From: Nitrospirota bacterium
Lineage (GTDB): Bacteria > Nitrospirota > Thermodesulfovibrionia > Thermodesulfovibrionales > UBA9159
NCBI GenBank assembly: GCA_023382175.1
Contig: JAMCQB010000049.1
Span: forward strand, 2,888-66,887
Length of the DNA: 64,000 nt
Direction of reading: 5' to 3'
Part shown: positions 1 to 64,000 of the stretch, one piece after another
Layout of the letters: each line of letters opens with the position of its first letter
Position numbering within the stretch: position 1 is the first letter of the stretch
Position numbers and translations under genes: made by a program
The notes under the pieces: model-generated
The model's input: the letters and a program-made list of their open reading frames with translations, nothing else
What the model was told of the DNA's origin: nothing
Databases searched by the model: none

Positions 1-2
1 AA

Positions 3-695
3 GACCTGCTTAAAGATGGATGCATCAACCTCCTTTCGTTCATGGATCACACGCCAGGACAGGGGCAGTTCAATGAGGTCACTTCCTTTAAAAACTATTT
101 CGGCACGGTCTACAAAAAAAGCGATGCAGAACTTATAAAAATTATAGACAGGAAGTTGGCTGCAAAGGAGTCTGTAAAATCGCACATAGATTATGTTGTA
201 GCCCTGTGCAAATCCATGAACATTCCCATGGCTTCCCATGACGATGACTCCGAAGAAAAAATCCAGTGGCTCACCGAAACGGGGATTAGGATATCCGAAT
301 TCCCTGTGAACATGGAAGCAGTGAGGTCTGCAAAAGTCAGTGAAATTTATGTATGCCTCGGCTCCCCCAATGTCTTAAGGGGGAATTCACAGGCGAAGAA
401 TCTCAGTGCAAGGGATGCCATATCATCAGGTTATGCGGATATACTCTGCTCGGACTATTCGCCAATGACCATCCTCCATGCGGTATTCACCCTTGAAAGA
501 CTCGGAATCCTGCCACTTCACGAGGCAGTACATATGGTGAGTCTTAATCCCGCAAAGGCAGCGGGGATTTCGGAGCAAACAGGTTCTATTGAAGAAGGCA
601 AGGACGCTGATCTGGTTGTGGTGAACACCGGTGATGAGATTCCAAGAATAGCAAAGACATTTGTTTCGGGCAGGGAGGTGTTTTCCGTATGTTGA
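3..695 (+). CDS. phnM: PhnM-like metal-dependent amidohydrolase, C-terminal part (5' end outside window)
   Basis: The frame is open from the window edge. Motifs MDHTPGQGQF, SHDDDS, CSDYSP and GKDADLVVV resemble PhnM-type amidohydrolases. The stop overlaps the next start (ATGTTGA). Confidence 0.6.
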   Translation, partial: DLLKDGCINLLSFMDHTPGQGQFNEVTSFKNYFGTVYKKSDAELIKIIDRKLAAKESVKSHIDYVVALCKSMNIPMASHDDDSEEKIQWLTETGIRISEFPVNMEAVRSAKVSEIYVCLGSPNVLRGNSQAKNLSARDAISSGYADILCSDYSPMTILHAVFTLERLGILPLHEAVHMVSLNPAKAAGISEQTGSIEEGKDADLVVVNTGDEIPRIAKTFVSGREVFSVC

Positions 696-1615
696 AAATA
701 GGCGTAAAGATTGACGAAGTGAGGATTGATGGGGATCTGAAAAAACTGGCAAGTGATTTAACACACTATAAAAAAATCAACATAAATGCCACCGAGATAC
801 CTGTTCACGGCCTTGATGCCATTCAATACGGAAGGCTTGATAAAGGACAGGTAAAAAGGATAAAAGAGATTCTTAAAGACTTCGATTTTCAATATAGTGT
901 CCACTGCCCTAACCCGCTGAATCTGATGGATAGAGAAAATCCAGAACTCCACATCTCGGTTTTAAGGGCAACCCTTGAATTTGCATCGGAGATAGGTTCA
1001 AATATTATTGTCTATCATCCCGGAAGATATATTCCTGAAGAGGCATTTCCTGTCAATGGTAAGGTGAATATTTGCGATGATGAAAAAATAAGTCTTCTTG
1101 ATTTTGAAGCATCAGCAATTGAAAAGCTATCTACTGAATATCTTGACATCATTGTCTGCATGGAAAATGCAAGGCCATATCTCTTTCATTCGCCGTACTG
1201 CTATGCAGAACAGCCTGAGTTATTGAAAGAACAGGTATTGAAAATCAATAGAGGTAATGTGAAGATAAACCTCGATTTCGGCCATCTCTACATGGCGTCA
1301 AAGTTTTATAATTTTGACCATGTATCGGCAGTTAGTGAAATTAAAGATTTAATTGCCCATACCCACATCCATGACAACTTCGGCAATGCCGTTTATTACC
1401 ATGAAAAACAACAGACCCACCAGATACCCTTCGGCAAAGGCGACTCGCACATGCCTGTGGGATGGGGAGAGATACCCATAAAAGAATTACTCTCATCATT
1501 TGTTGCCTCTTACGAGGGGATGTTTATGATGGAGTTAAGAAGCAGGTATTTTGAGCATATCAGAGAGTCAAAAGAGAATCTTGAAGGACTCCTTTGGGGT
1601 TTAACCAAAACTTAA
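689..1615 (+). CDS. sugar phosphate isomerase/epimerase (xylose isomerase-like TIM barrel) family protein
   Basis: 308-aa ORF with metal-ligand-like spacing (HCP..., YHPG, MEN, DFGH, HIHDN) typical of AP-endonuclease-2/xylose-isomerase-like TIM barrels. It is translationally coupled to the upstream gene. Confidence 0.55.
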   Translation: MLKIGVKIDEVRIDGDLKKLASDLTHYKKININATEIPVHGLDAIQYGRLDKGQVKRIKEILKDFDFQYSVHCPNPLNLMDRENPELHISVLRATLEFASEIGSNIIVYHPGRYIPEEAFPVNGKVNICDDEKISLLDFEASAIEKLSTEYLDIIVCMENARPYLFHSPYCYAEQPELLKEQVLKINRGNVKINLDFGHLYMASKFYNFDHVSAVSEIKDLIAHTHIHDNFGNAVYYHEKQQTHQIPFGKGDSHMPVGWGEIPIKELLSSFVASYEGMFMMELRSRYFEHIRESKENLEGLLWGLTKT

Positions 1616-1654
1616 CCCTCCTTTAATAATCCTGTAACTAAAAAGACTTATCAT
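1610..1654 (+). promoter_or_regulatory. Pho-box-like promoter (three 7-bp boxes at 11-bp phase plus -10)
   Basis: ACTTAAC cctc CTTTAAT aatc CTGTAAC, then 10 bp, then TATCAT (1649-1654). The architecture matches the sites upstream of pstS, phoA and psiE in this window. Confidence 0.55.
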
Positions 1655-1695
1655 GTTAGCAACATGTCAGCAAATATGTTGGTAAATGGTTGGTA

Positions 1696-2385
1696 ATGCT
1701 ACTGTGTGACTTCCATATTCACACAAAATACTCTGACGGTTCCGTAGAGTTAAGAAGAACCATTGACCTCTTCGGACAGGCCGGCTTCGATGTAATCACC
1801 ATAACGGATCATGTGGTTAATGGGGATAGCTCCATCGGTAAAATTGCCCACAGATTCGGATTATCCGTGAAGGCTGATAACTTTGATGGATATATTTCCA
1901 ATATAAGACATGAGGCTCAAAGGGCATGGGATAAGTATGGAATGCTGGTAATTCCCGGAGTCGAAATAACCAAAAACTACGTCTCATCTGATAAATCTGC
2001 ACATATTCTTATCATTGACATAAAAGAATTCATCCCTGCCTGCTGGAGCTATGAAAAGATATTCCTTGAGGCAAAACAGCAGGATGCCCTGATAATAGCC
2101 TGTCATCCCCATCACATGTCCGACATGAGCAGAAGCACCTTGTATCTCTGGAATAACAGGGACAAGTACGCCAGGTACATCGACGCATGGGAAGTGGCGA
2201 ACAGGGATGATGTCTTTAACGTGATAAGCCTGAAGAAATATCCCTACATAGCAAACAGCGATTTTCACAGGACAAGACATCTTTACTCATGGAAAACCCT
2301 GCTGAACTGCGAAAAAAATACTGGATCGGTAAAACAATGTATAAGGCACAACAAAGGCGTCGCAATAACACTCTTTAGAAGTTAG
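1696..2385 (+). CDS. PHP-domain phosphoesterase
   Basis: The N-terminal CDFHIHTKYSDGS motif and later HPH and DFH histidine motifs are typical of the PHP family. ATG 1696 is preferred over TTG 1690. Confidence 0.7.
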   Translation: MLLCDFHIHTKYSDGSVELRRTIDLFGQAGFDVITITDHVVNGDSSIGKIAHRFGLSVKADNFDGYISNIRHEAQRAWDKYGMLVIPGVEITKNYVSSDKSAHILIIDIKEFIPACWSYEKIFLEAKQQDALIIACHPHHMSDMSRSTLYLWNNRDKYARYIDAWEVANRDDVFNVISLKKYPYIANSDFHRTRHLYSWKTLLNCEKNTGSVKQCIRHNKGVAITLFRS

Positions 2386-2395
2386 GAGGAAGGAA

Positions 2396-3610
2396 ATGGA
2401 AATATTCTGGATATTTACAGGCATAACAATTCTCGGACTTGTCGGATATGGACTTCAGATATTCGCGGTCCGTTCCTATATTTCTCATCCCTCCCTCAAC
2501 TCCGGGGAAGGGGATTCCCTTCCCCGATCTTTTCCGCCGATCTCTATCCTCAAACCTCTCAAAGGGCTTGATGACAATCTATTTGATAATCTTGAAAGCT
2601 TCTGCATGCTGGATTATCCTGAGTATGAAATTATATTCTCACTTCAGGATTTCAATGACCCTGCATATAAAGTAGCACGAAAAATCAAGGATAAATATCC
2701 CGATAGAGATATTGCTATCGTTGTCGAACATTGCGAGGACGGATTGAACCCAAAGGTGAACAACCTGATCCCTGCTTACAGAGTTGCCAAGCACCAGCAC
2801 ATACTCATCAGCGACAGCAATGTCATGGTCGATAAATATTACCTCAGGGAGATATCAATGCCTATGAATGAGCAAGGAGTCGGACTCGTGAGTAACCTCA
2901 TCAAGGGAGTGGGAGGAAGGTCCATCGGCTCCATACTTGAAAACCTCCACATGAACTCCTTTGTCATGGGAAGCGTCTGCTTCCTTGACAAATTCCTTAA
3001 AATGCCCTGCGTTATCGGGAAATCCATGCTGATGAAGAAGAGAGACATCGAAGCCATCGGCGGACTGAAGGCATACAAGGATGTGCTTGCCGAAGACTAT
3101 ATGATAGGCAAGATGATGCAAGAAAGCGGCAAAAAGGTGGTCCTGTCAAGTTATGTGATAAACAACGTGAACCATTATTGGGGTATCATAAAATTCATAA
3201 ACAGACACACCAGATGGGGAAAGCTCAGATGGAAAATCGGGGGTATAAAATATCTTTCTGAATTGATTGGGAACACCGTATTCATGTCTGTGCTTCCGAT
3301 AATGCTCTGGGAACCGTCAAAAATCACCGTCTCTTTTGCGCTGCTTGTCGCCCTGCTAAAAGCTTCCGGCGATTTTTATATCGGCAGACGCGCTGCTTCG
3401 GACCTGAATCCCTTTTTCTATTTTCTTTCGCCGCTAAAAGACATCGTCATAGGACTCATCTGGTTTGTCCCTCTTGTAAGCAACACCGTCTTGTGGAGAG
3501 GCCATCGCTTTATCATAGAGAAAGATTCAGTCTTATTCCCCTGTCCGGAAAACGGCTTCTGGTCATGGAGATACCGCATAGCGAATGCCATAAGAGAACA
3601 CCTTGCTTGA
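2396..3610 (+). CDS. membrane glycosyltransferase, ceramide glucosyltransferase-like (GT2/GT21)
   Basis: 404 aa with an N-terminal TM segment. ISILKPLKG, DSN and EDY (D/ED motifs) plus the RHTRWGKLRW (QxxRW-like) motif and C-terminal TM segments match this family. An RBS (GGAGGAAGG) lies upstream. Confidence 0.65.
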   Translation: MEIFWIFTGITILGLVGYGLQIFAVRSYISHPSLNSGEGDSLPRSFPPISILKPLKGLDDNLFDNLESFCMLDYPEYEIIFSLQDFNDPAYKVARKIKDKYPDRDIAIVVEHCEDGLNPKVNNLIPAYRVAKHQHILISDSNVMVDKYYLREISMPMNEQGVGLVSNLIKGVGGRSIGSILENLHMNSFVMGSVCFLDKFLKMPCVIGKSMLMKKRDIEAIGGLKAYKDVLAEDYMIGKMMQESGKKVVLSSYVINNVNHYWGIIKFINRHTRWGKLRWKIGGIKYLSELIGNTVFMSVLPIMLWEPSKITVSFALLVALLKASGDFYIGRRAASDLNPFFYFLSPLKDIVIGLIWFVPLVSNTVLWRGHRFIIEKDSVLFPCPENGFWSWRYRIANAIREHLA

Positions 3611-4001
3611 TGGTGCGCTGCATGAGTTTGCCCAGCGCGCCATAGGTGAAGGACCCTGGAGAACGGCGAACGAAACTCAAGTGGATATTACCGGACCGAA
3701 GGCCGGATACTGGAACGATACATGGGTAAAGAAGGGGCAAAGGCGTTTCTTGAATGTCACGGACAAAAAGTTTATCGGAACATGATGAGAGACATCGCAT
3801 AACTTAATGTTGCACCATTGCCATATAAAGAGGGGAAAGTAAGCGGATTGGCCAGCTCTCTTCCCTGCCCTGCCAACAAAAAGATTCTCGAGCTTCGATC
3901 TCTTTTCTTCTCAATATTCCTTTCCCTGGATTCAAGAACAATCGACAAATGCACGATATCGGCAGTTCGCTGTTTAATGACCATACAAAGGAGAGAAGCC
4001 C

Positions 4002-5285
4002 ATGAAGAAAGTCTTTGTCCTGGACACAAATGTATTGATCCATGACCCGGCGTCGATTTTCAAGTTCGAAAATAACGACATCGTAATACCGTTTACCGTC
4101 ATCGGGGAACTGGACAGGCACAAGAAAGGGCGCGGGGAAATTGCGGCTTCAGCGAGACAAGCCCTGAGGTCAATAGATGAACTGAGGGAAGCAGGCTCGC
4201 TTTCTTCGGGTATAAGAATGGCCACCGGTGGGATGATCTCGGTAAGTCTGCCTGCAACGAATTCATCAGGAAAGCTTCCGAGCAAAGGAGCAGAGGACAG
4301 TCAGATCATAAAGACTGCTCTCAGCATAGCAGCAAAGGAAGCCGAGGACCATAAAGGCAATTCTGTCCCTGTCGTTCTTGTCACGAAGGATACCGCGGTG
4401 AGAATAAAGGCGGAGTCGCTGGGCATCAGGGTTGAGGACTACATGAACGACAAGACTTCCCTCTTTCAGCAATATGGCAAGGTCCTTACCGATGGCGACA
4501 ACACTAACGGTATAGCGTCTCTCAGATATGTGAGCTCTGAAACGAACATCTACAAATTGGCAGGAACCGAAAGTGTAAGAGCTATAAAGAGATCGAGAGA
4601 AAGAATGGGTATCTCACCCAGGAATGTCGAACAGGAATGCGCTCTGGACGCCCTTTCAGATCCCGGAATCGAAATTGTTGCATTGACGGGCAACGCCGGG
4701 ACAGGCAAGACGCTCCTTGCGTTGGCAGCAGGTCTGCACCAAACTGCACAGGTCGTAAAGAAGACTTCACAGTATGAACAGGTGATCGTTTCGCGCCCGA
4801 TTGTGCCCATGGGCAACGACATAGGATATCTCCCCGGCAACATGGAGGAAAAGCTGACACCCTGGATGCAGCCGATTTTCGACAATCTGGAGGTCATCCT
4901 GAATACGCCCAAAGGAATCATGAAGGACAATACCAATGTCTCGAAGATGAAAAGCTATCAATACCTAATGGATGCCGGCCTGCTGCAGGTGGAGCCTCTC
5001 ACCTATATAAGGGGGAGGAGCCTTCCAAAGCGGTACTTTGTCATTGATGAGGCACAGAACCTGAGGCCCCTTGATATAAAAACCATTGTAACAAGGTGCG
5101 GAGAGGGAACGAAAATTGTTTTTACCGGCGATCTTGATCAGATTGACACACCGTATCTGGATAAAATGAGCAATGGCCTTGCATACTTGATAAGCCGGTT
5201 CATCAATGAAGAGAATTTCTGTTTTCTCAATCTCAGGAAAAGCGTGAGGTCACGGTTGGCAGAACAGGGAGCCAGATTATTATAG
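4002..5285 (+). CDS. phoH: PhoH-like ATPase with N-terminal PIN domain (PhoH2/YlaK type)
   Basis: N-terminal VLDTNVLIHD PIN motif and Walker A GNAGTGKT. VIDEAQN and FTGDLDQID motifs are typical of PhoH. Confidence 0.85.
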   Translation: MKKVFVLDTNVLIHDPASIFKFENNDIVIPFTVIGELDRHKKGRGEIAASARQALRSIDELREAGSLSSGIRMATGGMISVSLPATNSSGKLPSKGAEDSQIIKTALSIAAKEAEDHKGNSVPVVLVTKDTAVRIKAESLGIRVEDYMNDKTSLFQQYGKVLTDGDNTNGIASLRYVSSETNIYKLAGTESVRAIKRSRERMGISPRNVEQECALDALSDPGIEIVALTGNAGTGKTLLALAAGLHQTAQVVKKTSQYEQVIVSRPIVPMGNDIGYLPGNMEEKLTPWMQPIFDNLEVILNTPKGIMKDNTNVSKMKSYQYLMDAGLLQVEPLTYIRGRSLPKRYFVIDEAQNLRPLDIKTIVTRCGEGTKIVFTGDLDQIDTPYLDKMSNGLAYLISRFINEENFCFLNLRKSVRSRLAEQGARLL

Positions 5286-5509
5286 AAGCACTTGAATAGA
5301 GAATTGAGAAGTCCTTCCTTTCTCCGGGCACGCTGACCTAGAGGCTCCCTGGCGTACTTTGGCTTCTTCAATAATACCTGTGGCAGAACGGTCTTTATAT
5401 TCATTAAAGAACTAGAGACTACTGGACGGTGATAATCTACTGAATAAGGAAGTTCACAGTATTACAGATGCACCGCATCGGCAGACGGGTCTATCATGTT
5501 TTAATGCAA

Positions 5510-5554
5510 AATTAACGTTTCTTTCATATCCTTGTAACAATTTAAAGATAAGAT
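5510..5554 (+). promoter_or_regulatory. Pho-box-like promoter
   Basis: AATTAAC gttt CTTTCAT atcc TTGTAAC, then 10 bp, then TAAGAT (5549-5554). It lies 50 bp upstream of the ferredoxin/AOR operon. Confidence 0.5.
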
Positions 5555-5604
5555 AGCCTCGAATTCATAAAGTATTTCTCACCGAAAAAATAGGAGGAAC
5601 GAAT

Positions 5605-6357
5605 ATGAACTGCAAGAAGGAAGAACATTGTGAAGAAATTACTGAAAATAATGAAGAAGGCAGCAAAAGAGTTGCCCTGATGTCATCACGGCGAGAGTTT
5701 CTCAGGAACACATCTATAGGTGCTTTTATTTTGGCCTCCGGACTTGTGCCAGTGGAAGAAGCTGCCGCTGGCAAAAAAAGTGCTGATGTTCCCAAGGCAA
5801 TGAAATTCCTTGTCTTTGATCCAGCCCTCTGTACCGGGTGCGGAACCTGCCAAATGGCCTGTTCAACCCTGTGGAACAATGGTAAAGCCAGTCCGGCCCT
5901 ATCAAGGGTTACCGTATCGAGGAACCCATTCGGCACCTCGGATAACAATTATTCACCCAATCCCTGCCTTCAATGTGTAGACGCCCCATGTCTTAAGGCA
6001 TGCCCCCTTGGTGCAATAAAGGTAGAGAAAAAATCAGGAGCCAATGCAAGGGTCATTGATGAAAAGCTCTGCAAGGGAGTAAGGAAATGTATTGAAGCAT
6101 GTCCTTACGAAGAAAAGCGCATTACGTACGATGCAGAGAGGAATAAGGCATTGAAGTGTCACTTATGCAATGGAGACCCCCAGTGTGTGAAGTGGTGTCC
6201 CAATGGCGCCTTGAGGTTTAGCGGCCCCCCTGATTTTTCTCCCGTGGTTGAATACCTGCCTCAAGTGACTAAAAAACCGATGGTGGATAAAAGCTTTATG
6301 ATCGTCCTTGAAGAAGAGCGGAAAAAAGAACTGGGTTATCCAAGGGAGGAGAAATAA
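5605..6357 (+). CDS. Tat-signal 4Fe-4S polyferredoxin-like subunit
   Basis: Twin-arginine motif SRREFLRNTSIGAFILASG and multiple CxxCxxCxxxCP-type clusters. A strong RBS (AGGAGGA) precedes ATG 5605. Confidence 0.75.
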   Translation: MNCKKEEHCEEITENNEEGSKRVALMSSRREFLRNTSIGAFILASGLVPVEEAAAGKKSADVPKAMKFLVFDPALCTGCGTCQMACSTLWNNGKASPALSRVTVSRNPFGTSDNNYSPNPCLQCVDAPCLKACPLGAIKVEKKSGANARVIDEKLCKGVRKCIEACPYEEKRITYDAERNKALKCHLCNGDPQCVKWCPNGALRFSGPPDFSPVVEYLPQVTKKPMVDKSFMIVLEEERKKELGYPREEK

Positions 6358-6358
6358 C

Positions 6359-8347
6359 ATGCCAACGAAAAAGATATATGGATGGACAGGCAAGATATTG
6401 AAGATCGACCTTACAACAGGTTTGACTTCCATAATACCCACAATGGACTACGCAGAAAGGTTTGTCGGTGGAAGGGGAATTAATGCAAAACTCCACTTCG
6501 ATGAAGTCCCAGCGAGTGTCGGTGCCTTTGACCCTGAGAACAGGCTGACCGTAATGACCGGCCCGCTCACAGGAACGATTGCTCCTACGTCCGGCAGAGT
6601 GGAAGTCGGCGGAAAATCTCCCCAAACCTATCCTAACGAGAGCTATACGGTATCGTCCTTCGGCGGTTGGTGGGGACCAGAGCTGAAATATGCAGGCTTT
6701 GACGGCCTGATCATCTACGGGAAAGCGCCCAAACCTGTGTACCTCTATATACGCGATGGTAAGATCCAACTGCGCGATGCCGCACATCTATGGGGCAAAG
6801 ATATATTTACAACCCAGGAGATGCTCTGGAAAGAACTTGGCGACGGAAGAAAGCCTCAGGTACTCGCTATCGGTCCGGCGGGTGAAAACATGATCCGCTT
6901 TGCCATCATGATGCATGGCAGTTCATCGGCATCAGGTCAGGGAGGGTTTGGAGGGGTGTGCGGCTCGAAGAACCTCAAGGCGATTGTGGTAAGGGGGACT
7001 GGATATGTTGAAGCGGCAAAACCAAAGGAGTTGATGGACGTTTCCTATGCCATGAACAGGTGGATATACAGAGCAGACCAGAGGCCTGAACAATGGACCA
7101 ACATTGCCAGCTTCCATAGAATCGGGTGGTCATTTTTCCAGGGACAGAAGGTAAAAGGATGGAAGTGGCTCAAGAACTACACGAGAAAGGCCGAGGCATG
7201 CCATGCGTGCCCCCTCGGCTGCAGGGTCTTTTCGAACATAACGGATTCCCAAGGCAGACAGGGATCGGCAAAATGTAACCAGTTCTGGTACGAAAAATAC
7301 GATGTGCAGAGGCACAAGGATATAACAGAGGTTTTTTACAAAGCTGCCAAAATGGCGGATGCCATGGGCGTAAACGGCTTTGAATTGATCGGTATGATAC
7401 CGTGGCTCCAGAAATGTTTTGAAGAAAAGATATTTACTAGGGAAGATACCGGAATAGCCATAGAGGATGTAGGGACATTGGAGTTTGCTGAGAAGCTTCT
7501 CAAGATGATCACCTACAAAGAGGGATTCGGGAAAATTCTGTCGGAGGGTTCACCGAGGGCAGCTGATATCATAGGGAGAGGGAGTCAGAAACATTTACCC
7601 CATATGAATCGGGGTTTTGCCCATCACTGGGACCCCCAACTCTGGTCTCCGCAGGCTCTCTTCTGGGCCATGGAGACGCGGCATCCCGTCAGCAGTATCC
7701 ATGCCATGTACTGGGTATTCAGAATGTATGTGCAGGAACTCTGGCCTGCTGCGGGATTTGCATCTTCCGCTGATGTGGTCGCCTGGAGCAGGGAACTGTT
7801 CGGAACAGACAAGGCAATCGATTATAGTGATGAGAACTTCTATGATCCCGTTCATGCCACAGTCGCAAAGTGGATGCGTGAGTATGATGTGGCGCGGCGG
7901 AGCATGATAGTCTGTTCCTATGGTCCGACACCGCTTTTCTTCAGTTCCTATTCATCGGCGCCGCACTACACCATCCCCCTTCGCTCACCCGACCTTGAGA
8001 GTCGTCTCTTCAGCCTCGTCACGGGCAGCGATCTGGTGCCTGACGGCGCCGCCCTGATTGCGGCAGGACAGCGAATCATCAACGTGGAGCGTGTCATTGC
8101 AGCCCGAGAAGGGAGAACCAGGGAGCACGACACCCTTGCAGACTACCTTTTCACGAAGAAGAAGAAAGGCAAGGTCACCGGCCCCGGCGGAAAAGCAATT
8201 GCTGTAGAGCGAGCGATCGACAGGACAAAATTCGAATCTCTCAGGAATGAATACTACAGGATAAACGGGTGGGACGCCGCAAAAGGGCATCCCAGGCGGG
8301 AGACACTCGATGCACTGAATCTAAAAGACATTTCCGTGGCGGTATAA
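6359..8347 (+). CDS. aor: aldehyde:ferredoxin oxidoreductase (AOR) family tungsto/molybdopterin enzyme
   Basis: N-terminal GWTGKILKIDL...GGRG...TGPLTGT...GENMIRFA...GSKNLKAIVVRG and the CHACPLGC cluster motif are typical of AOR. The start was moved to ATG 6359, behind GGAGGA and after the upstream stop. Confidence 0.85.
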   Translation: MPTKKIYGWTGKILKIDLTTGLTSIIPTMDYAERFVGGRGINAKLHFDEVPASVGAFDPENRLTVMTGPLTGTIAPTSGRVEVGGKSPQTYPNESYTVSSFGGWWGPELKYAGFDGLIIYGKAPKPVYLYIRDGKIQLRDAAHLWGKDIFTTQEMLWKELGDGRKPQVLAIGPAGENMIRFAIMMHGSSSASGQGGFGGVCGSKNLKAIVVRGTGYVEAAKPKELMDVSYAMNRWIYRADQRPEQWTNIASFHRIGWSFFQGQKVKGWKWLKNYTRKAEACHACPLGCRVFSNITDSQGRQGSAKCNQFWYEKYDVQRHKDITEVFYKAAKMADAMGVNGFELIGMIPWLQKCFEEKIFTREDTGIAIEDVGTLEFAEKLLKMITYKEGFGKILSEGSPRAADIIGRGSQKHLPHMNRGFAHHWDPQLWSPQALFWAMETRHPVSSIHAMYWVFRMYVQELWPAAGFASSADVVAWSRELFGTDKAIDYSDENFYDPVHATVAKWMREYDVARRSMIVCSYGPTPLFFSSYSSAPHYTIPLRSPDLESRLFSLVTGSDLVPDGAALIAAGQRIINVERVIAAREGRTREHDTLADYLFTKKKKGKVTGPGGKAIAVERAIDRTKFESLRNEYYRINGWDAAKGHPRRETLDALNLKDISVAV

Positions 8348-8350
8348 AGG

Positions 8351-8722
8351 GTGAGTACGTGTCCATTTTGTTCCCTTCCGGCAGAAGACATCCTTGATGA
8401 GAACGAGTGTGCTGTTGCCGTAAGGGATAGTTATCCTGTGAGCGAGGGGCATACTCTTATCATTACTAAGCGTCATGTAGATGATTATTTCAAATTATCA
8501 GAAGAGGAAAAAAAACGGGCCCTCGATCTACTGGAAAGAAGGAAGAAGGCGATAGATAGTGAATTTAATCCGGACGGATATAATATCGGCATTAATATTG
8601 GTGCATTAGCCGGTCAGACAATTTTTCATGTGCATATTCATCTCATTCCAAGGATAAAGGGAGATATCGAAAACGGAGGAGGCGAGTTGAAGGGAGTCAT
8701 ACGCCGCAAGATGAGCTATTGA
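8351..8722 (+). CDS. HIT family (histidine triad) nucleotide hydrolase/transferase
   Basis: HVHIHLIPR histidine-triad motif. GTG start lies 4 nt after the AOR stop. Confidence 0.8.
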   Translation: MSTCPFCSLPAEDILDENECAVAVRDSYPVSEGHTLIITKRHVDDYFKLSEEEKKRALDLLERRKKAIDSEFNPDGYNIGINIGALAGQTIFHVHIHLIPRIKGDIENGGGELKGVIRRKMSY

Positions 8723-8807
8723 AAACTATGACTGTCGAGAAAACCGTCCTTACTCCGCACCTTGGCTCTGCGCACTGTGCTGCGGTTTTCTCTTTAGCTA
8801 AAGAATA

Positions 8808-9218
8808 TTACTGCCTCTTCATCATTCTCTCATATTCCCTGTGCATGAGCTCCGATGACGCCATGAAATCCGCTGTTGCGCGGTTACAGGCCACGGGAAT
8901 GTTGTATACGACAGCAATTCTCAGCAGGGCCTTCACATCTACGTCATGCGGGTGCGGTTCGAGGGGATCCCAGAAGAAAATGAGCACATCGATTTCCCCT
9001 TCTGTTATTTTTGCCCCAATCTGCTGGTCTCCTCCAAGAGGACCGCTCTTGAAACGGTGAATTGGAAGTGATAGCGCCTCGGACAACAACCCTCCCGTTG
9101 TCCCTGTTGCATACAGCTCATGTTCCTTAAGCACTTCGCGGTTGAACTTTGCCCATTCCACCAGATCCTTCTTCAAATTGTCGTGCGCTACCAATGCAAT
9201 TCTTTTTTTGTTTTTCAT
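8808..9218 (-). CDS. mgsA: methylglyoxal synthase
   Basis: [29 protein letters not shown] and [11 protein letters not shown] motifs span the full-length MgsA (136 aa). Confidence 0.9.
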
Positions 9219-9290
9219 TTTTCTCCCCTATTATTCGAAAACGATTCTCGTTTTTATCTCCTCAGAATTATAACATCCATTGAAACTTAA

Positions 9291-9327
9291 TAAAATCCCT
9301 GCCCCATGGATACCACAGGACAGGGAT
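9291..9327 (-). terminator. putative intrinsic terminator downstream of the DUF2934-like ORF
   Basis: On the minus strand, ATCCCTG...CAGGGAT stem followed by TTTTATT. Confidence 0.4.
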
Positions 9328-9404
9328 CTAATGGCAAGACACTTTCGCAGCCTCCGGATGGTTGGCCCATGCCTTCCAGCTATCAAAACTTTCAGAATCG
9401 AAAA

Positions 9405-9563
9405 TCAGTGAACTGTTTCCGCTATGCGCCTTTCCTGCAGGCCGTGCCGAGCTGATATGATATGTTCAGCTTCAAGCCAATTGTCGAGATCACGACCCTC
9501 AACTCTGCCATTGTTTTCATAGATTTCGTATGCCAGTCTTTCTACTTCATCGTGCAGATTCAT
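9405..9563 (-). CDS. small DUF2934-like protein (52 aa, below the ORF-track cutoff)
   Basis: Hand translation gives MNLHDEVERLAYEIYENNGRVEGRDLDNWLEAEHIISARHGLQERRIAETVH. The A.EIYE..GR..GRDL.DWL.AE pattern resembles DUF2934. A GGAGGTGAGAA RBS precedes it. Confidence 0.5.
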   Translation of the reverse strand: MNLHDEVERLAYEIYENNGRVEGRDLDNWLEAEHIISARHGLQERRIAETVH

Positions 9564-9690
9564 TTTCTCACCTCCTTTCCCTAAGGAATATTTACCTTAA
9601 TCATACACCGATATGATTACATCATTATTAAACTTCAATGAAACTTCCCGGTCTCTGATGTCAGTGAGGCTGTCGGAATTCTTAATCGAA

Positions 9691-9735
9691 ATTTCACAAC
9701 TTTGTCATAACGGATTAACAATGGTTTGATATCTT
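9691..9735 (+). promoter_or_regulatory. Pho-box-like promoter of phoA
   Basis: ATTTCAC aact TTGTCAT aacg GATTAAC, then 10 bp, then TATCTT (9730-9735). It is followed by a leader of about 165 nt before phoA. Confidence 0.6.
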
Positions 9736-9908
9736 TACTATGTAAGCCTATGTTCATGAAAGGGGGTGATATAACCAAAACCGAACAGCCAAAATCCTAA
9801 ACATGAGGGGGTGATCACAACAGACCATAATTGAGGTTGACTATATGTATGGTGAACTCAATTCACTGATCCAGCAGTAAGAGGGCAGAAAATGAAAGGA
9901 GATTCTAT

Positions 9909-11090
9909 ATGAAAAAAAGTATTTGGCAGGCGATGAGCAGCATAGCTATTTCATTAATAATATCACTTGTATCTGTGTCCCCCTCCTTTTCTGGAGAACG
10001 GTTGCTCGATAACCATAAGGAAGTCAAGAATATCATCTTCATGGTTCCTGACGGTATGGGCTTGGCCGATGTAACAGCGGCCCGCATCTATAAGAACGGT
10101 ATCGACGGCGCTCCTCTCTACTTCGAGACCCTGGAAGAGATCGGATACCAGAGAACATATTCAGCCGACAACACGATTACCGATTCAGCGGCTGCGGGCT
10201 CGGCTTGGGCTTGCGGAGAGAAGTTCGACAATGGTGAAATCTGCTACCACAGCGACGGGCGCCCTTACAACCCCAGCATTCTCGAATTGGCGAAGAGTCG
10301 AGGCAGGTCAACAGGGCTTGTGGCTACTTCCACAATCACACACGCCACTCCTGCGGTCTTTGGCGCCCATGTGAAGTCTCGTGGCTGCGAAAACGAAATA
10401 GCCTGTCAGTATATTGAGATGACAAGACCTGATGTGGTGCTCGGTGGCGGCGTATCAAAGTTCAATTCCACAAAACCAGACAAATGCGGCACCGCCGGCG
10501 ACTTCATCTCGGAAGCTTTGAATGAAGGGTATAAAGTTGTGTACACGAAAGAGGAAATGGAAAGCGCAGTATCGAGCGACACAACAAAACTCCTCGGACT
10601 TTTCAATAGCGGCGGCATGACCCCGGAATATCTCAGAACTCCCGGCCTTACTGAACCGAGACTGCCGGAGATGGCAAAAGCCGCTCTTAACATCCTCGAA
10701 AGAAATAAGCAAGGTTTCTTTGTAATGATCGAAGGTTCGCAGATTGACTGGGGCAATCACGCCAATAATCTGCAGTATCAAATCGGGGAAACCCTTGCCT
10801 TTGACGAGGCTGTGAAGGTCGTTCTCGATTGGATTAACGCAAGGCAGGAGAGGAAAGAGCACACTCTTCTCATTGTTGTCCCGGATCATGAAACCGGCGG
10901 CTTTGCCATCAACGGAAATGAAGACGTTCCTGCATTGGGACAATTTGTGCCGGGCTGGACCACAAGTGGTCATACAGGCACAGATACTGTCATATGGAGC
11001 CAGGGACCCGGCAGTCATACACTGGGCAGAGCCCTTGATAATACTAACCTTTATTGGATAATGAGGGAATCTTTAAAGGACAAAGAATAG
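9909..11090 (+). CDS. phoA: alkaline phosphatase (PhoA family), secreted
   Basis: Signal peptide, an active-site region DSAAAG(S/T) (here TDSAAAGSAWA), and DWGNHAN and DHETGG motifs. Confidence 0.85.
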   Translation: MKKSIWQAMSSIAISLIISLVSVSPSFSGERLLDNHKEVKNIIFMVPDGMGLADVTAARIYKNGIDGAPLYFETLEEIGYQRTYSADNTITDSAAAGSAWACGEKFDNGEICYHSDGRPYNPSILELAKSRGRSTGLVATSTITHATPAVFGAHVKSRGCENEIACQYIEMTRPDVVLGGGVSKFNSTKPDKCGTAGDFISEALNEGYKVVYTKEEMESAVSSDTTKLLGLFNSGGMTPEYLRTPGLTEPRLPEMAKAALNILERNKQGFFVMIEGSQIDWGNHANNLQYQIGETLAFDEAVKVVLDWINARQERKEHTLLIVVPDHETGGFAINGNEDVPALGQFVPGWTTSGHTGTDTVIWSQGPGSHTLGRALDNTNLYWIMRESLKDKE

Positions 11091-11199
11091 GACCGATAAA
11101 AGCAGAACTTTGACTGAGCAGAAGGGAGAGGGTCAGAAGACACCTCTCCCTTACCTTCTTGCTCATCGTCATCGAAGGGGAGGTTATTTTTGCGCATAA

Positions 11200-11244
11200 A
11201 CTTAACCCCTTATTCATCATGCTGTAATATCGCCGGAGTAAACT
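11200..11244 (+). promoter_or_regulatory. Pho-box-like promoter
   Basis: ACTTAAC ccct TATTCAT catg CTGTAAT, then 10 bp, then TAAACT (11239-11244). Confidence 0.5.
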
Positions 11245-11265
11245 TTAACTTCATGGGTATAGGCA

Positions 11266-11481
11266 ATGTGTCCTTTTTGTACTATTAAACATGAACTTTG
11301 CAAAGCCGCCCTGTCATCGTTGATGATAGATAAAGAGCACTGTTCCAGCGAAGCTTATGACAGGTGCGCGATCTTTTTAGTCATCAAAGCAAGGGAGGGA
11401 GGTGATCGAAATGTGTCCAAGTTTCAAGGTGCGGATTTGCGAGGTGGCAGGTATCGAGCCGGAAAGAATACACTGCGCTGA
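11266..11481 (+). CDS. small four-cysteine protein, paralog A1
   Basis: CPFCTIKHELCKAALSSLMIDKEHCSSEAYDRCAIFL aligns with ORF 24561 (CPYF..DVCNASLSSL...FCNSEDYDNCPIFL). It sits directly behind a Pho-box promoter. The RBS is weak and the 3' end is uncertain. Confidence 0.5.
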   Translation: MCPFCTIKHELCKAALSSLMIDKEHCSSEAYDRCAIFLVIKAREGGDRNVSKFQGADLRGGRYRAGKNTLR

Positions 11482-11578
11482 TAAAAATTCCTGTTTAGAA
11501 GAGAGTGGGAGAAATGCGCACCCTGTTTATGGGGGAAGACACCAGCATACAGGTGAACAATTTCTTGTGGACATATAG
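11411..11578 (+). pseudogene. small cysteine protein paralog C1, apparently frameshifted relative to paralog C2 (15297)
   Basis: The first 28 codons are near-identical to 15297 (MCPSF..ICEVAGIEPERIHC.DKN.C). The conserved WEKC(P/A) segment is readable only after a +2 shift near 11500, and that alternative frame stops at 11554-11556. Confidence 0.4.
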
Positions 11579-11732
11579 TGTGGATACCAGGAAATTGTCG
11601 CGCATACCGGCTTTGGCGGCGGCCCTTTAAAAATCGAAAATGGGAAGGCCTGTGGTAAAATGTTAGCGAAGATATAGTAATGGTTTGTGGCGCAATGTCC
11701 GGAATTCGGTTTGCAATACAAGGATGGGTTAG

Positions 11733-12518
11733 ATGGATATAGCAAAGGCATTCATATTGGGTATAGTGGAAGGTGTTACAGAGTTTTTACCGATATCTTC
11801 AACAGGCCATCTTATACTTGCCGGTGATATGCTTGGTTTCACAGGTGAGAAGGCAAAGGTCTTTGAAATCTTCATACAGCTGGGTGCAATCCTTGCGGTT
11901 GTATGGCTGTATCGGGAAAGGGTAGTATCATCCATAAAAGGCATCGGCACAGAAAAGGCAAATCAATTTTTGATGAATCTTTTAGTAGCATTTTTGCCTG
12001 CAGCATTTTCTGGTCTTCTCATGCACTCTTTTATAAAACATTATCTCTTCAGCCCCATAACAGTTGCCTTTGCACTGGTGCTGGGCGGTATTGTTATGCT
12101 CATCATTGAAAGGGCTGCTGGTATCCCAGAGGTTATGGATATTGATAGCGTATCGCTTAAAAAGGCATTCGGCATTGGATTGGCACAGGTCTTATCACTT
12201 TTTCCTGGTGTTTCAAGGGCAGGCGCAACAATAATGGGCGGCATGGTTATCGGGCTTGAGAGAAAAGTCGCCACTGAGTTTTCATTCTTCCTTGCTCTAC
12301 CGACCATGTTCGCTGCAACATCCTATGACTTATTAAAAAACCTGCACAGTTTGAGCGCAAATGATGCCCCTGTTTTTGCAGTTGGTTTCATAACATCATT
12401 CTTTGCAGCGCTCCTTGTTATAAAGGCATTTATCGGTTTTGTCACAAGGCACAACTTCAACTCGTTTGGGATCTACCGCATTGTCTTCGGTATAGTTGTT
12501 CTGGCGTATTACCTTTAG
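11733..12518 (+). CDS. uppP: undecaprenyl-diphosphate phosphatase
   Basis: GIVEGVTEFLPISSTGHL and PGVSRAG motifs, in a polytopic 261-aa membrane protein. Confidence 0.9.
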   Translation: MDIAKAFILGIVEGVTEFLPISSTGHLILAGDMLGFTGEKAKVFEIFIQLGAILAVVWLYRERVVSSIKGIGTEKANQFLMNLLVAFLPAAFSGLLMHSFIKHYLFSPITVAFALVLGGIVMLIIERAAGIPEVMDIDSVSLKKAFGIGLAQVLSLFPGVSRAGATIMGGMVIGLERKVATEFSFFLALPTMFAATSYDLLKNLHSLSANDAPVFAVGFITSFFAALLVIKAFIGFVTRHNFNSFGIYRIVFGIVVLAYYL

Positions 12519-12586
12519 TTGTATCAGACCCTTGTGATTTAACCTATATTTTGCAGAGAAGCTGCGGCTTGGTAGATGATACTAAT

Positions 12587-12632
12587 ATTTAACCCACCTT
12601 TCATAACCCTGTAACATCTATCAATCTATAAT
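12587..12632 (+). promoter_or_regulatory. Pho-box-like promoter of psiE-like gene
   Basis: ATTTAAC ccac CTTTCAT aacc CTGTAAC, then 11 bp, then TATAAT (12627-12632). The ATG lies only 5 nt after the -10. Confidence 0.6.
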
Positions 12633-12637
12633 CACAA

Positions 12638-13078
12638 ATGCGCTTATTCAAGAAAGTCATAGATATAATCGTCAAGCTGATGATTCCCCTTGTAATCCTC
12701 GCTCTGATGATAGGGATTGCAAGGATATTCCTTGATTTGAGAGAGGTTTTCAAGAGTTCGACCATAGCCGGCGGTTTTGACATCATGGTGACGAATATCC
12801 TGTCGATGTTCGTCATCATAGAACTTCTTAAAGGGATCATAGAATATTTTGAGATACACAGGGTGAAGATTACCTTTATTACGGATGCAACATTGGTTTT
12901 TCTTCTCAGGGAAGTCATGATCGGCATATATCAACATAAAATGGGCTGGACTGAAATAATTTCAATTGCAGCGCTGCTCATCGTCATCGGCGGTATAAGG
13001 ACCATGGCTATTGTCTATTCGCCGGACAAGAGCAAGGAGGTGGCTGTCCATGAGCAAGGAACTGATCGAGAGAATTGA
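12638..13078 (+). CDS. psiE: phosphate-starvation-inducible PsiE-like membrane protein
   Basis: 146 aa with four TM segments. The central FVIIELLKGIIEYF...ATLVFLLREVMI pattern is similar to PsiE. Confidence 0.6.
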   Translation: MRLFKKVIDIIVKLMIPLVILALMIGIARIFLDLREVFKSSTIAGGFDIMVTNILSMFVIIELLKGIIEYFEIHRVKITFITDATLVFLLREVMIGIYQHKMGWTEIISIAALLIVIGGIRTMAIVYSPDKSKEVAVHEQGTDREN

Positions 13079-13230
13079 GACCATAATCATAACGGTGGCG
13101 CTAATGGCGGGCGTTTTATTGATCGCTCTCCACTGGAGGTAGTTGCGGGCATTTATGAGGAGCACAAATGTTCATAATTTTCAGTTGATGAAATCATGAA
13201 GGGAGAAAATGGGTAGAAAGAGTTTTCAAA

Positions 13231-13275
13231 ACTTAACCTCTTTTTCATAACCATGTAACATCTTCTCCGTAGACT
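13231..13275 (+). promoter_or_regulatory. Pho-box-like promoter
   Basis: ACTTAAC ctct TTTTCAT aacc ATGTAAC, then 10 bp, then TAGACT (13270-13275). Confidence 0.5.
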
Positions 13276-13324
13276 ATCCCTCAAAGAGAGGAAAGTTTCG
13301 TCAGATGGAAAGGGAGGTGAGCGT

Positions 13325-13507
13325 ATGAAGGCCATTATCGATGCAACTGACAGCGCCTGCATCATTCGCATGTATGGGACAGACGGCGCTCTTTGCGATA
13401 TACATGTCGTGGAAGAGGTTGAATTGAGAGGTGAATATAGGGACGGAGCTGCAGAAATGCAAAGCAATGGACATGAAGATTGTGCAGCGTGCCGGATGTC
13501 CAAATAG
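13325..13507 (+). CDS. small four-cysteine protein, paralog B
   Basis: Preceded by a strong RBS (GGGAGGTGAGCGT). ACIIRMYGTDGALCD aligns with ICQFLKGGSDGAQCS of ORF 15617. The C-terminal CAAC pair is divergent. Confidence 0.5.
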   Translation: MKAIIDATDSACIIRMYGTDGALCDIHVVEEVELRGEYRDGAAEMQSNGHEDCAACRMSK

Positions 13508-13602
13508 GAAAGAAGATGAAAACATGGCAGCGTAACTCAGGCTCCCGGATCAAGACACCGAACCGTTGGAAGGCCGAATGAGTTAGGAAAGGAGGTAAGA
13601 CA

Positions 13603-14829
13603 ATGGATCAGCTTTGTGGCGAATCGCCTCAGGTTGGAAAACTGATTACATCCCGTGAACACCTGCAACCGGATGTTGTTGTCAGAGATGTGGCAGATCG
13701 CTTTTTCAAGTCTTCTGAACTTGATGCGCTGGCCCTTGTTGAGGGGAGAAATCCTCTTGGGCTTGTTACTAGGCCGAAGTTCTTCTTCACGGTGTTCAGG
13801 AGATACGGATTCGAACTCTATGGAAGGAAGCCGATCATTACTATCGCCGATACGGCGCCGCTTCTGATGCATGAGGACGAAAGACTTGATGTCGCGATAG
13901 ACAAGGCGCTGGAGCGGCCCCCTCAGGACGTCTACGACGATATTGTTGTGGTGAATGAGTCCGGCTCATACGCAGGGCTGCTCTCCGTAAAACAGATGGT
14001 AATTCAACAAAGCACTGTGCTCGCAAATAATATCATCCAAAAAGAAATGGTGCAGGCAAAGGCAAAAGAGATAGAGAGGATGAGTGAGTTAAGGTCCCGG
14101 TTTATAGCCCATGTCACCCATGAACTCAGATCGCCGGTGAATGCGATCATAGGACTGGCAGAACTCATACAGGTATCATCCCGGAAGGGTTATATGGAGC
14201 AGATGAAGGACCGCCTCGCGCTTCTCATGTCCAGTGCAACCAACCTCCGGGCTATTGTGACAAACATTCTTGACCTTTCAAAGATTGAGGCCGGAAAGAT
14301 GGAAGTGATAACGGAACAATTCAACGTGGTGACCCTCCTCAACGAGGCGGCGGAAACAACCCGCGTCCTGGTCGGAAATAAGCCGGTTAATGTGGAAGTG
14401 ATTGCGCATGAAGACCCGTTGTTTATGGTTTCCGATCCCGTTAAGATACGGCAGATACTGACCAACCTCCTAAGTAATGCGGCAAAATTTACAGAAAAAG
14501 GCAAGATTCTCATATCGCTCGGCCTTGAAGGAAGCAGGGTGAGAATTGTTGTGAGCGATACGGGGATAGGGATAAGAGAAAATGAGATGGACAAATTGTT
14601 CGTGGCCTTCAGTCAACTGGAAGATACGATGACCAAGAGACACGAGGGAACGGGACTTGGATTGACTATCACCAAGAACTTACTAACCATCTTAGGGGGT
14701 AAGATCACCGTGGCGAGCAATTTTGGGGAAGGAACGTCGTTTACGGTTTTTTTCCCTTTAAATCATATGACAAAGGAGGATAGTTCAGATGGAAGGCAAG
14801 AGAGACAAAAAGATGGTACTGATCATTGA
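13603..14829 (+). CDS. cytoplasmic sensor histidine kinase (CBS-like N-terminal module, HisKA, HATPase_c)
   Basis: H-box FIAHVTHELRSP, N-box LLSNAAKFT, and G-boxes DTGIGI and GTGLGL. No TM segments are present. Confidence 0.85.
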   Translation: MDQLCGESPQVGKLITSREHLQPDVVVRDVADRFFKSSELDALALVEGRNPLGLVTRPKFFFTVFRRYGFELYGRKPIITIADTAPLLMHEDERLDVAIDKALERPPQDVYDDIVVVNESGSYAGLLSVKQMVIQQSTVLANNIIQKEMVQAKAKEIERMSELRSRFIAHVTHELRSPVNAIIGLAELIQVSSRKGYMEQMKDRLALLMSSATNLRAIVTNILDLSKIEAGKMEVITEQFNVVTLLNEAAETTRVLVGNKPVNVEVIAHEDPLFMVSDPVKIRQILTNLLSNAAKFTEKGKILISLGLEGSRVRIVVSDTGIGIRENEMDKLFVAFSQLEDTMTKRHEGTGLGLTITKNLLTILGGKITVASNFGEGTSFTVFFPLNHMTKEDSSDGRQERQKDGTDH

Positions 14830-15178
14830 TGATGACGTGAAACATCTCCTCACTGCGAAGGGTCTTTTGGAGAATATGGGATATGAGGTACGCATACATC
14901 ATTTTGCATTCGGAGCTACTAATGCGGTGAGAGAGACAAAACCGGATCTTGTTTTGCTTGATATGAATATGCCCGGCCTCTCAGGTGAAAGGCTTTCGAA
15001 ACTGCTCCTTTCGAATGGCAAAACGAAGGACATTCCTATTGTATTCTATTCCTCCAATGATGAAGACAACTTGAGGAAGGCCGTGGTCGAATACGGCGTA
15101 AAGGGTTACATCGCCAAAGGAGATATCTTTGAGTTGCGAAAAAAAGTCGCGAGCTATTTGGAGTCGCCGATTGGTTGA
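14789..15178 (+). CDS. single-domain response regulator (receiver only)
   Basis: VLIIDDD, DLVLLDMNMPG and a C-terminal K (KGYIAK) are receiver motifs. An RBS (AAGGAGG) precedes it. It overlaps the kinase 3' end. Confidence 0.85.
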   Translation: MEGKRDKKMVLIIDDDVKHLLTAKGLLENMGYEVRIHHFAFGATNAVRETKPDLVLLDMNMPGLSGERLSKLLLSNGKTKDIPIVFYSSNDEDNLRKAVVEYGVKGYIAKGDIFELRKKVASYLESPIG

Positions 15179-15296
15179 CGGGCACTGCCCTGACGGAAAT
15201 ACTGGAAGTCGTTGTCTCCAGGTCTTACCCCGTGCAACGGCGCCTGCGAAGAACGCCTGAGAAGGAGAAAGCACATACCGGAAGGAGGTGAGCGAA

Positions 15297-15461
15297 ATGT
15301 GTCCAAGTTTTAATAGGCCGATTTGTGAAGTGGCGGGTATCGAACCGGAAAGAATACACTGCACCGATAAAAACGCCTGCATGGGAGAATGGGAAAAGTG
15401 CCCGGTCTTCATAGCCCAATTTTTTGTGGAGGCAGGCATAGCATTTGACAGAGTTGCATAG
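15297..15461 (+). CDS. small cysteine protein, paralog C2 (54 aa, below the ORF-track cutoff)
   Basis: Hand translation gives MCPSFNRPICEVAGIEPERIHCTDKNACMGEWEKCPVFIAQFFVEAGIAFDRVA. A GGAGGTGAGCGAA RBS precedes it. The C-terminal C-x6-CPVF matches the family. Confidence 0.55.
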   Translation: MCPSFNRPICEVAGIEPERIHCTDKNACMGEWEKCPVFIAQFFVEAGIAFDRVA

Positions 15462-15500
15462 GTATTTGTGGAGGTGAAGAAGTTGTAGGGACCTTCTCTA

Positions 15501-15535
15501 AAGAGACCCGGGAAGATTTTCGGGTCTCTTTATTA
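15501..15535 (+). terminator. intrinsic terminator
   Basis: AGAGACCCG / CGGGTCTCT stem followed by TTATT. Confidence 0.55.
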
Positions 15536-15551
15536 CAATTCTGTTACAAAA

Positions 15552-15596
15552 AATTAACCTGGCTGTAATAATCCTGTAACAAAATAGTTGTATCCT
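15552..15596 (+). promoter_or_regulatory. Pho-box-like promoter
   Basis: AATTAAC ctgg CTGTAAT aatc CTGTAAC, then 10 bp, then TATCCT (15591-15596). The geometry and -10 hexamer are the same as at pstS. Confidence 0.6.
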
Positions 15597-15616
15597 TGAT
15601 ACTAAGGAGGATAAGA

Positions 15617-15832
15617 ATGCATCTAAAAAGTGGAGCGATCTGTCAATTTCTGAAAGGGGGTTCTGACGGAGCTCAGTGCAGCGTGGTCGGCAGGTTCATC
15701 AGGCTCATGGAAGACGCCGACATCCGGCTCTGTATGGGCAGACACCATGAGGCATGCTCATACTATGTGCTCTCATTACGGGGACTGGCTCTTAGGGCTG
15801 CGGATCCTGATACTGCATTAGGCACGCGGTAG
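15617..15832 (+). CDS. small four-cysteine protein, paralog D
   Basis: ATG 15617 follows AAGGAGG. The Cys pattern is C-x11-C-x17-C-x7-C (ICQF...AQCS...RLCMGRHHEACSYY). Confidence 0.5.
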   Translation: MHLKSGAICQFLKGGSDGAQCSVVGRFIRLMEDADIRLCMGRHHEACSYYVLSLRGLALRAADPDTALGTR

Positions 15833-15870
15833 AATGTTCCGTCTTTCCTATAAAAGGTGCCCCACCGTGT

Positions 15871-16197
15871 ATGCTTAACGAATTGACGACACAATCTGCA
15901 ACAGGAATTGAGGAGATGAGATGTCCCTCTTGCGATTCCGATGCTATCTATAAGTATGGAAGGGCATGGACAGGAAAACAGAGGTTTCTCTGCATGATGT
16001 GCGGGATGCAATTTACCGGCAATGCCGGGAAGGCAACGGTGAAAGGCAAACCGGCTTGTCCGGAATGCGGGAAGCCCATGAACCTCTATAAGATAGAGGG
16101 TATTGTTGTGCGGTTCAGATGTTCGGGCTATCCAAAATGTAGAACATTCAAAAAATATAGGATGAAGGAGGAGCCAGATGAGCCATTACATCCATAA
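15871..16197 (+). CDS. double zinc-ribbon protein (InsA-like CxxC ribbon plus topoisomerase-type C4 finger), putative DNA binding
   Basis: CPSCDS...GKQRFLCMMCGMQF resembles transposase/InsA-type ribbons. CPECGKPM...FRCSGYPKC resembles the Topo I C4 finger. ATG 15916 is an alternative start. Confidence 0.5.
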   Translation: MLNELTTQSATGIEEMRCPSCDSDAIYKYGRAWTGKQRFLCMMCGMQFTGNAGKATVKGKPACPECGKPMNLYKIEGIVVRFRCSGYPKCRTFKKYRMKEEPDEPLHP

Positions 16198-16549
16198 CGT
16201 CCCGGGAAGATTGAGAGTTAAAAGTCCGGCAGTTAAGAAGAACACGGATGCCGCGGTTGAAATCCGAAAGATTTTGAGCGCCATGAACGGTATTGCAACG
16301 GTCGACATTAACCTCATCACCGGCAGTGTTCTCATTAACTACAATCCGGCGACCGTACAATACAAAGACATTGTAGGCACGCTCCAAAGGAAGGGCTACT
16401 TTGATACGTCAAAGGCGATAACAAATGATCAATACATCCAGAGAGCCGCTTCGAAAGCAGGCAATATCGTCGGAAAGGCTATCTTCGGTACATTTGTGGA
16501 AAAGGCATTCGAAGGGTCGGCTTTGTCATTAATAACATTCTTGATCTAA
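16178..16549 (+). CDS. HMA2-type (cysteine-less heavy-metal-associated-like) domain protein with hydrophobic C-terminal tail
   Basis: H..PGRLRVK...N.ITGSVLINY is the motif shared by three other proteins in this window. It overlaps the upstream ORF. Confidence 0.6.
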   Translation: MSHYIHNVPGRLRVKSPAVKKNTDAAVEIRKILSAMNGIATVDINLITGSVLINYNPATVQYKDIVGTLQRKGYFDTSKAITNDQYIQRAASKAGNIVGKAIFGTFVEKAFEGSALSLITFLI

Positions 16550-16569
16550 TTCTAGATGTCTTCACTCGC

Positions 16570-16890
16570 TCACTTTTCTGCTTCAAGATTTTCTGCCTTG
16601 AGTTTTAGTTCGCTAATTTGACAAAGTATTTTTTCAGAAAACTCAGACTCGCCGAGATCTTTATACTCGGGCATTAATTTCCGCACATCCGGATAGTCTT
16701 TAAATAAAAGTTCCAACATGTTGGATTGTGACCTTGCCAGATCAATATAGGACTTCTTTAGCGCAATATATTTTCCTTTATACGTTGCTAAGTCATTCTG
16801 CGGTTTTTTTTGAAGAGCAATACTCACTATACTTACGATCACGATCAATAGAGCAAAGAATAAATGCGTCCAAACACTTTTGTTTATCAT
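16570..16890 (-). CDS. hypothetical N-terminally membrane-anchored coiled-coil protein
   Basis: One N-terminal TM segment followed by a charged helical region. No family was recognised. Confidence 0.4.
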   Translation of the reverse strand: MINKSVWTHLFFALLIVIVSIVSIALQKKPQNDLATYKGKYIALKKSYIDLARSQSNMLELLFKDYPDVRKLMPEYKDLGESEFSEKILCQISELKLKAENLEAEK

Positions 16891-17004
16891 GTTGCCCTTT
16901 CTTTATTGAAGGTCATATTATCCATGTTTTCAGAGAGTTCAAGCGATTCTTTCTTTTTCTTGTACAGCTCAAGGTATACATCAATCGATATGCCGTCTCG
17001 ATTG

Positions 17005-17721
17005 TCATTTTCCTTCACGAACTCTTTCTGCAAAATAGACGGGCAAACCGGATTCTCCAATGGCCGAAGCCACTCTTTCTAAGTCGTAGGGCGCCCTTAT
17101 AAAATCGGTTTTCACGCCTTCGGGCAGACATTCGACGAGGGTCAGGCATGCCCGTGTATCCCCATCCTTCGGCTTTCCGACGCTGCCGGCATTGATGAAT
17201 ACCTTGCCGTCCACATCCCTCCTGTATGGAATATGGGTATGCCCGTAAATCAAGATACCCGCCTTTGCCTTGTCCGCCATTTCGAGAAAAAATTTATCTT
17301 TCCGGTCCTGGTGCCAATAGAGGTTATTCTTCAGAGGCGTAGCATGGAATATCTTGACCGTTCTTCCATGACAGGAGAAAGCGATCTCGAACGGGAGGCT
17401 TCTCATATATTCCTTACTTTTCCCCGAGGCATGTTTTTTTGTCCACTCAAAGGCCAGCGCCGCCATCTCCTCCTGAAGGGGATTCTCATATCTGCACCCG
17501 CAATGCTCCTTATTATTGCCTACGGCTTCATCATAGTTGCCCTGTACTCCCTCGATTTTATGTTCCACAAGGAAATCGACTACCTCATTCACAAATGGCG
17601 CATAGCCTCCGACGTCGCCGAGGTGATACAGCTTATCCACTTTCTGCAAAACGGCTGTCTCACATACCGCCTTTAATGCCTCGATATTGCCGTGAATGTC
17701 TCCTAGTATTCCGAGTTTCAT
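17005..17721 (-). CDS. metallophosphoesterase (calcineurin-like, YfcE/MJ0936-like)
   Basis: GDIHGN, GDVGGY, GNYD and GHTH motifs. Confidence 0.85.
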   Translation of the reverse strand: MKLGILGDIHGNIEALKAVCETAVLQKVDKLYHLGDVGGYAPFVNEVVDFLVEHKIEGVQGNYDEAVGNNKEHCGCRYENPLQEEMAALAFEWTKKHASGKSKEYMRSLPFEIAFSCHGRTVKIFHATPLKNNLYWHQDRKDKFFLEMADKAKAGILIYGHTHIPYRRDVDGKVFINAGSVGKPKDGDTRACLTLVECLPEGVKTDFIRAPYDLERVASAIGESGLPVYFAERVREGK

Positions 17722-17790
17722 CCGCCGATCTCCTTATACCAACAAAGTAATTGCATCGCAGCTCGCGTTCTTTACTATGATTGCTCATCA

Positions 17791-18054
17791 TCAGGTGCGA
17801 GACTTGCCTCTTCTGACGCTCAACACGTATTCAACCTTTCTGCTTACCAATATAGGCAAGAAATCTTTGACCCTTGCATTTCTTTTGAAACCCTTCAGCA
17901 CTAACTCATAAAGCTTCCCCACTTCTTCGAGTGACGCGCCGATACGCCCTGCAACTGTCTGCATGGCGTTTAGATGGCGCAGTCTTTCGGGTTCATCTTC
18001 ATAAAGCGCATGAAGATGAACATTCTCATCCTGCGAGGTACCCTTTACAGCCAT
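17791..18054 (-). CDS. small hypothetical protein, possibly DUF3562-like
   Basis: 87 aa. The C-terminal LYE...ARVKDFLPILVSRKV pattern is reminiscent of DUF3562, recalled from memory only. Confidence 0.35.
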   Translation of the reverse strand: MAVKGTSQDENVHLHALYEDEPERLRHLNAMQTVAGRIGASLEEVGKLYELVLKGFKRNARVKDFLPILVSRKVEYVLSVRRGKSRT

Positions 18055-18115
18055 GGCAATTTCTTAAGAACGGTATTCATTAAGATCACGGTGACCAATT
18101 TCCATACTCGTGTCT

Positions 18116-19315
18116 TCAACCTTTCAACTCCCGTATTCTGTCTGTCAATTCCCAGGGCAGCCCTATATCCATTCTGCCCACATGTCCATATACTGCAAGC
18201 CTTCTGTAAAAACCGCCCTTAACAATGGAGGGCAGGTACCGCAGATTGAACTGTTTTATTATTCCCGCAAGTCGAAAGTCAAAATGCCTCTCAATGAGTT
18301 CTGCAATCTTCTCATCAGAGGTCTTCCCTGTGCCAAAGGTCTCTACCTGAACACTCACCGGCCTTGAAAGACCTATAGAATAGCTGAGATGTATCTCGCA
18401 TTCCTCTGCAAGCCCTGCTGCTACCACATTCTTTGCCGCATATCTGGCGGCATATGCGCCTATCCTGTCTATACGCATGGGGTCTTTTCCGCTCAGGGCA
18501 GAGCCGCTGTGCCGGGAATATTCTCCATAGGTGTCTATGGCATTCTTTCTCCCTGTTAAGCCTGAATGGACAGAAGGACCACCAACTATGAACGGCCCGT
18601 CGGGATTTATGAATATCCTCGTGTTTGTATCAGGTTTGATCTCCTCATCGGCGAATACAGGGTTTACAACAGCAGCCCTTATATCGTCATGCAGTTTCTT
18701 TAAATCAGGACCGCCTGATGCTAACGGTTTGTTCTGGCTCGCGATCACTGTAACACTGTGAATACTGTAAGGCCTGCCATCCCTGTATTCCACTCCTACC
18801 TGTGTTTTCCCGTCAGGTGCAAGATAGGGGAGTATCTTCTGGAGCCTGACAGAGGTCAGTTTTCTTGCAAGCCTGTGAGCGAGCCAGATGGGAAGGGGCA
18901 TAAAAGATGCGGTCTGGTTGCAGGCAAAGCCGAAGACAGTGACCTGATTCCTGACAGGGATATTATCCATCTCCTCCTCCGATAGCTCTCTCTCATCAAG
19001 GCAGCAATGCTCATCTGAAGGCAATTCCTTGAGGCTTGTTACAATGCTGCAGGTCTTGCCGTTAAAGGCATGCTGGTCATAGCCGATCTGGTTTATAACC
19101 TGTCTTGCTATATACGGGAAATCTACAATGGCATTGGATTCAAACCTTGCTGCTATAAAAACTATGGCTGTGGATACAGCACACTCAGCAATGACCCTTG
19201 AAAATGGGTCCTGCTGAAGGAAATGATCTACAAGGGCATCGCTTATCTGGTCACAGAGCTTGTCAGGGTGTCCTTCTGTTACAGATTCTGATATAAAAAT
19301 AAAGTCCTTTTTCAT
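18116..19315 (-). CDS. S-adenosylmethionine synthetase-like protein (divergent MetK paralog)
   Basis: The N-terminal SESVTEGHPDKLCDQISDA and GLTGRK..DTYG...SGKDP..DR.GAYAARY are clearly MetK-like. The GAGDQG signature region is replaced. Confidence 0.8.
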   Translation of the reverse strand: MKKDFIFISESVTEGHPDKLCDQISDALVDHFLQQDPFSRVIAECAVSTAIVFIAARFESNAIVDFPYIARQVINQIGYDQHAFNGKTCSIVTSLKELPSDEHCCLDERELSEEEMDNIPVRNQVTVFGFACNQTASFMPLPIWLAHRLARKLTSVRLQKILPYLAPDGKTQVGVEYRDGRPYSIHSVTVIASQNKPLASGGPDLKKLHDDIRAAVVNPVFADEEIKPDTNTRIFINPDGPFIVGGPSVHSGLTGRKNAIDTYGEYSRHSGSALSGKDPMRIDRIGAYAARYAAKNVVAAGLAEECEIHLSYSIGLSRPVSVQVETFGTGKTSDEKIAELIERHFDFRLAGIIKQFNLRYLPSIVKGGFYRRLAVYGHVGRMDIGLPWELTDRIRELKG

Positions 19316-19329
19316 TTAGCACCTCATTG

Positions 19330-19407
19330 CTTAAGGTTAAGGTTGAGGCTAAGGTTAAGAATTACAAATTTTTAATCTCTCTTAACCTAAACCTTAACCT
19401 CAACCTG
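19330..19407. repeat. hexamer-based palindrome (TTRAGG)n / (CCTYAA)n between the ATPase stop and the metK-like start
   Basis: ttaagg ttaagg ttgagg ctaagg ttaaga, then a loop, then tcttaacc taaacc ttaacc tcaacc. The right arm includes the ATPase stop codon. Confidence 0.6.
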
Positions 19408-22400
19408 TTCTTTTTGTGCCTTCATTCACTAACAATGGCATCACCGCACTGCCTCCAATCACAATACCATCGAGGATACCTATGGGAGCCAATCCCAAAA
19501 GATTTCGGAGCCCTGGTAGCGCCATGGCAAGAAGCTGTACGGCAAAGGAACCTCCGAGGGCGATATTGAGATATTTATTGGGCAGTAGTTTTTCCTTATC
19601 AAATATAGAATGCTTCTCGGAGCGGCAACTTATGGCGTGGAGAAGCTGACCTGCGGTAAGGCTCATAAAAGCCATGGCGCTTGCCTTCTGTCCCATACCG
19701 TATCTCATCACGCCATATCCATAGGCCCCCAGGGTCCCCGCGGAAATCACTGCGGATTCAAATGTGATTCTTTTGAAATCCGACGTCTTGACGATCAGTT
19801 CTTCAGGATCCCGTGGAGGCTGGCTCAGCACATCAGGTTCAGGGGGTTCGAGGGCAAGGGCAAGACCCGGCGCTATATCGGACATAAGGTTGATCCACAG
19901 CAGCTGTATCGCACTGAGAGGTTGACCGAGCCCCCCTGCAATAGCAGTGAACATAACCATGATCTCGCTCAGATTTGTCGACAGCAGGAAATGGACGGAT
20001 TTCCTGATGTTGTTATAGATGGTCCTTCCCTGGCTTATGGCGATGATCATCGTTGCGAGTTCATCGTCTTCGATGACAACGTCTGCGACTTCCCGGGCAA
20101 CATCGGTGCCCACATGTCCCATTGCGATGCCTATATCCGCTGCTTTGAGGGCAGGGCCGTCATTAATACCATCTCCCGTCATGGCCACAATCTTTCCCGC
20201 ACCCTGGAGCGCCTGAACTATCTGGAGCTTATGGGCAGGACTCACGCGCGAAAAAACATGCACCCTCTCGCAGAGCGCCTTCATCACTTCAGGGTCGATA
20301 CTGGCAAGGTGAGCGGAATCAAGGATCTCGAGTTGTTCGCCATTGCTGAGGTTCAATTCCTTTCCTATGGCATAGGCGGTCGGGCTCTGGTCGCCGGTTA
20401 TCATGACCGTCTCAATCCCTGCCCTGTGAAATTCCCCTATCAACCCCTTCACGCCTCCTCTGACCGGATCAGCCATTCCTACAAGACCCAGCCACACAAG
20501 ATTATCGCTGAAATCGACATCATTATTAAGAAACGCGCCCGGTTCACCATCACTGAGAGAGTACGCCACCCCAAGGACACGGAGAGCCTCCCCGGCCATA
20601 CGCTCATTTTCCGTCTCTATGGCGAGCCGGTCCTCATCGGTCAAGGGAATCTTCCTGCCATCCTTCATATGCCACCTGCACATCGACAGGACCTCGTTCG
20701 GGCTCCCCTTTACGGCAACAAGCGCGGAATGGTTGCCTGCGCGGTGAAGTGTATACATGTAGTTGCGGTTTTCAGAACGATGTTGAATGTTCACCAGGAG
20801 AAATTTTTCCCTGAGTCTTACCACATCGACCCCCGAACTCAATGCTATGTGGATCAGCGCATTCTCCGTAGGAGAACCGTTGACCGCATATTCACCATGC
20901 TGTCCGATCACTTCACTTTCATTGCAGAGAGCCGCTATGTGAATGAGTCTCAGGAGTTCATCGAAGAGATATACACTCGCCGGTTCACCGGACGCAAAAA
21001 ACTGCCCGTCGGATACAGTGAAGCGCCTCATCCCACTAAATGCCGTGACAACAGACATCCTGTTCAGGGTGATCGTTCCTGTTTTGTCGAGGCATATGGT
21101 GTGGATAGAGCCGAGGGTTTCGACCGCTTCGAGTCGCCGTATGAGGACGTTGTGCCTCCGCATATTTCTGATGCCCAGGGCTAAGGTTGTGGTCGCCACT
21201 GTCGGAAGTCCTTCGGGGACGGCGGCGATGGCAAGGGATATGGAGGTTTTGAGCATCTGTAAAAAACCGTATCCACGAAGAAGTCCCGTAACAAAGACCA
21301 GGCCGCAGACAGCGCCGCAGATCAATACCAGTTGGCTGCCCATCATGTCCAGTTGGCGCTCCATAGGGGTTTCAGGAGGTCTTGCTTCACCGACGAGGAT
21401 TTGTATCCTTCCGATCTCGGTAAACCTCCCTGTCGCAACGGCAACAGCAATCCCCTGTCCTCCGACAACAAGTGTCCCCATGTATACCATGTTCGTCCTG
21501 TCAGCGAGGGGGATGTTGTCCCTCTCACCCTCTCCCGCCAGGGGAGAGGGTTTATAAATTTGTTTCCCTCCCCCTTGATGGGGGAGGGTGAGGGAGGGGG
21601 TGGCTGTTGTTTTAACCACAGGCATACTCTCGCCGGTGAGTGCTGACTCATCGATGCTCAGGTGATTGGCTTCAATGAGCCTTGCGTCTGCCGCAACATA
21701 GCTGCCGGGCCTGAGCAGAAGGAGGTCTCCGGGCACTACGTTTTCTGCGCCTATCTCTTTCAGACGACCATCCCGCAGCACTATAGCAGAGGGTCTCACA
21801 AGATTCTTCAGCGAATGGATCGTTTTTTCGGTCTGGCTCTCGGTTGTGTAACCGATGGCGGCATTGATGAGGACTACGCCCATGATCACCACCGCATCTG
21901 CAAGACCGCCGGTGAGGAGCGAAATGCCCGCAGCAGCTCCCAGGAGGGCGACAGGAAGGGATTTGAACTGGTTGATGAACATACTCAGCCCTGAACGCGG
22001 AACAGATTCAGGAAGGACATTCGGACCGTATTTTTTGAGATGTGCCCCGGCGAGGTCGCCGGATAAGCCCGAATCTTTCGACGTGCCGAGAGATTGGAGA
22101 ACCTCGGTCGCCTCAGCAAGATGCCACGGCTCGACTCTCTGGTCCTCGGACCGGATAATGCTTTTCCTTAATTTTCTCCTGCTTCTGAGCTCTCCGCGTT
22201 CCGGGGTCAGGACTTCGCCTGGCCTTGCTTTTTCCGGAAGCGGGTTGTGGACCTTTGCATGTCGAACTTCTTTCCCGGAGCCTGCTGCCACCCCTGGAAC
22301 GGGTAATGAAAAACAAGATGACTGCCTTCCGGCATTTTTTTTGTGAGCTTCGACAACGTCCGCAATGAGCAGGGCTATTGAATGGTGGGGGTTGTCTGAA

Positions 22401-22570
22401 TTAAAGAAAACAAGCACACTCCCGGTCAAAGAGTTTACCGAGAATTTCAGTATCTCTTTATGAGACGACAGACCCCCCTCTATCTCTCTCTTGAGCCTCT
22501 CAGAGCGGTATAGCCCATCTACCTTAAATCGCGCCCTGCCTTTTACAGCAGCATGTATGGGCCGAACCAC
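19400..22570 (-). CDS. P2-type cation-translocating P-type ATPase with N-terminal HMA2-type domain
   Basis: TGES, PEGLP, DKTGTIT, MITGDQ and GDGINDGPALK motifs. The TM5/TM6 motifs STNLSEI and INLMSD resemble SERCA-like Ca-site residues. The N-terminal KGRARFKV...N.LTGSVLVFF is an HMA2-type domain. Confidence 0.9.
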   Translation of the reverse strand: MVRPIHAAVKGRARFKVDGLYRSERLKREIEGGLSSHKEILKFSVNSLTGSVLVFFNSDNPHHSIALLIADVVEAHKKNAGRQSSCFSLPVPGVAAGSGKEVRHAKVHNPLPEKARPGEVLTPERGELRSRRKLRKSIIRSEDQRVEPWHLAEATEVLQSLGTSKDSGLSGDLAGAHLKKYGPNVLPESVPRSGLSMFINQFKSLPVALLGAAAGISLLTGGLADAVVIMGVVLINAAIGYTTESQTEKTIHSLKNLVRPSAIVLRDGRLKEIGAENVVPGDLLLLRPGSYVAADARLIEANHLSIDESALTGESMPVVKTTATPSLTLPHQGGGKQIYKPSPLAGEGERDNIPLADRTNMVYMGTLVVGGQGIAVAVATGRFTEIGRIQILVGEARPPETPMERQLDMMGSQLVLICGAVCGLVFVTGLLRGYGFLQMLKTSISLAIAAVPEGLPTVATTTLALGIRNMRRHNVLIRRLEAVETLGSIHTICLDKTGTITLNRMSVVTAFSGMRRFTVSDGQFFASGEPASVYLFDELLRLIHIAALCNESEVIGQHGEYAVNGSPTENALIHIALSSGVDVVRLREKFLLVNIQHRSENRNYMYTLHRAGNHSALVAVKGSPNEVLSMCRWHMKDGRKIPLTDEDRLAIETENERMAGEALRVLGVAYSLSDGEPGAFLNNDVDFSDNLVWLGLVGMADPVRGGVKGLIGEFHRAGIETVMITGDQSPTAYAIGKELNLSNGEQLEILDSAHLASIDPEVMKALCERVHVFSRVSPAHKLQIVQALQGAGKIVAMTGDGINDGPALKAADIGIAMGHVGTDVAREVADVVIEDDELATMIIAISQGRTIYNNIRKSVHFLLSTNLSEIMVMFTAIAGGLGQPLSAIQLLWINLMSDIAPGLALALEPPEPDVLSQPPRDPEELIVKTSDFKRITFESAVISAGTLGAYGYGVMRYGMGQKASAMAFMSLTAGQLLHAISCRSEKHSIFDKEKLLPNKYLNIALGGSFAVQLLAMALPGLRNLLGLAPIGILDGIVIGGSAVMPLLVNEGTKRTG
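21519..21600. repeat. double-hairpin GC-rich palindromic element inserted in frame in the ATPase gene
   Basis: CCCTCTCCC-gccag-GGGAGAGGG (21528-21550) and CCCTCCCCC-ttgat-GGGGGAGGG (21566-21588). It is translated as ...LTLPHQGGGKQIYKPSPLAGEGERD... Confidence 0.65.
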
Positions 22571-22585
22571 ACCTTTTATCCCTTT

Positions 22586-23266
22586 TTACCCTTCGTTCTC
22601 GGGGTTTTTTTCTGATACGCCTGCTTTCGGAGCCGTTGCTTCTTTTCGAGCGCCTGTAACGGCTGGTCTCGGTTTCGGCAGGGCGGCGCCTGCAACCTCC
22701 TTCACTCCTTCAACAACCCCAACAAGCATATCCTTGACAGCCTTTACCGCGGTATTCCCTATAGTTCCGGCAGCCTCGATCGCCCCTCCCACAGCCACCT
22801 TTGCCACATCTTCCACATTCCCGCCGACTTCCTTGGTTGCTTCGATGACCCCGTCAACCGCCCTCCGCGCAACCATGGCAACATCAGCGCCTACCTCAGC
22901 AGCACCTTTGACTGCGCCCTTTACCGTCTGGCTGGCAACGGTCACGACATCTCCGCCGACATCGCTCACTCCCATGACGACACCCTTCGCAACGCTCTTT
23001 GTGCTTAAAATGAGGCCTGTGCCGACCTCTTCCGTCGCCTGAATCGCACCCTTTACCACGTCTCTTGTAATGGTAACTGCTTCATTGGCCACTGAACCAG
23101 TGGCTCTCAGAGTGTTGGAAACGGTATTCCTCACCAGGCTGACGATTTCAGCCTCGATCTCGTTGATGCCCTTGAGGCTGCTCACGACACCTTCTTTTAC
23201 TGCTGTTCCTGCCTTGCCGATTCCTTCGCCCATCGGGCTTTCCTCTATGACATGCTCATTAGACAT
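22586..23266 (-). CDS. tandem 22-residue repeat protein (about 7-8 repeats), unknown function
   Basis: The start is set at ATG 23266, behind GAGGAGG. The repeats are TRDVVKGAIQATEEVGTGLILS / TKSVAKGVVMGVSDVGGDVVTV / ASQTVKGAVKGAAEVGADVAMV / ARRAVDGVIEATKEVGGNVEDV / AKVAVGGAIEAAGTIGNTAVKA, and so on. Confidence 0.6.
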   Translation of the reverse strand: MSNEHVIEESPMGEGIGKAGTAVKEGVVSSLKGINEIEAEIVSLVRNTVSNTLRATGSVANEAVTITRDVVKGAIQATEEVGTGLILSTKSVAKGVVMGVSDVGGDVVTVASQTVKGAVKGAAEVGADVAMVARRAVDGVIEATKEVGGNVEDVAKVAVGGAIEAAGTIGNTAVKAVKDMLVGVVEGVKEVAGAALPKPRPAVTGARKEATAPKAGVSEKNPENEG

Positions 23267-23310
23267 GGGTAACCTCCTCTTTTTCACAAACGTGGGTAGC
23301 TGTTTATCAT

Positions 23311-23333
23311 AAAAACGGAAGGGAAATCCCTTC
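23311..23333 (-). terminator. possible weak terminator/attenuator between the HMA2-TM gene and the repeat-protein gene
   Basis: On the minus strand, GAAGGG-atTT-CCCTTC followed by CGTTTTTAT. Confidence 0.35.
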
Positions 23334-23346
23334 TTCCTCCAGACCG

Positions 23347-23829
23347 TTATGCTGCGACCCCGGCGCCTTGCCCTGACTTGAGGAATATGTTAAATGCGTA
23401 CCAGAAGGCGGCATACCATGGGAGCGCAGTAAGATTTCCTACGCTCATTTGGTATATTCCGGCGCCGAGGAGCAGGAGAAAAGCCAGCCCTCCGATGTCT
23501 ATCTCGCCCCCGGTAAGCGCCACAAGCTGAGTATTCATCCCTTTAAAGGTTTCCGATACCCGCTGCTGCAACCTTCTCGGAGAGGCGTTCAGTCCTTGAA
23601 GGCTGAAAAGATTACCGGCCATGGCGTATCCCGCAATTCTTTCACTATCCAGATCGTGCATCACGAGCAAACTGCCGGTTAAGGCATTGACTTCAACGGT
23701 CTTGATGCCTTCAAAACCGGAAAATCGTTCCTTCAAGCCTCCAAAAAATGCACGATCACCCTTTTTTGAAGGTATCCTGATCCTCAACCTTCCTCTGGTC
23801 CGATGGCTTATATAAGCGCGCGGGAGCAT
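23347..23829 (-). CDS. HMA2-type domain protein with C-terminal transmembrane segments
   Basis: The N-terminal H.TRGRLRIRIP...N.LTGSLLVMH motif and the C-terminal GGLAFLLLLGAGIY...ALPWYAAFWYAFNIFL. Its start overlaps the upstream stop (TAATG). Confidence 0.6.
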   Translation of the reverse strand: MLPRAYISHRTRGRLRIRIPSKKGDRAFFGGLKERFSGFEGIKTVEVNALTGSLLVMHDLDSERIAGYAMAGNLFSLQGLNASPRRLQQRVSETFKGMNTQLVALTGGEIDIGGLAFLLLLGAGIYQMSVGNLTALPWYAAFWYAFNIFLKSGQGAGVAA

Positions 23830-24119
23830 TAAGCGTTTGGTTCGCCTTCCGGCGCAACCGGGGCAGATGCGGCTTTTTCCGCCTCCGAGATCTCAGCTTT
23901 TACCTCGGCTACCAGGTCCTCAACCACCTCACCTACTTCAGCAAAAGTCTCCTTGCCTTTTTCAAAGAGGATAAGTCCTCCCTTTATCGCTGCCTTTGCC
24001 ACCGGTTTTGCCACACCTGCAATAACGGGGAGCACGGCAGGAGCAAGGACAGCCGCCCCTATGCCAATAGCAAGCCCTGTCACAACATTTCCCTTCAGGA
24101 CATCATCAAAAAGTCCCAT
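23829..24119 (-). CDS. DUF5132-like small membrane protein
   Basis: MGLFDDVLKGNVVTGLAIGIGAAVLAPAVLPVIAGVAKPVAKAAIKGGLILFEKG followed by an acidic tail. This matches my recollection of DUF5132 proteins, which are often adjacent to HMA2/P-type ATPase genes. Confidence 0.55.
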   Translation of the reverse strand: MGLFDDVLKGNVVTGLAIGIGAAVLAPAVLPVIAGVAKPVAKAAIKGGLILFEKGKETFAEVGEVVEDLVAEVKAEISEAEKAASAPVAPEGEPNA

Positions 24120-24211
24120 TCCGAGCCTCCTTTCTTTTGTATATCTTTACCATATCACTTTCATCATTTAGCGTCCATGAGTTCTTTCATTACTTGCCTA
24201 CAAGAAGACAA

Positions 24212-24267
24212 ATTTCATTGAAATTTAACGGTAGCTTCATAAGGACGTAACAGTACTGTGGTTTACT
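24212..24267 (+). promoter_or_regulatory. Pho-box-like promoter (four phased boxes)
   Basis: ATTTCAT tgaa ATTTAAC ggta GCTTCAT aagg ACGTAAC, then 10 bp, then TTTACT (24262-24267). Confidence 0.55.
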
Positions 24268-24300
24268 ATGCCCAGGATCAGACGAAAGAGGATGACTGCT

Positions 24301-24564
24301 ATGATGCAGTACAAGATTTTACATCATGTCCCAGGCCGTATCAGGATTGAGGTGCCCTCCATTAAGGGACGTTCCCTGAAGGCTCTAAAGCGATTATCAG
24401 ATATTCCCGTTCCGTGCGGTATAGAGGACATTCGCCCTAATCCCTTGACAGGAAGCCTCTTGATAAAGTATGACCCAGGCCGGATAAATATCGTTTCCTA
24501 TCTGAGGGACATGGCATCCAGGGACGTGATAAACAATGTACTCGACAAAGGAGGTTTGTTATGA
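24301..24564 (+). CDS. stand-alone HMA2-type domain protein
   Basis: HHVPGRIRIEVP...NPLTGSLLIKYDP. The start was moved to ATG 24301 because ATG 24268 abuts the predicted -10. The RBS is AAGAGGA. Confidence 0.6.
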   Translation: MMQYKILHHVPGRIRIEVPSIKGRSLKALKRLSDIPVPCGIEDIRPNPLTGSLLIKYDPGRINIVSYLRDMASRDVINNVLDKGGLL

Positions 24565-24770
24565 ACAGCACCCATAACATTGCATCTATGATACACCTCA
24601 CCAATGAATTGGAATTGCAGTGCCCCTACTTTGATGCATCCGACGTCTGCAATGCCTCGCTCTCCTCATTATTGCCATCGCCGACTATGAGGGTGAATTT
24701 CTGTAACAGCGAAGACTATGACAATTGCCCCATATTCCTGGCTAAGGTCTTAAGAAGGAGGCGGAAATGA
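24561..24770 (+). CDS. small four-cysteine protein, paralog E
   Basis: ATGA start/stop overlap with the upstream gene and an AAGGAGG RBS. The Cys pattern is C-x8-C-x17-C-x7-CPIF. Confidence 0.55.
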   Translation: MNSTHNIASMIHLTNELELQCPYFDASDVCNASLSSLLPSPTMRVNFCNSEDYDNCPIFLAKVLRRRRK

Positions 24771-24958
24771 CATGTCTCGACTATGTGTCCGAAGATTTGA
24801 GATGTCTCAGGGGTATCCCCGTTACTCCAAGGTTCAGCAGCTTCTTCTGTAAAGGAAAACATGAGAAATGTCCTTTGATCATATGGGAGAAATCTCAGAC
24901 AAAGAACCCGGAGATGTTACGGCCGAAATCATTTATCAATATATGGAGGGAACCATGA
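24767..24958 (+). CDS. small four-cysteine protein, paralog F
   Basis: ATGA overlap and an AAGGAGG RBS. The Cys pattern is C-x9-C-x14-C-x6-CPLI. Confidence 0.5.
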   Translation: MTCLDYVSEDLRCLRGIPVTPRFSSFFCKGKHEKCPLIIWEKSQTKNPEMLRPKSFINIWREP

Positions 24959-25134
24959 AATGTCCGCATCTGGCAAAATGGGTCGTGTCTGTCTGTAAGG
25001 CTGTGAGTAATACTTATGTCCCCAGTAACTTTGAGCTTCAAGAGTACTGTAAGACAAAAAGCCATAAGAAATGCCCTTTCTTTTTAAAGAATACAGCCGT
25101 GAAAAGAGAAGCGGATGGCCTGATCTCAGCATAG
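24955..25134 (+). CDS. small four-cysteine protein, paralog G
   Basis: ATGA overlap with F and a GGAGGG RBS. MKCPHLAKWVVSVCKAV...YCKTKSHKKCPFFL gives the pattern C-x10-C-x17-C-x7-CPFF. Confidence 0.55.
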   Translation: MKCPHLAKWVVSVCKAVSNTYVPSNFELQEYCKTKSHKKCPFFLKNTAVKREADGLISA

Positions 25135-25168
25135 GATAAACCCATGCTCATGGGATGCAGTCTTTATA

Positions 25169-25213
25169 ATTTAACATCTCCTTAATATTGCTGTAACATT
25201 ACCCTGTTATTCT
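25169..25213 (+). promoter_or_regulatory. Pho-box-like promoter
   Basis: ATTTAAC atct CCTTAAT attg CTGTAAC, then 10 bp, then TATTCT (25208-25213). Confidence 0.5.
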
Positions 25214-25218
25214 ATTTC

Positions 25219-25353
25219 ATGGTAATTATCTTTTTGAGTCTCATCGTTTGCGTAGTCGCCGTGATTATTTTGTTTAAAGCAAGCCCGAATCTTTTTATAT
25301 TCCAGCTTATGGAAAGGGTTTTTGGAGAAATACATTTCAACAAAAGGAAGTAG
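25219..25353 (+). CDS. possible 44-aa single-TM peptide, candidate leaderless ORF
   Basis: The ATG lies 5 nt after the predicted -10. The product MVIIFLSLIVCVVAVIILFKASPNLFIFQLMERVFGEIHFNKRK has a hydrophobic N-terminus. No homology was recognised. Confidence 0.3.
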   Translation: MVIIFLSLIVCVVAVIILFKASPNLFIFQLMERVFGEIHFNKRK

Positions 25354-25410
25354 CGTAAGCATTTTTTTGGCGTGACGAACTAAGAACCGGAAAGGAGGTG
25401 AGATTTCGGG

Positions 25411-25466
25411 ATGTAACAGAAAATTAATCTTCTTGTAACATAATTGTAACAATCAAAATGTATCCT
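25411..25466 (+). promoter_or_regulatory. Pho-box promoter of pstS (four phased boxes)
   Basis: ATGTAAC agaa AATTAAT cttc TTGTAAC ataa TTGTAAC, then 10 bp, then TATCCT (25461-25466). Confidence 0.7.
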
Positions 25467-25487
25467 AAAAAAAAGGAGGAGTAAAAT

Positions 25488-26498
25488 ATGAAAAATGTAA
25501 TAAGTTTAGTTCTCGCAATCGCCGTTATTCTCTCGTTCACGGTGGCAGGAGCAGAAGAAACATTGAACGGCGCAGGTGCAACATTCCCCTATCCTGTTTA
25601 TTCTGCATGGGCATATGACTATCATAAGACAACAGGTGTAAAACTTAATTACCAGTCAATAGGCTCAGGGGGAGGCATCAGACAGATCGTAAACAGAACA
25701 GTGGATTTTGGAGGCTCCGACAATGTTCTTACCCCGCAGGACCTCAATAAAGACAATCTGCTTCAATTCCCGGCAGTAATGGGCGGTGTTGTCCCTGTGG
25801 TCAATATACCAGGCGTTAAGGAGGGCGAGCTAAGGCTTGATTCCGAGGCTGTATGCAAAATATTCCTCGGAGATATCAAACAGTGGAATGACAAGAAAAT
25901 AAAAGACTTAAATCCGAAAATAAATCTCCCTGATAAAGAGATAACCGTTGTGCACAGGTCAGACGGCTCAGGAACAACAGCCATCTATACCCATTATCTC
26001 AGCGGCGCATGCGCTGCATGGAAAGATAAGGTCGGCTATGGAACATCAGTCAAGTGGCCGGTTGGCATAGGCGGCAAAGGGAATGAAGGTGTTGCCAACT
26101 ATGTTAAGCGGACACCGAATTCCATCGGATATGTGGAATTCGCCTATGCAAAGCAGAATAAGCTTGCACACACACTCCTGAAGAATCCGGCAGGAAACTT
26201 TGTTGAACCGTCCTTTGATACCTTTGAAGATGCTGCTGCCACAGCGGATTTTGATGCCAAAAACCATTTTGCCACATGGCTTACCAACGCACCGGGCAAG
26301 AATTCATGGCCTATAGCTGGCGCTACCTTTATACTCCTCGCAAAGGAAAAAAAGGACTCTAATGTAAAGACCGTAAAATTCTTTGACTGGGCGTTCAAAA
26401 ATGGTGATGCAAAGGCAAAGGAACTCATCTATATCCCGATGCCAAAGTCTCTAAAGGATAAAATCAGGGCATACTGGAAGGCAAACGGAATATATTAG
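25488..26498 (+). CDS. pstS: phosphate ABC transporter substrate-binding protein
   Basis: Signal peptide, GAGATFPYPVY, SIGSGGG and RSDGSGTT motifs. Confidence 0.95.
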   Translation: MKNVISLVLAIAVILSFTVAGAEETLNGAGATFPYPVYSAWAYDYHKTTGVKLNYQSIGSGGGIRQIVNRTVDFGGSDNVLTPQDLNKDNLLQFPAVMGGVVPVVNIPGVKEGELRLDSEAVCKIFLGDIKQWNDKKIKDLNPKINLPDKEITVVHRSDGSGTTAIYTHYLSGACAAWKDKVGYGTSVKWPVGIGGKGNEGVANYVKRTPNSIGYVEFAYAKQNKLAHTLLKNPAGNFVEPSFDTFEDAAATADFDAKNHFATWLTNAPGKNSWPIAGATFILLAKEKKDSNVKTVKFFDWAFKNGDAKAKELIYIPMPKSLKDKIRAYWKANGIY

Positions 26499-26520
26499 GT
26501 ACCACAGGCTAAAGGCGAAT

Positions 26521-26570
26521 AGGCTGAAGGCAAAAGGTTAAAACTGCCTTATTCCTTCAGCCTTTTTTTT
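26521..26570 (+). terminator. intrinsic terminator after pstS
   Basis: AGGCTGAAGG ... CCTTCAGCCT stem followed by T8. Confidence 0.7.
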
Positions 26571-26650
26571 GACCTTAAATTTAATCAAGAGAATTCAGGG
26601 AGGGGAGATATGAGATGCCTCGCGGCTCCGCTGCGGGGTAATTCATTAAA

Positions 26651-26679
26651 TTGCAATAGACAATTCCGATATGTATTAT
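26651..26679 (+). promoter_or_regulatory. possible sigma70-type internal promoter for pstCAB-phoU
   Basis: TTGCAA-N17-TATTAT. Confidence 0.35.
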
Positions 26680-26713
26680 ATATTGACCACTGACTGTAAG
26701 GAGCATTATCGCT

Positions 26714-27655
26714 GTGATTTTTTCAAAAAAGAAAAATCCTGTTGATTTAACTTTCTCATTTATTACCGGTATCGCATCCGTCTCTGTTATTTTAATTACC
26801 GCAGGCATTTTATATGTGCTTTTTAAGGAATCTTCCCTTTCTATAGAAAGGTTTGGTTTTTTTAAATTCCTTACACTGGTTGATTGGGATCCTGTGAAGG
26901 AATCTTTTGGAGCCGCCGCAGCCCTTTATGGAACATTAATCACCACAGTTTTGGCCCTTATTATTGCCATACCGGTTGCCGTTGGAATTGCCATATATGT
27001 TACAGAGGTCGCCCCCAATTTCCTGAAGGGTCCCGTCGGGATTGCCATAGAGCTTTTAGCGGCCATACCCAGCATCATTTACGGCATGTGGGGTCTCTTC
27101 ACCCTTTCCCCGATTATGGCCAAGTACATCGAACCCTTTTTGCAAAGGACTGTCGGGAAACTACCCCTCGTTGGAATTCTGTTTGAAGGCACTCCCCTGG
27201 GCATAGACTTCTTAACGGCGAGCATGATACTCGGCATAATGATAATTCCGTTTACAGCGAGCATATCGAGGGATGCCTTTAACCTTACGCCGGCAGTAGT
27301 CAAGGAGTCAGCCTATGCAGTGGGCGCTACAAAATGGGAAGTGGTAAAGGATATAGTGCTGCCCTATTCAAAACTGGGCGTCTTTGGAGGTGTTGCCATC
27401 TCCCTCGGAAGGGCGCTGGGTGAAACAATGGCCGTGGCCTTTGTCCTCGGAAACAACAACCAGATAACCACATCCCTCTTCGGCGCAGCAGCCACCGTTA
27501 CGGTAAAACTCGCAAACGAGTTTACAGAAGCGGACAAGGACATCTATCTTTCATCATTATATTATTTGGCGCTCTTGCTCTTTGTTATGAGCTTTATTGT
27601 CCTGGCTATCGCAAAGTTCCTTTTATTAAAGGCCGAAAGGAGATACAGCAGGTGA
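26714..27655 (+). CDS. pstC: phosphate ABC transporter permease PstC
   Basis: Polytopic permease with an EAA-like loop (ESAYAVGATKWEV). GTG start. Its position in the pst operon supports the call. Confidence 0.9.
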   Translation: MIFSKKKNPVDLTFSFITGIASVSVILITAGILYVLFKESSLSIERFGFFKFLTLVDWDPVKESFGAAAALYGTLITTVLALIIAIPVAVGIAIYVTEVAPNFLKGPVGIAIELLAAIPSIIYGMWGLFTLSPIMAKYIEPFLQRTVGKLPLVGILFEGTPLGIDFLTASMILGIMIIPFTASISRDAFNLTPAVVKESAYAVGATKWEVVKDIVLPYSKLGVFGGVAISLGRALGETMAVAFVLGNNNQITTSLFGAAATVTVKLANEFTEADKDIYLSSLYYLALLLFVMSFIVLAIAKFLLLKAERRYSR

Positions 27656-28494
27656 GGCGTGAAAGATTAAGGGTTATACAGAGCCATGCTGCTTTTGTCG
27701 TAAGCACCCTTACCGCCCTGTTCGGTATTTTCTGGCTCGTATTCATTATCGGTGACATCCTTATTCACGGCATAGGTGCGCTGAACATAGACCTGTTCAT
27801 AAAGGACCCGGCCCCGGCAGGTGTGGAGGGAGGCGGCTTGAGGAACGCATTTGTAGGGCATCTGATGATAACCCTGTTTGCAACATTGATAGGCGTCCCT
27901 GTGGGCGTGCTCGGCGGCACATTCCTCGCAGAATACGCAAGGGGCAAAAAAATCGCCCGTTTTATAAGCATCCTCTCGGACATAATGGTAAGTGTTCCAG
28001 CCATTGTGGTCGGCACGTTCGTATATGCCATAATCGTAAAACCCCTCGGTCATTTCAGCGGCTGGGCAGGGGCGGTTGCCCTGGCAATAATAATGATCCC
28101 CGTTGTCCTGAGGACAACAGAGGACATGCTTTCCCTTGTATCATGGACGGTCAGAGAAGCTGCCTTTGCCCTCGGCGCTCCCTATTATAAAGTCATTCTA
28201 CAGGTGGTTTACAGGGGAGCGGCCACCGGCATCTTAACGGGGATCCTCCTTTCCATTGCAAGGGTTACAGGGGAAGCAGCGCCCCTTTTATTTACATCAT
28301 TTAACAACTCCTTCTTCTCCACAAACATGAATGAACCGATAGCTTCCCTTACGGTATCCATATTCCAGTATGCCATGGGGCCTTATGACAGCTGGCATGC
28401 GCAGGCATGGGCTGCAGCGCTGATGATTACGGTATTCATTCTCATTATTACAGTACTCGGAAGGCTCATCATAAAATGGAGGTACAAGAAGTGA
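27652..28494 (+). CDS. pstA: phosphate ABC transporter permease PstA
   Basis: Permease with [10 protein letters not shown] motif. Its start overlaps the pstC stop. Confidence 0.9.
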
Positions 28495-29255
28495 CAGGAC
28501 AAATAGAGCTCGAGGCCAAAAATCTTAACTTTTATTACTCAGGCAACATACATGCCCTGAAGCAGGTAAGCTTCTTCGCCTATAAGCACAATGTTACGGC
28601 GTTGATAGGACCCTCCGGCTGCGGCAAAACCACGCTCCTCAGGTGTTTCAACAGAATGCATGACCTGTATCCTAAAAATAGGTACGAAGGCGAGATAGTC
28701 TTTCAGGGTAAAAATATTCTTTCTAAGGACGTAGATGTCATTAACCTCAGGAGCCGTATCGGCATGGTATTTCAGAAACCGACCCCATTCCCCATGACCA
28801 TATTCGACAATGTCGCATACGGTCTGAAGTTAAAGGGAATCAACAAAAGGACAGAACTCTCGGAAAGGGTTGAAAAGGCCCTTAAAAATTCAGCCATCTG
28901 GGATGAGGTTAAAGATAAGCTCAATGTCAGCGCTTACGAGCTTTCCGGAGGACAGCAGCAGAGGCTCGTTATCGCAAGGGCATTGGCCGTCGAGCCGGAG
29001 GTCTTGCTTTTTGACGAGCCCACATCCGCTCTCGACCCCATATCCACAAGCAAGATAGAGGAGCTTCTTGTCCAGTTAAAAAGCAAGATCACCATAATTA
29101 TCGTTACCCACAATATGCAGCAGGCAGCGAGGATCTCTGACTTTACCGGGTTTGTAATGCTCGGGGAGTTGATTGAGTTCGATAAAACTGATAAAATGTT
29201 CACCGCTCCCTCTGAAAAACTCACAGAGGAATATATAACAGGGAGGTTCGGCTGA
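28476..29255 (+). CDS. pstB: phosphate ABC transporter ATP-binding protein PstB
   Basis: Walker [10 protein letters not shown], signature LSGGQQQR and Walker [12 protein letters not shown]. The start is ATG 28476 or GTG 28491 (GTGA overlap with the pstA stop). Confidence 0.95.
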
Positions 29256-29923
29256 TGACTGTCTTTGATGAAGAGTTGCAGCATTTAAAAGAAAAGCTTC
29301 TCAAGATGGGATCCCTGGTGGAAGATGCGATTAAGAATTCCATACATGCCCTTGTGGACAGGGACAATGCCCTTGCAGCAAAGGTCATTGAAAATGACCG
29401 GATAATAAACACGTTCGATGTTGAGATTGATGAAGAATCCATCCGGCTCATCGCATTGAAACAGCCGAGGGCAGGTGATCTGCGATTGATAACAACTGCG
29501 ATGAAGATAACCACTGACCTCGAAAGGATGGGAGATATGGCTGTCAATATAGCCGAAAGGGCGTTGGAGCTGAATGAAGAGCCTATTCTCAAGCCATATA
29601 TTGACATACCGAAGATGAGCCAAATTGCACAAGGCATGACGAGGGATGCCCTCGACGCCTTTGTGAGAAAAGACAAAAAGCTCGCAACAGACGTGATTAT
29701 GAGAGATGATGAAGTTGATGACCTCAAGCATGACGTATTGCAGGAACTTGCCTTTTTTATGGCCCAGGATCCCACAACAGTTTTCCGTGCCATGAAGATA
29801 AGCTTTGTGGCAACGTATCTCGAACGCATTGCAGACCATGCTACCAATATCGCTGAGATGGTGATCTATCTGGTTGAAGGAAAAATAATCAGACATATGC
29901 TGCCTCCGGCTGAAGACAAATAA
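29255..29923 (+). CDS. phoU: phosphate signalling complex protein PhoU
   Basis: Duplicated PhoU repeats with E..D..ID and DLERIGD-like motifs (DLERMGDMAVNIAE, YLERIADHATNIAE). Confidence 0.9.
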   Translation: MTVFDEELQHLKEKLLKMGSLVEDAIKNSIHALVDRDNALAAKVIENDRIINTFDVEIDEESIRLIALKQPRAGDLRLITTAMKITTDLERMGDMAVNIAERALELNEEPILKPYIDIPKMSQIAQGMTRDALDAFVRKDKKLATDVIMRDDEVDDLKHDVLQELAFFMAQDPTTVFRAMKISFVATYLERIADHATNIAEMVIYLVEGKIIRHMLPPAEDK

Positions 29924-29955
29924 TAACGTCTCAGGGAATGGAGCGGTAATGGTCG

Positions 29956-30420
29956 TTATTCTTTTATCTCAAAAATGAAATCGATCTCGAGGGGAGCGTT
30001 TAAAGGAAGAACGGGCACCCCCGCAGCGACCCTTGCGTGTCTTCCGTGGTCGCCGAAGATATCCCGCAGGAGTTCTGATGCGGCGTTCAGGACTTTTGGC
30101 TGGTCAATAAAATCCGGTGCCGATGCCACATAGCCGCTCAGTTTGACGCACCGGGTGACTTTATCCAGGCTCCCGAGATGCGCCCTTACGATGCTCAGGG
30201 CGTTCTTCACCACCTGTTTTGCATCCTCCTGGGCATCGCTGACTGAGACCGATTCACCGAGCCTCCCTGTACGGATGAGTTTTCCTTCCCTTAACGGGAG
30301 CATGCCGCTGAGAAAGAGAAGGTTGCCGGTCTGCACGCAGGGAACGTAAGAGCCCAGGGCAGCCGGAGCCTCGGGAAGGGTGATGCCGAGCTCTCTTAAT
30401 CTTTCTTCAGGTGGAACCAT
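29956..30420 (-). CDS. RidA/YjgF-like family protein
   Basis: The C-terminal 155 aa of the ORF match the RidA-like fold pattern (GNLLFLSGMLP...ARVAAGV..LPLNAPLEID). The start is set at ATG 30420. Confidence 0.65.
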   Translation of the reverse strand: MVPPEERLRELGITLPEAPAALGSYVPCVQTGNLLFLSGMLPLREGKLIRTGRLGESVSVSDAQEDAKQVVKNALSIVRAHLGSLDKVTRCVKLSGYVASAPDFIDQPKVLNAASELLRDIFGDHGRHARVAAGVPVLPLNAPLEIDFIFEIKE

Positions 30421-30509
30421 AGGATTGTTTCTATTATAGCGGTCTTCATCGACACCCGCAACTGCTGTTTCTCGTACTGAAGGACCTGGAATGACAGAAA
30501 ATGAGGCGG

Positions 30510-30689
30510 TTAAAGTATTTTCCCTCTCCGTGAGAAAAACTCGCTCAGCGCAACCCGTATCACCGCTCCCCTGGACCACTTCTGGCCGGTCTCTTTTGAA
30601 TACTCCCGGGCAAGTTCTTCCAGGGCCTCCATCACCTCTTCTTCGAGATACACAGAGGTTTTTACCAACTTCTCATGTTCTTCTGCCAT
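30510..30689 (-). CDS. ribbon-helix-helix (CopG-like) small DNA-binding protein (59 aa, below the ORF-track cutoff)
   Basis: Hand translation gives MAEEHEKLVKTSVYLEEEVMEALEELAREYSKETGQKWSRGAVIRVALSEFFSRRGKIL, which has the beta-strand/helix/helix RHH pattern. The RBS is weak. Confidence 0.45.
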   Translation of the reverse strand: MAEEHEKLVKTSVYLEEEVMEALEELAREYSKETGQKWSRGAVIRVALSEFFSRRGKIL

Positions 30690-30847
30690 GGATTTCAGGA
30701 AATGCGATGATACTGAGATCTATAGGGATTCTATCAGAAAGTGACGGTCATGGGAAGCGGAAGAAGGGGGTCTGATGATCGCACAGTTGATATCTTTCAA
30801 AACCCCTCCACTGCTCTCAGGGGGTAAACGTCTGTTATTATAGAGAG

Positions 30848-32884
30848 ATGGAATTTAAACTCTCGACGAATTTCATCCCCCGGGGTGACCAACCGAAGGC
30901 TATTGAAGGGCTGACCGGGGGAATCGGGAAAGGACTGAAACATCAGGTCCTCCTCGGGGTCACCGGCTCCGGCAAAACGTTTACTGTCGCCAATGTGATC
31001 GCACATATGCAAAAGCCTGCCCTTGTCATAGCCCATAATAAAACCCTTGCCGCGCAATTGTACGGTGAGTTCAAAGAATTGTTTCCTGAAAATGCCGTGG
31101 AGTTCTTTGTGAGTTACTATGACTATTACCAGCCCGAGGCATACATCCCCACCACCGACACGTATATCGAAAAAGATGCCATGATCAATGACGACATTGA
31201 CAGGCTGCGCCATTCTGCCACAAGGGCTGTTCTGGAGCGGAGGGATGCCATTGTCGTCGCATCGGTTTCCTGCATCTACGGCATCGGCTCACCCCGGGAT
31301 TATATGGATATGCACCTCTTTCTCGAAGAGGGGATGCATACCGAACGGGATGAGATACTCAAAAGACTTGTGGAGATGCAGTATAACCGTTCTGATGCCG
31401 AGTTCAGGAGGGGAGCCTTCAGGGTGAGGGGAGACAGTGTGGAGGTGTACCCGTCCTTTTCGCTGAATAAAGCGGTACGCCTGGAATTTTTCGGGGATGA
31501 CATTGATGCGCTCTTTGAATTTGATCCCCTGACCGGCGAGAAACTCAGGAGGTTCCAAAGGTTTGCCCTTTTCCCCAACAGCCATTGGATCACCCCGAGG
31601 GAACGCATGGAGCCGGCGCTGAAGCGGATAGAGGAGGAGATGAAGGAGAGGGTTGACTCTTTCCTGAAGGAGGGGAAGGTGGTGGAGGCGCAGAGGATCG
31701 AGCAGAGGACGAGGTTCGATCTCGAGATGCTCAAGGAGTTCGGCTACTGCCATGGCATCGAGAACTACTCGAGACATCTGAGCGGCAGGGCGCCCGGAGA
31801 GCCGCCGTACACACTCATCGATTACTTCCCTGAGGATTTTCTCATCGTGGTGGACGAATCTCACGCAACCGTACCCCAGATCGGCGGCATGTATGAAGGC
31901 GACAGGTCAAGAAAGCAGACCCTCGTGGATTTCGGCTTCAGACTCCCCTCTGCCCTGGACAACAGGCCTTTAACCTTCAAAGAGTTTGAACACAGGGTGA
32001 ATCAGGCCATCTATGTCTCGGCAACTCCAGGCCCCTATGAAATCGAAAAGGGAAAGGGGAGGGTCGTGGAACAGATCATCAGGCCTACGGGATTGATTGA
32101 CCCTGAAATGAAGGTAAAATCTGCCTCGGGTCAGGTGGATGACCTTCTCCGCGAGATCAGAGAGAGAGCAGAAAAGGGGGAGCGGGTTCTCGTCACTACG
32201 CTGACAAAGAAGATGGCGGAGGACCTCGCCGACTATTACATAGAACTGGGGGTGAGAGCCCGGTATCTCCATTCAGACATCGACACCCTGGAAAGGGTGG
32301 AGTTGTTGCGGGACTTGAGGCAAGGCAAGTTTGATGTCCTCATCGGCGTGAACCTTTTGCGGGAGGGGCTCGACCTTCCCGAGGTTTCCCTGGTGGCGAT
32401 ACTGGACGCGGACAAGGAAGGGTTTCTCCGGTCCGAGCGCTCCCTGATCCAGACCGCGGGAAGGGCGGCGCGGAATGTGAACGGAGAGGTGATCCTCTAT
32501 GCGGATACCATTACAGGTTCCATGAAAAGGGCCCTGGACGAGACCGAGAGAAGAAGAAGAATCCAGAAACGGTATAACGAAGAGATGGGGATTACGCCGG
32601 AAACGGTGAAATCCAGCATTAAGGACATCCTGAGTTCCATCTACGAATCGGATTACTGGACAGTCCCGGTTGCAGAAGAAACCCCTGCCTATGGCTATGA
32701 CGAGGAGACCTTGAAGAGGCTTGAAGAGGAGATGAGGGAAGCGGCGAAGAAGCTGGACTTTGAGCGGGCCATCGAGTTCAGGGACAAGATTAAAGAAGTG
32801 AGGAAGAAGCTTATTGAGGTCGGAATAGGGGCAGCCGGTGAACCCGTTGCGCAGAAGGGGAAGAAAAGGGGCAGGAGGAGGTAA
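30848..32884 (+). CDS. uvrB: excinuclease ABC subunit B
   Basis: [19 protein letters not shown] and YADTIT motifs, plus the C-terminal UVR domain [11 protein letters not shown]. Confidence 0.97.
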
Positions 32885-33063
32885 AGGGTCCGGTGTTTTT
32901 TGGGAAACGTTTCTATGCGATTTCTGTGGACGACGGCGAGTATGAGCACGTTAGATGAACATATCCTGCGGGATAAGAACTTGCACCGCAAAATGAGCAC
33001 GCCGAAAAGAGGGAGAATTAGCGTATCCACCGCTCAGCGGTGGTCTTGAGGGCTGGTGGAGTG

Positions 33064-33143
33064 GTCATTGCGAGCCCGGCCTTATGGGGCGCGGCAATCC
33101 CCAGGCTTGAACAATGAGATTGCTTCACTTCGTTCGCAATGAC
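33064..33143. repeat. nested palindromic repeat, GTCATTGCGAGC...G(C/T)TCGCAATGAC family, copy 1
   Basis: The outer arms are GTCATTGCGAGC / GTTCGCAATGAC and the inner arms GCAATC / GATTGC. The same element occurs at 39853. Confidence 0.7.
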
Positions 33144-33434
33144 GGGAGAAGGGGCGTACAATGCCTTATCGTCGTGATTGCCACTTCTACTCCTTATCGT
33201 TTATGAGGATATCACTCTTGCGGACTTCAGTCATGCATACGCCGAATGGGCCAATTTCCAATGTGACCTCGGGCCGGTTTTCAGCGATCATTAATCCGCT
33301 TTTTGTTCTAAGAAGATCGGGTCTATTCCCAGGGACGTTTTGCAATGGCCGAAAGACCTTCTTATGCTATACTTTGTCTGACACTGGTATTGGTGCCTGC
33401 AGCTCTGCCGGCAGGTGAAAAGGAGGTAAAAGCG

Positions 33435-34049
33435 ATGATAAAAGACATCCATTGGCTCGGACATGACACGTTCAAAATTATTGGAGAAAAGGTGATCTAC
33501 ACCGATCCCTTCAAGATCAAGAAGAATGACAAGGCTGACATCATCCTCATTACCCATGAACACTATGACCACTGCTCTCCTGAAGACGTGAAGAAGATCC
33601 AGGGGCCTGAAACGGTCATTGTTGCCCCGGCTGACTGCGCAAAGAAATTAAGGGGGAATATCAAGGTTATCAAAGTGGGAGAAAAGATAAATGTGGGCGG
33701 AATAGAGGTCGAAGCGGTACCCTCTTACAACACCAACAAGCAGTTTCACACAAAGGACAAGGGATGGGTCGGGTATATCTTCACGGTGAAAGGCCAGAGG
33801 ATATACATTGCGGGGGATACGGACCATATCCCCGAGATGAAGACCTTCCGGACGGATATCGCACTCCTGCCTGTTTCCGGCACCTATGTCATGACTGCGG
33901 AAGAGGCGATCCGGGCAGCGCTGGACATCAAACCGAAGATAGCGATTCCCATGCATTATGGTTCAATCGTGGGATCAGTAAGTGATGCCCGGAAATTTGC
34001 CGATGGCCTGAAGGGGAAGATCGAAGTGGTGATTCTCCCTGAGGAATAG
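33435..34049 (+). CDS. MBL-fold metallo-hydrolase
   Basis: The THEHYDHC (HxHxDH) motif. The start is set at ATG 33435, behind AAGGAGG. Confidence 0.75.
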   Translation: MIKDIHWLGHDTFKIIGEKVIYTDPFKIKKNDKADIILITHEHYDHCSPEDVKKIQGPETVIVAPADCAKKLRGNIKVIKVGEKINVGGIEVEAVPSYNTNKQFHTKDKGWVGYIFTVKGQRIYIAGDTDHIPEMKTFRTDIALLPVSGTYVMTAEEAIRAALDIKPKIAIPMHYGSIVGSVSDARKFADGLKGKIEVVILPEE

Positions 34050-34097
34050 TCCCGCATCCAGGTGGAACGGCATTTCCCACGGGAATAAGGAGATTAC

Positions 34098-34868
34098 ATG
34101 GGTCGGATAAAGACACCTGGGGACGTACCTGCCGGTTGGAGTGTGATCTCCATGGACACGGTGGATTCCACAAATACCGTTGCCATGGAACTGGGAGAAA
34201 AGGACGCACCCCACGGGACCGTTGTGTTGGCAGACCGTCAGACGAAGGGGCGGGGGAGGCTCGGACGGGAGTGGGTATCTCCGACCGGAAATATTTACAT
34301 GAGCATTCTGCTCAGACCGACTGTCACGCCGGCAGATGCAGCGCTGCTGACCATTACAGCAGCCGTTGCCTGCGTGCGGGCGCTGAGGGAGGCGACCGGT
34401 CTTCAGGTAGAGATCAAGTGGCCCAATGACCTTATGGTGTCGGGCAAGAAACTGGGTGGTATCCTTACCGAAATGAAGTCCAGGGGACCGAGAGTATTCT
34501 TTGCGGTGGTGGGTATCGGGATTAACCTGAATTCCAGGGCCGCTGACTTTTCCCCCGAACTGAGCGCTACTGCAACTTCTCTGCGGGTTGAGACCGGGGA
34601 AAAAATCCCGAAAACCGCTCTTATCTCCCGTATCCTTAGTGAAATAAGGTTCTGGTATGACGAACTGACTCAGGGGGACAGGGATCGGATTCTTGATGAA
34701 TGGAGACGTCTTTCTTCCACTCTGGGGAGAGATGTCAGGATTACCTCAGTCAATGAGACGTTTGAAGGTGTTGCAGAGACCCTTGATAAAGAGGGAAGAT
34801 TGATCGTGAGACTGTCCTCGGGCATTCGGAAGGTGGTCAGCGCCGGGGATGTGGCGATGGTCCGGTAG
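34098..34868 (+). CDS. birA: biotin--[acetyl-CoA-carboxylase] ligase
   Basis: The GRGRLGREW motif and the KWPND motif. Confidence 0.85.
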   Translation: MGRIKTPGDVPAGWSVISMDTVDSTNTVAMELGEKDAPHGTVVLADRQTKGRGRLGREWVSPTGNIYMSILLRPTVTPADAALLTITAAVACVRALREATGLQVEIKWPNDLMVSGKKLGGILTEMKSRGPRVFFAVVGIGINLNSRAADFSPELSATATSLRVETGEKIPKTALISRILSEIRFWYDELTQGDRDRILDEWRRLSSTLGRDVRITSVNETFEGVAETLDKEGRLIVRLSSGIRKVVSAGDVAMVR

Positions 34869-34873
34869 AACAT

Positions 34874-35656
34874 ATGGGGATGCTTCTTGTCATAGATATT
34901 GGGAATTCTTCAATAACTACAGGCATTTTTACCGATGACCGTCTTTTGGGCCGGTTTGAAATTCCGACCCGTTCCCCGCGTGATGTCGGCTACTACAGGG
35001 GCAAAATGGAGGCGTTCCTGGCGAAAAAAAGCGGAGAAAAACCCCTTGACGGAGTTATAATATCCTCGGTTGTGCCGGAGCTTACAGATACCCTTGCTCG
35101 CTCTGTGAGGGGTGTGAGCACCGGGGAACCCGTGACTGTGGATTCTTTGAACTCAGGGCTTATCTTTGATTTGGAAAGGCCCGAAGAGATCGGCTCCGAC
35201 AGGGTCGCCAATGCTGTGGCTGCTCTGGATGCTATGGGATCTCCGGTGGCAGTGGTTGACTTTGGCACTGCAACAACCATCAGCGTTGTCAGAGACGGCT
35301 GTTTCCTCGGAGGAGCCATATTACCGGGAGTAAGGCTTATGGGTGAAGCCCTTCACAGGGGCACAGCGAAGCTTCCTGCCGTGGACCTGGTGGGGGAAAC
35401 AGAGGGTCTGGTTTCTCCTGTGGCAGCCCTGGGGAAAAGCACGACGATGTGCATTATTTCTGGTATGATATATGGGACCGCGGGGGCGGTGGAGAGGATT
35501 ATGAGAGGGATTGAAAGAGAGGAAGGGTGTGTTTTCAAGGTTGCGGCCACAGGGGGATATTCATCCATGGCAGTGCGTTATATGGAAAGGGAGTATTTCC
35601 TGGATCCTGACCTGACCCTCAAGGGATTGCGATTAATTTACGAGAGGAATGCCTGA
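34874..35656 (+). CDS. coaX: type III pantothenate kinase
   Basis: LLVIDIGNS, GSDR and DFGTATT motifs. Confidence 0.85.
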   Translation: MGMLLVIDIGNSSITTGIFTDDRLLGRFEIPTRSPRDVGYYRGKMEAFLAKKSGEKPLDGVIISSVVPELTDTLARSVRGVSTGEPVTVDSLNSGLIFDLERPEEIGSDRVANAVAALDAMGSPVAVVDFGTATTISVVRDGCFLGGAILPGVRLMGEALHRGTAKLPAVDLVGETEGLVSPVAALGKSTTMCIISGMIYGTAGAVERIMRGIEREEGCVFKVAATGGYSSMAVRYMEREYFLDPDLTLKGLRLIYERNA

Positions 35657-36648
35657 TGCATGAGTTGAGGAAAGACCCTTTATTAGGCAGGTGGGTTGCG
35701 GTGGTGAGCGATTCAAAGTCACCTGATGACTACCGCTTTCCCACTGAGGAGACAAAAGAGACTTCATGCGTCCTCTGTCCCGGAAGGGAAGAGGAGACGC
35801 CTCCCGAGATCGTTGCCGTAAGGGAGGGGGACAAGTGGTGGACGAGGGTCATTCCCAATTTCAGGCCGATCTTGCACGTGGAGGGCGATCTCGGCAGAAA
35901 AGGCCTGGGAATGTATGACAAGATGAACAGCGTCGGCGCCAATGAGATAATCATCGACAGCCCTGAGCACAATAGGCAGCCGGAAGATATGGGGGTTGAA
36001 CAGGTGCTGCGTATCATAAGGTTATACAGGGACAGGGTTGCGGATCTCGAAAAGGACCAGAGGTTGCGCTATATCCTCATATTCAAGAATTCGGGGAAGG
36101 GCGCAGGCGCGGCATACAGCCATCCCCATTCAGAGGTCATGGCTACGCCCATAATCCCCAAGCTCATCAAAGAAGAACTGGACGGCGCAAAACAGTATTA
36201 CGCATACAAAGAACGGTGTATCTTCTGCGATATCATGAGGGAGGAGTTAAGGGTGGGCGAGAGGGTGATATTCGAGACCAGGGATTTCTTTATCTTCAGT
36301 CCCTTTGCCCCAAAGTTTCCCTTTGAGTCCTGGATAGTGCCGAAGAGACACGGGTGCGCCTTCCAGGACATCACTGACAGCGAGATGGAGGACCTCAGTC
36401 TCATGCTTTTCACTGTTCTGAAGAAGATGAGGCGCGTTCTTGGAGATTCTCCGTACAATTATGTCATCCACACGGCGCCCAACAGGATCCCGAGACGTAA
36501 CCACTGGCATACTCTGGGAGACGATTTCCACTGGCATATAGAGATAATGCCCCGGCTTGTTATGATGAGCGGGTTTGAATGGGGTTCGGATTTTTATGTC
36601 TTGACAACATCCCCTGAGGATGCAGCAAAATATTTAAGGGAGGCTTAA
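35656..36648 (+). CDS. galT: galactose-1-phosphate uridylyltransferase (HIT superfamily)
   Basis: CVLCPG zinc motif and the HPHSE(V) active-site histidine pair. Confidence 0.8.
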   Translation: MHELRKDPLLGRWVAVVSDSKSPDDYRFPTEETKETSCVLCPGREEETPPEIVAVREGDKWWTRVIPNFRPILHVEGDLGRKGLGMYDKMNSVGANEIIIDSPEHNRQPEDMGVEQVLRIIRLYRDRVADLEKDQRLRYILIFKNSGKGAGAAYSHPHSEVMATPIIPKLIKEELDGAKQYYAYKERCIFCDIMREELRVGERVIFETRDFFIFSPFAPKFPFESWIVPKRHGCAFQDITDSEMEDLSLMLFTVLKKMRRVLGDSPYNYVIHTAPNRIPRRNHWHTLGDDFHWHIEIMPRLVMMSGFEWGSDFYVLTTSPEDAAKYLREA

Positions 36649-36649
36649 T

Positions 36650-37114
36650 ATGGAGATCAAAAGGATTCTTTTCCCCACGGACATTTCTGAAGGTTCTGCG
36701 CATGCAGTTCCCTTTGTGGCGGACCTGACAAAGCACTATGGAGCAAAACTGTACATTGTCCATGTCATGTACGATGTGGCCCGTGCTACGGGATGGTATG
36801 TTCCCCACATAAGCATGGACGAACTTTACAGGGATATCGCTTCCAATGCCATGAAAGAAATAGAGAAATGTTGCGTCGAGGAACTCAGAGGATACAAGGA
36901 TATAGAGTATACGATCTTAAAGGGAGTGCCTCACGAAGAGATATTGAAGTTTGCCGAGGAAAACAAGATCGACATGATCATCATGGGAACCCACAGCAGG
37001 AAGGGACTGGACAGGGTGATATTCGGCAGCACAGCAGAAAGGGTGGTAAGACACGCCCCCTGCGCCGTTCTCACCGTGGGGTTTCCTGTGCAGAAGAAGG
37101 AGAAGGGGCAATAG
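36650..37114 (+). CDS. universal stress protein (UspA family)
   Basis: ILFPTD...IVHV...MGTHSRKGLDRVIFGSTAERVVRHAPCAVLTV. Confidence 0.85.
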   Translation: MEIKRILFPTDISEGSAHAVPFVADLTKHYGAKLYIVHVMYDVARATGWYVPHISMDELYRDIASNAMKEIEKCCVEELRGYKDIEYTILKGVPHEEILKFAEENKIDMIIMGTHSRKGLDRVIFGSTAERVVRHAPCAVLTVGFPVQKKEKGQ

Positions 37115-37143
37115 AGAACAATGGACGTTTGCCGTAGAATACG

Positions 37144-37656
37144 ATGAGGGTCTATCTGTCTGAAAATGCATTTATCGATATCCTCCTCAGCTCCGCCGAA
37201 GTCTACCGGAGGGAATGCCTTGGATATTTGCTTGGTTACCGGCTGGAGGACAGGTTCATTGTGGAGCACGCCTTCAGTTTCCAGACCGCAAACAGGCGGC
37301 ATAAAGGTGTTGTGGTCCACGAAAAGAACCACAAGAAGATAGAGCCTATCCTTGGCAAGTTCGAAAAGCTGCAGATCATCGGCGACTTTCATTCCCACAC
37401 CCAGTTTGGCCCCACCAAGGGACTCCCGTTCCCCAGTGAGGAGGACATCGCAGGGATGAAACAGGGTCTCATTTATCTGATTATCGCCATTAATAATAAT
37501 GAAAAGACCGTAGGGTGGGGCGAGAACAGAGACGGCACCATTTCCGGATCAGCGGGAGATTTCTTCTTTAAGATCTCAGCTTATTTCATCAATAAGAATA
37601 CCTCAAAGCGAGCAAGAATTCACTGTCCCTTTCCCCCGGGTTTCCTCAACTCGTGA
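37144..37656 (+). CDS. JAB/MPN (JAMM) domain metalloprotease-like protein
   Basis: The JAMM-like pattern E...HSH-x(n)-SEED (GDFHSHTQFG...PSEEDI). Confidence 0.6.
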   Translation: MRVYLSENAFIDILLSSAEVYRRECLGYLLGYRLEDRFIVEHAFSFQTANRRHKGVVVHEKNHKKIEPILGKFEKLQIIGDFHSHTQFGPTKGLPFPSEEDIAGMKQGLIYLIIAINNNEKTVGWGENRDGTISGSAGDFFFKISAYFINKNTSKRARIHCPFPPGFLNS

Positions 37657-37760
37657 TGAGTAATGTGTAAAGCGTAATGAGTAAATCTCCAGAATATCAG
37701 ACGGTTCGGCTTACATATTATTGTCCTTTAACTCATTACGTATTACGCATAACTCGTTAC
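37655..37760. repeat. inverted repeat of the CGTAATG-type family (variant)
   Basis: The arms gtgatgagtaatgtgtaaagcgtaatgagtaaa and tttaactcattacgtattacgcataactcgttac are about 80 percent complementary and separated by about 40 bp. Confidence 0.55.
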
Positions 37761-37768
37761 GGCCTTTA

Positions 37769-38869
37769 ATGATACTCAGGACGCAGGTATTGGTTGTGGG
37801 AGGCGGGCCCGCGGGTTCTACTGCGGCACGGCTTCTTGCCGCACACGGCATGGATACCCTCCTGGTAGAGAGAGATTTCTCCTTCGTAAAGCCGTGTGGG
37901 GGAGGAATCCCGTCAACCGTCTTCCCAGAGGTGGGAATACCTGAAAAGCCGGTGAGGAAACATGTTCACGCGTTGAGGGTTGTCTCTCCCAAGGGAGATA
38001 CCCTGAATGTAAAACTCGATGGAGGCTCCATCGCCATTGTAGAGAGGGGCGATTTTGACCATGTCCTCAGGACGGAGGCGGAAAGATCAGGAGCGCGTCT
38101 TCTTGAAGCGGAATTCAGCCGCTTTAATGATGTCGGAAGGACGGTGACGGCACAATTGGCGCTGAATCAGCCTCCCCATCTCATGACGGTGCAGGCAGAT
38201 TATGTGATCGCCGCGGACGGGGTCAACTCAAGGGTGAAGACTGCACTGAACATCAGGCCTTCTCCCTCGGTCCTTACCGTTTCTGAAAAGATAAAGGACG
38301 AGGAAAGCGATGCCTGTGAATTCTGGTTTGGTTCATCCCACGCCCCTCGGTGTTATTCGTGGGTATTTCCGCAAAAGGAAGGCGTCTCGGCGGGTACAGG
38401 GGCCTTTGGATATGCCGAAATAAAGAGCCTGTGGCAGAGGTTTCTTGTGAGGAGAGGGCTGAAATCAGGGGGGCTCTTAAGGGGATACAGAATACCGTTA
38501 TGGCAGGGAGATCTGTATCATTCAGGGAGGATTCTCTTTGTGGGGGATGCAGCAGGCCAGGTAATGCCCTTCACGTGTGAGGGCATCTATTATGCCATGA
38601 AGTCAGGGGAGTTTGCGGCAATGGCGGTGCTCGCGGGCAAGGCAGAAGACTATAAAAGGCTGTGGGAAAAGAGGTTTCAGAAACGATTCTCGCTCATGAA
38701 AAAACTCTGGGCGTATTTTCTGAAGGGCGACCGCCGGGCAGAAAAAATCGTCCAGGTGCATAAGAGGCCGGAAGTACGGGAAATGTCCCTGGCCCTCTGG
38801 TTAAGAAAGGATTTAAGTAAGGAAAGCCTTCTTCCCTATATCAGCATCTTCAGGAGATTCCTGGGCTAA
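37769..38869 (+). CDS. geranylgeranyl reductase family FAD-dependent oxidoreductase
   Basis: The VVGGGPAGSTAA dinucleotide-binding motif and the GDAAG motif. The start is set at ATG 37769. Confidence 0.75.
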   Translation: MILRTQVLVVGGGPAGSTAARLLAAHGMDTLLVERDFSFVKPCGGGIPSTVFPEVGIPEKPVRKHVHALRVVSPKGDTLNVKLDGGSIAIVERGDFDHVLRTEAERSGARLLEAEFSRFNDVGRTVTAQLALNQPPHLMTVQADYVIAADGVNSRVKTALNIRPSPSVLTVSEKIKDEESDACEFWFGSSHAPRCYSWVFPQKEGVSAGTGAFGYAEIKSLWQRFLVRRGLKSGGLLRGYRIPLWQGDLYHSGRILFVGDAAGQVMPFTCEGIYYAMKSGEFAAMAVLAGKAEDYKRLWEKRFQKRFSLMKKLWAYFLKGDRRAEKIVQVHKRPEVREMSLALWLRKDLSKESLLPYISIFRRFLG

Positions 38870-38898
38870 GCGCTCTCACCAATAAGCCAGTTCCGAAA

Positions 38899-39801
38899 AT
38901 GAAACTCTTCTTTTTAGAGAAGGAAAGTTACAAAGCCCCCCAATGGAAACTGTCGCTGACATTTTCCCTGATGATACACGTCCTGGCGGTGGTATTGATC
39001 TTTTATGTTCCCCACGCCAGGAAGGAAACCGGGGCTCCTTTTGTGACCAGGCTTGTCAGCCCGGAGGAACTGAGCAGAGTGTTCCCGCCTGAGCCTTCCG
39101 TAAGGAGGCTTCCGGAAGAGGGATTGAGATCACGGCCGTCTCAGCCTGTGCCTGTGGTCCCTCGCGCAGCGAAGCCTGTCATGCCCCGGAGAGAGGTCCC
39201 TGCCATTCCTTCCCCTTCCGTGAAACCGCGGCAGAGGGAAGCCGAAAAGGGATTGGCCTCGGAGAGCGGCGCCAGGGGGATGAGGGATAAGGAAGTGCCG
39301 GGGCAGGAAGCTTCCCCAGGCGCACCTGGAGCGAGCGTACCGAGGGGGAGCGGTACATCCAATGCACAGAGGGGTCCCGCAACAGCGCCTTCTCCGTCCC
39401 TTAGGGAGAAGTTGTTCGACAGGGAGATCGTGGAGAAATATGCAAAGAGGGAGGAGAGCAGGCAGGACAACAGTATCACATTCGACACGGGGGAGTTCAA
39501 ATATGAAACCTATATGATGCGACTAAAGGATCGGATCGAAGGGATATGGCATTACCCCTCAGAGGCGGCAATGAGGGGGATATACGGCGATCTCTATATA
39601 CGGTTTACCATAAAGAAGAATGGCAGGCTGAGTGATGTGGAACTGGTACGGACCTCAGGCCATAGAAGTCTTGATCAGGCAGCAATGCAGGCGCTTAAGG
39701 ATGGTGAACCCTACTGGCCATTACCCGGTGAGTGGGGCAAGGATGCCCTGACCATCACAGGACATTTTGTTTATTCCATTTACGGGACATACATAAGATA
39801 G
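38899..39801 (+). CDS. TonB-family energy transducer (N-terminal TM, Pro-rich linker, TonB C-terminal domain)
   Basis: A TM anchor, a proline-rich region, and a C-terminal YP..A...G..G.V.V.F.I...G pattern. Confidence 0.7.
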   Translation: MKLFFLEKESYKAPQWKLSLTFSLMIHVLAVVLIFYVPHARKETGAPFVTRLVSPEELSRVFPPEPSVRRLPEEGLRSRPSQPVPVVPRAAKPVMPRREVPAIPSPSVKPRQREAEKGLASESGARGMRDKEVPGQEASPGAPGASVPRGSGTSNAQRGPATAPSPSLREKLFDREIVEKYAKREESRQDNSITFDTGEFKYETYMMRLKDRIEGIWHYPSEAAMRGIYGDLYIRFTIKKNGRLSDVELVRTSGHRSLDQAAMQALKDGEPYWPLPGEWGKDALTITGHFVYSIYGTYIR

Positions 39802-39852
39802 AGACCACAGTCCCTATGCATCCGTTCCGCCGGAAAATAGACATAGAAAGTT

Positions 39853-39928
39853 GTCATTGCGAGCAAAGCGAAGCAATCTCGTCTTTTGTGATAAGATTGC
39901 CACGCACCCTGCGGGTGCTCGCAATGAC
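39853..39928. repeat. nested palindromic repeat, GTCATTGCGAGC...GCTCGCAATGAC family, copy 2
   Basis: The outer arms are a perfect 12-bp complement. The inner arms are GCAATCT / AGATTGC. Confidence 0.7.
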
Positions 39929-40038
39929 GGTTATTCAGGGCTTTTAGTATTCTATGTCTATTGCTCTTTTCTTGTAAAGGGCTTGTGCTTTATGGTATTT
40001 TTCAGATATTTTCTGTCCGCGAATCGTAGAGAAGGAGA

Positions 40039-42636
40039 GTGACCTTGGAAGAGAGATACAACCCGCAGAGTGTTGAACTGAAGTGGCAGAAATACTGGGC
40101 TGAGAAGGGACTTTACCGGACCGATATGGATGCTGCCAGGGAAAAATTCTATTGTCTCGAGATGTTTCCCTATCCCTCCGGAAAGATCCATATGGGACAT
40201 GTGCGCAATTATGCCATCGGGGATGTCATCGCGAGGTGGAAGAGCATGCGCGGATACAACGTGCTCCATCCCATGGGGTGGGATGCCTTCGGCCTTCCTG
40301 CGGAAAACGCGGCCATAAAACAGGGAGTGCACCCCGCCCAATGGACGTACGAGAATATCGGCTACATGAAACAGCAGTTACAGCGTATGGGGCTCAGCTA
40401 TGACTGGGACAGGGAGGTAGCCACCTGCAGCCCTGAGTATTACCGGTGGAACCAGTGGTTTTTCCTGAAGATGCTCGAAAGGAACCTGGCGTACAAAAGA
40501 TCGTCATTTGTGAACTGGTGCCAATCGTGCACAACGGTCCTGGCCAATGAACAGGTAATTAACGGAAAATGCTGGAGGTGTGACAGCGAGGTGATCCAGA
40601 AGGAGCTGGAACAGTGGTTCTTCAGGATCACCCATTATGCCGAGGAACTCCTTGAAGGATGTGAAAAGCTCACCGGATGGCCTGAGAATGTGGTGGCAAT
40701 GCAGAAAAACTGGATCGGCAAGAGTGAGGGGGTGGAGATGGATTTCTCCGTTGACGGACAGGAGGAAAAGATACGGATCTTCACCACACGGCCTGATACC
40801 CTCTGGGGCGCAACCTTTGTCTGCATTGCGCCGGGACATTTCCTTTCAGAAAAGCTCGTCGCCGACAAGGAAAAACTGAATGCAGTGAAGGCGAAATATG
40901 GGGAAATGGAAGAGAAAGAGGGTTTGTTTACCGGTCATTATGCCGTTAACCCCATGAATAACGAAAAGATTCCGATCTATGTGGCGAATTTTGTCCTGAT
41001 GGAATACGGTACCGGCGCCATCATGTCCGTCCCTGCCCATGACCAGCGGGACTTCGAGTTTGCAAAAAAATATAACCTTCCTATTCGGGTTGTGATCGCG
41101 CCGGAGAATGACGCTGGGAATGGGAGAAGCGGTGAAACGGTGAAGTCTCCGGGTCTCCGGGTCTCCGGGTCTCCGGGTCATTCTCTCACCGAGGCATATG
41201 AAGGAGAGGGCATTCTCGTGAATTCCGGGAAATTCAACGGCATGAGGAGCGAAGTGGCGAAGAAAGAGATCGGAATATTCATTGAAGAGAAGGGGCTCGG
41301 CAGGAGGGTGATCAATTACAAGCTTCGGGACTGGGGCATCTCTCGCCAGAGGTACTGGGGAACGCCGATTCCCGTAGTTTATTGCAGGAAATGCGGCATC
41401 GTCCCTGTGGATGATAAAGACCTTCCCGTGGTACTTCCTGAAGATGTGAAGTTCACCGGCAAGGGAGGTTCCCCCCTCCTTGATTCAGAAGACTTTCTGA
41501 GAACCGGATGTCCCCGGTGCGGCGGAGAAGCGAGGCGTGAGACCGATACCATGGACACCTTTGTGGATTCCTCCTGGTATTTTTTGCGGTACTGTTCGAA
41601 AAAAGACGAAGATGCCCTGGACAAAGACAATATCGCATACTGGATGCCGGTGGATCAGTACATAGGGGGCGTTGAACACGCAGTTCTCCACCTCCTCTAC
41701 TCCCGGTTCTTCACCCGGGTGATACGGGATATCGGCATTCTTGATTTCGATGAGCCCTTCACGAATCTTCTCACCCAGGGGATGGTATGCATGGAGACCC
41801 TCAAATGCCCCGAGCACGGATGGCTTTTCCCGGAGGAGGCGAAGGATGAAAAGTGTGTGCAGTGTGGCAGGGAGATAGCCAGGGGCAGGGTCGAAAAGAT
41901 GTCGAAATCGAAAAAAAATGTGGTGGACCCGGACCATCTCATCGACCGATACGGAGCTGACACATCCCGGCTGTTTTCCCTTTTTGCGGCGCCCCCTGAA
42001 AAGGACCTGGAATGGGCGGATAAGGGAGTTGAGGGGGCTTACAGGTTCCTGAACAGGATGTGGGGTATTGTGTATAAAAACCGTGACGTGTTACGCGTAA
42101 TGCGTGACAGGTTGGAATACACGGACTCATCACGTGTCACGGATCACGCATTACGGTTGTTACGGAAGACCCATCAAACCATAAAGCGGGTGAGCACGGA
42201 TATCGAAAGGGAGTATCATTTCAATACCGCCATTGCTGGCCTCATGGAGCTGGTGAATGAACTCTCGGCCTTTCAACCCCAGAGTGATGAGGATCGTGCA
42301 GTCTTGAAGCATTCCATCGAGACGGCCCTTTTGCTCCTCTCTCCTTTTTCCCCTCACATCGCAGAAGAGTTATGGGAGGCTATGGGCAATGAACCGAGCA
42401 TATTCGGTCAGAAGTGGCCGCAATGGGATGAAGAGACCGCGAGGGAAGAGGAGATAGAGCTTGTTATTCAGGTAAACGGAAAGGTGAGGTCAAAGGTGAT
42501 GGTCCCTCATGGCCTCGCGGATGAGGAGATAAAGCAGAGGACCATGAACGAGCCGAGGATTAAAGAGATCCTCGGGGACAAAACCATCAGGAAGATTTTT
42601 GTCGTCAAAGGCAAACTCGTAAATATCGTAATGTAG
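40039..42636 (+). CDS. leuS: leucine--tRNA ligase
   Basis: The HMGH (HIGH-class) and KMSKS motifs in a full-length 865-aa protein. GTG start lies behind GAAGGAG. Confidence 0.97.
41145..41179. repeat. 8-bp tandem repeat (GTCTCCGG x 4.4) inside the leuS coding sequence
   Basis: Four perfect tandem units at 41145-41176 plus a partial unit. They are translated as [13 protein letters not shown]. Confidence 0.8.
42081..42165. repeat. CGTAATGCGTGA-type palindromic element inside the leuS coding sequence
   Basis: The arms ccgtgacgtgttacgcgtaatgcgtgaca and tgtcacggatcacgcattacggttgttacgg share cgtaatgcgtga. It is related to the intergenic copy at 61103-61195. Confidence 0.6.
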
Positions 42637-42669
42637 CTTAGGTAATATTTGTGGCAATGACAGGAATAT

Positions 42670-43209
42670 ATGATTTTAAAATATTATAAACGATGGTTAT
42701 TCGTTTCCCTCTGTTGCCTCCTGTTGACCGGTTGCGGTTATACCTTCTACGGTAAATCCAACCTCCCTTTTCAATCCATAGCAGTGAGCAAAATCGTGAA
42801 TAAGACCTTTGAACCCAGCCTGGAAGACAGGATGCAGATAGCCCTCACCGATGAGTTAATGCGGAGCGGTTTTCTCATCGACAGCGGTGCGGGCTACAGG
42901 ATAACCGGGAACCTCACTACCTTTGAATTGAAAACCCTTTCGGAAAAGGGAGGGGGCGCAGTGGAATATGAGGTAACCATCAAGGGAGATTTCAGGCTTG
43001 TTGACCCGTTCGGCAGGGCCAGGGGACTGAGGAATCAAGGGGTCTTTATCGTCTCCTTCCCCAGTACCGATAGTCTCCAGACTGTTATTGCCCTGAAAGA
43101 AAGGGCTACGGAGAAAGCGTTGAAGGATTTTTCCTCGGAAATTGTGGCTTCCATCATTTACGACAGACCCGAGGTACAGAGTGGGGTTCCTCCCAGGGGC
43201 ACTCAATGA
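42670..43209 (+). CDS. lptE: LPS-assembly lipoprotein LptE
   Basis: The lipobox LLLTGC, the size, and the conserved leuS-lptE-holA synteny. Confidence 0.7.
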   Translation: MILKYYKRWLFVSLCCLLLTGCGYTFYGKSNLPFQSIAVSKIVNKTFEPSLEDRMQIALTDELMRSGFLIDSGAGYRITGNLTTFELKTLSEKGGGAVEYEVTIKGDFRLVDPFGRARGLRNQGVFIVSFPSTDSLQTVIALKERATEKALKDFSSEIVASIIYDRPEVQSGVPPRGTQ

Positions 43210-44090
43210 GCATTAAGCATTTTATCCAGGAGATTGAGAAAGGGTTAAAGGCACGCGTATATTTTCTCTATGCCGAGGACCCGTATCTCCTCAAGGAAGC
43301 CTCCATAATGGCCGAAGGGATAGTACCTGAAGGGGAACGGGACTTTTCGGTCAATCTCTTTGACCTTGATGGCATTGATGATGTGCCGCCCTTTGAACAG
43401 ATTATGGACGCGGTGAACACGATCCCTTTTATGGGGCAGCAGAAGGTTGTCATCATCGAAAACATCCAGGAACTTGCAAAAAAGGATATGGAACATCTTG
43501 AACGCTATACCGCGAACCCTTCCCCTTATTCCATTCTCATACTTCTGCACAGGGGCAGCCCGAAAGCCCAGTTTAAAGAACTGATGAAAAAAGCCAAAGC
43601 CACACCCCTGGACGTCAGGCCCCAGGAACTTCCCCTGTGGATTAAGGAAAAGGCCCTGCGCAAAGGGTTTGAAATAACCAATGAAGCGGTTGAATATCTC
43701 CTGGGCATTATCGGTCCGGATATCGGGCTGCTCTCATCTGAACTGGAAAAGGTCACCCTTATGGGGAAGAGCCGCATAGATACTGTGGACATCATGGACA
43801 TTGTCAGGGGAAGCAATGATTACGATGTCTTTGACCTTGTGAACGCCCTGAGGGACAGGGATACCCAGAAGGTTTTCAAGGTGGCAAAGACACTTCAGGA
43901 AACTCAGGAGTCATACGGCCTTCTGGGCGCCATCAACTGGCATTACAGCCGCATGTCTTTCAGAGACAAGGGGAGAACGGCTTACTACGACAAAGTATTT
44001 GAACTGCTCAATGAGGCAGATGTCCGGATAAAGACTTCAGGGGGAACTTTCCCCCTGGAATATTTGCTTGTTAGGCTGCTTCGGATCTGA
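43206..44090 (+). CDS. holA: DNA polymerase III subunit delta
   Basis: Synteny after lptE. The N-terminal YFLYAEDPYL pattern and the clamp-loader delta-like length (294 aa). Confidence 0.7.
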   Translation: MSIKHFIQEIEKGLKARVYFLYAEDPYLLKEASIMAEGIVPEGERDFSVNLFDLDGIDDVPPFEQIMDAVNTIPFMGQQKVVIIENIQELAKKDMEHLERYTANPSPYSILILLHRGSPKAQFKELMKKAKATPLDVRPQELPLWIKEKALRKGFEITNEAVEYLLGIIGPDIGLLSSELEKVTLMGKSRIDTVDIMDIVRGSNDYDVFDLVNALRDRDTQKVFKVAKTLQETQESYGLLGAINWHYSRMSFRDKGRTAYYDKVFELLNEADVRIKTSGGTFPLEYLLVRLLRI

Positions 44091-44367
44091 GAACGGTATT
44101 GGCCAGTTTCGCGAGACGGGATATCTTTCGGGAAGCAGTGTTTCTGTGTATCACGCCCTTTGATGCGGCCTTGCTGATGACCACAGCGGCTTCCATAAAC
44201 GCCTTATGGGCTTCTTCCTCGTTCTTCTCGCTCACCGCGGCCTCAACTTTCTTCGTGACCGTCTTAATCGCCGTTCTTACCGCTCTGTTATGAAGCCTGT
44301 GTTTTTCTGCCTGACGGGTTCTTTTGATGGCTGAAGGATTCTTCTTCGGTGCTGACTTACCTGCCAA
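44071..44367 (-). CDS. rpsT: 30S ribosomal protein S20
   Basis: SAIKRTRQAEKHRLHN... is the typical S20 N-terminus. Confidence 0.9.
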   Translation of the reverse strand: MAGKSAPKKNPSAIKRTRQAEKHRLHNRAVRTAIKTVTKKVEAAVSEKNEEEAHKAFMEAAVVISKAASKGVIHRNTASRKISRLAKLANTVLRSEAA

Positions 44368-44531
44368 TTTTCCCTCCTGTATTCGTGTTTTGAATAATGA
44401 CTTCTCGTTCTTTGAGGTAACTAAAATAGCATAACCTCTTAGGGAAAATCAATCACTGCCTCTGATTATGAGCACCTGCAGACATTCTAAAGCACCACCA
44501 TTTTCAGCGGCGGTATGGTAAAATCACGGGT

Positions 44532-45476
44532 ATGAAGCGATACAAACCAGTCTCCCTGAAAAAGATCAGGACGTATCCCCTCGGCACGAGAAAAAGCAAA
44601 GTCGAGATTGGGCGCGCGGCTCTGCCCCACGAGCGGGGTGCATCATTCAGAAAATTTCTCAGCAATCTTCCGTCCTTTCTTGCTGCTTCTGACTTCAAGG
44701 CAGTAGTGGAGGCAGTGGTTAGGGCACGGAAAAATGACAGGCCTGTTGTCCTTGGCATGGGAGCTCATCCCATTAAAGTGGGGCTCTCCCCCGTTATCAT
44801 TGATCTCATGAAGAGGGGAATGATCACTGCTGTTGCTACTAACGGCGCCTGCATAATTCACGACTTCGAGATCTTCCTCTCGGGCAGGACATCAGAAGAT
44901 GTGGCCGCTGAACTTTGCACTGGCAAGTTCGGCATGGCGAGGGAGACGGGAAATGAAGTGAATAAGGCAATCAACGCGGGTGTCAGAAAAGGATACGGCA
45001 TCGGCCGGTCAGTGGGCGAATACATATTCAAGGGCAAGAACCGGCTCAGGGACAAGAGCATATTTTCCGAAGGTTTCAGGCTGGGGATCCCTGTGACCGC
45101 TCATATCGCATTAGGTACGGACATAATCCATATGCATCCCCAGGCAGACGGGGCAATGATAGGCCGGGGGAGCCTCAGGGATTTCAGGCTGCTGGCATCG
45201 GTCATCGCTGACCTTGAAGGAGGCGTTTATATCAATCTCGGTTCCGCAGTTATTATGCCTGAGGTATTCCTCAAGGCATTGACCGTAGCAAGGAATCTGG
45301 GCAACAAGGTGGAAGATATTACCACGGTGAACATGGATTTCATTCAGCATTACCGGCCAAGGGAGAACGTGCTTTGCAGACCCACCATGATGAAGGGCAG
45401 GTCGTATGCCCTCACGGGACATCACGAGATAATGTTCCCCCTTCTTGCAGCAGCGATTATTGAGGAGACAGGATGA
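44532..45476 (+). CDS. deoxyhypusine synthase-like family protein
   Basis: GMGAHPIKVGL.PVIIDLMKRGMITAVATNGACIIHD resembles the DHS-like G.AGA..P.G...II..LI..G.ID.LVTTGAN..HD pattern, recalled from memory only. Confidence 0.45.
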   Translation: MKRYKPVSLKKIRTYPLGTRKSKVEIGRAALPHERGASFRKFLSNLPSFLAASDFKAVVEAVVRARKNDRPVVLGMGAHPIKVGLSPVIIDLMKRGMITAVATNGACIIHDFEIFLSGRTSEDVAAELCTGKFGMARETGNEVNKAINAGVRKGYGIGRSVGEYIFKGKNRLRDKSIFSEGFRLGIPVTAHIALGTDIIHMHPQADGAMIGRGSLRDFRLLASVIADLEGGVYINLGSAVIMPEVFLKALTVARNLGNKVEDITTVNMDFIQHYRPRENVLCRPTMMKGRSYALTGHHEIMFPLLAAAIIEETG

Positions 45477-45667
45477 AGGTCATCGTGGATGTGGACAAGT
45501 GTATCGGCTGTGGCACCTGTCAGGAGATATGCCCGGCAGTATTTCACCTCAATGAGGTGATCGGCAAGGCAGAGGTGATCGACGCGGACGCGTGTGAATA
45601 TGTGGGCTGTTGCGAGGCTGCGGAAGAGAACTGCCCTGTCGAGGCGATCACTGCTGAAGAGGAGTAA
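45473..45667 (+). CDS. small 4Fe-4S ferredoxin
   Basis: CIGCGTCQEICP plus a distal C...CP. 64 aa. Confidence 0.8.
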   Translation: MKVIVDVDKCIGCGTCQEICPAVFHLNEVIGKAEVIDADACEYVGCCEAAEENCPVEAITAEEE

Positions 45668-45785
45668 TAGTAGCGTTTCCCCAGGTTTTCTGGCGGCTGT
45701 AGGGATAGGGAATCCGAAGAAATACCTGCACAGTCAGTGACTTGAGTCAGGTCAAAAAACTCTTTATTTTCCAGCGGGATTGTCC

Positions 45786-45815
45786 TTGACATGCCCTATT
45801 GGTAATTGCTAAAGT
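45786..45815 (+). promoter_or_regulatory. putative sigma70 promoter of rpsU
   Basis: TTGACA-N18-TAAAGT. Confidence 0.4.
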
Positions 45816-45882
45816 ATCTTACCTCCTGCGTTTGCAGGCAGAAAGAAGACAAAATCAAAAAGAGAGAGGAGGGGGTATATGG

Positions 45883-46080
45883 ATGCCCTCTATCAGGGTA
45901 CGGGAGAGTGACTCCTTCGAAAACGCGCTCAGGAAGTTTAAAAAGCAGTGTGAACGGGAAGGAATTCTCTCTGAGATAAAAAAGAGGGAGCATTACGAAA
46001 AGCCGAGCGTGAAGAAGAAAAAGAAGGCGCTTGCGGCGCGTAAGAAGGCTCTGAAAAAAGTCCGAACGATTGCGAGATAG
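45883..46080 (+). CDS. rpsU: 30S ribosomal protein S21
   Basis: [28 protein letters not shown]... is canonical S21. The start is set at ATG 45883. Confidence 0.9.
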
Positions 46081-46081
46081 G

Positions 46082-46546
46082 ATGTCCCTGCTCAAGAGAT
46101 TCGACGATGATCTCAAGGAAGCGTTGAAGGCTTCTGAAAGCGCGAAGGTCTCTGTCCTGAGAATGGTGAAAGCTGCGGCGAAAAACAAGCAGATCGAAAA
46201 GGGCAGGGAACTGACGGATGATGAAATCGTTTCAGTCCTCTCCTCCATGGTGAAACAGGGGAGGGAATCCATAGAGCAATTCACAAAGGCCGGCAGAATG
46301 GACCTGGCCCGGAATGAAGAGCGGGAAGTCGCTATTCTTCAATCCTACATGCCTCAGCAGCTCAGCCATGAAGATCTTGACAGGATTATTTCCGATGCGA
46401 TACAAGAGGCGTCTGCAAGAACCCCTCAGGATATGGGGAAGGTGATGCGTATCCTGATGCCCAGGGTAAAGGGTGTGGCGGACGGGAAATATGTCAATCA
46501 GCGCGTAAAGGAGTTGCTGGAGTCCGGGGGCTCAACCCAGTCATAA
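46082..46546 (+). CDS. GatB/YqeY domain protein
   Basis: LKEALKA......LR......K........L.D.E....L....KQR..S pattern. The rpsU-yqeY linkage is conserved. Confidence 0.8.
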   Translation: MSLLKRFDDDLKEALKASESAKVSVLRMVKAAAKNKQIEKGRELTDDEIVSVLSSMVKQGRESIEQFTKAGRMDLARNEEREVAILQSYMPQQLSHEDLDRIISDAIQEASARTPQDMGKVMRILMPRVKGVADGKYVNQRVKELLESGGSTQS

Positions 46547-47511
46547 TGAAGCTGAGAGATTTCTTCGATACAGCCATCGCAATCGGCACAGAAAACGATC
46601 CGAGGGGAAAAGAGATTGTTGTCAAGGACCTTGAGGCGAGGAAAAAGGAGTTCAATGCCCTCAAGGAGGGCGAGGGGGAATTCTTTGACCAGGAGTCCCT
46701 GAAAAACCCTTACTCCGACTCGAGGATCCTGTACGGGACCGGTGAAGAGGAGGTCGGGAGTATCCTTGTGGGCATCGATGTCGAGGTGGGCGAGGTCCTC
46801 CTCTGCGAGAAGCTCAGAGAGAGGGGACTGAAGATCGACCTGCTTGTCTCTCATCATCCTGGGGGAAGGGCATACGCAAACCTGTACGACGTTATGAGGA
46901 TACAGTCAGATATCCTCCACAGATTCGGGGTGCCCATCAGCGTTGCCGAAGACCTCATGGACGGCAGGATAAGGGAAGTGGAGAGGAAGCTCATGCCGGT
47001 CAACCATACGAGGGCGGTGGATGCCGCGAAACTCCTCGGCATGCCCTTCATCTGTCTCCATACACCCTCCGACAATATGGTTGCTACCTACCTCCAGGGG
47101 ACCTTTGATGGAAAAGGCCCTTACACCGTGGCTGACGTGATGGATATCCTTAAGGCGATTCCGGAATACAGGGAAGCCTCCCGCATCGGCGCAGGACCGA
47201 AGGTCCTTCTGGGCTCCGGCACAAGGAAGGCGGGCAAGATATTTGTGGATATGACGGGCGGCACGGAGGGCTCGAAGGAGATATTCCAGAGCATGGCGTC
47301 CGGTGGGGTAAATACCATCGTGGCGATGCACCTGAGCGAAGAGCATCGCAAGGAAGCCGAAAAGAACCATCTCAACGTGGTGATCGCGGGACATATCTCC
47401 AGCGACAACCTTGGGATGAATCTCCTCCTGGATGAGCTCGGTAAGGCGGCCGGATCACCCCTTACCGTTTATGAGTGTTCTGGATTCAGACGCATCAGCA
47501 GAGCAGCGTAG
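46546..47511 (+). CDS. NIF3 (DUF34)-like metal-binding protein
   Basis: The HHPG motif, later conserved His and Asp residues, and the size. The assignment is tentative. Confidence 0.45.
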   Translation: MKLRDFFDTAIAIGTENDPRGKEIVVKDLEARKKEFNALKEGEGEFFDQESLKNPYSDSRILYGTGEEEVGSILVGIDVEVGEVLLCEKLRERGLKIDLLVSHHPGGRAYANLYDVMRIQSDILHRFGVPISVAEDLMDGRIREVERKLMPVNHTRAVDAAKLLGMPFICLHTPSDNMVATYLQGTFDGKGPYTVADVMDILKAIPEYREASRIGAGPKVLLGSGTRKAGKIFVDMTGGTEGSKEIFQSMASGGVNTIVAMHLSEEHRKEAEKNHLNVVIAGHISSDNLGMNLLLDELGKAAGSPLTVYECSGFRRISRAA

Positions 47512-47546
47512 TTACTACATATTCCGGTAGAGTCCCCTTTTTTTTT

Positions 47547-49256
47547 ATGAAGGATGAAAGGCTTCTTGAAGAGTTAAAGACAAGGCTCGATATAGTGGAT
47601 GTGATATCCGACTATGTTGAACTCAAGCGAGCAGGCCAGAACTACAAAGGCCTCTGTCCCTTCCATTCAGAGAAAACGCCTTCCTTTATGGTGAGCCCGG
47701 ACAAGCAGATTTTCCATTGTTTCGGTTGCGGTGTCGGCGGCAACGTTATCCATTTTGTGATAAAATACGAGAACCTGTCCTTCCCGGAGTCCCTGCGGTT
47801 TCTCGCCAAGAAGGCCGGTATCGACCTGAAGGAGTACCGCGTTCAGTCCGGAGATGACGGGCTGAGGGAAAAGCTCCTGGAGATACACGCGGTGGCTGCG
47901 CAGGTGTTTGCGGAAAACCTCAAGAAGTCAAAGACCGCATCTTCCTATCTCAAAAAAAGAGGATTGACGGAAGAAACGATTCATTCATTTTCCCTTGGAT
48001 ATGCATTAAAGGAGTGGCATCATCTTTCGAACTATCTGAAGGAGAAGGGGTTTCCCAGGGCCGCCCTTTCCCAGTCAGGCATTGTTTCCTCCGGCGAGAA
48101 AGGGATATACGATACCTTCAGAGACAGGATAATGTTCCCCATCGTTGACCTGCAGGGCGGTATTATTGCATTCGGAGGAAGGGTGATGGATGAGTCCCAG
48201 CCCAAGTATCTGAATTCGCCGGATACTCCGCTCTTTAAGAAAGGAGAAACCCTTTATGGTCTTGCCCACGCAAAGGACGGGGTGAGAAAGAAAGGGTACG
48301 CTGTTATTGTGGAGGGATATTTTGATGTCATTGTCTGCCATCACTATGGGTTTACAAATGCCATAGCTCCTCTCGGTACGGCGCTGACACCCGGACATCT
48401 TCAGCGGCTGAAGAGGTTCACCAAGAAGGCGGTCCTGGTCTTTGACGGAGATGAGGCGGGAAAGGCTGCGGCGAAGAGGTCCGTCCCCATTCTCCTTGAA
48501 CAGGGATTCACATCGAAGATACTCCTTCTGCCCACGGACGATGATCCTGATAGTTTTCTCAGGAAAAATGGCGAAAAACGGTTTGCCGACCTGGTCTCCG
48601 GAGCAGTGTCTCCCATAGATTTTGTGATGGCTGTTTCAAAGGGAGACCGAACCGAGATGGTTCATGAAGCCCTTCGGATAATCTCGTCCGCCGGGGATGT
48701 GATCATGAAGGAGGAGCTCGTCAGGGAACTCTCCGAAAAGACCGGCCTGAGGGAAACGATATTAAGGGAAGAGATGGAAGGGAGGGGGAAAAGGCCAAAA
48801 GGAAAAGCAGCGATCACCTCATCTCCCACTCCTTCTCCCCGCGGGTTCTGTTACGATGACGAACTCCTGTTATTAAGCGCCGTTATCGCATTTCCCGAAA
48901 AACTGGACCATATTTTGCAGACGGTAGCCATGGAGGAATTCAGTAATCCGACGGTCAGGCGTATATTGGAAAAACTCGGCACGGGAGGTCACGGGGAGAG
49001 CTTTGAATCCATACTTTCATCCCTTGGCGACGAAGAAAAGGCCCTGGTGACAAAGCTGACCTTCCATCCGGGATTCGATCATGAAGTGGTGGAAAGGAAT
49101 ATAGAGGACTGTGTGCGAAGTATGGCGGAGAGGAGATCTGCTGAACAGCGTAAGCAGCTCCATGAGCGGATCAGACAGGCCGAAAAAAAGGGGGATCAGG
49201 ATCTGCTTTACGCGCTGTTGAAGGAAAGACAGAGGTTGATAAAGGAGGCGCGGTGA
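47547..49256 (+). CDS. dnaG: DNA primase
   Basis: The zinc finger [11 protein letters not shown]...CFGCG and a TOPRIM domain (VEGYFD, FDGDEAG). The start is set at ATG 47547. Confidence 0.9.
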
Positions 49257-50869
49257 GGGAAGGGTTTGATTATTTTGAAGAACGGAACGACAAAGATGAT
49301 CTGGAATTCTTGAGAGAAGAGCCGCCGGAAGATGAGAAGATATTCCTGGATGGTGATGACGTCTATGAAGAGGTGGTGAAAGAGGAGCAGAAGGTTTCCC
49401 TTGCTGAGGGGGAATATGAACCGGTGAAGATGTACCTCAAGGAGATGGGCACGATTCCCCTCTTGACCAAGGAGGGAGAGATTGAGCTTGCCAAACGGAT
49501 AGAAAGGGGGAGAGAGAAGATGACCCGGGCGATCTTTTCTCCCCCCTTTGCGATAAAGAAGCTCATAGACCTCGGTGATCTGGTAAAAAAAGGAGAGGCT
49601 CCCATTGCAGAGATCGTGCAGGACGAAGGGGACTCTGACGAATCCCTTACAGATGAAGGGGCAAGGATTTGTGCAATCACTGATGAGATAAGGGCGCTCT
49701 ACGAGAAGTGGATCAGGAATAAGAACAAATTATCGAAAGCGATGGAAGAAGAAATTCGCCCTGGCAAGCTGGGAAAAACGAAGGGGGCGAGAACAAAGGC
49801 AAAGAATAAGAAAGATGGCAGGGCAGGCAAACGTCAGGCCACAGAGAAATCAGGAAAAAGCGAAGCAGAGGAATCCGAGAAGGCGCGATATATGAAATTG
49901 ATTGAAAATTATAGGGAGAAGATCCTGGAGAAGGTCAGGGACCTGAGGCTGAGAGATGATGTAATGTATGCCTTTTCTGAGCAATGGGAAAGAGCGATAC
50001 AGAAGGGGGAAGAGATTAAGAGGAAGACAACGAAGGACGCTGATTCCTTAACAAAGAGAAAGGAATGTGAACGCTCCATCGGCACGTACGCCGAGATGAA
50101 AAAACGCCTGAAAATTTTTACTGAAGGCAGGGCGGAAATATCGGAGGCGAAGCGCGGGATGATCGAGGCCAATCTCAGGCTTGTGATCAGCATCGCAAAG
50201 CGGTATATCGGGAAGGGTCTCAGTTTCCCTGACCTCATTCAGGAGGGGAACATCGGGTTGATGAAGGCGGTGGACAAGTTCGAGTACCGGAGAGGATACA
50301 AGTTCAGCACCTATGCCACGTGGTGGATCAGGCAGTCCATTACCAGGGCCCTTGCCGATCAGTCGCGGACCATCCGGATTCCGGTGCACATGGTGGAAAT
50401 CATCAGCCGCATCTCAAAGGCCACAAGAGAACTTGTCCAGGAGCTGGGGGATGAACCGTCAGCAGAGGATATCGCTTCCCGGGTGAGCATGCCCGTGGAT
50501 AAGGTGAAGGCGATTCTGAAGATCACCAAGGAGCCCATATCCCTCGAGACCCCCATAGGAGAGGAGGAGGACAGTCATCTCCAGGATTTCATTGAAGACA
50601 AGGCCACTCTGTCCCCCCTTGATATCGCCATCAACGATGACCTCAAGATGCAGATCGAAAAGGTACTCTGCACCCTGAACCCCAAGGAAGCGAAGATCAT
50701 CAAGAGGAGGTTCGGCATCGGTGAAGATGCCCCCCACACCCTTGAGGAGCTGGGCCAGGAATTTGATGTCACACGGGAGAGAATCAGGCAGATAGAGGTC
50801 AAGGCGATCAGGAAACTGAAACACCCTGCCCGCAGTAAGTGGCTGAGGACGTTTATCGAAAGTCCTTGA
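49253..50869 (+). CDS. rpoD: RNA polymerase sigma factor RpoD
   Basis: Region 2 is [12 protein letters not shown]...[33 protein letters not shown]. Region 4 is [17 protein letters not shown]. Confidence 0.95.
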
Positions 50870-50987
50870 CCGAGAGAGCGTAACAAGTTTATAGTAACAG
50901 GCTACGAGAGAGAAACATGAGGGAGTAACAAGGCCCATTCTCCGCGCTTCGCGCAATACGCGTCGCTTGTTCTTGTTACTGCATGAA

Positions 50988-51060
50988 GGGCCCATAGCTC
51001 AGCTGGTAGAGCTACCGGCTCATAACCGGTTGGTCCCAGGTTCGAGTCCTGGTGGGCCCA
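50988..51060 (+). tRNA. tRNA-Met (anticodon CAT; elongator Met versus Ile2-lysidine not distinguishable here), no encoded CCA
   Basis: A cloverleaf is readable by eye: acceptor GGGCCCA/TGGGCCC, D arm GCTC-AGCTGGTA-GAGC, anticodon arm ACCGG-CTCATAA-CCGGT, and T arm CCAGG-TTCGAGT-CCTGG. Confidence 0.9.
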
Positions 51061-51079
51061 CTCACAAAGGGGAGGGTAT

Positions 51080-51793
51080 GTGATAGAAGACCTGAAACTT
51101 CTCATAGAACTGCAAGGAACAGATACGGTCATCATCGAGAAATCCGACATTATCGAAACCATTCCGGGCAGGGTCACCTCTGTTGAGCAGCCGCTGAAAG
51201 ATGCCCGGGGAGTGTATGACAGGGCGAAACAGAAGCTTGACGGCCTTGTAAGGAAGAAGAAGGACAGGGAACAGCACCTGGAAGATATCAACGAAAAAAT
51301 AAAGAAGCTCAAGGCGCGTATATCGGATATAAAGACCAACAAGGAATACCAGGCACATCTGAAAGAGATCGAGTCGGCGGAAAAGGACCAGCGTGCGGTG
51401 GAGGATGAGGTTCTCGCGGTGATGGAGGCGCTCGATACCACACAAAAAGAGGTGAAAGCCCTTGAGGTGAAGGTGAAGGCTGAAGAGGAGAAGATCAATG
51501 CCTTCAAGAAGAAACTCCAGGAAGACGTTGCGGCCATAGAGAAGGAGATCGATGATCTCAGACTTCGGAGAGAGGGCTATGTAAGAGCCCTGGACAGGGA
51601 AGTTTACAGTATGTATACCAAGCTCTTTGAAGCAAGAAGGGGTCTCGCCGTAGTGGAAACCAGGGGCGAGGTGTGTCGGGGATGCAATATGAACATCCCT
51701 CCGCAGCTCTTTGTGGAGATAAAGAAGAACGAAAAGATTATTCAGTGCCCTCAGTGTAACAGGATTCTCTACTGGAAAGCGGAGACAGTCTAA
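51080..51793 (+). CDS. coiled-coil protein with C-terminal C4 zinc ribbon (zf-RING_7/DUF164-like)
   Basis: A long coiled coil followed by CRGC...CPQC at the C-terminus. Confidence 0.6.
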   Translation: MIEDLKLLIELQGTDTVIIEKSDIIETIPGRVTSVEQPLKDARGVYDRAKQKLDGLVRKKKDREQHLEDINEKIKKLKARISDIKTNKEYQAHLKEIESAEKDQRAVEDEVLAVMEALDTTQKEVKALEVKVKAEEEKINAFKKKLQEDVAAIEKEIDDLRLRREGYVRALDREVYSMYTKLFEARRGLAVVETRGEVCRGCNMNIPPQLFVEIKKNEKIIQCPQCNRILYWKAETV

Positions 51794-51912
51794 GGGGGCG
51801 GTAAGCCTTCTGCACGCCCAACAATAAGAGGGGAGGAAAGCACATCCACGCTGTGGGGACACTGCGGGTAGTTGACTTATTAAAATTATAATTATTAAAA
51901 TAAGAAAAACTA

Positions 51913-52827
51913 ATGGTTATGGAAGATCACAAACTTAAAGTCTTCTGCACAGTCGCTGATACAAAGAGCTTCTCAAAAGCATCGGAGATCATTCATCTCA
52001 CTCAGCCTGCAGTCAGTTTGCAGATACAGGCCCTTGAGGAGTTGTACGAGACGAAACTCTTCGACAGGTCGTCAAGCACGGTAGCCCTTACCCCCGCGGG
52101 TGAAATCCTCTACAAATATGCAAAGGAGATACTTGCCCTCTATTCGGCCGCAGAGAAGAATATCGGAGAGCTGACGGGTCTCGTGAAGGGAAGCATCAGC
52201 GTGGGCGCCAGCACCACCATCGGGAATCATCTCATACCCACGGTCATTGCCGACTTTCGGAAAACCCATCCCAAGATAAAAATCCATCTGTCGGTAGGGA
52301 ATACGAAACGGATTGTGGAGCTCCTGAATTCCGGAAATATCGACATCGGTCTAGTGGAGGGTGACGTGGCGCGTCAGAAACTCATTGTGGAAAAACTCAT
52401 CTCTGATGAGCTTGTGGTCATTGTTCCGCCCCTCCACCCCTGGGCAAAGAAAAAAGAGATTTCCATTTATGACGTAACAAAGGAACCGTTTGTCCTGAGG
52501 GAAGAGGGTTCAGGGACTCGCCAGATCCTGGAGAAGTATCTCAACAAGCACGGCATAAGCACCCATGACATGAAGGCCTCCATGATGCTGGGAAGCACAG
52601 AGGCGATCAAAGAGGCCGTGGAGAGCGGCATCGGCATCTCCATTGTATCACGATGGGCAGCGAGGAAGGAGAACAAGTACGGAAGTCTCAAGCTCGTGAG
52701 CCTCAAAGAGGAAAAATTCGTTCGGGACTTCTCCCTGATATTCCATAAAAACGCCATCGCTTCCCATGCGGTGGATGAGTTCCTTACCTATCTTAAGAGT
52801 TACCCCTTCGAGAAGCTCATCTCATAA
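51913..52827 (+). CDS. LysR family transcriptional regulator
   Basis: N-terminal wHTH (FSKASEIIHLTQPAVSLQIQALE) and a LysR substrate-binding domain. Confidence 0.85.
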   Translation: MVMEDHKLKVFCTVADTKSFSKASEIIHLTQPAVSLQIQALEELYETKLFDRSSSTVALTPAGEILYKYAKEILALYSAAEKNIGELTGLVKGSISVGASTTIGNHLIPTVIADFRKTHPKIKIHLSVGNTKRIVELLNSGNIDIGLVEGDVARQKLIVEKLISDELVVIVPPLHPWAKKKEISIYDVTKEPFVLREEGSGTRQILEKYLNKHGISTHDMKASMMLGSTEAIKEAVESGIGISIVSRWAARKENKYGSLKLVSLKEEKFVRDFSLIFHKNAIASHAVDEFLTYLKSYPFEKLIS

Positions 52828-52842
52828 CGAACTGATTCTGCG

Positions 52843-53838
52843 CTAGCCTGCAACCAGATAGAGCAGTTTGCATATTGCCCATGCGAGGAGAGCGCATGCA
52901 GGCAAGGTGAGAATCCATGCCATGATGATATTTCCCCCGATCCCCCACCGGACTGCTGAAAGCCTCTTGGAAGCGCCTACCCCCATGATGGTGGATGAAA
53001 TGATATGGGTGGTGGAAAGGGGGAGGCCGATCCTGGACGCGATCTCTATAATGGTGGCCGCGGAGGTCTCGGCCGCGAATCCGTTAATAGGCCTGAGGTG
53101 GACGAGACGCACCCCAAGGGTCTTTATGATCCTCCATCCTCCTGCTGCTGTGCCGAAGGCCATTGCTGTGGCGCAGAGGACGATTACCCATGTGGGGACA
53201 TGGAAGTCGGGCAGTGCGCCATAACTCACGAGCGCCATGGTGATAATGCCCATGGTTTTCTGGGCGTCGTTGTTGCCGTGGCTGAAGGCCATATAGGCTG
53301 CAGAGACGATCTGGAGTCTTCCAAATAAATTACTCACCAGGGAAGGCGCTGCCCTCCTGAACAACCAGATGAGAAAGAGCATGAGGAGAAATCCGAGGAT
53401 TATCCCGAGAACAGGGGAAACGATCAGTCCGATGAGCACCTTGTAAACCCCTTTCTGGAGAATGACGCCGGTGCCGGCGGTGGCGATCGCAGCGCCCACA
53501 ATGCTTGAGAGAATTGCATGACTTGAAGAGGTGGGAAGACCGAAGTACCACGTAATGATATCCCATGTAATGGCAGAGATGAGGGCGGCAACCACGGTTA
53601 CCTGCGTGACGGAGGCAGCATCTACAAGGCCAACCCCCACTGTTTTGGCAACTGCAGTCCCCGAGAGGGCTCCCACCATGTTCAGTATCGCCGCCATAAG
53701 CACCGCTATCTTTGGAGTCAGTACCCGGGTGGATACGGACGTGGCAATGGCGTTGGCGGTATCGTGAAAACCGTTGATAAAATCGAAAAGCGTTGCCAGG
53801 ATTATAACGCAGACGAGCAAAAAAAAGGTGTCATGCAT
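52843..53838 (-). CDS. pit: inorganic phosphate transporter, PiT family
   Basis: Duplicated GFHDTANAIATSV / GNNDAQKTMG motifs in a polytopic protein. Confidence 0.9.
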   Translation of the reverse strand: MHDTFFLLVCVIILATLFDFINGFHDTANAIATSVSTRVLTPKIAVLMAAILNMVGALSGTAVAKTVGVGLVDAASVTQVTVVAALISAITWDIITWYFGLPTSSSHAILSSIVGAAIATAGTGVILQKGVYKVLIGLIVSPVLGIILGFLLMLFLIWLFRRAAPSLVSNLFGRLQIVSAAYMAFSHGNNDAQKTMGIITMALVSYGALPDFHVPTWVIVLCATAMAFGTAAGGWRIIKTLGVRLVHLRPINGFAAETSAATIIEIASRIGLPLSTTHIISSTIMGVGASKRLSAVRWGIGGNIIMAWILTLPACALLAWAICKLLYLVAG

Positions 53839-54448
53839 TTTTGAGGACTATGCCTTCTAGGACATTTGCGACATCCTCGCATCTGTCCGATGCATCTTCG
53901 AGGTGCTCGTAGATTTCTTTCCACTTGATGATCAGCAGGGGGTCTTTTATATCATCGAAGAGCTTTCCCAGGGCATCCCTGAAGGTCCTGTCAATCCTGT
54001 TTTCGAGGCGGTTTATCTCGATGCAGTGTTCCTGGACATGGGAGTAATTTTTTGCCCGCAGCTCCTTAATGGTCTTCTGGAGGACTTCGGTTGTCCGGTG
54101 AAGGTCCTTTGCCAGTTCCACCGCCTCCTGCGTGGGCTCAGCTATCCTAAAGACGATCATCCTGTCCACACCGCCCCAGACAAGGTCAAGGATATCGTCC
54201 ATCCGCGATGCAAGGGCATGGATATCCTCCCTGTCAATGGGAGTGATAAAGGTCCTGTTCAGCTTTTTCATGATGTCGTGGGTGAGCATGTCACCGTCCT
54301 GTTCAACTTCATAGATCTCCTTTGCCCGTGCTTCAAGGTTGTCAAAGTTTTCCATGAGGGAAACGAGAAGGGAGGTGGCCTTTGTAAGATTGGAAGCCGC
54401 CTTGTCGAATATTTCGAAAAAATCGATCTCTTTGGGAAAGATTCTCAT
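53831..54448 (-). CDS. DUF47 (PhoU-like) Pit accessory protein
   Basis: FF..F...A.N pattern, the E..GD.....I..L...FITPIDRED motif, and its overlap with the pit gene. Confidence 0.8.
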   Translation of the reverse strand: MRIFPKEIDFFEIFDKAASNLTKATSLLVSLMENFDNLEARAKEIYEVEQDGDMLTHDIMKKLNRTFITPIDREDIHALASRMDDILDLVWGGVDRMIVFRIAEPTQEAVELAKDLHRTTEVLQKTIKELRAKNYSHVQEHCIEINRLENRIDRTFRDALGKLFDDIKDPLLIIKWKEIYEHLEDASDRCEDVANVLEGIVLKNA

Positions 54449-54518
54449 TCCGAATGTCTAAGATATACGAAACTCGGGATAAAGTCAATTGAACTCTTTT
54501 CATGGTATAATTTCTCCC

Positions 54519-55409
54519 ATGCAGGTATATCTGAACAATAAACTCGTCCCGCGGGCCGAGGCGCTGGTCTCCGTTTTCGATCACGGCTTCTTATATGGCG
54601 ATGGCGTCTATGAAACCATGAGGGCATACGACGGCGTGGTCTTCATGCTGGACGAGCACCTTATGAGACTTTATCGCTCTGCTTCTCTTATAGGCCTCAC
54701 GGTCCCGCCGGATATGAACCAGCTTAAGAATGCGGTGTATGAAACCATGGGCGCAAATTCCCTGAAGAACGCCTATGTGAGACTGACTGTCTCCCGGGGG
54801 TACGGACCCATCGGGCTCGACCCGGATCTCTGCGAGGTTCCGACCTTTGTTATTATCGTTGAGGAGATGAAGGATTATCCGAAAACTTATTATGAGCAGG
54901 GGATATCTGCGATCATATCCGGGACGAAGCGGAACCTGAGAGATGCCATAAACCCACAGATCAAATCCCTGAATTTTCTGAACAATATCCTCGCGAAGAT
55001 CGAGGCGAAGAAAGCGGGCGCCTATGAGGCTATCATGATGAATGCTGCCGGTCACGTCACTGAAGGTACCATCAGCAATGTATTCTTCTGCACTGACGAC
55101 GTTCTCTGCACACCATCTGTCGGATGCGGGATCCTTGACGGCATCACGAGGAATATCGTTCTTGGCCTTGCGGTGAGGGAGGGGTTGACGGTGCGGGAGG
55201 GCGAGTTCACGAAGGATGACCTCTATGGAGCGAAGGAGGTTTTTATCACCAACACCACCATGGAGGTGATGCCGGTGAGGCAGGTTGACGCGGTCCGGTA
55301 CGGTGTGGGAGAGGTGGCAAAAATCCTGCATAAGGTCTACCGGGGGGAAGTCAGGGCGTATGTAACGAATGTGAAAGGCAGTGGCCCCTCGCTCTGGGGA
55401 TACGAATGA
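54519..55409 (+). CDS. ilvE: class IV aminotransferase (branched-chain amino acid aminotransferase / ADC lyase family)
   Basis: DHGFLYGDGVYE, a K-containing IKSLNFLNN and EGT.SNVF motifs. The start is ATG 54519 (7 nt after a TATAAT) or TTG 54489. Confidence 0.75.
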   Translation: MQVYLNNKLVPRAEALVSVFDHGFLYGDGVYETMRAYDGVVFMLDEHLMRLYRSASLIGLTVPPDMNQLKNAVYETMGANSLKNAYVRLTVSRGYGPIGLDPDLCEVPTFVIIVEEMKDYPKTYYEQGISAIISGTKRNLRDAINPQIKSLNFLNNILAKIEAKKAGAYEAIMMNAAGHVTEGTISNVFFCTDDVLCTPSVGCGILDGITRNIVLGLAVREGLTVREGEFTKDDLYGAKEVFITNTTMEVMPVRQVDAVRYGVGEVAKILHKVYRGEVRAYVTNVKGSGPSLWGYE

Positions 55410-55480
55410 GAATTCAGAGTGACTGGGAAGGATTCAAGGGGTCAAGAATTCAAGTGAACCTGCTTGAATCCCGGGACTCG

Positions 55481-56572
55481 TTACTCCGGTATATTCCTAA
55501 ACAGATAAACTGCTATGCCTCCAAAAATGGCCGGCATGAGCCACGCTGCGACAAAGGGTGGCAAGATGCCTGCATATCCCATGGACAGGGTTCCTGTATA
55601 CCCCACCCAATAGAGAAGACTGACAAATATCCCGATGGCTGCGGTGATAAGGCCGCTCCCCATGTGTCCTTTCGACGCCAACGCAATGCCGAGGACAAGC
55701 ATAATGAGATTGATAAGGGGATATGAGATTCTCGAATGGATGTCCACAGTGAGCTTGGTGTTTCTGAAGCCCGCCTTTTTTAATCGTTTCGTATATGCCG
55801 TGAGCTCCCTCACATTCATCTCTTCAGGCTTCTGCATATCCTCCCTGAAGACGTCGGGGGAATCGATGACATCGGATTGAAGCTCCTTGTACGTTGCCAC
55901 CGTGCCGTCCTTAATCTTATATTCAGTCACCCCCCTGAGATACCAGATTCCTTTTTTCGGATTTTCCGCTGCTTCCCGCGCAGGCTTCCACTGGGCGGAA
56001 TCCGCTTCGATCCGTTCTGTCAGCATGTAATCGTCCATTTTCATGATGCTCACCCCCTGGACGACACCCTTGTCCGGGAGGAACAGGTCGATCTTGACGA
56101 TGGCGCCCTTTGCCCTCAGCCAGACGGTTCCCTCCTTAAAGGTGAGGACATTCTCTCTCTTGGAGAGGGAATCCCTCAACTGATGAGCCTTTCTCGAAAA
56201 ATCAGGGACAACAAACTCACCTATTAAGAAACCGGCTATGCTCAGCAATACCCCTGAATAAACAAAGGGCATGAGGAGGGCCTTAATGCTGCCGCCGGAT
56301 GCCTTAACCGCCGTGGTCTCCTTCTTCCTCCCTGCCTGGCCAAAGACGAACAGACCGCTTATAAGCGCTGCCATGGGCATGAGGTAGAGCAGGTATTGCG
56401 GCAGATTCAGACCGGAATACAGGAGGAGGTCACCCATGGACGGCCTGTTGGGAATGAAGTCATTGATCTTGTTGATGAGCTCCATCAGACTGAAGGTGAG
56501 GCCGAGACCGCAGGCGATAATGGCGAACAGTTTCAGAAATTCCTTGAGATAGTACCGCTGGATTATTTTCAT
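55481..56572 (-). CDS. lptG: LPS export ABC permease LptG
   Basis: MKIIQRYYLKEFLK is an LptF/G-type N-terminus, with 6 TM segments. Its start overlaps the lptF stop (TAATG). Confidence 0.8.
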   Translation of the reverse strand: MKIIQRYYLKEFLKLFAIIACGLGLTFSLMELINKINDFIPNRPSMGDLLLYSGLNLPQYLLYLMPMAALISGLFVFGQAGRKKETTAVKASGGSIKALLMPFVYSGVLLSIAGFLIGEFVVPDFSRKAHQLRDSLSKRENVLTFKEGTVWLRAKGAIVKIDLFLPDKGVVQGVSIMKMDDYMLTERIEADSAQWKPAREAAENPKKGIWYLRGVTEYKIKDGTVATYKELQSDVIDSPDVFREDMQKPEEMNVRELTAYTKRLKKAGFRNTKLTVDIHSRISYPLINLIMLVLGIALASKGHMGSGLITAAIGIFVSLLYWVGYTGTLSMGYAGILPPFVAAWLMPAIFGGIAVYLFRNIPE

Positions 56573-57651
56573 TACCGGGCGCCCGCCTTCCTGAATGCCA
56601 GGAGGGAAGAGATGCCGATGATGAGCGTGGGGAGCCATGCACCCACGTAATGGGGAATCTTTCCGGTTCGGGCCATATTCTCACCGTACACCAGCATTAT
56701 GTAAAAAACAGTAAAAACCCCGAGGCCGATGGTGAGCCCCCCGAGCCTTCCCGACTTGCCGGAGAGCAGGGAGAGGGGCGGCCCGAGGAACATGAGGAGC
56801 AGACAGAGTGACGGCAGCGACAATCTCCTGTGCAGCTCCAAAAGGAAGGGTATCTTCCCCTTCGGCTCTTTCCCTTGGGCCTCTTTGAGGAGTTCCCGGG
56901 GCGTCATCTCGCTGTTCTTCCTTGTGGGTCCTTCCGTGGAGAGGTTCAGTGAAAGGTTATAGCCGCTGAAGAATATCTCGGTTGAGCCCCCGGGCCTTAC
57001 GATATGGATAAAGCCGTCCTTCATGTACAGGGAAAGATTGTATTCCCTGTCAGCGTAAACCCTCCCTTCCTTTGCCGAAAGAACCTTCGGCTCTTTCGGG
57101 TTCCTGCTGTCATAGATGAAGATTCCCCGCATCTCATCAGGCGCCGGTTTATTTCGAACGAGGATGACGATGTCCCTGAACGACGTATTGAATATACCGG
57201 CCTCAATAGCCATGGGCGCCTTCTGCGTAACAATGCGCGCTATGGTATCTCTCACCTTGCCCGCGCCGAACGGTCCGAGAGAGAAACTCACGAGGAGTCC
57301 CATAACAAAACAGAGAGACCCGAACAAAAGCACGGGCAAAGAAATTCCCCCGAAGGACATCCCCGCGGTCTTAAGGATGGTCAATTCATTGTCAGCGTTC
57401 AACCTGCCGTAGGTCAGCAGCGTTGCCAGGAGAAGTGACATGGGTATGGTGAGAATCATGATCTGCGGCTGCAGATAAAAAATGATTCTTGCCATGTCGG
57501 ACACGGACGCTCCGACTCCTGAAAGTATACGGCTCAACCGCAACACTTTTTCCATCATCAGAATGAAGTTGAGAAATATGAGGCTCAAGGAAAAAGTGAC
57601 CGCCAGTTCTTTCAGGATGGCCCTGTGGACGATTTTCAGAGGGGAGCGCAT
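56572..57651 (-). CDS. lptF: LPS export ABC permease LptF
   Basis: LptF/G (YjgP/YjgQ) family topology. The start is set at ATG 57651, overlapping the TPR gene stop (TAATG). Confidence 0.75.
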   Translation of the reverse strand: MRSPLKIVHRAILKELAVTFSLSLIFLNFILMMEKVLRLSRILSGVGASVSDMARIIFYLQPQIMILTIPMSLLLATLLTYGRLNADNELTILKTAGMSFGGISLPVLLFGSLCFVMGLLVSFSLGPFGAGKVRDTIARIVTQKAPMAIEAGIFNTSFRDIVILVRNKPAPDEMRGIFIYDSRNPKEPKVLSAKEGRVYADREYNLSLYMKDGFIHIVRPGGSTEIFFSGYNLSLNLSTEGPTRKNSEMTPRELLKEAQGKEPKGKIPFLLELHRRLSLPSLCLLLMFLGPPLSLLSGKSGRLGGLTIGLGVFTVFYIMLVYGENMARTGKIPHYVGAWLPTLIIGISSLLAFRKAGAR

Positions 57652-58211
57652 TACTTTCCGTATATCAATTTCTTGAAGCACGGAGAATTACGGATATTGT
57701 CATAGGTCTTCGAGGTCTTTATATACGACCAGTTATTGTACCCTTTTTCCATGGCTAAATGGAGCCATTTGCACGCCTCAAGAGCGTTGTTCCTTGCAGC
57801 ATGGAGTTCGGCCATGCTGTTCAATGCATAAATATTGTTCGGACTGATTTCGAGGGACTTGCGGATATCCCTCTCAGCCTCCTCATATTTTCCCATGAGG
57901 ATAAAGGTGAACCCTCGGTTGTTATACGCCATGCTGTTCCCCAAGTCCAACTCTATCGCCTTGTTAAGGTCGGAGATGGAATGTTCATACTGCCCCATTT
58001 CCTGATACGCATTTCCCCTGTTGATGTAAGCCTGAACAAAGAAGGGATTTAACTCGATCGCCCTGTTGAAGTCGTCAATGGAGAGATGATAGAGACCTTT
58101 TCTTTGATAGGCGATGCCCCTGTTGTTATAGGCGCGGTGATTATCAGGGCGCTCTTCTATTGCCCTGCTGTATTTGGCAATGTCAAAATCATATTTCCAT
58201 GTCTTTCCCAT
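57651..58211 (-). CDS. tetratricopeptide repeat protein
   Basis: At least four TPR units (AYNNRG.AY...G.Y..AI.D..KAIEL.P). Confidence 0.8.
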   Translation of the reverse strand: MGKTWKYDFDIAKYSRAIEERPDNHRAYNNRGIAYQRKGLYHLSIDDFNRAIELNPFFVQAYINRGNAYQEMGQYEHSISDLNKAIELDLGNSMAYNNRGFTFILMGKYEEAERDIRKSLEISPNNIYALNSMAELHAARNNALEACKWLHLAMEKGYNNWSYIKTSKTYDNIRNSPCFKKLIYGK

Positions 58212-58429
58212 AATGAAAAGATGAATTCATTTTACCTTGTTACAATACTATATTACAACATTACACCATGACGCACCACGAAGGTGCAGCGAACTGTCTT
58301 TTTATTCCACACCGTGTTGTAAAATAAACACAGGTTATATGCTCTCTTTCCTCTGAAATTCCTGCTTTTTCACTTGGTTTGTGATGGCATGTTTATTGCT
58401 CAAGAATGAGAGCGTGCAGCGCTTTTTGC

Positions 58430-58458
58430 TTGACAAAGGGTATATGAAATGCTATATA
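58430..58458 (+). promoter_or_regulatory. near-consensus sigma70 promoter upstream of the porin gene
   Basis: TTGACA-N17-TATATA, implying a purine-rich leader of about 180 nt. Confidence 0.45.
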
Positions 58459-58645
58459 GTTATAAGCTTTATTGGGCGCAGCTTTCTCATGAAGAGAGCT
58501 GCAGGCAATTAAAACAGCAGAGACTGTTGCAGAAGGGGGGGTGATAGCGAGAGAAAAAAGACGAGAAAGCAGAAAAACAGTGAGTGTGAAGATCACAGTC
58601 CGTCCTTGACGGAAAAATACTGAACTAACCAAGGAGGGTTAGGAA

Positions 58646-60004
58646 GTGAAAAAATATTTGGCATTGATTTTAGGCGCGGTTTTTGTACTCGGCTTTGCAG
58701 CCAGCGCCTTTGCCATCCACGCTGAGATTCCGGCAGAGACTCAGGCGATCGTGGCAAAGGGCCAGACCCAGATAACAATAGGTGGGGATCTCAGGGTGAG
58801 GGGTGAGTTCCAGCAGAACACATCCGATCTCAGTGATGATAAGGCAGATCATAATTCATACTATGATCAGAGGATAAGGCTCTCGATAACAGCAGATGTG
58901 ACCAAGAATACACAGGGATATATCCTGATCGAGGGAGGCGGAGGAAAGACATCCGCCAATTGGAACTGGGGTACAGATAGTGGTTCTAAGGGTATCTATC
59001 CCTTTGGTGATGCCAAAAGGGGTGACCTGAATCTATTAGAGGCATGGATTCTGCACAAAGGCTCAGGACTCCTTGGAATCCCTGCGGGTATTAAGATCGG
59101 CCATATGCCACTTGCCCTCGGCAACAAGCTCTTCTTTGATCACACCCTTTATGGTGATGATGCCATCGTCCTCTTTGCAGACCCCACAAAGGAGCTTCAT
59201 ATCGGTCTTCTCACTGCAAAGTTTGTAGAGGGTGTTGTAACGAAGAACGACGATTCGAATGGATATGTCGGCCTGTTTGCTTACAAAACAAAAGACTGGG
59301 GCATCAGCGGTGATGTGACCTTCGTTGATCACCAGAATACCTTCTTGGTTCCCCCAGCTCCAGCTGGACAGGATGCCCATCTCTGGAACTTCGGTCTCAG
59401 GGGCAATGCAAACATCTCAGGCCTCGGCATAATGCTTGATGGGGAAATGCAGACGGGAAAGATTACCGACACAGGTGCTTCAGATAAAAAATTCCGTGGC
59501 TATGCATTTGTGGGAGGACTTAACTATACCTTAAGCGGTGTAAAACTCGCCGCAGCATACGGCTATGGAAGCGGTGACAATGACTCAGACAACAAATTCG
59601 AGACCTTTGTCACATCCCTCTCGAATTACCAGACCGGAACTCCGGATACCTATGTCTACGACTATCGGGTAACGAGTGCTGCAGGCGCATTTAAGACCGG
59701 TATCGCAAACACCCAGTATATAAAGGTAGATGCCTCAGCATCTCTGGCAAAGGACCTCAGCGGCTATCTCGCCTATTTCTGGCTCAGGGCCAACAAGATA
59801 ACGACAGCACAAGAAGCTCTGGGTGCAAACAAGAGCGTCGGCTCTGAAATAGACGCCAAGGTGACCTATAAGATCGACAGGAACCTGACCTACTTTGTTG
59901 AAGGTGGCTACCTCTTTGCAGGGGATTTCTATAAGACAAAGACTGGTGGTGCAGAGCCTGACAATGCCTATGCAATTAGGCACGGAATCCAGCTCACGTT
60001 CTAA
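58646..60004 (+). CDS. outer-membrane beta-barrel porin (family not assigned)
   Basis: The signal peptide ends AFA. The sequence has an alternating beta-strand pattern and a C-terminal ...GIQLTF. GTG start lies behind AAGGAGGG. Confidence 0.6.
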   Translation: MKKYLALILGAVFVLGFAASAFAIHAEIPAETQAIVAKGQTQITIGGDLRVRGEFQQNTSDLSDDKADHNSYYDQRIRLSITADVTKNTQGYILIEGGGGKTSANWNWGTDSGSKGIYPFGDAKRGDLNLLEAWILHKGSGLLGIPAGIKIGHMPLALGNKLFFDHTLYGDDAIVLFADPTKELHIGLLTAKFVEGVVTKNDDSNGYVGLFAYKTKDWGISGDVTFVDHQNTFLVPPAPAGQDAHLWNFGLRGNANISGLGIMLDGEMQTGKITDTGASDKKFRGYAFVGGLNYTLSGVKLAAAYGYGSGDNDSDNKFETFVTSLSNYQTGTPDTYVYDYRVTSAAGAFKTGIANTQYIKVDASASLAKDLSGYLAYFWLRANKITTAQEALGANKSVGSEIDAKVTYKIDRNLTYFVEGGYLFAGDFYKTKTGGAEPDNAYAIRHGIQLTF

Positions 60005-60030
60005 GGATCAACACGCAAAAGCGTGATATG

Positions 60031-60059
60031 AAGGCGGGTCGCATGACCCGCCTTTTTTT
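60031..60059 (+). terminator. intrinsic terminator after the porin gene
   Basis: AAGGCGGGTC-gcat-GACCCGCCTT followed by T-run. Confidence 0.75.
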
Positions 60060-60138
60060 CGCTCCGGGGATGGCCGTTCACTGAAGGATCCGCTTGCGAG
60101 TCATCGTGAGTCGTTCTGTTCCCGGGGACTCCCATCCG

Positions 60139-60167
60139 TTGAATTTCTTTCCCGTCCACACTATAAT
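60139..60167 (+). promoter_or_regulatory. putative sigma70 promoter of znuA
   Basis: TTGAAT-N17-TATAAT. Confidence 0.45.
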
Positions 60168-60183
60168 GGAGTACCGAAAAAGC

Positions 60184-61101
60184 ATGAAAAAGCTTATTCC
60201 TCTCATCACATGCATCTTTTTTTCCCTTTCTCTCGGGATCTCTTTTGCTCATGGAAAACCGGCTGATACGGAAAAGATCCCCGTTGTGGTGAGCATTTAT
60301 CCTTTAAAGGACATGGTTCAGCAAGTGGGCGGCGACAGGGTTCAGGTGGACTTTATGGTACCGCCGGGGGCATCGCCTCATACCTTTGAGCCAAAGCCGT
60401 CGGATATGATGAGAGTGCACAATGCGAGGATGTTTGTGATTGTCGGCGCCGGCCTTGAGTTCTGGGCTGAGAAGGCCATCAGGTCGGCCGGGGGAAAGGA
60501 TTTGAAGGTCCTCATCCTCTCCGACGGTCTTCCCCTTATCTATGGCGCAGACTCTCACGATGAGCACAGAGGGCTTCAGGGACAGAAGAGAGCGGACCCT
60601 CACGTGTGGCTCGATCCCGTGTTAGCGAAGGAAATGGTGAATGCGATCGCAACAGCGCTCGTTGCTGTGGATTCATCACACGGACGATATTTCAGGGAGA
60701 ACGCAGAAAGATTCAAGAAAGAAATCGACAGCCTGGATGCTTTCATCGCGGAAAAAGTAAAGACCTTCAGAACAAAGGAGTATGTCACCTTTCACCCCGC
60801 GTGGAACTACTTTTCGCGGAGATATGGGTTGAGAGTTGTGGGAGTTATCGAAGAGTCGCCGGGAAAAGAGCCGAGTCCGAAACATATTGCGCGGCTCGTA
60901 AATGAGGTGAAACGTATCAGGGCCAGGGTGGTCTTTGCAGAGCCGCAGTTCAGTCCGAAGGTTGCCGGGGTTATTGCGAAAGAGGCGGGCGCGAAGGTTC
61001 TGTTTCTTGATCCCAATGGAGGACCCGGGCTGCAAGGCAGGGACACGTATATCGGCCTCATGCGGTATAATCTCTCTGTGCTGGAAGGAGCGATGAGGTG
61101 A
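60184..61101 (+). CDS. znuA: metal (zinc/manganese) ABC transporter substrate-binding protein
   Basis: Signal peptide, the SPHTFEP and DPHVWLDP motifs, and a His-rich loop (HDEH). The start is set at ATG 60184. Confidence 0.85.
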   Translation: MKKLIPLITCIFFSLSLGISFAHGKPADTEKIPVVVSIYPLKDMVQQVGGDRVQVDFMVPPGASPHTFEPKPSDMMRVHNARMFVIVGAGLEFWAEKAIRSAGGKDLKVLILSDGLPLIYGADSHDEHRGLQGQKRADPHVWLDPVLAKEMVNAIATALVAVDSSHGRYFRENAERFKKEIDSLDAFIAEKVKTFRTKEYVTFHPAWNYFSRRYGLRVVGVIEESPGKEPSPKHIARLVNEVKRIRARVVFAEPQFSPKVAGVIAKEAGAKVLFLDPNGGPGLQGRDTYIGLMRYNLSVLEGAMR

Positions 61102-61102
61102 T

Positions 61103-61195
61103 CCGTTACTCGTAATGCGTGACACGTGACACGTCCGGAGTTTAAGGCGCAGTCCAAAACATATGCCCGTCACGCGTAACGCGTTACGTGTTACG
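61103..61195. repeat. CGTAATGCGTGACACGTGAC-type palindromic element, intergenic copy
   Basis: The arms ccgttactcgtaatgcgtgacacgtgacacg and ccgtcacgcgtaacgcgttacgtgttacg are separated by about 33 bp. Confidence 0.65.
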
Positions 61196-61203
61196 ATATT
61201 GGT

Positions 61204-61995
61204 ATGTCAAAGGCTATCGAACTCAAGAACTTATCTGTCATCTTGAACGGCAGGGAGATACTCTCGGAGATCAATCTCGATCTCGATGAAGGGAAGTTTC
61301 TTGGAATCGTTGGTCCCAACGGCGGAGGGAAAACCACCTTCCTGAGGGTGATCCTCGGGCTTGTCAAACCTTCTGCAGGCGAGGTTCTTGTCATAGGGGA
61401 AGAGCCGAAGGAGATGGTGAAGAGAGGGGCCTTTGGTTACCTCCCCCAGCATCTGAACGTGGATCCTGATTTTCCTGCCACGGCAAGAGACGTGGCGCTG
61501 ATGGGGTTGGCAGGAAGGGGTGGCCTGTTCAGAAGGCCCTCAGAAAAGGATATACAAAAGGCGGAGGAGATGCTGGTGACCATGGGGATGTCGGGATATG
61601 AAAACCATACCTTCGGCTCTCTTTCAGGCGGTCAGCAGCAGAGGGTCTCTATCGCGCGGGCGCTCATCAGCGACCCGAAGGTGCTCATCCTGGATGAACC
61701 GAGCACCGGTATTGATGTTGTGGGACAGGAGGACTTTTATCATCTCCTGAAAGGAATACAGAAGAGACTTCATCTCTCCATCATCATGGCATCCCATGAC
61801 ATCGGGGTCATCTCAACCTATGTGGACGAGATCGCATGTCTGAACAGGACCCTTCACTATCACGGCAACCCCCTGGGCGCGTTCAACGACGAAGTGCTCA
61901 GGGAACTCTACGGAAAGAGCATGGAGATACTCATGCACAGCACTCTCTGCGACCGGTGTGAACGCCTGAAACCCGGATCGTCAAACCCTGCCTGA
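61204..61995 (+). CDS. znuC: metal ABC transporter ATP-binding protein
   Basis: Walker A GPNGGGKTT, signature LSGGQQQR and Walker B LILDEPS. Confidence 0.9.
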   Translation: MSKAIELKNLSVILNGREILSEINLDLDEGKFLGIVGPNGGGKTTFLRVILGLVKPSAGEVLVIGEEPKEMVKRGAFGYLPQHLNVDPDFPATARDVALMGLAGRGGLFRRPSEKDIQKAEEMLVTMGMSGYENHTFGSLSGGQQQRVSIARALISDPKVLILDEPSTGIDVVGQEDFYHLLKGIQKRLHLSIIMASHDIGVISTYVDEIACLNRTLHYHGNPLGAFNDEVLRELYGKSMEILMHSTLCDRCERLKPGSSNPA

Positions 61996-62019
61996 CCGCT
62001 CATTGGAGGAAGAACAGGA

Positions 62020-62820
62020 ATGCTCGAAATCTTGTCATACGGCTTCATGCAGAGGGCTTTTGTTGCAGGGATCGCCATGGCGCTCTTTGCAGGAATCATC
62101 TCTGTCTTTGTGGTCCTGCGTCGGGTTTCCTTTCTCGGTTCCGGTATCTCCCACGCTGCCTTCGGCGGAGTCGCCATAGGCTTCTTCGCAGGGATCAATC
62201 CGCTCCTCACCGCTTTTCTCTATTGTATCGCTGTCTCCTTTGCCATCGAGATCATCAGCACCAGGGGGAGGCTGGCGGAAGACACCGCCATCGGGATATT
62301 CTTTTCAGCTTCCATGGCAATGGGCGTGATGCTCATCAGCCTTTCGAAGAGTTATACGGTCGATCTGTTCGGCTACCTCTTCGGAAGCATTCTCGCCATT
62401 AGCAGCGAGGAGGCATACATGGCGGTTGTCCTGGCAGCGGTGGTCGTGGGGATCTTTCTCATCATCATGAGAGATCTGCTGTTCATCACCTTTAACGAGG
62501 AACTGGCCGTTGTGAACGGCCTCCCTGTTCGGCTGATAAAGTCTGTGTTCCTTGTATCCATTGCCATCGCCATAGTCATAGGAATAAAAATTGTCGGTAT
62601 CATACTCATTTCCGCTCTTTTTGTGATCCCGGGGGCTGCGGCAAAACTGCTCACGCAGCGCTTCTACAGCATGATTGCCATATCGTCCGTCATTGCGGTC
62701 GCCGCCACCGCATCGGGTCTCATTCTCTCCTATATTTACGACCTCACACCGGGGGGGACCATCGTGATGCTTCTGGCGGGGTTTTTTGCGGTTGCATTTC
62801 TTATGCGCAAGGTTCGATAA
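62020..62820 (+). CDS. znuB: metal ABC transporter permease
   Basis: Topology and motifs of the ZnuB/ABC-3 family, and its operon position. Confidence 0.9.
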   Translation: MLEILSYGFMQRAFVAGIAMALFAGIISVFVVLRRVSFLGSGISHAAFGGVAIGFFAGINPLLTAFLYCIAVSFAIEIISTRGRLAEDTAIGIFFSASMAMGVMLISLSKSYTVDLFGYLFGSILAISSEEAYMAVVLAAVVVGIFLIIMRDLLFITFNEELAVVNGLPVRLIKSVFLVSIAIAIVIGIKIVGIILISALFVIPGAAAKLLTQRFYSMIAISSVIAVAATASGLILSYIYDLTPGGTIVMLLAGFFAVAFLMRKVR

Positions 62821-62873
62821 GTTTCCCGCATCTGTAGTTGGAGAAGATTCCCGGGAATCAGGTATAATAACAA

Positions 62874-63281
62874 ATGGCTGAAAAGATACGACCGAACCTG
62901 AACTTCACCCTCCTCTGCGATGACGTGAGGCAGGAAACCGGAGGAAAAATAAGTCTGATGGGCATCTTCGAGAATGTCTACGCTACCCAGTTCCCTGCGG
63001 TGCACCCGAGGCTTGCGACAGTGAATGAATGGGCTGAGGGAAGGGGGGAGTTCGACACAACGCTCAGGATCCTTTCCCCTGACAGAAAGAGCATCCTGAG
63101 GGAGACGATGGCAAGGCTGAAGCTCGGTGATGCACGGTACAAGCACAGGGATATCTCCATTCATCTCAATGTGGAATTCAGGGAGCCGGGGGTATACTGG
63201 ATCGAGAATTACCTCGATGGTGTTCTGGTGAACTCGGTTCCGTTACAGGTGATCCTGGTTAAGGAAAAATCCTTTCACTAA
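62874..63281 (+). CDS. hypothetical protein
   Basis: 135-aa ORF with coding-like composition. No family was confidently recognised. Confidence 0.45.
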   Translation: MAEKIRPNLNFTLLCDDVRQETGGKISLMGIFENVYATQFPAVHPRLATVNEWAEGRGEFDTTLRILSPDRKSILRETMARLKLGDARYKHRDISIHLNVEFREPGVYWIENYLDGVLVNSVPLQVILVKEKSFH

Positions 63282-63287
63282 AGTTCT

Positions 63288-63833
63288 ATGATGCAGGAAA
63301 GCGTGGACCGTAAGAAACTCGTCGAAGAAAAGATCAGGAACGCTGAGGCTGAAGCCCTCACGAGTCTTACCCTTATCAGACGGGTGGTGAAGGACTATCT
63401 GATTCACGAAAAGGGTTACGGTGACGAGGACATTGAGGTTGATGCGGAATTCGGGATTATCGTGGACAACAGGGAAACGCCGGTATCGGTTGACTATATT
63501 CTCAAGATCCGGGGCAGGAGATTCATGGTCATAAAGTGCTCTCCCGGGGCGGTGGAATCCAGGGAGAGGCATCTTGTCTCTTTTGCGCGGGTGGTGGATG
63601 CATACCAGATCCCCTTTGCCGTGGTGACGGACGGCGTCCATGCACGGATACTGGATACCCTGAAAGGGAAGGTTATGGCAGAAGGGTTGGATTCCCTCCC
63701 TGAGAGGCGGCAGGCTGTAGAAATGCTGAACTCGACGGAGTTCAGCCCTTATCCTGCAGAAAGGATGGAAAAGGAAAAGAGGATCCTCCTGGCCTTTGAG
63801 GCGATTAAGTGCACGGAAGAATCCTGCGAATAG
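63288..63833 (+). CDS. hypothetical protein, possibly HsdR-N/PD-(D/E)xK-like nuclease fold
   Basis: The pattern D(Y)...V(I)KC with preceding acidic residues is reminiscent of type I restriction HsdR N-terminal domain proteins. The assignment is weak. Confidence 0.35.
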   Translation: MMQESVDRKKLVEEKIRNAEAEALTSLTLIRRVVKDYLIHEKGYGDEDIEVDAEFGIIVDNRETPVSVDYILKIRGRRFMVIKCSPGAVESRERHLVSFARVVDAYQIPFAVVTDGVHARILDTLKGKVMAEGLDSLPERRQAVEMLNSTEFSPYPAERMEKEKRILLAFEAIKCTEESCE

Positions 63834-63871
63834 CTACGGATATTCATTTCCTTCGAGGTGAGGCGTAAGGA

Positions 63872-64000
63872 TATGAGAATGCTCCTGGTTGAAGATGAGA
63901 AGAATGTTGCAGCCTTTATCAAGAAGGGGCTGGAAGAGGAATTTTACGCGGTGGATGTTGCGGAGGACGGCGGGGAGGGGCTCCTGATGGCGACTTCAAA
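63872..64000 (+). CDS. response regulator, N-terminal receiver fragment (3' end outside window)
   Basis: MRMLLVEDEKNVAAFIKKGLEEEFYAVDVAEDGGEGL is a typical OmpR-family receiver N-terminus. Confidence 0.75.

Follow-up and report, generated by a model that had tools for sequence, protein, structure and literature searches.

A widely conserved, undescribed five-gene cluster with a CoBaHMA-bearing P2A ATPase that resembles gene sets building iron and calcium-carbonate storage bodies

The window, that is the whole stretch of 64,000 nucleotides that was analysed, is a Pho island. Its minus strand carries a conserved operon of five genes, encoding a DUF5132 protein (core gene 1, bp 23829–24119; DUF5132, 52.8 bits), the protein CoBaHMA-TM, in which a CoBaHMA domain is followed by an amphipathic helix and a two-helix hydrophobic hairpin (core gene 2, 23347–23829; HMA_2, 57.8 bits), the 22-residue-repeat protein REP (core gene 3, 22586–23266), a Ca-type P2A P-type ATPase with an N-terminal CoBaHMA domain (core gene 4, 19400–22570) and a paralog of MetK (core gene 5, 18116–19315). 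All ORFs were found where the initial annotation had placed them, and the TAATG and ATGA junctions that it described are overlaps of 1 and 4 nt, consistent with the ORF coordinates.

HMM searches of the products and an analysis of neighbourhood co-occurrence across genomes assigned the families and showed the core unit to be conserved. The five-gene core was intact in 48 of the 57 loci with enough flank, drawn from 267 REP-encoding species genomes; these are mostly Nitrospirota, the rest belonging to Desulfobacterota, Planctomycetota, Binatia and Acidobacteriota. The core operon is conserved in unrelated neighbourhoods across several phyla, with the DUF5132 gene upstream of the CoBaHMA-TM gene in 64 of 72 loci and the MetK paralog adjoining the ATPase gene in 55 of 62. 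Since the core is intact in so many loci across phyla and our literature search found no paper on the five-gene cluster, the earlier proposal of a conserved, undescribed system is supported. The cluster is widely conserved and undescribed, and all functional roles given below are predicted from its genes.

The unit is narrower than the minus-strand string first proposed, and it includes the MetK paralog. When the presence of flanking genes was scored in 40 wide loci, a metallophosphoesterase gene (17005–17721, minus strand; Metallophos_2, 87 bits) was found in only 3, and an ORF with a TM segment and a coiled coil (16570–16890, minus strand; no Pfam match) in none. The former was rejected as a core member, being an occasional lineage-specific accessory, and the latter was ruled out as a lineage-specific gene. 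A small DUF3562 protein (17791–18054, minus strand; 30.1 bits) is a frequent accessory (22/40).

Of the four HMA-like copies reported by the initial annotation, three pass the Pfam HMA_2 model, and the N-terminal copy of the ATPase, at 29.5 bits, misses the cut-off of 30 by 0.5; among the 120 closest homologues of the ATPase, nearly all have this domain precomputed. Apart from CoBaHMA-TM, the passing copies are HMA2a, a soluble CoBaHMA protein whose C-terminal tail is hydrophobic (16178–16549, plus strand; 48.7 bits; 34/40 wide loci), and HMA2b, a stand-alone CoBaHMA protein encoded divergently from the core operon (24268–24564, plus strand; 33.4 bits; 21/40). The motif H-x3-GR-x-R...TGS[VL]L is common to all four copies and CxxC is present in none, as had been described. 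What had gone unrecognised is that HMA_2 here is the CoBaHMA domain of calcyanin and of the loci for intracellular amorphous calcium carbonate (iACC). As quoted in another paper, Gaschignard 2024 proposed that CoBaHMA binds anionic lipids. An AF2 model of CoBaHMA-TM showed the order b0-b1-a1-b2-b3-a2-b4 with pLDDT above 90, followed by helices at residues 84–106, 112–130 and 135–154; its Foldseek matches were HMA domains, and one strand, HRTRGRLRIRIP, is rich in arginine. The DUF5132 protein starts with a hydrophobic segment containing G-x3-G and proline, followed by a helix with an acidic tail.

The ATPase contains the Pfam domains Cation_ATPase_N, Cation_ATPase_C and E1-E2, and its best PDB matches were SPCA1 (1e-140), LMCA1 (5e-138) and SERCA (1e-116). 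PDB relatives and domain profiles together identify a Ca-type P2A pump, in agreement with its earlier description as a SERCA-like P2 ATPase. It stays under every NCBIfam Ca-ATPase equivalog cut-off (PMR1-type, 608 vs 798; SERCA-type, 521 vs 703). Among the 120 closest homologues, 118 contain the motif GRxR[FY], which reads GRARF on this pump, and the same number applies to AAVPEGLP (the PEGL motif) and to LWINLxSD (TM6 N..SD); the TM5 N..E motif (STNLSE-type) was matched by regular expression in at least 75. The ion-site residues are of the Ca type, and the pump's cation, membrane and direction of transport as given below are putative. Bacterial P2A pumps such as LMCA1 are plasma-membrane exporters.

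The MetK paralog has all three MetK domains of Pfam and scores 381.9 bits with the metK equivalog TIGR01034 (cut-off 309.4). It was aligned to MetK structures from the PDB and to four other operon copies. The residues that hold methionine are replaced (E55R, D238H, K269R), Q98 is variable and the GAGDQG motif is lost; E55R and D238H occur in all five aligned operon copies. Residues of the ATP/triphosphate site (GHPDK, K165, R244-K245, K265 and D271) are retained. The protein is therefore predicted to have kept its ATP/triphosphate site and to have lost methionine binding. A variant cluster in cultured Microvirga has the pump, DUF5132 and CoBaHMA-TM genes and no MetK; in this single locus a CYTH (triphosphate-tunnel) gene takes its place.

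In REP, a protein rich in V, A, G, E and K, a 22-residue unit is repeated eight times and followed by a basic tail rich in K, R and P. The repeat length given by the initial annotation was borne out by BLOSUM autocorrelation, with peaks at lag 22 (1.26) and lag 44 (1.11). In five orthologues the hydrophobic moment was 0.38 at 98.2 degrees, compared to 0.04 at 100 degrees, and the amphipathic periodicity was exactly 11/3. The AF2 model (pLDDT 78) is all-helical, with seven helices of 17–45 residues, five of which measure 17–22, and forms a compact solenoid instead of an extended helix lying on a membrane, which counts against the storage-body reading favoured below. Among PDB structures REP resembles only designed helical repeats. 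It belongs to no Pfam family and gave no Gly-zipper match in Pfam. The REP family comprises 893 clusters, and some homologues are fused to MucR (a zinc finger) or to the products of neighbouring genes.

In about 80% of the loci the core is accompanied by a Pho-box-controlled accessory operon for 4-Cys miniproteins, a Zn-ribbon protein and a soluble CoBaHMA protein. In the window, all on the plus strand, it comprises CysD (15617–15832; CP-x-L-x-G...C...C-x2-R-x2-E-x-C; 16/40 wide loci), ZnR, a double zinc-ribbon protein (15871–16197; 32/40), and HMA2a, whose first 20 nt are shared with the end of ZnR. ZnR matches Zn_ribbon_InsA (33 bits), Zn_ribbon_IS1595 (31.5 bits) and NCBIfam NF050000 (45.1 bits, cut-off 28); its first ribbon is of the IS1/IS1595 DNA-binding type, and it is a candidate regulator. 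On the other side of the core, HMA2b is followed on the same strand by CysE (24561–24770; CPY...C-x-AS...C-x2-E-x-YD-x-CPIFL; 18/40), CysF (24767–24958; 4/40, the least conserved of the set) and CysG (24955–25134; KCP-x-L...C-x-A...PY-x-PS-x-F-x-L-x-EYC...H-x-KCPF; 17/40), all 4-Cys miniproteins. CysG probably starts, via an ATGA overlap, at M30 of an 88-residue ORF. CysD is a called gene in the source contig and CysF has no gene call there. The small Cys proteins noticed earlier are real, conserved families. A fifth small Cys gene lies just outside the range first described: Cys54 (15297–15461, plus strand), also a called gene, encodes a 5-Cys paralog of the other miniproteins, and its family pattern MCP-x4-G-x-C...C...C...W-x2-C was found in 16 loci. 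Neither Cys54 nor CysD gave a Pfam match.

Two Pho-box-like direct repeats of the TGTAACA-N4-TGTAATA type (15531–15581), sited at 15531 and 15564 and with one mismatch each, precede the CysD-ZnR-CoBaHMA operon, which starts at about 15617. The claim that both plus-strand operons start at Pho-box promoters holds for this operon; upstream of the operon at 24268 no site with two or fewer mismatches was found. A motif scan found a perfect repeat, TGTAACATAATTGTAACA (25434–25451, plus strand), upstream of pstS. The window contains 5 sites of the TGTAACA-N4-TGTAACA type against 0.42 expected, and across 84 loci 182 Pho-box-like sites were counted against 16 in shuffles, concentrated before ZnR (35 sites), CysD (27), pstS and psiE. 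In the core promoter region such a site occurs in only 14 loci, and the locus in the window is not among them.

The minus-strand string, whose regulation the initial annotation left open, has a conserved element of its own. A sigma-70-like promoter (24149–24177, minus strand; -35 TGGACG, 17-nt spacer, -10 TATGGT) precedes the core operon; the positions of T[AG]GAC[AG]-N17-TAnnnT are conserved across loci and the spacer letters vary. Six nt upstream of the -35 lies an exact match to a conserved 17-nt element, TAGGCAAGTAATGAAAG (24184–24200, minus strand), the sole match in the window at up to three mismatches. Of 67 loci, 56 have this element ahead of the DUF5132 gene; it also precedes REP paralogs and a CDF gene, and is a candidate activator site (operator). 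ZnR was present in 39 of 42 element-positive and 4 of 9 element-negative loci, a count that ignores phylogeny. Between the CoBaHMA-TM gene and REP, a consensus scan pointed to a terminator-like hairpin (23318–23333, minus strand), possibly an attenuator.

Because the window is a Pho island and Pho-box-like sites are enriched across the 84 loci, the suggested link to phosphate starvation is strong. The operon pstSCAB-phoU lies next to the system (25488–29923, plus strand), an adjacency seen in only 15 of the 40 wide loci. Recurrent associations are all with phosphate: Pst, PhoU, PsiE, PhoH, Pho boxes, PPK1 and PPX. In one locus PPX-PPK1 lies directly downstream of the MetK paralog, and in another a REP paralog has PPK1 and PPX as neighbours. 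A CorA gene immediately follows the MetK paralog in about 10 loci and a CDF gene in about 9. Pho-regulon neighbours in the same islands include enzymes of phosphorus-free lipid remodelling, GT21 and OlsB/OlsA-like acyltransferases.

We tentatively favour a machinery that loads a membrane-associated Ca/Mg-phosphate store, in parallel to the fez and cyanobacterial iACC loci; the compartment, the ion with its direction, and the parts played by REP, the MetK paralog, ZnR and the Cys proteins are what we infer. The cluster would build and load a divalent-cation/phosphate storage body, the P2A pump moving Ca2+ from the cytosol into the store at the expense of ATP, and CorA or CDF moving other divalent ions in some lineages. 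DUF5132 and the CoBaHMA-TM hairpin protein would mark or shape the membrane. The pump and its partners carry cysteine-less, Arg-rich CoBaHMA domains, which may be regulatory or targeting modules and probably recognise an anionic surface, either of lipid or of polyphosphate. REP could be the coat of the body, tethered to DNA or polyphosphate via its basic tail or, in some homologues, the MucR zinc finger, and the MetK paralog may supply or process a phosphate-chain species. PhoB-type boxes would drive the accessory operon, with ZnR as candidate activator at the 17-nt element of the core promoter.

The initial annotation had offered two hypotheses, buffering or export of cations and a membrane-bounded store with a coat protein, of which the second agrees better with the anatomy and with the closest known systems. 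The first corresponds to the main rival, a regulated plasma-membrane exporter of Ca2+ (or Mn2+) with no organelle, which we consider rather unlikely. It would hold cytosolic Ca2+ down at times when phosphate starvation mobilises polyphosphate-bound cations and the cell replaces its phospholipids; the CoBaHMA domain, together with its copies that are free or anchored by TM segments, would sense anionic lipid content and gate the pump, and DUF5132 and REP would be membrane-stress or stabilising proteins. LMCA1, the closest solved bacterial relative, does export, lipid remodelling enzymes share the Pho islands, and the quoted anionic-lipid proposal for CoBaHMA points the same way. However, simple export leaves unexplained why four to five dedicated partner genes keep a constant order from phylum to phylum, why a repeat protein resembling a coat is found fused to DNA-binding domains, why the MetK paralog lacks its methionine site and why CorA, CDF and PPK1-PPX extend the operon. 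In addition, the biomineralisation marker ccyA has the same DUF5132/CoBaHMA trio at its flanks (bioRxiv 10.1101/2024.07.07.602159).

That trio, which together with a Ca transporter surrounds ccyA of Microcystis and is co-expressed with it, and the iACC reported in some magnetotactic Nitrospirota (PMC12710302) would also suit a calcyanin-independent iACC system of non-cyanobacteria, the same machinery handling carbonate instead of phosphate. We regard this as improbable: carbonic anhydrase, bicarbonate transporter and GlyZip protein are all missing from the cluster, REP lacks a Gly-zipper Pfam match, the recurrent associations are all with phosphate, and the window has no magnetosome genes. Very improbable is a metabolic module centred on the MetK paralog, serving an adenosyl-transfer or SAM-related reaction, with the pump supplying Mg2+ or K+ or removing an inhibitory cation and the remaining genes accessory; within the operon the paralog equals the pump in conservation, and it exceeds the metK equivalog cut-off, but E55 and D238 are replaced in all copies, the Microvirga variant dispenses with MetK and the ion site of the pump is Ca-type.

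The storage-body reading draws on two kinds of known loci; the architectural parallel to the first of them, the fez clusters, had gone unnoticed in the initial annotation. In ferrosome (fez) clusters the ATPase has an N-terminal RxRxR motif, FezC combines an N-terminal HMA domain and an R-rich motif with two TM segments, FezA is hydrophobic and has a GxxxG motif, and a soluble chaperone-like protein is also encoded (bioRxiv 10.1101/2020.01.10.902569). The counterparts here would be GRARF on the pump, CoBaHMA-TM with HRTRGRLRIRIP and its helical hairpin, the DUF5132 protein with G-x3-G, and the two soluble CoBaHMA proteins, the likeness to FezC and FezA being one of published descriptions. In the Microcystis ccyA (iACC) locus, calcyanin is co-expressed with two DUF5132 proteins, a protein that joins CoBaHMA to a helical hairpin, a solo CoBaHMA protein and a Ca2+/H+ exchanger (bioRxiv 10.1101/2024.07.07.602159). 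The trio is shared. The core operon described here has no calcyanin, phosphate or carbonate transporter, V-PPase or VTC among its genes, which counts against the storage-body reading. The study that reported iACC in magnetotactic Nitrospirota did not identify the present cluster (PMC12710302). In its gene content, the cluster resembles the sets of genes with which other bacteria make storage bodies of iron and of calcium carbonate.

The neighbourhoods of homologues of the pump (the CoBaHMA-fused P-type ATPase of the cluster) and of CoBaHMA-TM (its small membrane protein with a CoBaHMA domain; Pfam HMA_2, PF19991) were examined first, after which an alignment of REP, the 22-residue-repeat protein, was scanned against 185,579 species genomes. 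A REP relative was encoded in 267 of these. The best 80 REP loci belonged mainly to Nitrospirota (Thermodesulfovibrionales, Dissulfurispiraceae, Ca. Sulfobium and Ca. Manganitrophus), and the remainder to Desulfobacterota, Planctomycetota, Binatia, Acidobacteriota and Syntrophorhabdaceae. The gene order DUF5132, CoBaHMA-TM, REP, pump and MetK paralog was intact in 48 of the 57 loci with enough flanking sequence; several of the apparent failures were overlap or ORF-calling artefacts or REP paralogs. The initial annotation had proposed these genes as one system, and their conservation as a unit, far beyond chance, was confirmed. Every ORF that it listed was found in the window, and the translational overlaps that it described (TAATG and ATGA) agreed with the ORF coordinates.

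Accessory genes were counted in 40 loci with wide flanks. A soluble CoBaHMA protein (HMA2a) was present in 34 of them and a Zn-ribbon protein (ZnR) in 32, followed by DUF3562 (22 loci; 17791-18054 in the window, Pfam), a second, solo CoBaHMA protein (HMA2b, 21), the small Cys miniproteins CysE (18), CysG (17) and CysD (16), and PstS (15). The metallophosphoesterase (Metallophos_2 in Pfam, 17005-17721) and the TM coiled-coil ORF had also been counted as members, which did not hold: they occurred in 3 and 0 of the 40 loci, respectively, and are lineage-specific passengers. The system therefore consists of the five-gene core and a frequent operon of Cys miniproteins, ZnR and CoBaHMA.

Some genomes carried three or four REP genes (MFD01716.bin.1.191, at loci L035, L040, L043 and L067; SMAG_U15329, at loci L031, L045 and L069), and in some of these two full clusters were present. 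The gene directly 3' of the MetK paralog encodes CorA in about 10 loci and a CDF protein in about 9, and in three (L033, L043 and L066) an extra P-type ATPase of 879–905 aa follows the paralog. Genes for PPK1 and PPX were found beside the cluster in only 2–3 loci. At one (L082, 15051-18146, plus strand) PPX and PPK1 lie directly downstream of the MetK paralog; at another (L071, 5716-8870) PPK1 and PPX adjoin a REP paralog that is itself flanked by two PstS genes and by ZnR genes.

A variant cluster was found in a cultured alphaproteobacterium, Microvirga sp. VF16, on megaplasmid NZ_CP069355.1 (1178255-1196575, locus L086), in a stretch that is unannotated in the PLSDB record. Its gene order is CYTH, DUF5132 (two copies), CoBaHMA-P2A pump, CoBaHMA-TM, DUF445 and CoBaHMA-TM; REP and MetK are absent. 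CYTH enzymes and MetK have only triphosphate chemistry in common, so that the CYTH gene gives a hint, from this one locus, that triphosphate chemistry is part of the system. A tblastn search of DUF5132 against plasmids gave no match. No paper describing the cluster was found in a literature search, and the cluster is absent from the text of a recent study of carbonate-forming Nitrospirota (PMC12710302).

We read the cluster as the machinery of a Ca/Mg-phosphate storage body, associated with a membrane and controlled by phosphate starvation, in which the compartment is predicted. We give this reading a little less than an even chance.

The earlier assignment of the ATPase (19400-22570, 1056 aa) to the P2 type was borne out. 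It contains the Cation_ATPase_N, E1-E2, Hydrolase and Cation_ATPase_C domains (Pfam), and its closest solved relatives in the PDB are SPCA1 (1e-140), Listeria LMCA1 (5e-138) and SERCA (1e-116). It is 100% identical to an entry named 'MAG: cation-transporting P-type ATPase [Nitrospirae bacterium]'. The ion-site set of P2A pumps was found (DKTGT, PEGL in TM4, N/E in TM5 and N/D in TM6); AAVPEGLP and LWINL[IMV]SD were each present in 118 of 120 homologues, and STNLSE (the N and E of TM5) was also found in the pump. With the P2A Ca2+-ATPases (SPCA1/PMR1, LMCA1, SERCA) it shares the domain order and the DKTGT, PEGL, TM5 N..E and TM6 N..(S/T)D residues. However, it adds an N-terminal CoBaHMA domain (about 145 residues including the linker), has Q at the position of SERCA E908, sits in every case within the five-gene operon, and scores below every NCBIfam Ca-ATPase equivalog cut-off (607.7 versus 798.3 for TIGR01522 and 521.2 versus 703.4 for TIGR01116). 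Judged by its sequence, the pump is a distinct P2A subfamily with the N-terminal CoBaHMA domain as its hallmark and a predicted transport activity. The main rival to a storage body is a regulated plasma-membrane Ca exporter, which we consider unlikely, though to be taken seriously.

The initial annotation had described four copies of a cysteine-less HMA-like domain. All four indeed have the common motif H-x3-G-R-x-R...T-G-S-[VL]-L, and none contains CxxC. At the HMM thresholds of Pfam the HMA_2 assignment held for three copies: HMA2a (16178-16549, 48.7 bits), CoBaHMA-TM (23347-23829, 57.8 bits) and HMA2b (24268-24564, 33.4 bits). The copy at the N-terminus of the pump, with 29.5 bits, fell just below the cut-off of 30. 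Besides the missing CxxC, the other features of CoBaHMA domains were found: strand b0, added at the N-terminus, as well as basic residues and a conserved His. The R-rich motif reads GRARF in the pump, GRLRIRI in CoBaHMA-TM, and GRLRV and GRIRI in the solo copies; it was retained in 118 of 120 pump homologues. The AF2 model of CoBaHMA-TM (43 sequences, pLDDT 78.6 overall) has the fold b0-b1-a1-b2-b3-a2-b4 at pLDDT >90, with b0 at residues 4-11; after this come an amphipathic helix and a hydrophobic hairpin of two helices (112-130 and 135-154). The matches to this model in Foldseek were HMA domains. DUF5132 (23829-24119, Pfam), as read from its sequence, has G15-x3-G19 inside a hydrophobic, proline-containing segment, and then a helix with an acidic tail. 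NCBIfam contains no named model for DUF5132, CoBaHMA-TM, REP or the Cys proteins, and no ferrosome model.

At one related locus (L003, 16050-18793) a second DUF5132 gene is divergent from the gene for a 742-aa P1B-type ATPase, which begins with a CoBaHMA/R-rich domain (HSIPGRIRVRVS) and carries CPC in TM4. The pairing of DUF5132 with a CoBaHMA pump is therefore not confined to P2A pumps. This ATPase was considered as a possible FezB and rejected, because the CPC motif in place of D[YF]SCA shows that it is not P1B-6.

The CoBaHMA domain was first defined at the N-terminus of calcyanin, which it heads in many cyanobacteria and which is the cyanobacterial marker of intracellular amorphous CaCO3 (Benzerara 2022, PMC8890360). 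The same domain here would suit a carbonate store; set beside the Pho-linked surroundings of the cluster, such a store is improbable.

The MetK paralog (18116-19315, minus strand) has all three MetK domains (Pfam) and passes TIGR01034 with about 382 bits against a cut-off of about 309. In E. coli numbering, the window protein and four other operon copies have AAR for GGE (E55R), GGPSVH for GGPxGD (D238H) and K269R, and in these five copies Q98 is variable (L, S or M). GAGDQG is replaced by P-[VA]-x-[ND]-Q-[VA] (loop P-V-R-N-Q-V) and GGGAF by SG[SA]AL, and there is a 7-residue insert. GHPDK, K165, R244-K245, K265 and D271 are retained. The two MetKs from the PDB that were aligned with them have the canonical E55, Q98, D238 and K269. 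We take these four residues and the GAGDQG loop to be those that hold methionine in MetK/MAT2A structures, and the retained residues to be those for triphosphate and Mg. We infer that the paralog still binds ATP or PPPi, and not methionine. It resembles MetK in its fold, its three domains and its ATP/triphosphate/Mg residues, whereas its gene is bound in an operon with a Ca-type pump and the methionine-binding positions are replaced. Since it passes TIGR01034 and yet has lost E55, D238, K269 and GAGDQG, it probably has a new function and is systematically mis-annotated as methionine adenosyltransferase; several hundred genes with that label are probably affected. The lost methionine site yields a sharp biochemical prediction. 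That the cluster is a MetK-centred metabolic module, built around an enzyme which the core retains and the Microvirga variant lacks, is highly improbable.

For a Ca/Mg-phosphate storage body, REP (22586-23266) is the candidate coat. The 22-residue repeat described for it was recovered (BLOSUM autocorrelation 1.26 at lag 22 and 1.11 at lag 44); no tandem repeats were found in the DNA of the gene, so that the repeat exists at the protein level only. At exactly 98.2 degrees (11/3 periodicity) the hydrophobic moment of the eight 22-mers is 0.38, versus about 0.04 at 100 degrees, and this periodicity was reproduced in five orthologues. In the AF2 model, seven helices of 17–45 residues (five of them 17–22) with short turns between them form a compact solenoid. 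A fold search in the PDB matched only de novo designed helical repeats and no natural relative, and no Pfam family matched REP. Resemblance to Senescence (15.6 bits, E = 0.016) and Phasin_2 (12.8 bits, E = 0.14), in a Pfam search with E up to 10, was sub-threshold and was treated as chance. The family comprises 893 clusters at 50% identity, and K/R/P-rich tails are common. Some homologues carry a C-terminal MucR/Ros zinc finger, which is a DNA-binding domain, and others a response-regulator receiver domain or an N-terminal DUF2934 (examples are P0241, P0246, P0322 and P0353); a few are fused to their own gene neighbours. A stand-alone DUF2934 gene lies within the Pho island of the window (L001, 16063-16221).

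We liken REP to the PHA phasins PhaF and PhaM (granule-surface proteins with DNA-binding tails) and to 11-mer amphipathic repeat proteins (apolipoproteins, alpha-synuclein, perilipins). The likeness lies in a long amphipathic helical region of exact 11/3 periodicity and in a basic K/P/R-rich tail or, in some homologues, a DNA-binding domain. However, neither its sequence nor its fold matches these proteins significantly, its model is a compact solenoid, and no PHA genes are close to REP. A terminator-like hairpin with a T-run is located between the CoBaHMA-TM gene and REP (23318-23333, minus strand) and could set unequal expression levels inside the operon.

The window is a Pho island. Genes for a GT21 glycosyltransferase (2396-3610), PhoH-PIN (4002-5285), alkaline phosphatase (9909-11090), BacA (11733-12518) and PsiE (12638-13078) are followed by the cluster and then by pstSCAB-phoU. 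In 10–14 related loci GT21 is found again, as are a GH1 enzyme and OlsB/OlsA-like acyltransferases, a recurrence suggesting that the regulon also includes the remodelling of lipids to phosphorus-free forms. A direct repeat with an 11-bp period, TGTAACA-N4-TGTAACA, which we take to resemble the E. coli Pho box, occurs five times in the window (0.42 expected), including sites at pstS and two before the CysD operon. In 84 related loci it was found 182 times, versus 16 in shuffles, with 35 sites before ZnR, 33 before pstS, 27 before CysD, 14 in the divergent region between DUF5132 and HMA2b and 10 before psiE. Pho-box-like promoters had been claimed for both plus-strand operons. This was correct for the CysD operon with its two sites; the operon starting at 24268 has no site with ≤2 mismatches. 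The core promoter in the window likewise has no Pho-box-like site with ≤2 mismatches. Behind CysG there is one good TGTAACA half-site (25190-25215), whose partner half is poorly spaced. The interval between CysG and pstS contains a short ORF (25207-25452), which is 81 aa long if placed on the minus strand, as the source contig has it, or 44 aa long and hydrophobic if placed on the plus strand. The gene of another Cys miniprotein, Cys54, is preceded by genes for a histidine kinase, whose N-terminus is weakly CBS-like, and for a separate receiver protein that lacks an output domain (13603-15178, plus strand); similar kinase-receiver pairs were seen in about 12 of 40 related loci.

The core operon is preceded by a different element. 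The exact 17-mer TAGGCAAGTAATGAAAG (24200-24184, minus strand) is followed, after 6 nt, by the -35 of a sigma-70-like promoter on the same strand (-35 at 24172-24177, -10 at 24149-24154), of which the positions are conserved across loci and the spacer sequence varies. Across phyla, 56 of 67 related loci have the 17-mer in front of DUF5132, and it also precedes REP paralogs (L040, L067, L008) and a CDF gene (L022). A riboswitch or leader was rejected because of this positionally conserved -35/-10 pair downstream of the element. An Rfam scan of the 64-kb window found no RNA family in the cluster, its sole match being a tRNA gene (50988-51060, plus strand). A sigma-54 promoter, at which the enriched k-mer TGGCAC hinted, was rejected for the window copy because GG-N10-GC is absent.

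ZnR was present in 39 of 42 loci positive for the 17-mer versus 4 of 9 negative loci (Fisher p = 0.002, uncorrected for phylogeny). It has two zinc ribbons, of which the first is of the IS1/IS1595 DNA-binding type (NCBIfam, 45 bits, cut-off 28). The 17-mer is a predicted operator and probably serves a regulator that the cluster itself encodes, with ZnR as the candidate regulator for the element TAGGYAAGTAATGAAAG. Together, the Pho-box-like sites and the co-occurrence of 17-mer and ZnR suggest a cascade in which PhoB would act on the accessory operon and ZnR on the core operon. The Cys miniproteins form five conserved paralogous families, all with CP-x-[LF]...C...C-x6-8-CP, and none matches Pfam.

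It has long been asked whether the polyphosphate and calcium granules of bacteria have a boundary and are specified by genes. To our knowledge, ferrosomes are the sole metal-phosphate store with a defined gene set; the present cluster offers a second, calcium-type gene set, with a REP relative in at least 267 species genomes. In a bolder form, which we put forward tentatively and think rather unlikely, the operon would be the genetic blueprint of an organelle not recognised in bacteria before, namely a Ca/Mg-(poly)phosphate store associated with lipid and comparable to the acidocalcisome. It would be loaded by the dedicated CoBaHMA-gated P2A pump, coated by the new helical-repeat family of REP, serviced by the MetK-derived triphosphate enzyme and switched on by a cascade from PhoB through a Zn-ribbon activator to the 17-nt operator. 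The five-gene core, the cultured variant carrier Microvirga sp. VF16, the predicted operator with its candidate regulator and the MetK paralog are handles for testing. Nitrospirota and Desulfobacterota carriers are abundant in sediments and groundwater, and a Ca-P store in them would bear upon phosphorus and alkaline-earth cycling.

Among known systems, the eukaryote-type acidocalcisome differs in that no V-H+-PPase, V-ATPase or VTC polyP synthase was found in the cluster or its recurrent neighbours. No mam-like genes, as in a magnetosome context, were seen among the scanned window ORFs. The ferrosome (fez) clusters, with FezA, FezB, FezC and FezD, are closer. Their pump, FezB, is of the P1B-6 type and has an RxRxR motif at its N-terminus; FezC joins an HMA domain to 2 TM segments, FezA is hydrophobic with a GxxxG motif, and a soluble protein of chaperone-like type is encoded as well. 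These clusters build lipid-bounded iron-phosphate stores (Grant et al.; bioRxiv 10.1101/2020.01.10.902569). The cluster likewise has a P-type pump with an N-terminal R-rich RxR(xR) motif, a soluble chaperone-like HMA protein and a compact operon spread over many phyla. CoBaHMA-TM resembles FezC, known to us by description, in architecture only (a small protein with an N-terminal HMA domain and two TM helices), and by description only FezA can be set beside DUF5132 with its own GxxxG. What fez yields is a metal-phosphate store bounded by lipid, and a comparable product is predicted for the present cluster. In contrast to fez, the pump is P2A (PEGL, Ca-type site) and not P1B-6 (D[YF]SCA, HNxxT), FeoA, ferritin-like and DUF4405 genes are missing, and the neighbours (Pst, PhoU, PsiE, PhoH, CorA, CDF) point to the Pho regulon rather than iron homeostasis. 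No Fez counterpart has been described for REP, for ZnR, for the MetK paralog or for the 4-Cys miniproteins.

The second likeness is to the ccyA locus. In Microcystis, ccyA is flanked by, and co-expressed with, genes for two DUF5132 proteins, a CoBaHMA-helical-hairpin protein, a solo CoBaHMA protein and a Ca2+/H+ exchanger (bioRxiv 10.1101/2024.07.07.602159). Both loci combine DUF5132 and CoBaHMA proteins, hairpin-fused and solo, with an adjoining Ca2+ transporter. However, the transporter is an exchanger there and a CoBaHMA-fused ATPase here, the ccyA locus has no MetK paralog, REP or ZnR, regulation here is Pho-linked, and the cluster proteins gave no Gly-zipper match in Pfam that would indicate a calcyanin/(GlyZip)3 protein, calcyanin being known to us by description. 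The cluster is neither fez nor iACC, because it has no P1B-6 pump and no calcyanin; only by inference, from analogy, would it work like both. If the storage body is real, the cluster would form with ferrosomes and iACC bodies one 'CoBaHMA toolkit' for bacterial mineral-storage compartments, and through that domain toolkit it joins the literatures on CoBaHMA/iACC, ferrosomes and the Pho regulon.

Follow-up and report, generated by a model that had tools for sequence, protein, structure and literature searches.

A conserved Nitrospirota gene cluster for a putative Ca2+-pumping ATPase with CoBaHMA, DUF5132 and helix-repeat partners

A Nitrospirota metagenome-assembled genome (87% complete) carries, between psiE/phoA and pstSCAB-phoU and in a Pho neighbourhood that also includes phoH, a group of genes for CoBaHMA domains, a P2A Ca2+-ATPase by family, a DUF5132 protein, a 22-residue-repeat protein (REP), a MetK and several small Cys-rich proteins. 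This raises the question of what such a set of proteins might do together. The cluster spans 15.5-25.1 kb of the window, that is, the whole stretch of 64,000 nucleotides that was analysed (Table 1). Judged from its sequence, the gene set appears to be a conserved, previously undescribed cluster in which a Ca2+-pumping ATPase is accompanied by small membrane and helix-repeat partners.

Composition and conservation of the cluster

The cluster is not an assembly artefact, since an independent metagenome contig covers window positions 15957-26498 in one piece. The gene order and the couplings given in a preliminary description of this DNA were found again, with a TAATG junction at 23829 and ATGA overlaps between E and F (24767-24770) and between F and G (24955-24958). 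That description had also proposed that these genes form one system, and the core, consisting of the DUF5132, CoBaHMA-TM and CoBaHMA-ATPase genes, is indeed conserved as a unit, being kept together in 30 of the 31 informative loci. DUF5132 adjoins CoBaHMA-TM and the ATPase across Nitrospirota genomes, and the core module extends beyond this phylum, with about 30 loci in Nitrospirota and Desulfobacterota and a copy on a Microvirga plasmid. This wider spread had previously been overlooked.

The relatives of the source genome are rich in Thermodesulfovibrionales. Mine tailings and mine drainage are among the habitats represented.

Table 1. Position, strand and supporting observations for the features of the cluster (window coordinates)
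Feature	Position	Strand	Observation
Small 6-Cys protein	15288..15461	+	Kept in relatives, ahead of the D operon (11 loci)
Tandem PhoB-box-like direct repeats, TGTNACA-N4-TGTNACA (15531, 15564)	15531..15581	+	In front of D
D, small 4-Cys protein (CP...C...C...C)	15617..15832	+	Opens the D-ZnR-CoBaHMA operon; kept in 17 loci
ZnR, double zinc-ribbon protein (CxxC x4)	15871..16197	+	Pfam Zn ribbon matches; kept in 18 loci
CoBaHMA protein, hydrophobic C-terminal tail	16178..16549	+	PF19991, 48.7 bits
DUF3562 small protein	17791..18054	-	Kept in ~12 loci
MetK, cluster-specific subfamily	18116..19315	-	Passes TIGR01034; always immediately downstream of the ATPase
P2A (SERCA/SPCA-like) putative Ca2+-ATPase, N-terminal CoBaHMA, 1056 aa	19400..22570	-	Pfam, NCBIfam and PDB matches
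REP, amphipathic alpha-helical 22-residue-repeat protein	22586..23287	-	Without Pfam match
CoBaHMA-TM, full-length HMA_2 member, C-terminal TM helix	23347..23829	-	PF19991, 57.8 bits
DUF5132, G/A/P-rich hydrophobic N-terminal hairpin and amphipathic helix	23829..24119	-	Pfam E=4e-14; TAATG-coupled to CoBaHMA-TM
Stand-alone CoBaHMA (HMA24268)	24292..24564	+	PF19991, 33.4 bits; opens the divergent operon
E, small Cys-rich protein (CPY..C..C..CPIFL)	24561..24770	+	
F, small Cys-rich protein	24767..24958	+	ATGA-coupled
G, small Cys-rich protein (KCPHL..C..YC..H.KCPF)	24955..25134	+	ATGA-coupled; E paralog

CoBaHMA domains and the ATPase

The HMA-like domains of the cluster fall into HMA_2 (PF19991), which is the named CoBaHMA family, a connection missed in the preliminary description. 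Its count of four such domains was borne out: three pass the Pfam gathering cut-off of 30 bits; the fourth, at the N-terminus of the ATPase, lies just below it at 29.5 bits, but reaches 40-47 bits in the ATPases of other genomes. The consensus first drawn up for the domain was approximately right: in an alignment of the four window copies and a paralog, N-x-L-T-G-S and the basic motif G-R-x-R are invariant, as is a His ahead of them, and CxxC is absent from all copies. According to a proposal cited in 10.64898/2025.12.07.689555, members of this family bind anionic lipids. The Cys residues of the small proteins D, E, F and G, as previously reported, are present and conserved across relatives, and these proteins are likely to bind Zn or another metal.

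The HMA superfamily fold, a weak CopZ-like NCBIfam match of the protein encoded at 16178 and the presence of several small Cys-rich proteins could point to the handling of heavy metals (Zn/Cu), with the HMA domains acting as metal chaperones and the Cys-rich proteins binding Zn. However, the CoBaHMA domains are without CxxC, the Pfam HMA scores are weak, and the ATPase is of the P2 type (PEGL) and not of the P1B type (CPx), which leaves such a role extremely improbable.

The ATPase had been classed as a SERCA-like P2 enzyme, and the family searches agree with this. Pfam assigns to it E1-E2, Hydrolase and Cation_ATPase N/C domains; the top NCBIfam models are Ca-ATPase types IIA2/IIA1/IIB, with the PMR1-type IIA2_Ca ranked first and the SERCA-type second; and the closest PDB structures are human SPCA1 (the best match), Listeria LMCA1 and SERCA. 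In the alignment with SPCA1, the DKTGT motif and the PEGL motif of TM4 are visible, and the TM4 E, the TM5 N..E and the TM6 N..D are present as candidate Ca2+-site residues. In TM5, the N and E occur at a distance of three residues and stand in place of the S/A of SPCA1; their equivalents in SERCA are presumably N768/E771, ligands of Ca2+ site I. From the sequence family and these binding-site residues, we infer that Ca2+ is the probable substrate, in support of the Ca-type divalent cation pumping suggested earlier for this P2A, SERCA/SPCA-like enzyme.

SPCA1/PMR1 (ATP2C1) is the secretory-pathway Ca2+/Mn2+-ATPase, with which the cluster ATPase has in common the P2A fold, the PEGL motif in TM4 and the N/P/A domains. 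Since SPCA1 is the top PDB match and the PMR1-type the top NCBIfam model, the enzyme could be a Mn2+ (plus Ca2+) pump used for Mn2+ supply or detoxification, with its partners as regulators, and the mine habitats mentioned above would suit this. We regard this as unlikely, however, since the ATPase remains below the cut-off of the PMR1/SPCA equivalog (TIGR01522; 607.7 vs 798.3), has the SERCA-like N/E pair in TM5 instead of the S/A of SPCA1, and has no Mn-related genes near the cluster. It further differs from SPCA1/PMR1 in being bacterial, in carrying an N-terminal CoBaHMA and in belonging to a multi-gene cluster of partners.

The bacterial P2A Ca2+-ATPases LMCA1 (among the top PDB matches) and cyanobacterial PacL are comparable in being bacterial P2A pumps but, to our knowledge, have neither an N-terminal CoBaHMA nor dedicated partner proteins. 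The preliminary description had considered that the ATPase might group with housekeeping Ca exporters; instead, the cluster ATPases form their own clade, separate from the P2A ATPases that lack partners.

Predicted phosphate regulation and the proposed polyphosphate link

Pho-box promoters had been claimed for both plus-strand operons, and in the window this was found for one of them. The D operon is preceded by tandem PhoB-box-like sites, and the identical motif occurs upstream of pstS (25434) and, elsewhere in the genome, of a phoB-like gene (C65:7572-8315). A PhoB-box-like repeat is also found upstream of phoA and psiE, and the window contains eight such repeats compared to 1.2 expected. 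The site is conserved upstream of the D homologs in 10 of 17 loci, and pstS adjoins the cluster in 10 loci. These observations support a predicted Pho regulation of the D operon via the motif common to pstS and phoB. The form of the tandem motif is that of the pstS and phoB promoters of the Pho regulon (PhoB/PhoR, pstSCAB-phoU), although we know of no member of this regulon that encodes a Ca2+-ATPase module of such a kind.

Upstream of the HMA24268-E-F-G operon, by contrast, no PhoB-like site within two mismatches was found in the window, although 8 of 32 relatives have one at the corresponding position. In the window, the minus-strand core is also without a PhoB-like site of its own, as had been noticed before, and shares a divergent promoter with the HMA24268 operon, where such a site occurs in some relatives. 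Since the window lacks a site here, an induction of the core by low Pi can be argued only from the relatives and from the shared promoter.

Pho regulation, predicted at least for the D operon, would also be in line with the earlier reading, in which the module buffers or exports Ca2+/Mn2+ freed by the mobilisation of polyphosphate under Pi starvation. However, searches of the 87%-complete genome detected neither PPK1 or PPK2 nor a CYTH/VTC-like enzyme or an H+-PPase, which makes a polyphosphate store unlikely; the proposed link to polyphosphate was not upheld, and we consider this reading very unlikely. Similarly, the acidocalcisome combines a Ca-ATPase, a V-H+-PPase and the VTC polyphosphate polymerase, and the cluster resembles it in its putative Ca2+ pump, which could fill a compartment inside the cell, but differs in that none of the other enzymes was detected in this genome. 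The Microvirga copy is adjoined by two CYTH genes.

Partner proteins and the comparison with calcyanin loci

The membrane protein first described as DUF5132-like matches this Pfam family (Table 1), and the 22-residue repeat of REP was also clear, with an identity autocorrelation of 0.237 at lag 22 and at most 0.153 at other lags. REP forms an amphipathic helix, is all-helical in its AF2 model, and its sequence is consistent with a coat on the membrane surface.

We give about an even chance to a dedicated module in the PhoB regulon for the pumping of Ca2+ (possibly also Mn2+), whose partners organise the pump in a membrane domain. At the expense of ATP, the P2A ATPase would carry Ca2+ from the cytosol across a membrane, to the periplasm or to an internal compartment, and its cysteine-free CoBaHMA head, with its basic patch, would bind anionic lipids. 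The universal partners would be DUF5132, as a membrane-inserting hairpin with an amphipathic helix, and the CoBaHMA protein anchored by its C-terminal TM helix; extra soluble CoBaHMA proteins, the putatively membrane-coating REP, the small Cys-rich proteins and the divergent MetK would be Nitrospirota extensions. For the CoBaHMA and amphipathic/hairpin proteins, we infer a lipid-binding organiser role, in which the pump would be concentrated in a specific lipid domain and regulated there. At low phosphate, PhoB would turn on the D-ZnR-CoBaHMA operon; the divergent CoBaHMA/DUF5132 promoter would be a further target in relatives.

Intracellular amorphous CaCO3 (iACC) has the calcyanin gene, ccyA, as its marker. 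In the cyanobacterial iACC loci, CoBaHMA and DUF5132 families flank ccyA, and DUF5132 and CoBaHMA-DUF454 genes are co-expressed with it; the locus of Microcystis PCC 7806 comprises two DUF5132 genes, CoBaHMA, CoBaHMA-DUF454, ccyA and cax (PMC8890360; bioRxiv 10.1101/2024.07.07.602159). The present cluster is similar in that CoBaHMA and DUF5132 proteins occur in one locus with a putative Ca2+ transporter and, because these two rare families are common to it and the cyanobacterial granule genes, it might represent another genetic path to intracellular CaCO3 granules. The pump would then load Ca2+ into an internal membrane- or envelope-bounded compartment containing amorphous CaCO3 or another Ca mineral, which REP and the DUF5132 hairpin would shape or coat, independently of calcyanin and induced by Pi limitation. 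Magnetotactic Thermodesulfovibrionales/Nitrospirota do make iACC without ccyA (PMC12710302; 10.64898/2025.12.07.689555), and Thermodesulfovibrionales are well represented among the relatives of the source genome. Amphipathic and hairpin proteins would also suit the granule envelope of cyanobacteria, which could consist of a lipid monolayer and/or of protein (PMC8890360, citing Blondeau 2018).

On the other hand, a P-type pump requires a bilayer-bounded lumen and not a monolayer, and the link to the iACC-forming Nitrospirota is at the level of the lineage. No GlyZip or calcyanin protein was identified among the cluster proteins, and REP, whose amphipathic repeats of 22 residues contain few GxxxG, is not GlyZip-like. 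Compared to the ccyA loci, the cluster is without calcyanin/(GlyZip)3, has a P-type ATPase instead of CAX and a CoBaHMA fused to the pump, adds the amphipathic repeat protein, MetK, Cys-rich proteins and a predicted Pho regulation, and occurs in Nitrospirota, Desulfobacterota and Alphaproteobacteria, not in cyanobacteria. We consider such a store rather improbable. If it did exist, it would represent a second, calcyanin-independent system of Ca (carbonate) inclusions, distributed over Nitrospirota, some lineages of which have magnetotactic members known to form iACC, as well as over Desulfobacterota and some members of the Alphaproteobacteria.

Among the Nitrospirota extensions, the product previously called a MetK-like paralog is a full member of the MetK family by TIGR01034, and a divergent one, with 43% identity to the housekeeping MetK of the same genome. 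Whereas the latter keeps the GAGDQG loop, all MetKs of the cluster type have [VA]x[ND]Q[VA]TV in its place.

Organization of the cluster and of its surroundings

The cluster at 15552-25134 is embedded in a stretch rich in Pho-regulon genes (see the table of features), within a metagenome-assembled genome of 2.85 Mb in 171 contigs (86.8% complete, GC 0.504; the window corresponds to contig positions 2888-66887). An independent metagenome contig covers 15957-26498 in one piece, and the gene arrangement is therefore not a binning artefact; a chimeric assembly was rejected on this ground. DNA nearly identical to 19400-25134 is also present in metagenomes from sediment, mine tailings, coal, the subsurface and mine drainage; none of the sequencing runs listed for this region is of RNA.

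Features of the cluster and its neighbours in the window
Feature	Position	Strand	Remarks
phoH-PIN	4002-5285		Upstream of cluster
4Fe-4S ferredoxin and aldehyde:ferredoxin oxidoreductase (AFOR)	5605-8347		Pho-box-like site before them at 5522
phoA, alkaline phosphatase	9909-11090		Upstream of cluster
bacA			Upstream of cluster
psiE	12638-13078		Upstream of cluster
CBS-domain histidine kinase and receiver-only response regulator	13603-15178		Beside cluster; Pho-box-like site at 13243
D, 4-Cys protein	15617-15832	plus	D operon
Double zinc-ribbon protein	15871-16197	plus	D operon
CoBaHMA protein	16178-16549	plus	D operon
DUF3562 small protein, metallophosphoesterase, weakly conserved TM/coiled-coil protein		minus	Rest of minus-strand string
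MetK	18116-19315	minus	Passes TIGR01034
ATPase, 1056 aa	19400-22570	minus	Pfam E1-E2, Hydrolase, Cation_ATPase N and C
REP, 22-residue-repeat protein	22586-23287	minus	No Pfam family
CoBaHMA-TM	23347-23829	minus	Full-length HMA_2 member, 57.8 bits; C-terminal TM helix
DUF5132 protein	23829-24119	minus	Pfam E=4e-14
HMA24268, stand-alone CoBaHMA	24292-24564	plus	Heads operon with E, F, G
pstS, pstC, pstA, pstB, phoU	25488 (pstS) to 29923 (end of phoU)		Downstream of cluster

The Pfam family HMA_2 was named CoBaHMA in the calcyanin work, where the signature of our four domains is described for calcyanin N-termini (PMC8890360). In all four, G-R-x-R, N-x-L-T-G-S and the preceding His are invariant and CxxC is absent. 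The stand-alone domain, used as a protein query against longer proteins, gave no match. It is followed by the genes for three small Cys-rich proteins, E, F and G, coupled through ATGA overlaps. E and G show weak homology to each other, and their Cys, His and Pro residues are invariant among relatives; AlphaFold2 applied to a G-family Cys protein with 13 homologs did not yield a usable fold (pLDDT 57).

The ATPase carries an N-terminal HMA_2 domain (29.5 bits). In the PDB it is closest to human SPCA1, LMCA1 and SERCA, and the top NCBIfam model is of the PMR1 type, with a score under that model's cut-off. Mapped onto the SERCA Ca site, its TM5 would carry SERCA-like Ca-site residues, at which SPCA1 differs. 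A heavy-metal system of the P1B type was rejected, as the pump is P2 with PEGL and there is no CxxC. The MetK of the cluster is only 43% identical to the housekeeping MetK of the same genome, and in every cluster-linked MetK the GAGDQG active-site loop is altered to [VA]x[ND]Q[VA]TV, which suggests a possibly changed activity.

The DUF5132 protein combines a hydrophobic G/A/P-rich hairpin at its N-terminus with an amphipathic helix, and its gene is joined to that of CoBaHMA-TM by TAATG coupling. REP shows a clear periodicity of 22 residues and an alpha-helical hydrophobic moment of 0.40, compared to a maximum of 0.255 among shuffled sequences; its AlphaFold2 model is a series of helices of about 20 residues (pLDDT 68, pTM 0.60). 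All Foldseek matches to this model were designed helical-repeat proteins, hence no natural structural homolog was found, and in the ESM Atlas REP falls in unnamed clusters only. In other organisms, REP homologs (P0001, P0005 and P0027) occur as fusions, either with a DNA-binding zinc finger of the ROS/MucR type (PF05443) at the C-terminus or with a CsbD domain at the N-terminus.

Conservation of the core across genomes

We examined 44 loci fetched around close relatives of the ATPase, checking each window protein by tblastn. The order DUF5132, CoBaHMA-TM, ATPase, MetK was found in 30 of the 31 loci with enough flanking DNA, from Nitrospirota and Desulfobacterota, and the cluster is thus kept as a unit in related genomes, as the preliminary description required. 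REP is present in 26 loci, for the most part in Nitrospirota. Many loci have the core flanked by plus-strand CoBaHMA/Cys-protein operons and PstS, and several have CorA downstream of MetK. The nearest kin of the ATPase are from Thermodesulfovibrionales and other Nitrospirota, then from Desulfobacterota, and the partners accompany all ATPases of at least 51% identity. Nor does the ATPase group with pumps that lack these partners, a case that the preliminary description had raised: in a FastTree tree, the P2A ATPases that have no partners, from Saccharicenans/Aminicenantes (40% identity), fall together on a long branch as an outgroup. The histidine kinase/receiver-only regulator pair adjoins the cluster in some relatives too (L005-L007).

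A second copy of the core lies on another contig of the same genome, C60 (L001:1-7760), with 83-88% amino acid identity; it contains part of DUF5132, CoBaHMA-TM, REP, ATPase and MetK, and the two ATPases are sisters in the tree. Between MetK and the DUF3562 gene, it has a CorA-family gene (322 aa; TIGR00383 score below cut-off). Of 401 Nitrospirota genomes sampled, 65 have DUF5132 and 84 have HMA_2, chiefly those of Thermodesulfovibrionales, and position listings place DUF5132 next to a CoBaHMA-TM gene and often next to a CoBaHMA-ATPase as well.

The core module is also found on the megaplasmid pMVF16-1 (NZ_CP069355) of Microvirga sp. VF16, an alphaproteobacterium, with a CoBaHMA-ATPase of 46% identity, two DUF5132 genes and CoBaHMA proteins. 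A tblastn search of plasmids with the DUF5132 protein gave no match, although direct tblastn recovered this copy. It is adjoined by a DUF445 gene and two genes for CYTH (triphosphate-tunnel) domains, a setting that hints at a phosphate or polyphosphate link in the Microvirga lineage.

PhoB-box-like sites

The direct repeat TGTNACA-N4-TGTNACA, whose 11-bp period resembles that of PhoB boxes, occurs at eight sites in the window at up to two mismatches, compared to 1.22 expected (largest count in 100 shuffles, 3). A perfect copy lies upstream of pstS, a tandem pair upstream of the D operon, and further copies upstream of psiE, phoA and the histidine kinase gene. Genome-wide, a perfect TGTAACA-N4-TGTAACA box precedes an OmpR-family regulator gene (C65:7572-8315; L048:173-916:-), which is probably phoB, its best NCBIfam match being the PhoB model TIGR02154. 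PhoB autoregulation is usual, and the box is consistent with it. The genes downstream of it encode a regulator of the GntR/PhnF kind and a beta-glucosidase of family GH1 (with L053).

Among relatives, the motif precedes D homologs in 10 of 17 loci. Together with the sites before the D operon, pstS and the phoB-like gene, this makes PhoB control of the D operon a well-supported prediction. The preliminary description had placed Pho boxes before both plus-strand operons; for the HMA24268 operon and the core, the association was recovered only through relatives, with the motif before HMA24268 homologs in 8 of 32 loci. In some relatives, the stretch between this operon and the divergent DUF5132 core has a single near-palindromic site common to both, and by this comparison the core may also be under PhoB control.

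Proposed function and relation to calcyanin loci

The most likely reading of these sequences is that the cluster encodes a Ca2+ pumping module regulated by PhoB. The P2A ATPase with its CoBaHMA head would move Ca2+ from the cytosol across a membrane, and DUF5132 and CoBaHMA-TM would organize it in a membrane domain, joined in Nitrospirota by the amphipathic repeat protein; these membrane partners perhaps bind anionic lipids. The preliminary description had proposed cation buffering during polyphosphate mobilization, and this we set aside, as neither PPK1, PPK2, CYTH nor H+-PPase was detected in the 86.8%-complete genome. Ca2+ supply to periplasmic Ca-dependent phosphatases was likewise set aside, PhoX and PhoD not being found.

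The rare CoBaHMA and DUF5132 families are common to this cluster and to calcyanin (ccyA) biomineralization loci. In Microcystis, ccyA and cax are flanked by DUF5132 and CoBaHMA genes co-expressed with ccyA (bioRxiv 10.1101/2024.07.07.602159). The pumped Ca2+ may leave the cell, or it may be kept in a compartment inside, for instance in the form of amorphous CaCO3; because this module is shared, storage is a serious candidate, if an unlikely one. Magnetotactic Nitrospirota of the Thermodesulfovibrionales form intracellular carbonates without ccyA (PMC12710302; 10.64898/2025.12.07.689555), and multiple pathways to intracellular amorphous CaCO3 may exist (10.64898/2025.12.07.689555).

A literature search found no description of this cluster, which is real, conserved and probably coupled to the Pho regulon; rather than a new kind of machine, it is a Ca2+-pump system of a variant type, set apart by a novel accessory module. 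We know of no genetic basis for amorphous CaCO3 formation in magnetotactic Nitrospirota, nor of any earlier report coupling a bacterial Ca-ATPase to the phosphate-starvation regulon. If the proposed function is correct, Ca2+ handling would be tied to that regulon, and the genes of the cluster would become candidates for the sequestration of Ca inside the cell, or for biomineralization, in bacteria without calcyanin, including these magnetotactic Nitrospirota. CoBaHMA, recently named as a candidate lipid-binding domain, is here fused to a P-type pump.

What the first reader, a model, noticed from the sequence alone, without database searches (positions are those of the whole stretch)
15552..25134. 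Candidate undescribed system: HMA2 domains, a P2-type ATPase, DUF5132, a 22-mer repeat protein and small Cys proteins, flanked by Pho-box promoters
About 9.6 kb contains four copies of a cysteine-less HMA-like domain with the consensus H-x2-[PKR]-G-R-x-R-[IVF]...N-x-[LI]-T-G-S-[LV]-L. One copy is stand-alone (24301), one carries a hydrophobic tail (16178), one is fused to TM segments (23347), and one forms the N-terminus of a SERCA-like P2 ATPase (19400-22570).

The minus-strand gene string runs DUF5132-like membrane protein, HMA2-TM protein (TAATG coupled), 22-residue-repeat protein, ATPase, MetK-like paralog, small protein, metallophosphoesterase, then a TM coiled-coil protein.

Two plus-strand operons bracket this string. 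One runs D, Zn-ribbon, HMA2. The other runs HMA2, E, F, G, all joined by ATGA overlaps. Both start at Pho-box-like promoters and encode the small four-Cys proteins.

I know of no experimentally defined function for this combination. One hypothesis is that it buffers or exports divalent cations (Ca, Mn or Zn type) released when polyphosphate is mobilised under Pi starvation. Alternatively it may load a membrane-bounded store, with the amphipathic repeat protein acting as a coat. No Pho box was found oriented toward the minus-strand string, so its regulation is open.
Basis: partly seen in the sequence, partly recalled or inferred. Interest (0 to 1): 0.9.

Follow-up and report, generated by a model that had tools for sequence, protein, structure and literature searches.

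The report
Phosphate-starvation calcium-pump gene cluster
This is one copy of a conserved, horizontally spread gene cluster with no described function, built around a calcium-type ion pump with unusual partner proteins, and it appears to be switched on when phosphate runs short.

Summary
The region encodes four Cys-less HMA_2 (CoBaHMA) domains, a DUF5132 membrane protein, a 22-residue helical-repeat protein (Rep), a SERCA/PMR1-like P2A ATPase with an N-terminal CoBaHMA domain, a MetK paralog, DUF3562, a double Zn-ribbon and five small 4-Cys proteins.

It is conserved as a unit. DUF5132, CoBaHMA-TM, Rep and ATPase lie in this order in 58 of 80 Rep-anchored loci, mostly Nitrospirota. The same core occurs in Nitrosospira multiformis ATCC 25196 and Nitrococcus, and a partial version occurs in Microvirga.

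It sits in a Pho island (PhoA, PsiE, PhoH, pstSCAB-phoU). It also shares a rare direct-repeat box with pstS and a phoB-like gene. Classical Pho boxes precede the cluster in Nitrococcus and Microvirga.

The cluster MetK has lost the Asp residues that hold methionine but keeps the triphosphate and Mg residues. Elsewhere CYTH, pyrophosphatase or PPK/PPX genes sit beside the module.

PPK1 and PPK2 were not found in 40 of 41 related genomes.

Best reading: a Pho-regulated Ca2+-export or Ca2+-handling module tied to condensed-phosphate chemistry. I found no description of the cluster in the searched literature. The biochemical function is inferred, not shown.

The parts
15288..15461 (+).
   Evidence: Aligns with D, E, F and G on the C...C...C...C-P-x-F pattern. 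The hairpin is read.
15531..15581 (+). Two tandem Pho-box-like direct repeats (TGTAAYA-N4-TGTAAYA) in the promoter of the D / Zn-ribbon / CoBaHMA operon
   Evidence: One mismatch each to the pstS box. Only 4 such sites occur in the 2.85 Mb genome. The window holds 12 matches against 2.28 expected.
15596..15832 (+). Small 4-Cys protein D (probable ATG start at 15617 after AAGGAGG)
   Evidence: No Pfam or NCBIfam hit. Adjacent to the Zn-ribbon gene (ZnR- D78-) in 18 of 80 loci.
15871..16197 (+). Double zinc-ribbon protein (8 Cys), similar to the IS1/IS1595 N-terminal Zn-binding domain
   Evidence: Pfam Zn_ribbon_InsA 33.1 bits and Zn_ribbon_IS1595 31.5 bits. NCBIfam IS1_IS1595_Zn 45.1 bits. The pair HMA2a-ZnR occurs in 33 of 80 loci.
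16178..16549 (+). CoBaHMA (HMA_2) protein with a C-terminal amphipathic tail
   Evidence: HMA_2 48.7 bits. The tail is not hydrophobic enough to call a TM segment (maximum KD 1.37).
16570..16890 (-). TM plus coiled-coil protein; a lineage-specific addition, not core
   Evidence: TM segment at residues 1-30. Found in 1 of 80 loci.
17005..17721 (-). Metallophosphoesterase (Metallophos_2); a genus-level addition
   Evidence: 87.2 bits. Found in 5 of 80 loci and also in the second copy on C60.
17791..18054 (-). DUF3562 small basic protein
   Evidence: 30.1 bits. Present in 29 of 80 loci, usually after MetK.
18116..19315 (-). Divergent MetK paralog. GAGDQG is replaced by PVRNQV, the Asp that holds methionine (human Asp258) is replaced by His, and GGGAFS is replaced by SGSALS. 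The HPDK, PDGKTQV, GLTGRK and KD..DR residues are kept.
   Evidence: The canonical MetK lies elsewhere on C101.
19400..22570 (-). P2A-type cation ATPase (1056 aa) with an N-terminal CoBaHMA domain and Ca-type site residues
22586..23287 (-). Rep: about eight 22-residue helix-turn repeats forming an alpha-solenoid, with no aromatic residues and no TM segment
23347..23829 (-). CoBaHMA domain fused to a C-terminal membrane hairpin
   Evidence: HMA_2 57.8 bits over profile positions 10-153. Alignment A3. Hydrophobic segment at residues 102-133.
23829..24119 (-). DUF5132 protein: N-terminal TM segment followed by a helix with an invariant acidic stripe (E57, E61, E64, D68, E72, E76)
   Evidence: The TAATG overlap with the next gene is seen.
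24236..24253 (+). Candidate weaker Pho box (CTTCATAAGGACGTAACA) before the CoBaHMA-E-F-G operon
   Evidence: My reading, compared with the psiE-type boxes. Not detected at 3 or fewer mismatches to the pstS-type pattern.
24268..24564 (+). Stand-alone CoBaHMA protein (a likely start at 24301)
   Evidence: HMA_2 33.4 bits. Divergent to DUF5132 in 32 of 80 loci.
24561..24770 (+). Small 4-Cys protein E
24767..24958 (+). Small 4-Cys protein F
24955..25134 (+). Small 4-Cys protein G (59 aa from the ATGA-overlapping start)
   Evidence: Present in 28 of 80 loci.
25434..25451 (+). Reference Pho box (TGTAACATAATTGTAACA), 37 nt before pstS
25488..29923 (+). pstS-pstC-pstA-pstB-phoU (context)
   Evidence: Pfam ABC_tran and PhoU hits. 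pstS, pstC and pstA are my reading of the translations; no family search was run on them.

Best explanation
The region is one copy of a conserved, laterally spread gene cluster that belongs to the phosphate-starvation (Pho) regulon.

Core genes: a DUF5132 membrane protein; a CoBaHMA domain on a membrane hairpin; a 22-residue alpha-solenoid protein (Rep); stand-alone CoBaHMA proteins; a SERCA/PMR1/LMCA1-like P2A ATPase with a CoBaHMA domain at its N-terminus; and a MetK-derived enzyme.

Proposed working (inferred):
1. When Pi is scarce, a PhoB-type regulator binds the direct-repeat boxes and switches on the operons.
2. The ATPase pumps Ca2+ (possibly also Mn2+) out of the cytoplasm.
3. The basic CoBaHMA domains, in cis and in trans, gate or tether the pump by binding an anionic partner. 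Candidates are anionic lipid, a condensed phosphate, or the acidic helix of DUF5132.
4. The MetK-like protein has lost the methionine-holding aspartates but kept the triphosphate and Mg2+ residues. It would act on a triphosphate group (tripolyphosphate or ATP) rather than make SAM.
5. The pump would then remove the divalent cations freed as phosphate-rich chelators are consumed.

Shown here: the gene content, the conservation, the Pho-type context and boxes, the Ca-type site residues, and the altered MetK site. Inferred: the ion, the direction of transport, the partner of CoBaHMA, and the MetK-like activity.
For: Conservation.
- DUF5132+ HMA2TM+ Rep+ ATPase+ occur in this order in 58 of 80 Rep-anchored loci, and with MetK in 51.
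- The same core with a Rep homolog at 51-65% identity occurs in Nitrosospira multiformis, Nitrococcus and a 196 kb metagenome contig.
- DUF5132 x2, a CoBaHMA-ATPase and CoBaHMA-TM proteins occur in Microvirga.

Pho link.
- The window carries PhoA-type phosphatase, PsiE, PhoH, MGS and pstSCAB-phoU around the cluster.
- The box TGTAACA-N4-TGTAACA has 13 sites at 2 or fewer mismatches in 2.85 Mb. The four best lie before pstS, before an OmpR-family regulator next to a PhoR-like kinase, and twice before gene D.
- The related loci hold 219 sites in 1.23 Mb. They lie before pstS (17 loci), before the D/ZnR/HMA2a operon (23-28 loci) and in the DUF5132/HMA2b divergent region (18 loci).
- Triple CTGTAAY/TGTCAT boxes lie upstream of the cluster in Nitrococcus and Microvirga.
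- L014 has PhoU_div, PHO4, Porin_O_P and pst beside the cluster.

Pump.
- Best family and structure matches are PMR1-type, SERCA-type, SPCA1 and LMCA1.
- PEGL, N..E in M5 and N..SD in M6 are kept, here and in orthologues.
- CoBaHMA is present on all 55 full-length orthologues.

MetK-like.
- Asp258 to His in all 56 cluster copies, and also in the proteobacterial ones. GAGDQG is lost. The Mg and phosphate residues are kept.
- In human MAT, Asp258 binds the amino group of Met/SAM, and Asp258Gly loses SAM synthesis while keeping phosphatase activity (PMC6850014).

Non-homologous neighbours with the same chemistry.
- Two CYTH genes in Microvirga.
- Inorganic pyrophosphatase directly after DUF5132.
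- PPK1, PPX and PhoD in Nitrococcus.
- PPK2 in L106.
Against: - There is no expression or transport data.
- The ATPase scores below NCBIfam's equivalog cut-offs for Ca pumps (607.7 against 798.3), and the residue equivalent to SERCA E908 appears to be Gln. That is my own manual alignment, and one search shows the motif is shared.
- The window's own divergent promoter has only a weak box.
- The box is called a Pho box by its position before pstS, psiE and a phoB-like gene and by likeness to CTGTCAT-N4-CTGTCAT. PhoB binding was not shown.
- The MetK paralog still passes the metK equivalog threshold (381.9 against 309.4), so some SAM synthesis cannot be excluded.
- The roles of Rep, DUF3562, the Zn-ribbon and the 4-Cys proteins are unexplained by this model.
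- No Pho-type box was found near the Nitrosospira or L104 clusters at 3 or fewer mismatches.
Confidence: 0.45

Rival explanations
1. Organelle or inclusion builder. The ATPase loads Ca2+ into an intracellular compartment or mineral store (amorphous Ca-carbonate or Ca-phosphate). DUF5132 and the CoBaHMA hairpin protein sit in its envelope, and Rep acts as a scaffold.
For: - In Microcystis the marker gene for intracellular amorphous CaCO3 (ccyA) is flanked by two DUF5132 genes, a CoBaHMA-hairpin protein, a CoBaHMA protein and a Ca2+/H+ exchanger, several of them co-expressed with ccyA (bioRxiv 10.1101/2024.07.07.602159).
- Many calcyanins themselves carry a CoBaHMA domain (PMC8890360).
- Intracellular carbonates are reported in some Thermodesulfovibrionia magnetotactic bacteria (PMC12710302).
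- Hairpin-type membrane segments are present.
- Rep is a repeat scaffold-like fold.
Against: - The cluster contains no calcyanin-like glycine-zipper protein, carbonic anhydrase or bicarbonate transporter.
- The control signal is phosphate, not carbon.
- No inclusion has been reported for the carriers.
- P2A pumps of bacteria normally export across the cell membrane (established knowledge).
- A search for calcyanin in this genome was not possible, because no model or sequence was available from the tools.
Confidence: 0.2
2. The cluster exports or buffers the Ca, Mg or Mn released when polyphosphate granules are degraded under Pi starvation.
For: - The Pho context is confirmed.
- In Nitrococcus the cluster lies next to ppk1 and ppx, and in L106 a DUF5132/HMA_2 pair lies next to PPK2.
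- Ppx-GppA is present in this genome.
Against: - PPK1 was found in 0 of 1 (own genome) and 1 of 41 relatives, and PPK2 in 0 of 41. Cluster carriers that are 95-100% complete are among those lacking both.
- Most carriers in this order therefore have no known way to make polyphosphate.
Confidence: 0.1
3. The MetK gene is an ordinary extra SAM synthetase. It would supply methyl or aminocarboxypropyl groups for Pho-induced lipid remodelling, and the ATPase would be a housekeeping Ca exporter. The neighbours would share a promoter region without forming a functional system.
For: - MetK passes the NCBIfam metK equivalog cut-off.
- A GT21 glycosyltransferase with a box-like site upstream lies in the same island, which hints at lipid remodelling.
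Against: - Fixed loss of GAGDQG and of the methionine-binding Asp in all 56 cluster copies and across phyla.
- The gene order is kept across Nitrospirota, Beta- and Gammaproteobacteria, with Rep at 51-65% identity.
- The CoBaHMA fusion is found only on this ATPase. The three other P2 ATPases of the genome lack it.
Confidence: 0.1
4. A heavy-metal (Cu, Zn or Cd) resistance locus, as the name HMA suggests.
For: A weak Pfam HMA (PF00403) co-hit on two of the proteins. The Cys-rich small proteins could bind metal.
Against: - None of the four domains has the CxxC metal site.
- The pump is P2 type with Cation_ATPase_N and Cation_ATPase_C, not P1B.
- The context is phosphate, not metal resistance.
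Confidence: 0.03

Closest known systems
CoBaHMA domain family (Pfam HMA_2, PF19991) and the ccyA (calcyanin) neighbourhood of iACC-forming cyanobacteria
   Same: The same Cys-less HMA-like domain with a conserved His and basic residues. The same pairing with DUF5132 and with a CoBaHMA-hairpin membrane protein. A Ca2+ transporter lies next to them.
   Different: Here the transporter is a P2A ATPase carrying the domain itself, not a CAX exchanger. No calcyanin was seen. Rep, a MetK paralog, 4-Cys proteins and a Zn-ribbon are added. The control appears to be Pho-type. The hosts are anaerobic Nitrospirota and nitrifying Proteobacteria.
P2A Ca2+-ATPases (SERCA, SPCA1/PMR1, Listeria LMCA1)
   Same: The domain set, the DKTGT and PEGL motifs, and the M5 N..E and M6 N..[ST]D residues. 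These are the best family and structure matches.
   Different: About 150 extra N-terminal residues carry a CoBaHMA domain and a basic linker. Scores fall below the equivalog cut-offs. The E908 position is probably Gln. The gene is embedded in a fixed multi-gene cluster.
Pho regulon and the Pho box (PhoB direct repeats, CTGTCAT-N4-CTGTCAT in E. coli; from established knowledge)
   Same: 7-nt direct repeats with an 11-bp period, 22-48 nt before the start codons, shared with pstS, psiE and a phoB-like gene.
   Different: The half-site in this lineage is TGTAACA or TTTCATA. A Ca-type P-type ATPase cluster is not a classical Pho regulon member. PhoB binding has not been tested.
S-adenosylmethionine synthetase (MetK/MAT)
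   Same: The three-domain fold and the retained His, Lys and Asp residues for Mg2+ and triphosphate.
   Different: The GAGDQG signature and the methionine-anchoring Asp (human Asp258) are replaced in the whole clade. A canonical MetK is encoded elsewhere in the genome.
Ferrosome (fez) operons of anaerobes (from memory, not tested here)
   Same: A P-type ATPase encoded with small membrane proteins, proposed to load a metal store. The fez operon is spread laterally among anaerobes.
   Different: The fez ATPase is a P1B-type iron pump under iron control, and there is no CoBaHMA, DUF5132, Rep or MetK. This is only a functional analogy for the organelle rival.

Membership tests
CoBaHMA / HMA_2 (PF19991) | Profile match above Pfam's gathering score | tested here: met
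   48.7, 57.8 and 33.4 bits against a cut-off of 30 for three proteins. The ATPase N-terminus scores 29.5, marginally below; the whole-genome scan scored it 33.3.
CoBaHMA / HMA_2 (PF19991) | Conserved His before strand beta1, conserved basic residues, and no CxxC metal site | tested here: met
   H-x(2-4)-G-R-x-R in all four, with no Cys in the loop. H9, R14 and R16 are nearly invariant or invariant in 28 orthologues. The feature definition comes from PMC8890360.
CoBaHMA / HMA_2 (PF19991) | Ferredoxin-like fold with an extra strand beta0 and a basic surface patch | not tested
P2A Ca2+-ATPase | P-type core motifs (DKTGT, TGES, PEGL) and Cation_ATPase_N and Cation_ATPase_C | tested here: met
P2A Ca2+-ATPase | Ca2+-site residues of M4, M5, M6 and M8 (SERCA E309, N768, E771, N796, T799, D800, E908) | tested here: inconclusive
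   E, N, E, N, S and D are present. The E908 position reads Gln in my manual alignment, and the HMMER alignment with SERCA stopped before M8.
P2A Ca2+-ATPase | Score above NCBIfam equivalog cut-offs (PMR1-type, SERCA-type) | tested here: not met
   607.7 against 798.3, and 521.2 against 703.4. I therefore describe it as Ca-pump-like, not as an equivalog.
P2A Ca2+-ATPase | Ca2+-dependent ATP hydrolysis and transport | not testable with these tools
   Needs biochemistry.
Pho regulon | Pho-box direct repeats in the promoter, shared with pstS | tested here: met
   Met for the D operon, weakly for the HMA2b operon. Met for the core operon in 14 of 57 relatives and in Nitrococcus and Microvirga.
Pho regulon | PhoB binding and induction at low Pi | not testable with these tools
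   No RNA data set was available.
MetK (SAM synthetase) | Equivalog score and three domains | tested here: met
   TIGR01034 381.9 against 309.4. All three Pfam domains match.
MetK (SAM synthetase) | Signature GAGDQG and the methionine-binding Asp in GGPxGDxGLTGRK | tested here: not met
   PVRNQV and GGPSVHSGLTGRK here, and the same change in all 56 cluster copies. The genome's canonical copy keeps GGPMGDTGLTGRK. The role of the Asp is taken from PMC6850014.
iACC (calcyanin) biomineralisation system | Presence of ccyA, that is a (GlyZip)3 C-terminal domain | not testable with these tools
   No profile or tool-supplied sequence of calcyanin was available. No protein in the cluster is recognised by Pfam or NCBIfam as such.

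The most novel reading that the evidence does not exclude
The cluster is a PPK-independent, Pho-controlled system for handling calcium together with condensed phosphate. A MetK-derived enzyme would make or cleave tripolyphosphate from ATP. The basic CoBaHMA domains would sense or hold that anion. The Ca2+-ATPase, with the DUF5132 and CoBaHMA hairpin proteins and the Rep scaffold, would build or empty a Ca-phosphate or Ca-carbonate store. That store would be a bacterial counterpart of an acidocalcisome, sharing its envelope parts with cyanobacterial iACC inclusions.
Probability: 0.12. Interest if true: 0.9.

Novelty: new variant of a known kind. Interest (0 to 1): 0.72.

Why it matters
- It gives the CoBaHMA and DUF5132 families, so far known only as neighbours of the cyanobacterial calcification marker, a second and much wider genomic setting with a clear regulatory cue, phosphate starvation.
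- It links Ca2+ pumping to phosphate economy in bacteria that lack polyphosphate kinases.
- It shows a MetK clade whose methionine site has been rebuilt, a candidate new enzyme activity.
- It places the cluster in cultured strains (Nitrosospira multiformis ATCC 25196, Microvirga sp. VF16), so the function can be tested directly.
- If the inclusion reading is right, it would point to shared machinery for intracellular Ca minerals across phyla.

Tried and rejected
- Complex prediction of CoBaHMA-TM with DUF5132, using alignments A3 and A2: score 0.09, no verdict.
- AlphaFold2 of the 4-Cys protein G with 17 sequences: pLDDT 52, unusable, so no fold search was run.
- Fold searches with the Rep model: only de novo designed helical repeats in the PDB (best E 1.1e-3) and nothing meaningful in the ESM Atlas. 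The Atlas feature search for Rep and for G returned only unnamed clusters.
- Sequencing-run search: no RNA holder listed.
- tblastn of DUF5132 against plasmids: no match.
- The Mesorhizobium plasmid hit is an ATPase fragment cut by IS21 and is uninformative.
- Literature: Gaschignard et al. 2024 (10.1002/prot.26668) is not held. There are no papers on DUF3562 or on Nitrosospira multiformis under phosphate starvation. The E. coli MetK Asp118/Asp238 mutagenesis paper was not found, so I rely on PMC6850014 for the human equivalents.
- The generic sigma-70 and terminator scan gave nothing above shuffled expectation for promoters.
- Heavy-metal resistance was considered and rejected (no CxxC; P2 rather than P1B).
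- Bin contamination as the source of the second copy on C60 was considered. It is unlikely to matter, because near-complete relatives carry 2-5 Rep copies.

Full report
**1. What is in the sequence**

Minus strand, in order:
- DUF5132 protein, 23829-24119, 52.8 bits.
- A CoBaHMA/HMA_2 domain on a membrane hairpin, 23347-23829, 57.8 bits, with a TAATG overlap to the gene before it.
- The repeat protein Rep, 22586-23287, with no family match.
- A 1056-aa P2 ATPase, 19400-22570.
- A three-domain MetK, 18116-19315.
- DUF3562, 17791-18054.
- A metallophosphoesterase, 17005-17721.
- A TM coiled-coil protein, 16570-16890.

Plus strand:
- D (4-Cys), a double Zn-ribbon and a CoBaHMA protein, 15596-16549.
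- CoBaHMA, E, F and G, 24268-25134, joined by ATGA overlaps.

Further points:
- The N-terminus of the ATPase scores 29.5 bits against a cut-off of 30 for HMA_2. The genome scan scored it 33.3.
- The 22-residue period of Rep is significant (z = 10.5).
- A fifth 4-Cys ORF lies at 15288-15461. All five align on C...C...C...C-P-x-F.
- HMA_2 is the domain that the literature calls CoBaHMA.

**2. It is a conserved unit, not a chance neighbourhood**

Rep has only 68 relatives at 90% clustering among 5.8 billion proteins.

A scan of one genome per species found 250 Rep-encoding stretches. The best 80 loci are almost all from Thermodesulfovibrionia-type Nitrospirota MAGs. A few are labelled Deltaproteobacteria, Deferrimicrobium, Manganitrophus or Acidoferrales.

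I ran phmmer with the window's proteins against six-frame ORFs of these loci. The results:

| Feature | Loci (of 80) |
|---|---|
| DUF5132, CoBaHMA-TM, Rep, ATPase in this order | 58 |
| The same with MetK as well | 51 |
| Divergent CoBaHMA gene next to DUF5132 | 32 |
| Convergent CoBaHMA and Zn-ribbon pair | 33 |
| Protein G | 28 |
| DUF3562 | 29 |
| pstS | 23 |
| Metallophosphoesterase | 5 |
| TM coiled-coil gene | 1 |

The last two genes are therefore local additions.

All 55 full-length ATPase orthologues start with the CoBaHMA extension. The three other P2 ATPases of this genome lack it.

The MAG itself (2.85 Mb, 86.8% complete) holds a second copy on contig C60 with a CorA-like gene inserted. 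Near-complete relatives hold up to five Rep copies.

Rep occurs in 56 of 401 sampled Nitrospirota genomes and 34 of 163 genera, in a patchy pattern.

**3. The cluster reaches well beyond Nitrospirota**

A DUF5132 profile finds 2145 cluster representatives. I sampled their neighbourhoods:

| Locus | Gene content |
|---|---|
| Nitrosospira multiformis ATCC 25196 (L103) | DUF445, DUF5132, CoBaHMA-TM, Rep (62% identical to the window's), CoBaHMA, and ATPase-MetK on the other strand |
| 196 kb metagenome contig (L104) | The window's exact order, with Rep at 65% identity |
| Nitrococcus sp. (L105) | The cluster next to PhoD, PPK1 and PPX, with Rep at 51% identity |
| L108 | The cluster without MetK |
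| Microvirga sp. VF16 plasmid (L099) | Two CYTH genes, two DUF5132 genes, a CoBaHMA-ATPase and two CoBaHMA-TM proteins |

HMA_2 lies beside DUF5132 in 9 of the 11 DUF5132-anchored loci sampled.

Such high identity of Rep across phyla, together with a patchy distribution, points to lateral spread under strong constraint. This is inference.

**4. Phosphate control**

The window is a Pho island. It holds a PHP protein and a GT21 glycosyltransferase, PhoH, an MGS-like protein, PhoA-type alkaline phosphatase, BacA, PsiE and a kinase/receiver pair. The cluster follows, and then pstSCAB-phoU.

The promoters of pstS and of gene D share a roughly 55-nt design built from TGTAAYA repeats with an 11-bp period.

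Genome-wide, TGTAACA-N4-TGTAACA has 13 sites at 2 or fewer mismatches. The four sites at 1 or fewer mismatches are:
- one before pstS;
- two before D;
- one directly before an OmpR-family regulator that sits beside an sCache-PAS kinase.

Within the window there are 12 matches at 3 or fewer mismatches against 2.28 expected. One lies 22 nt before psiE.

In the 80 related loci the motif is about 39 times denser than in this genome. It sits before pstS, before the D/Zn-ribbon/CoBaHMA operon and in the DUF5132/CoBaHMA divergent region. Within 320 bp upstream of DUF5132, 14 of 57 loci have a site at 2 or fewer mismatches, against 0 of 400 random windows.

Independent confirmation comes from Proteobacteria:
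- Nitrococcus has three tandem CTGTAAY boxes just before the first gene of the cluster, and another set before ppk.
- Microvirga has three tandem TGTCAT/C boxes between the CYTH and DUF5132 genes.

The window's own divergent promoter has only a weak variant at 24236-24253.

**5. The parts**

*Pump.*
- The best matches are PMR1-type and SERCA-type families, both below equivalog cut-offs, and SPCA1, LMCA1 and SERCA structures.
- PEGL is kept, as are M5 N..E (unlike SPCA1) and M6 N..SD. Orthologues share these residues.
- The E908 position seems to be Gln.
- I read it as a Ca2+ (possibly Ca2+/Mn2+) exporter. This is inference.

*Rep.*
- AlphaFold2 (pLDDT 77.5, above 90 for residues 100-190) gives one long helix followed by six 19-residue helices with 3-residue turns.
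- This is an alpha-solenoid whose only PDB look-alikes are designed helical repeats.
- Some relatives carry a C-terminal ROS/MucR zinc finger.

*DUF5132.* An N-terminal TM segment is followed by a helix with an invariant acidic stripe. The stripe is a possible partner for the basic CoBaHMA face. This is inference only, and the complex prediction gave no verdict.

*MetK-like.*
- The genome has a canonical MetK on C101.
- The cluster copy, and all 56 orthologues plus the proteobacterial ones, replace GAGDQG by P-[VA]-x-[ND]-Q-[VA].
- They replace the Asp of GGPxGDxGLTGRK by His, and GGGAFS by SG[AS]ALS.
- They keep EGHPDK, PDGKTQV, GLTGRK and KD..DR.
- In human MAT this Asp (Asp258) hydrogen-bonds the amino group of Met/SAM. 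Asp258Gly loses SAM formation but keeps phosphatase activity (PMC6850014).
- The clade therefore probably binds or cleaves a triphosphate without making SAM efficiently. This is inference.

*Analogous neighbours.* Non-homologous enzymes of condensed phosphate sit in the same place elsewhere:
- CYTH, which in my recollection belongs to the triphosphate-tunnel enzymes, in Microvirga;
- inorganic pyrophosphatase 10 nt after DUF5132;
- PPK1, PPX and PhoD in Nitrococcus;
- PPK2 in L106.

**6.

*PolyP mobilisation.* PPK1 is not found in this genome and is found in only 1 of 41 genomes of the order. PPK2 is found in 0 of 41, and many of these genomes are 99-100% complete. Ppx-GppA is present. Most carriers here therefore lack a known polyP synthase, and this version is disfavoured for this lineage.

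*Membrane-bounded store.* This remains open. Its main support is the shared CoBaHMA / DUF5132 / Ca-transporter set beside ccyA in Microcystis.

**7. Verdict**

- The cluster is a real, widespread unit that is probably Pho-regulated, and I found no description of it in the literature searched.
- Its domains are known.
- Its function is inferred: Ca2+ export or handling coupled to condensed-phosphate chemistry during Pi starvation.
- Confidence is about 0.8 that it is a conserved Pho-linked CoBaHMA/Ca-pump system, and 0.45 for the specific mechanism.

Noticed in passing
L001 (G000:C60:1-7760): A second copy of the core (DUF5132, CoBaHMA-TM, Rep, ATPase, MetK, DUF3562, phosphoesterase) at 66-92% protein identity. 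A 322-aa CorA-like gene (GMN motif) is inserted between MetK and DUF3562.
   Followed up: partly
window 1622-3610: A box-like site (TTTAATAATCCTGTAACT) lies before a PHP-domain gene and a GT21 glycosyltransferase. This may be Pho-controlled glycolipid synthesis that replaces phospholipids.
   Followed up: no
window 5522-8347: A box-like site (TTTCATATCCTTGTAACA) lies before a 4Fe-4S protein and an aldehyde:ferredoxin oxidoreductase. This is an unexpected companion for Pho genes and may be chance.
   Followed up: no
window 13243-13260: A psiE-type box (TTTCATAACCATGTAACA) lies 343 nt before the histidine kinase gene, with only a doubtful 60-aa ORF between them. It could mark a small RNA or a long leader.
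   Followed up: no
41 genomes of the order (G000-G040): PPK1 is found in 1 of the 41 genomes and PPK2 in none, although many are 99-100% complete. The order seems to lack known polyphosphate kinases.
   Followed up: partly
L015, L016 and proteins P0001, P0005, P0006: Rep relatives fused to a C-terminal ROS/MucR zinc-finger domain, followed by DUF5132. One source names one of them as from a Syntrophobacteraceae MAG.
   Followed up: partly
L046, L049, L055, L065, L069, L071, L079: Orphan Rep genes without the ATPase or DUF5132, often followed by DUF3562. Rep has a life outside the cluster.
   Followed up: no
G000:C98:13320-13475 and C148:13782-13922: Further paralogs of the 4-Cys protein G (58% and 42% identity) lie elsewhere in the genome. 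The Atlas lists an unnamed cluster of 519 members, mostly Nitrospirota.
   Followed up: no
L103, L104, L106, L108, L099: A DUF445 (PF04286) membrane protein is a recurrent neighbour of DUF5132 in the proteobacterial versions. It was not among the Nitrospirota cluster genes examined, though DUF445 was not specifically searched for there.
   Followed up: no
window 23318-23333 (minus strand): A terminator-like hairpin (GAAGGGATTTCCCTTC followed by a T run) lies between the CoBaHMA-TM gene and Rep. It may set different levels for the first two genes and the rest.
   Followed up: no
window 8808-9218 and L014:8323-8784: An MGS-like (methylglyoxal synthase family) gene lies near the cluster both in the window and in an unrelated 230 kb contig.
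   Followed up: no
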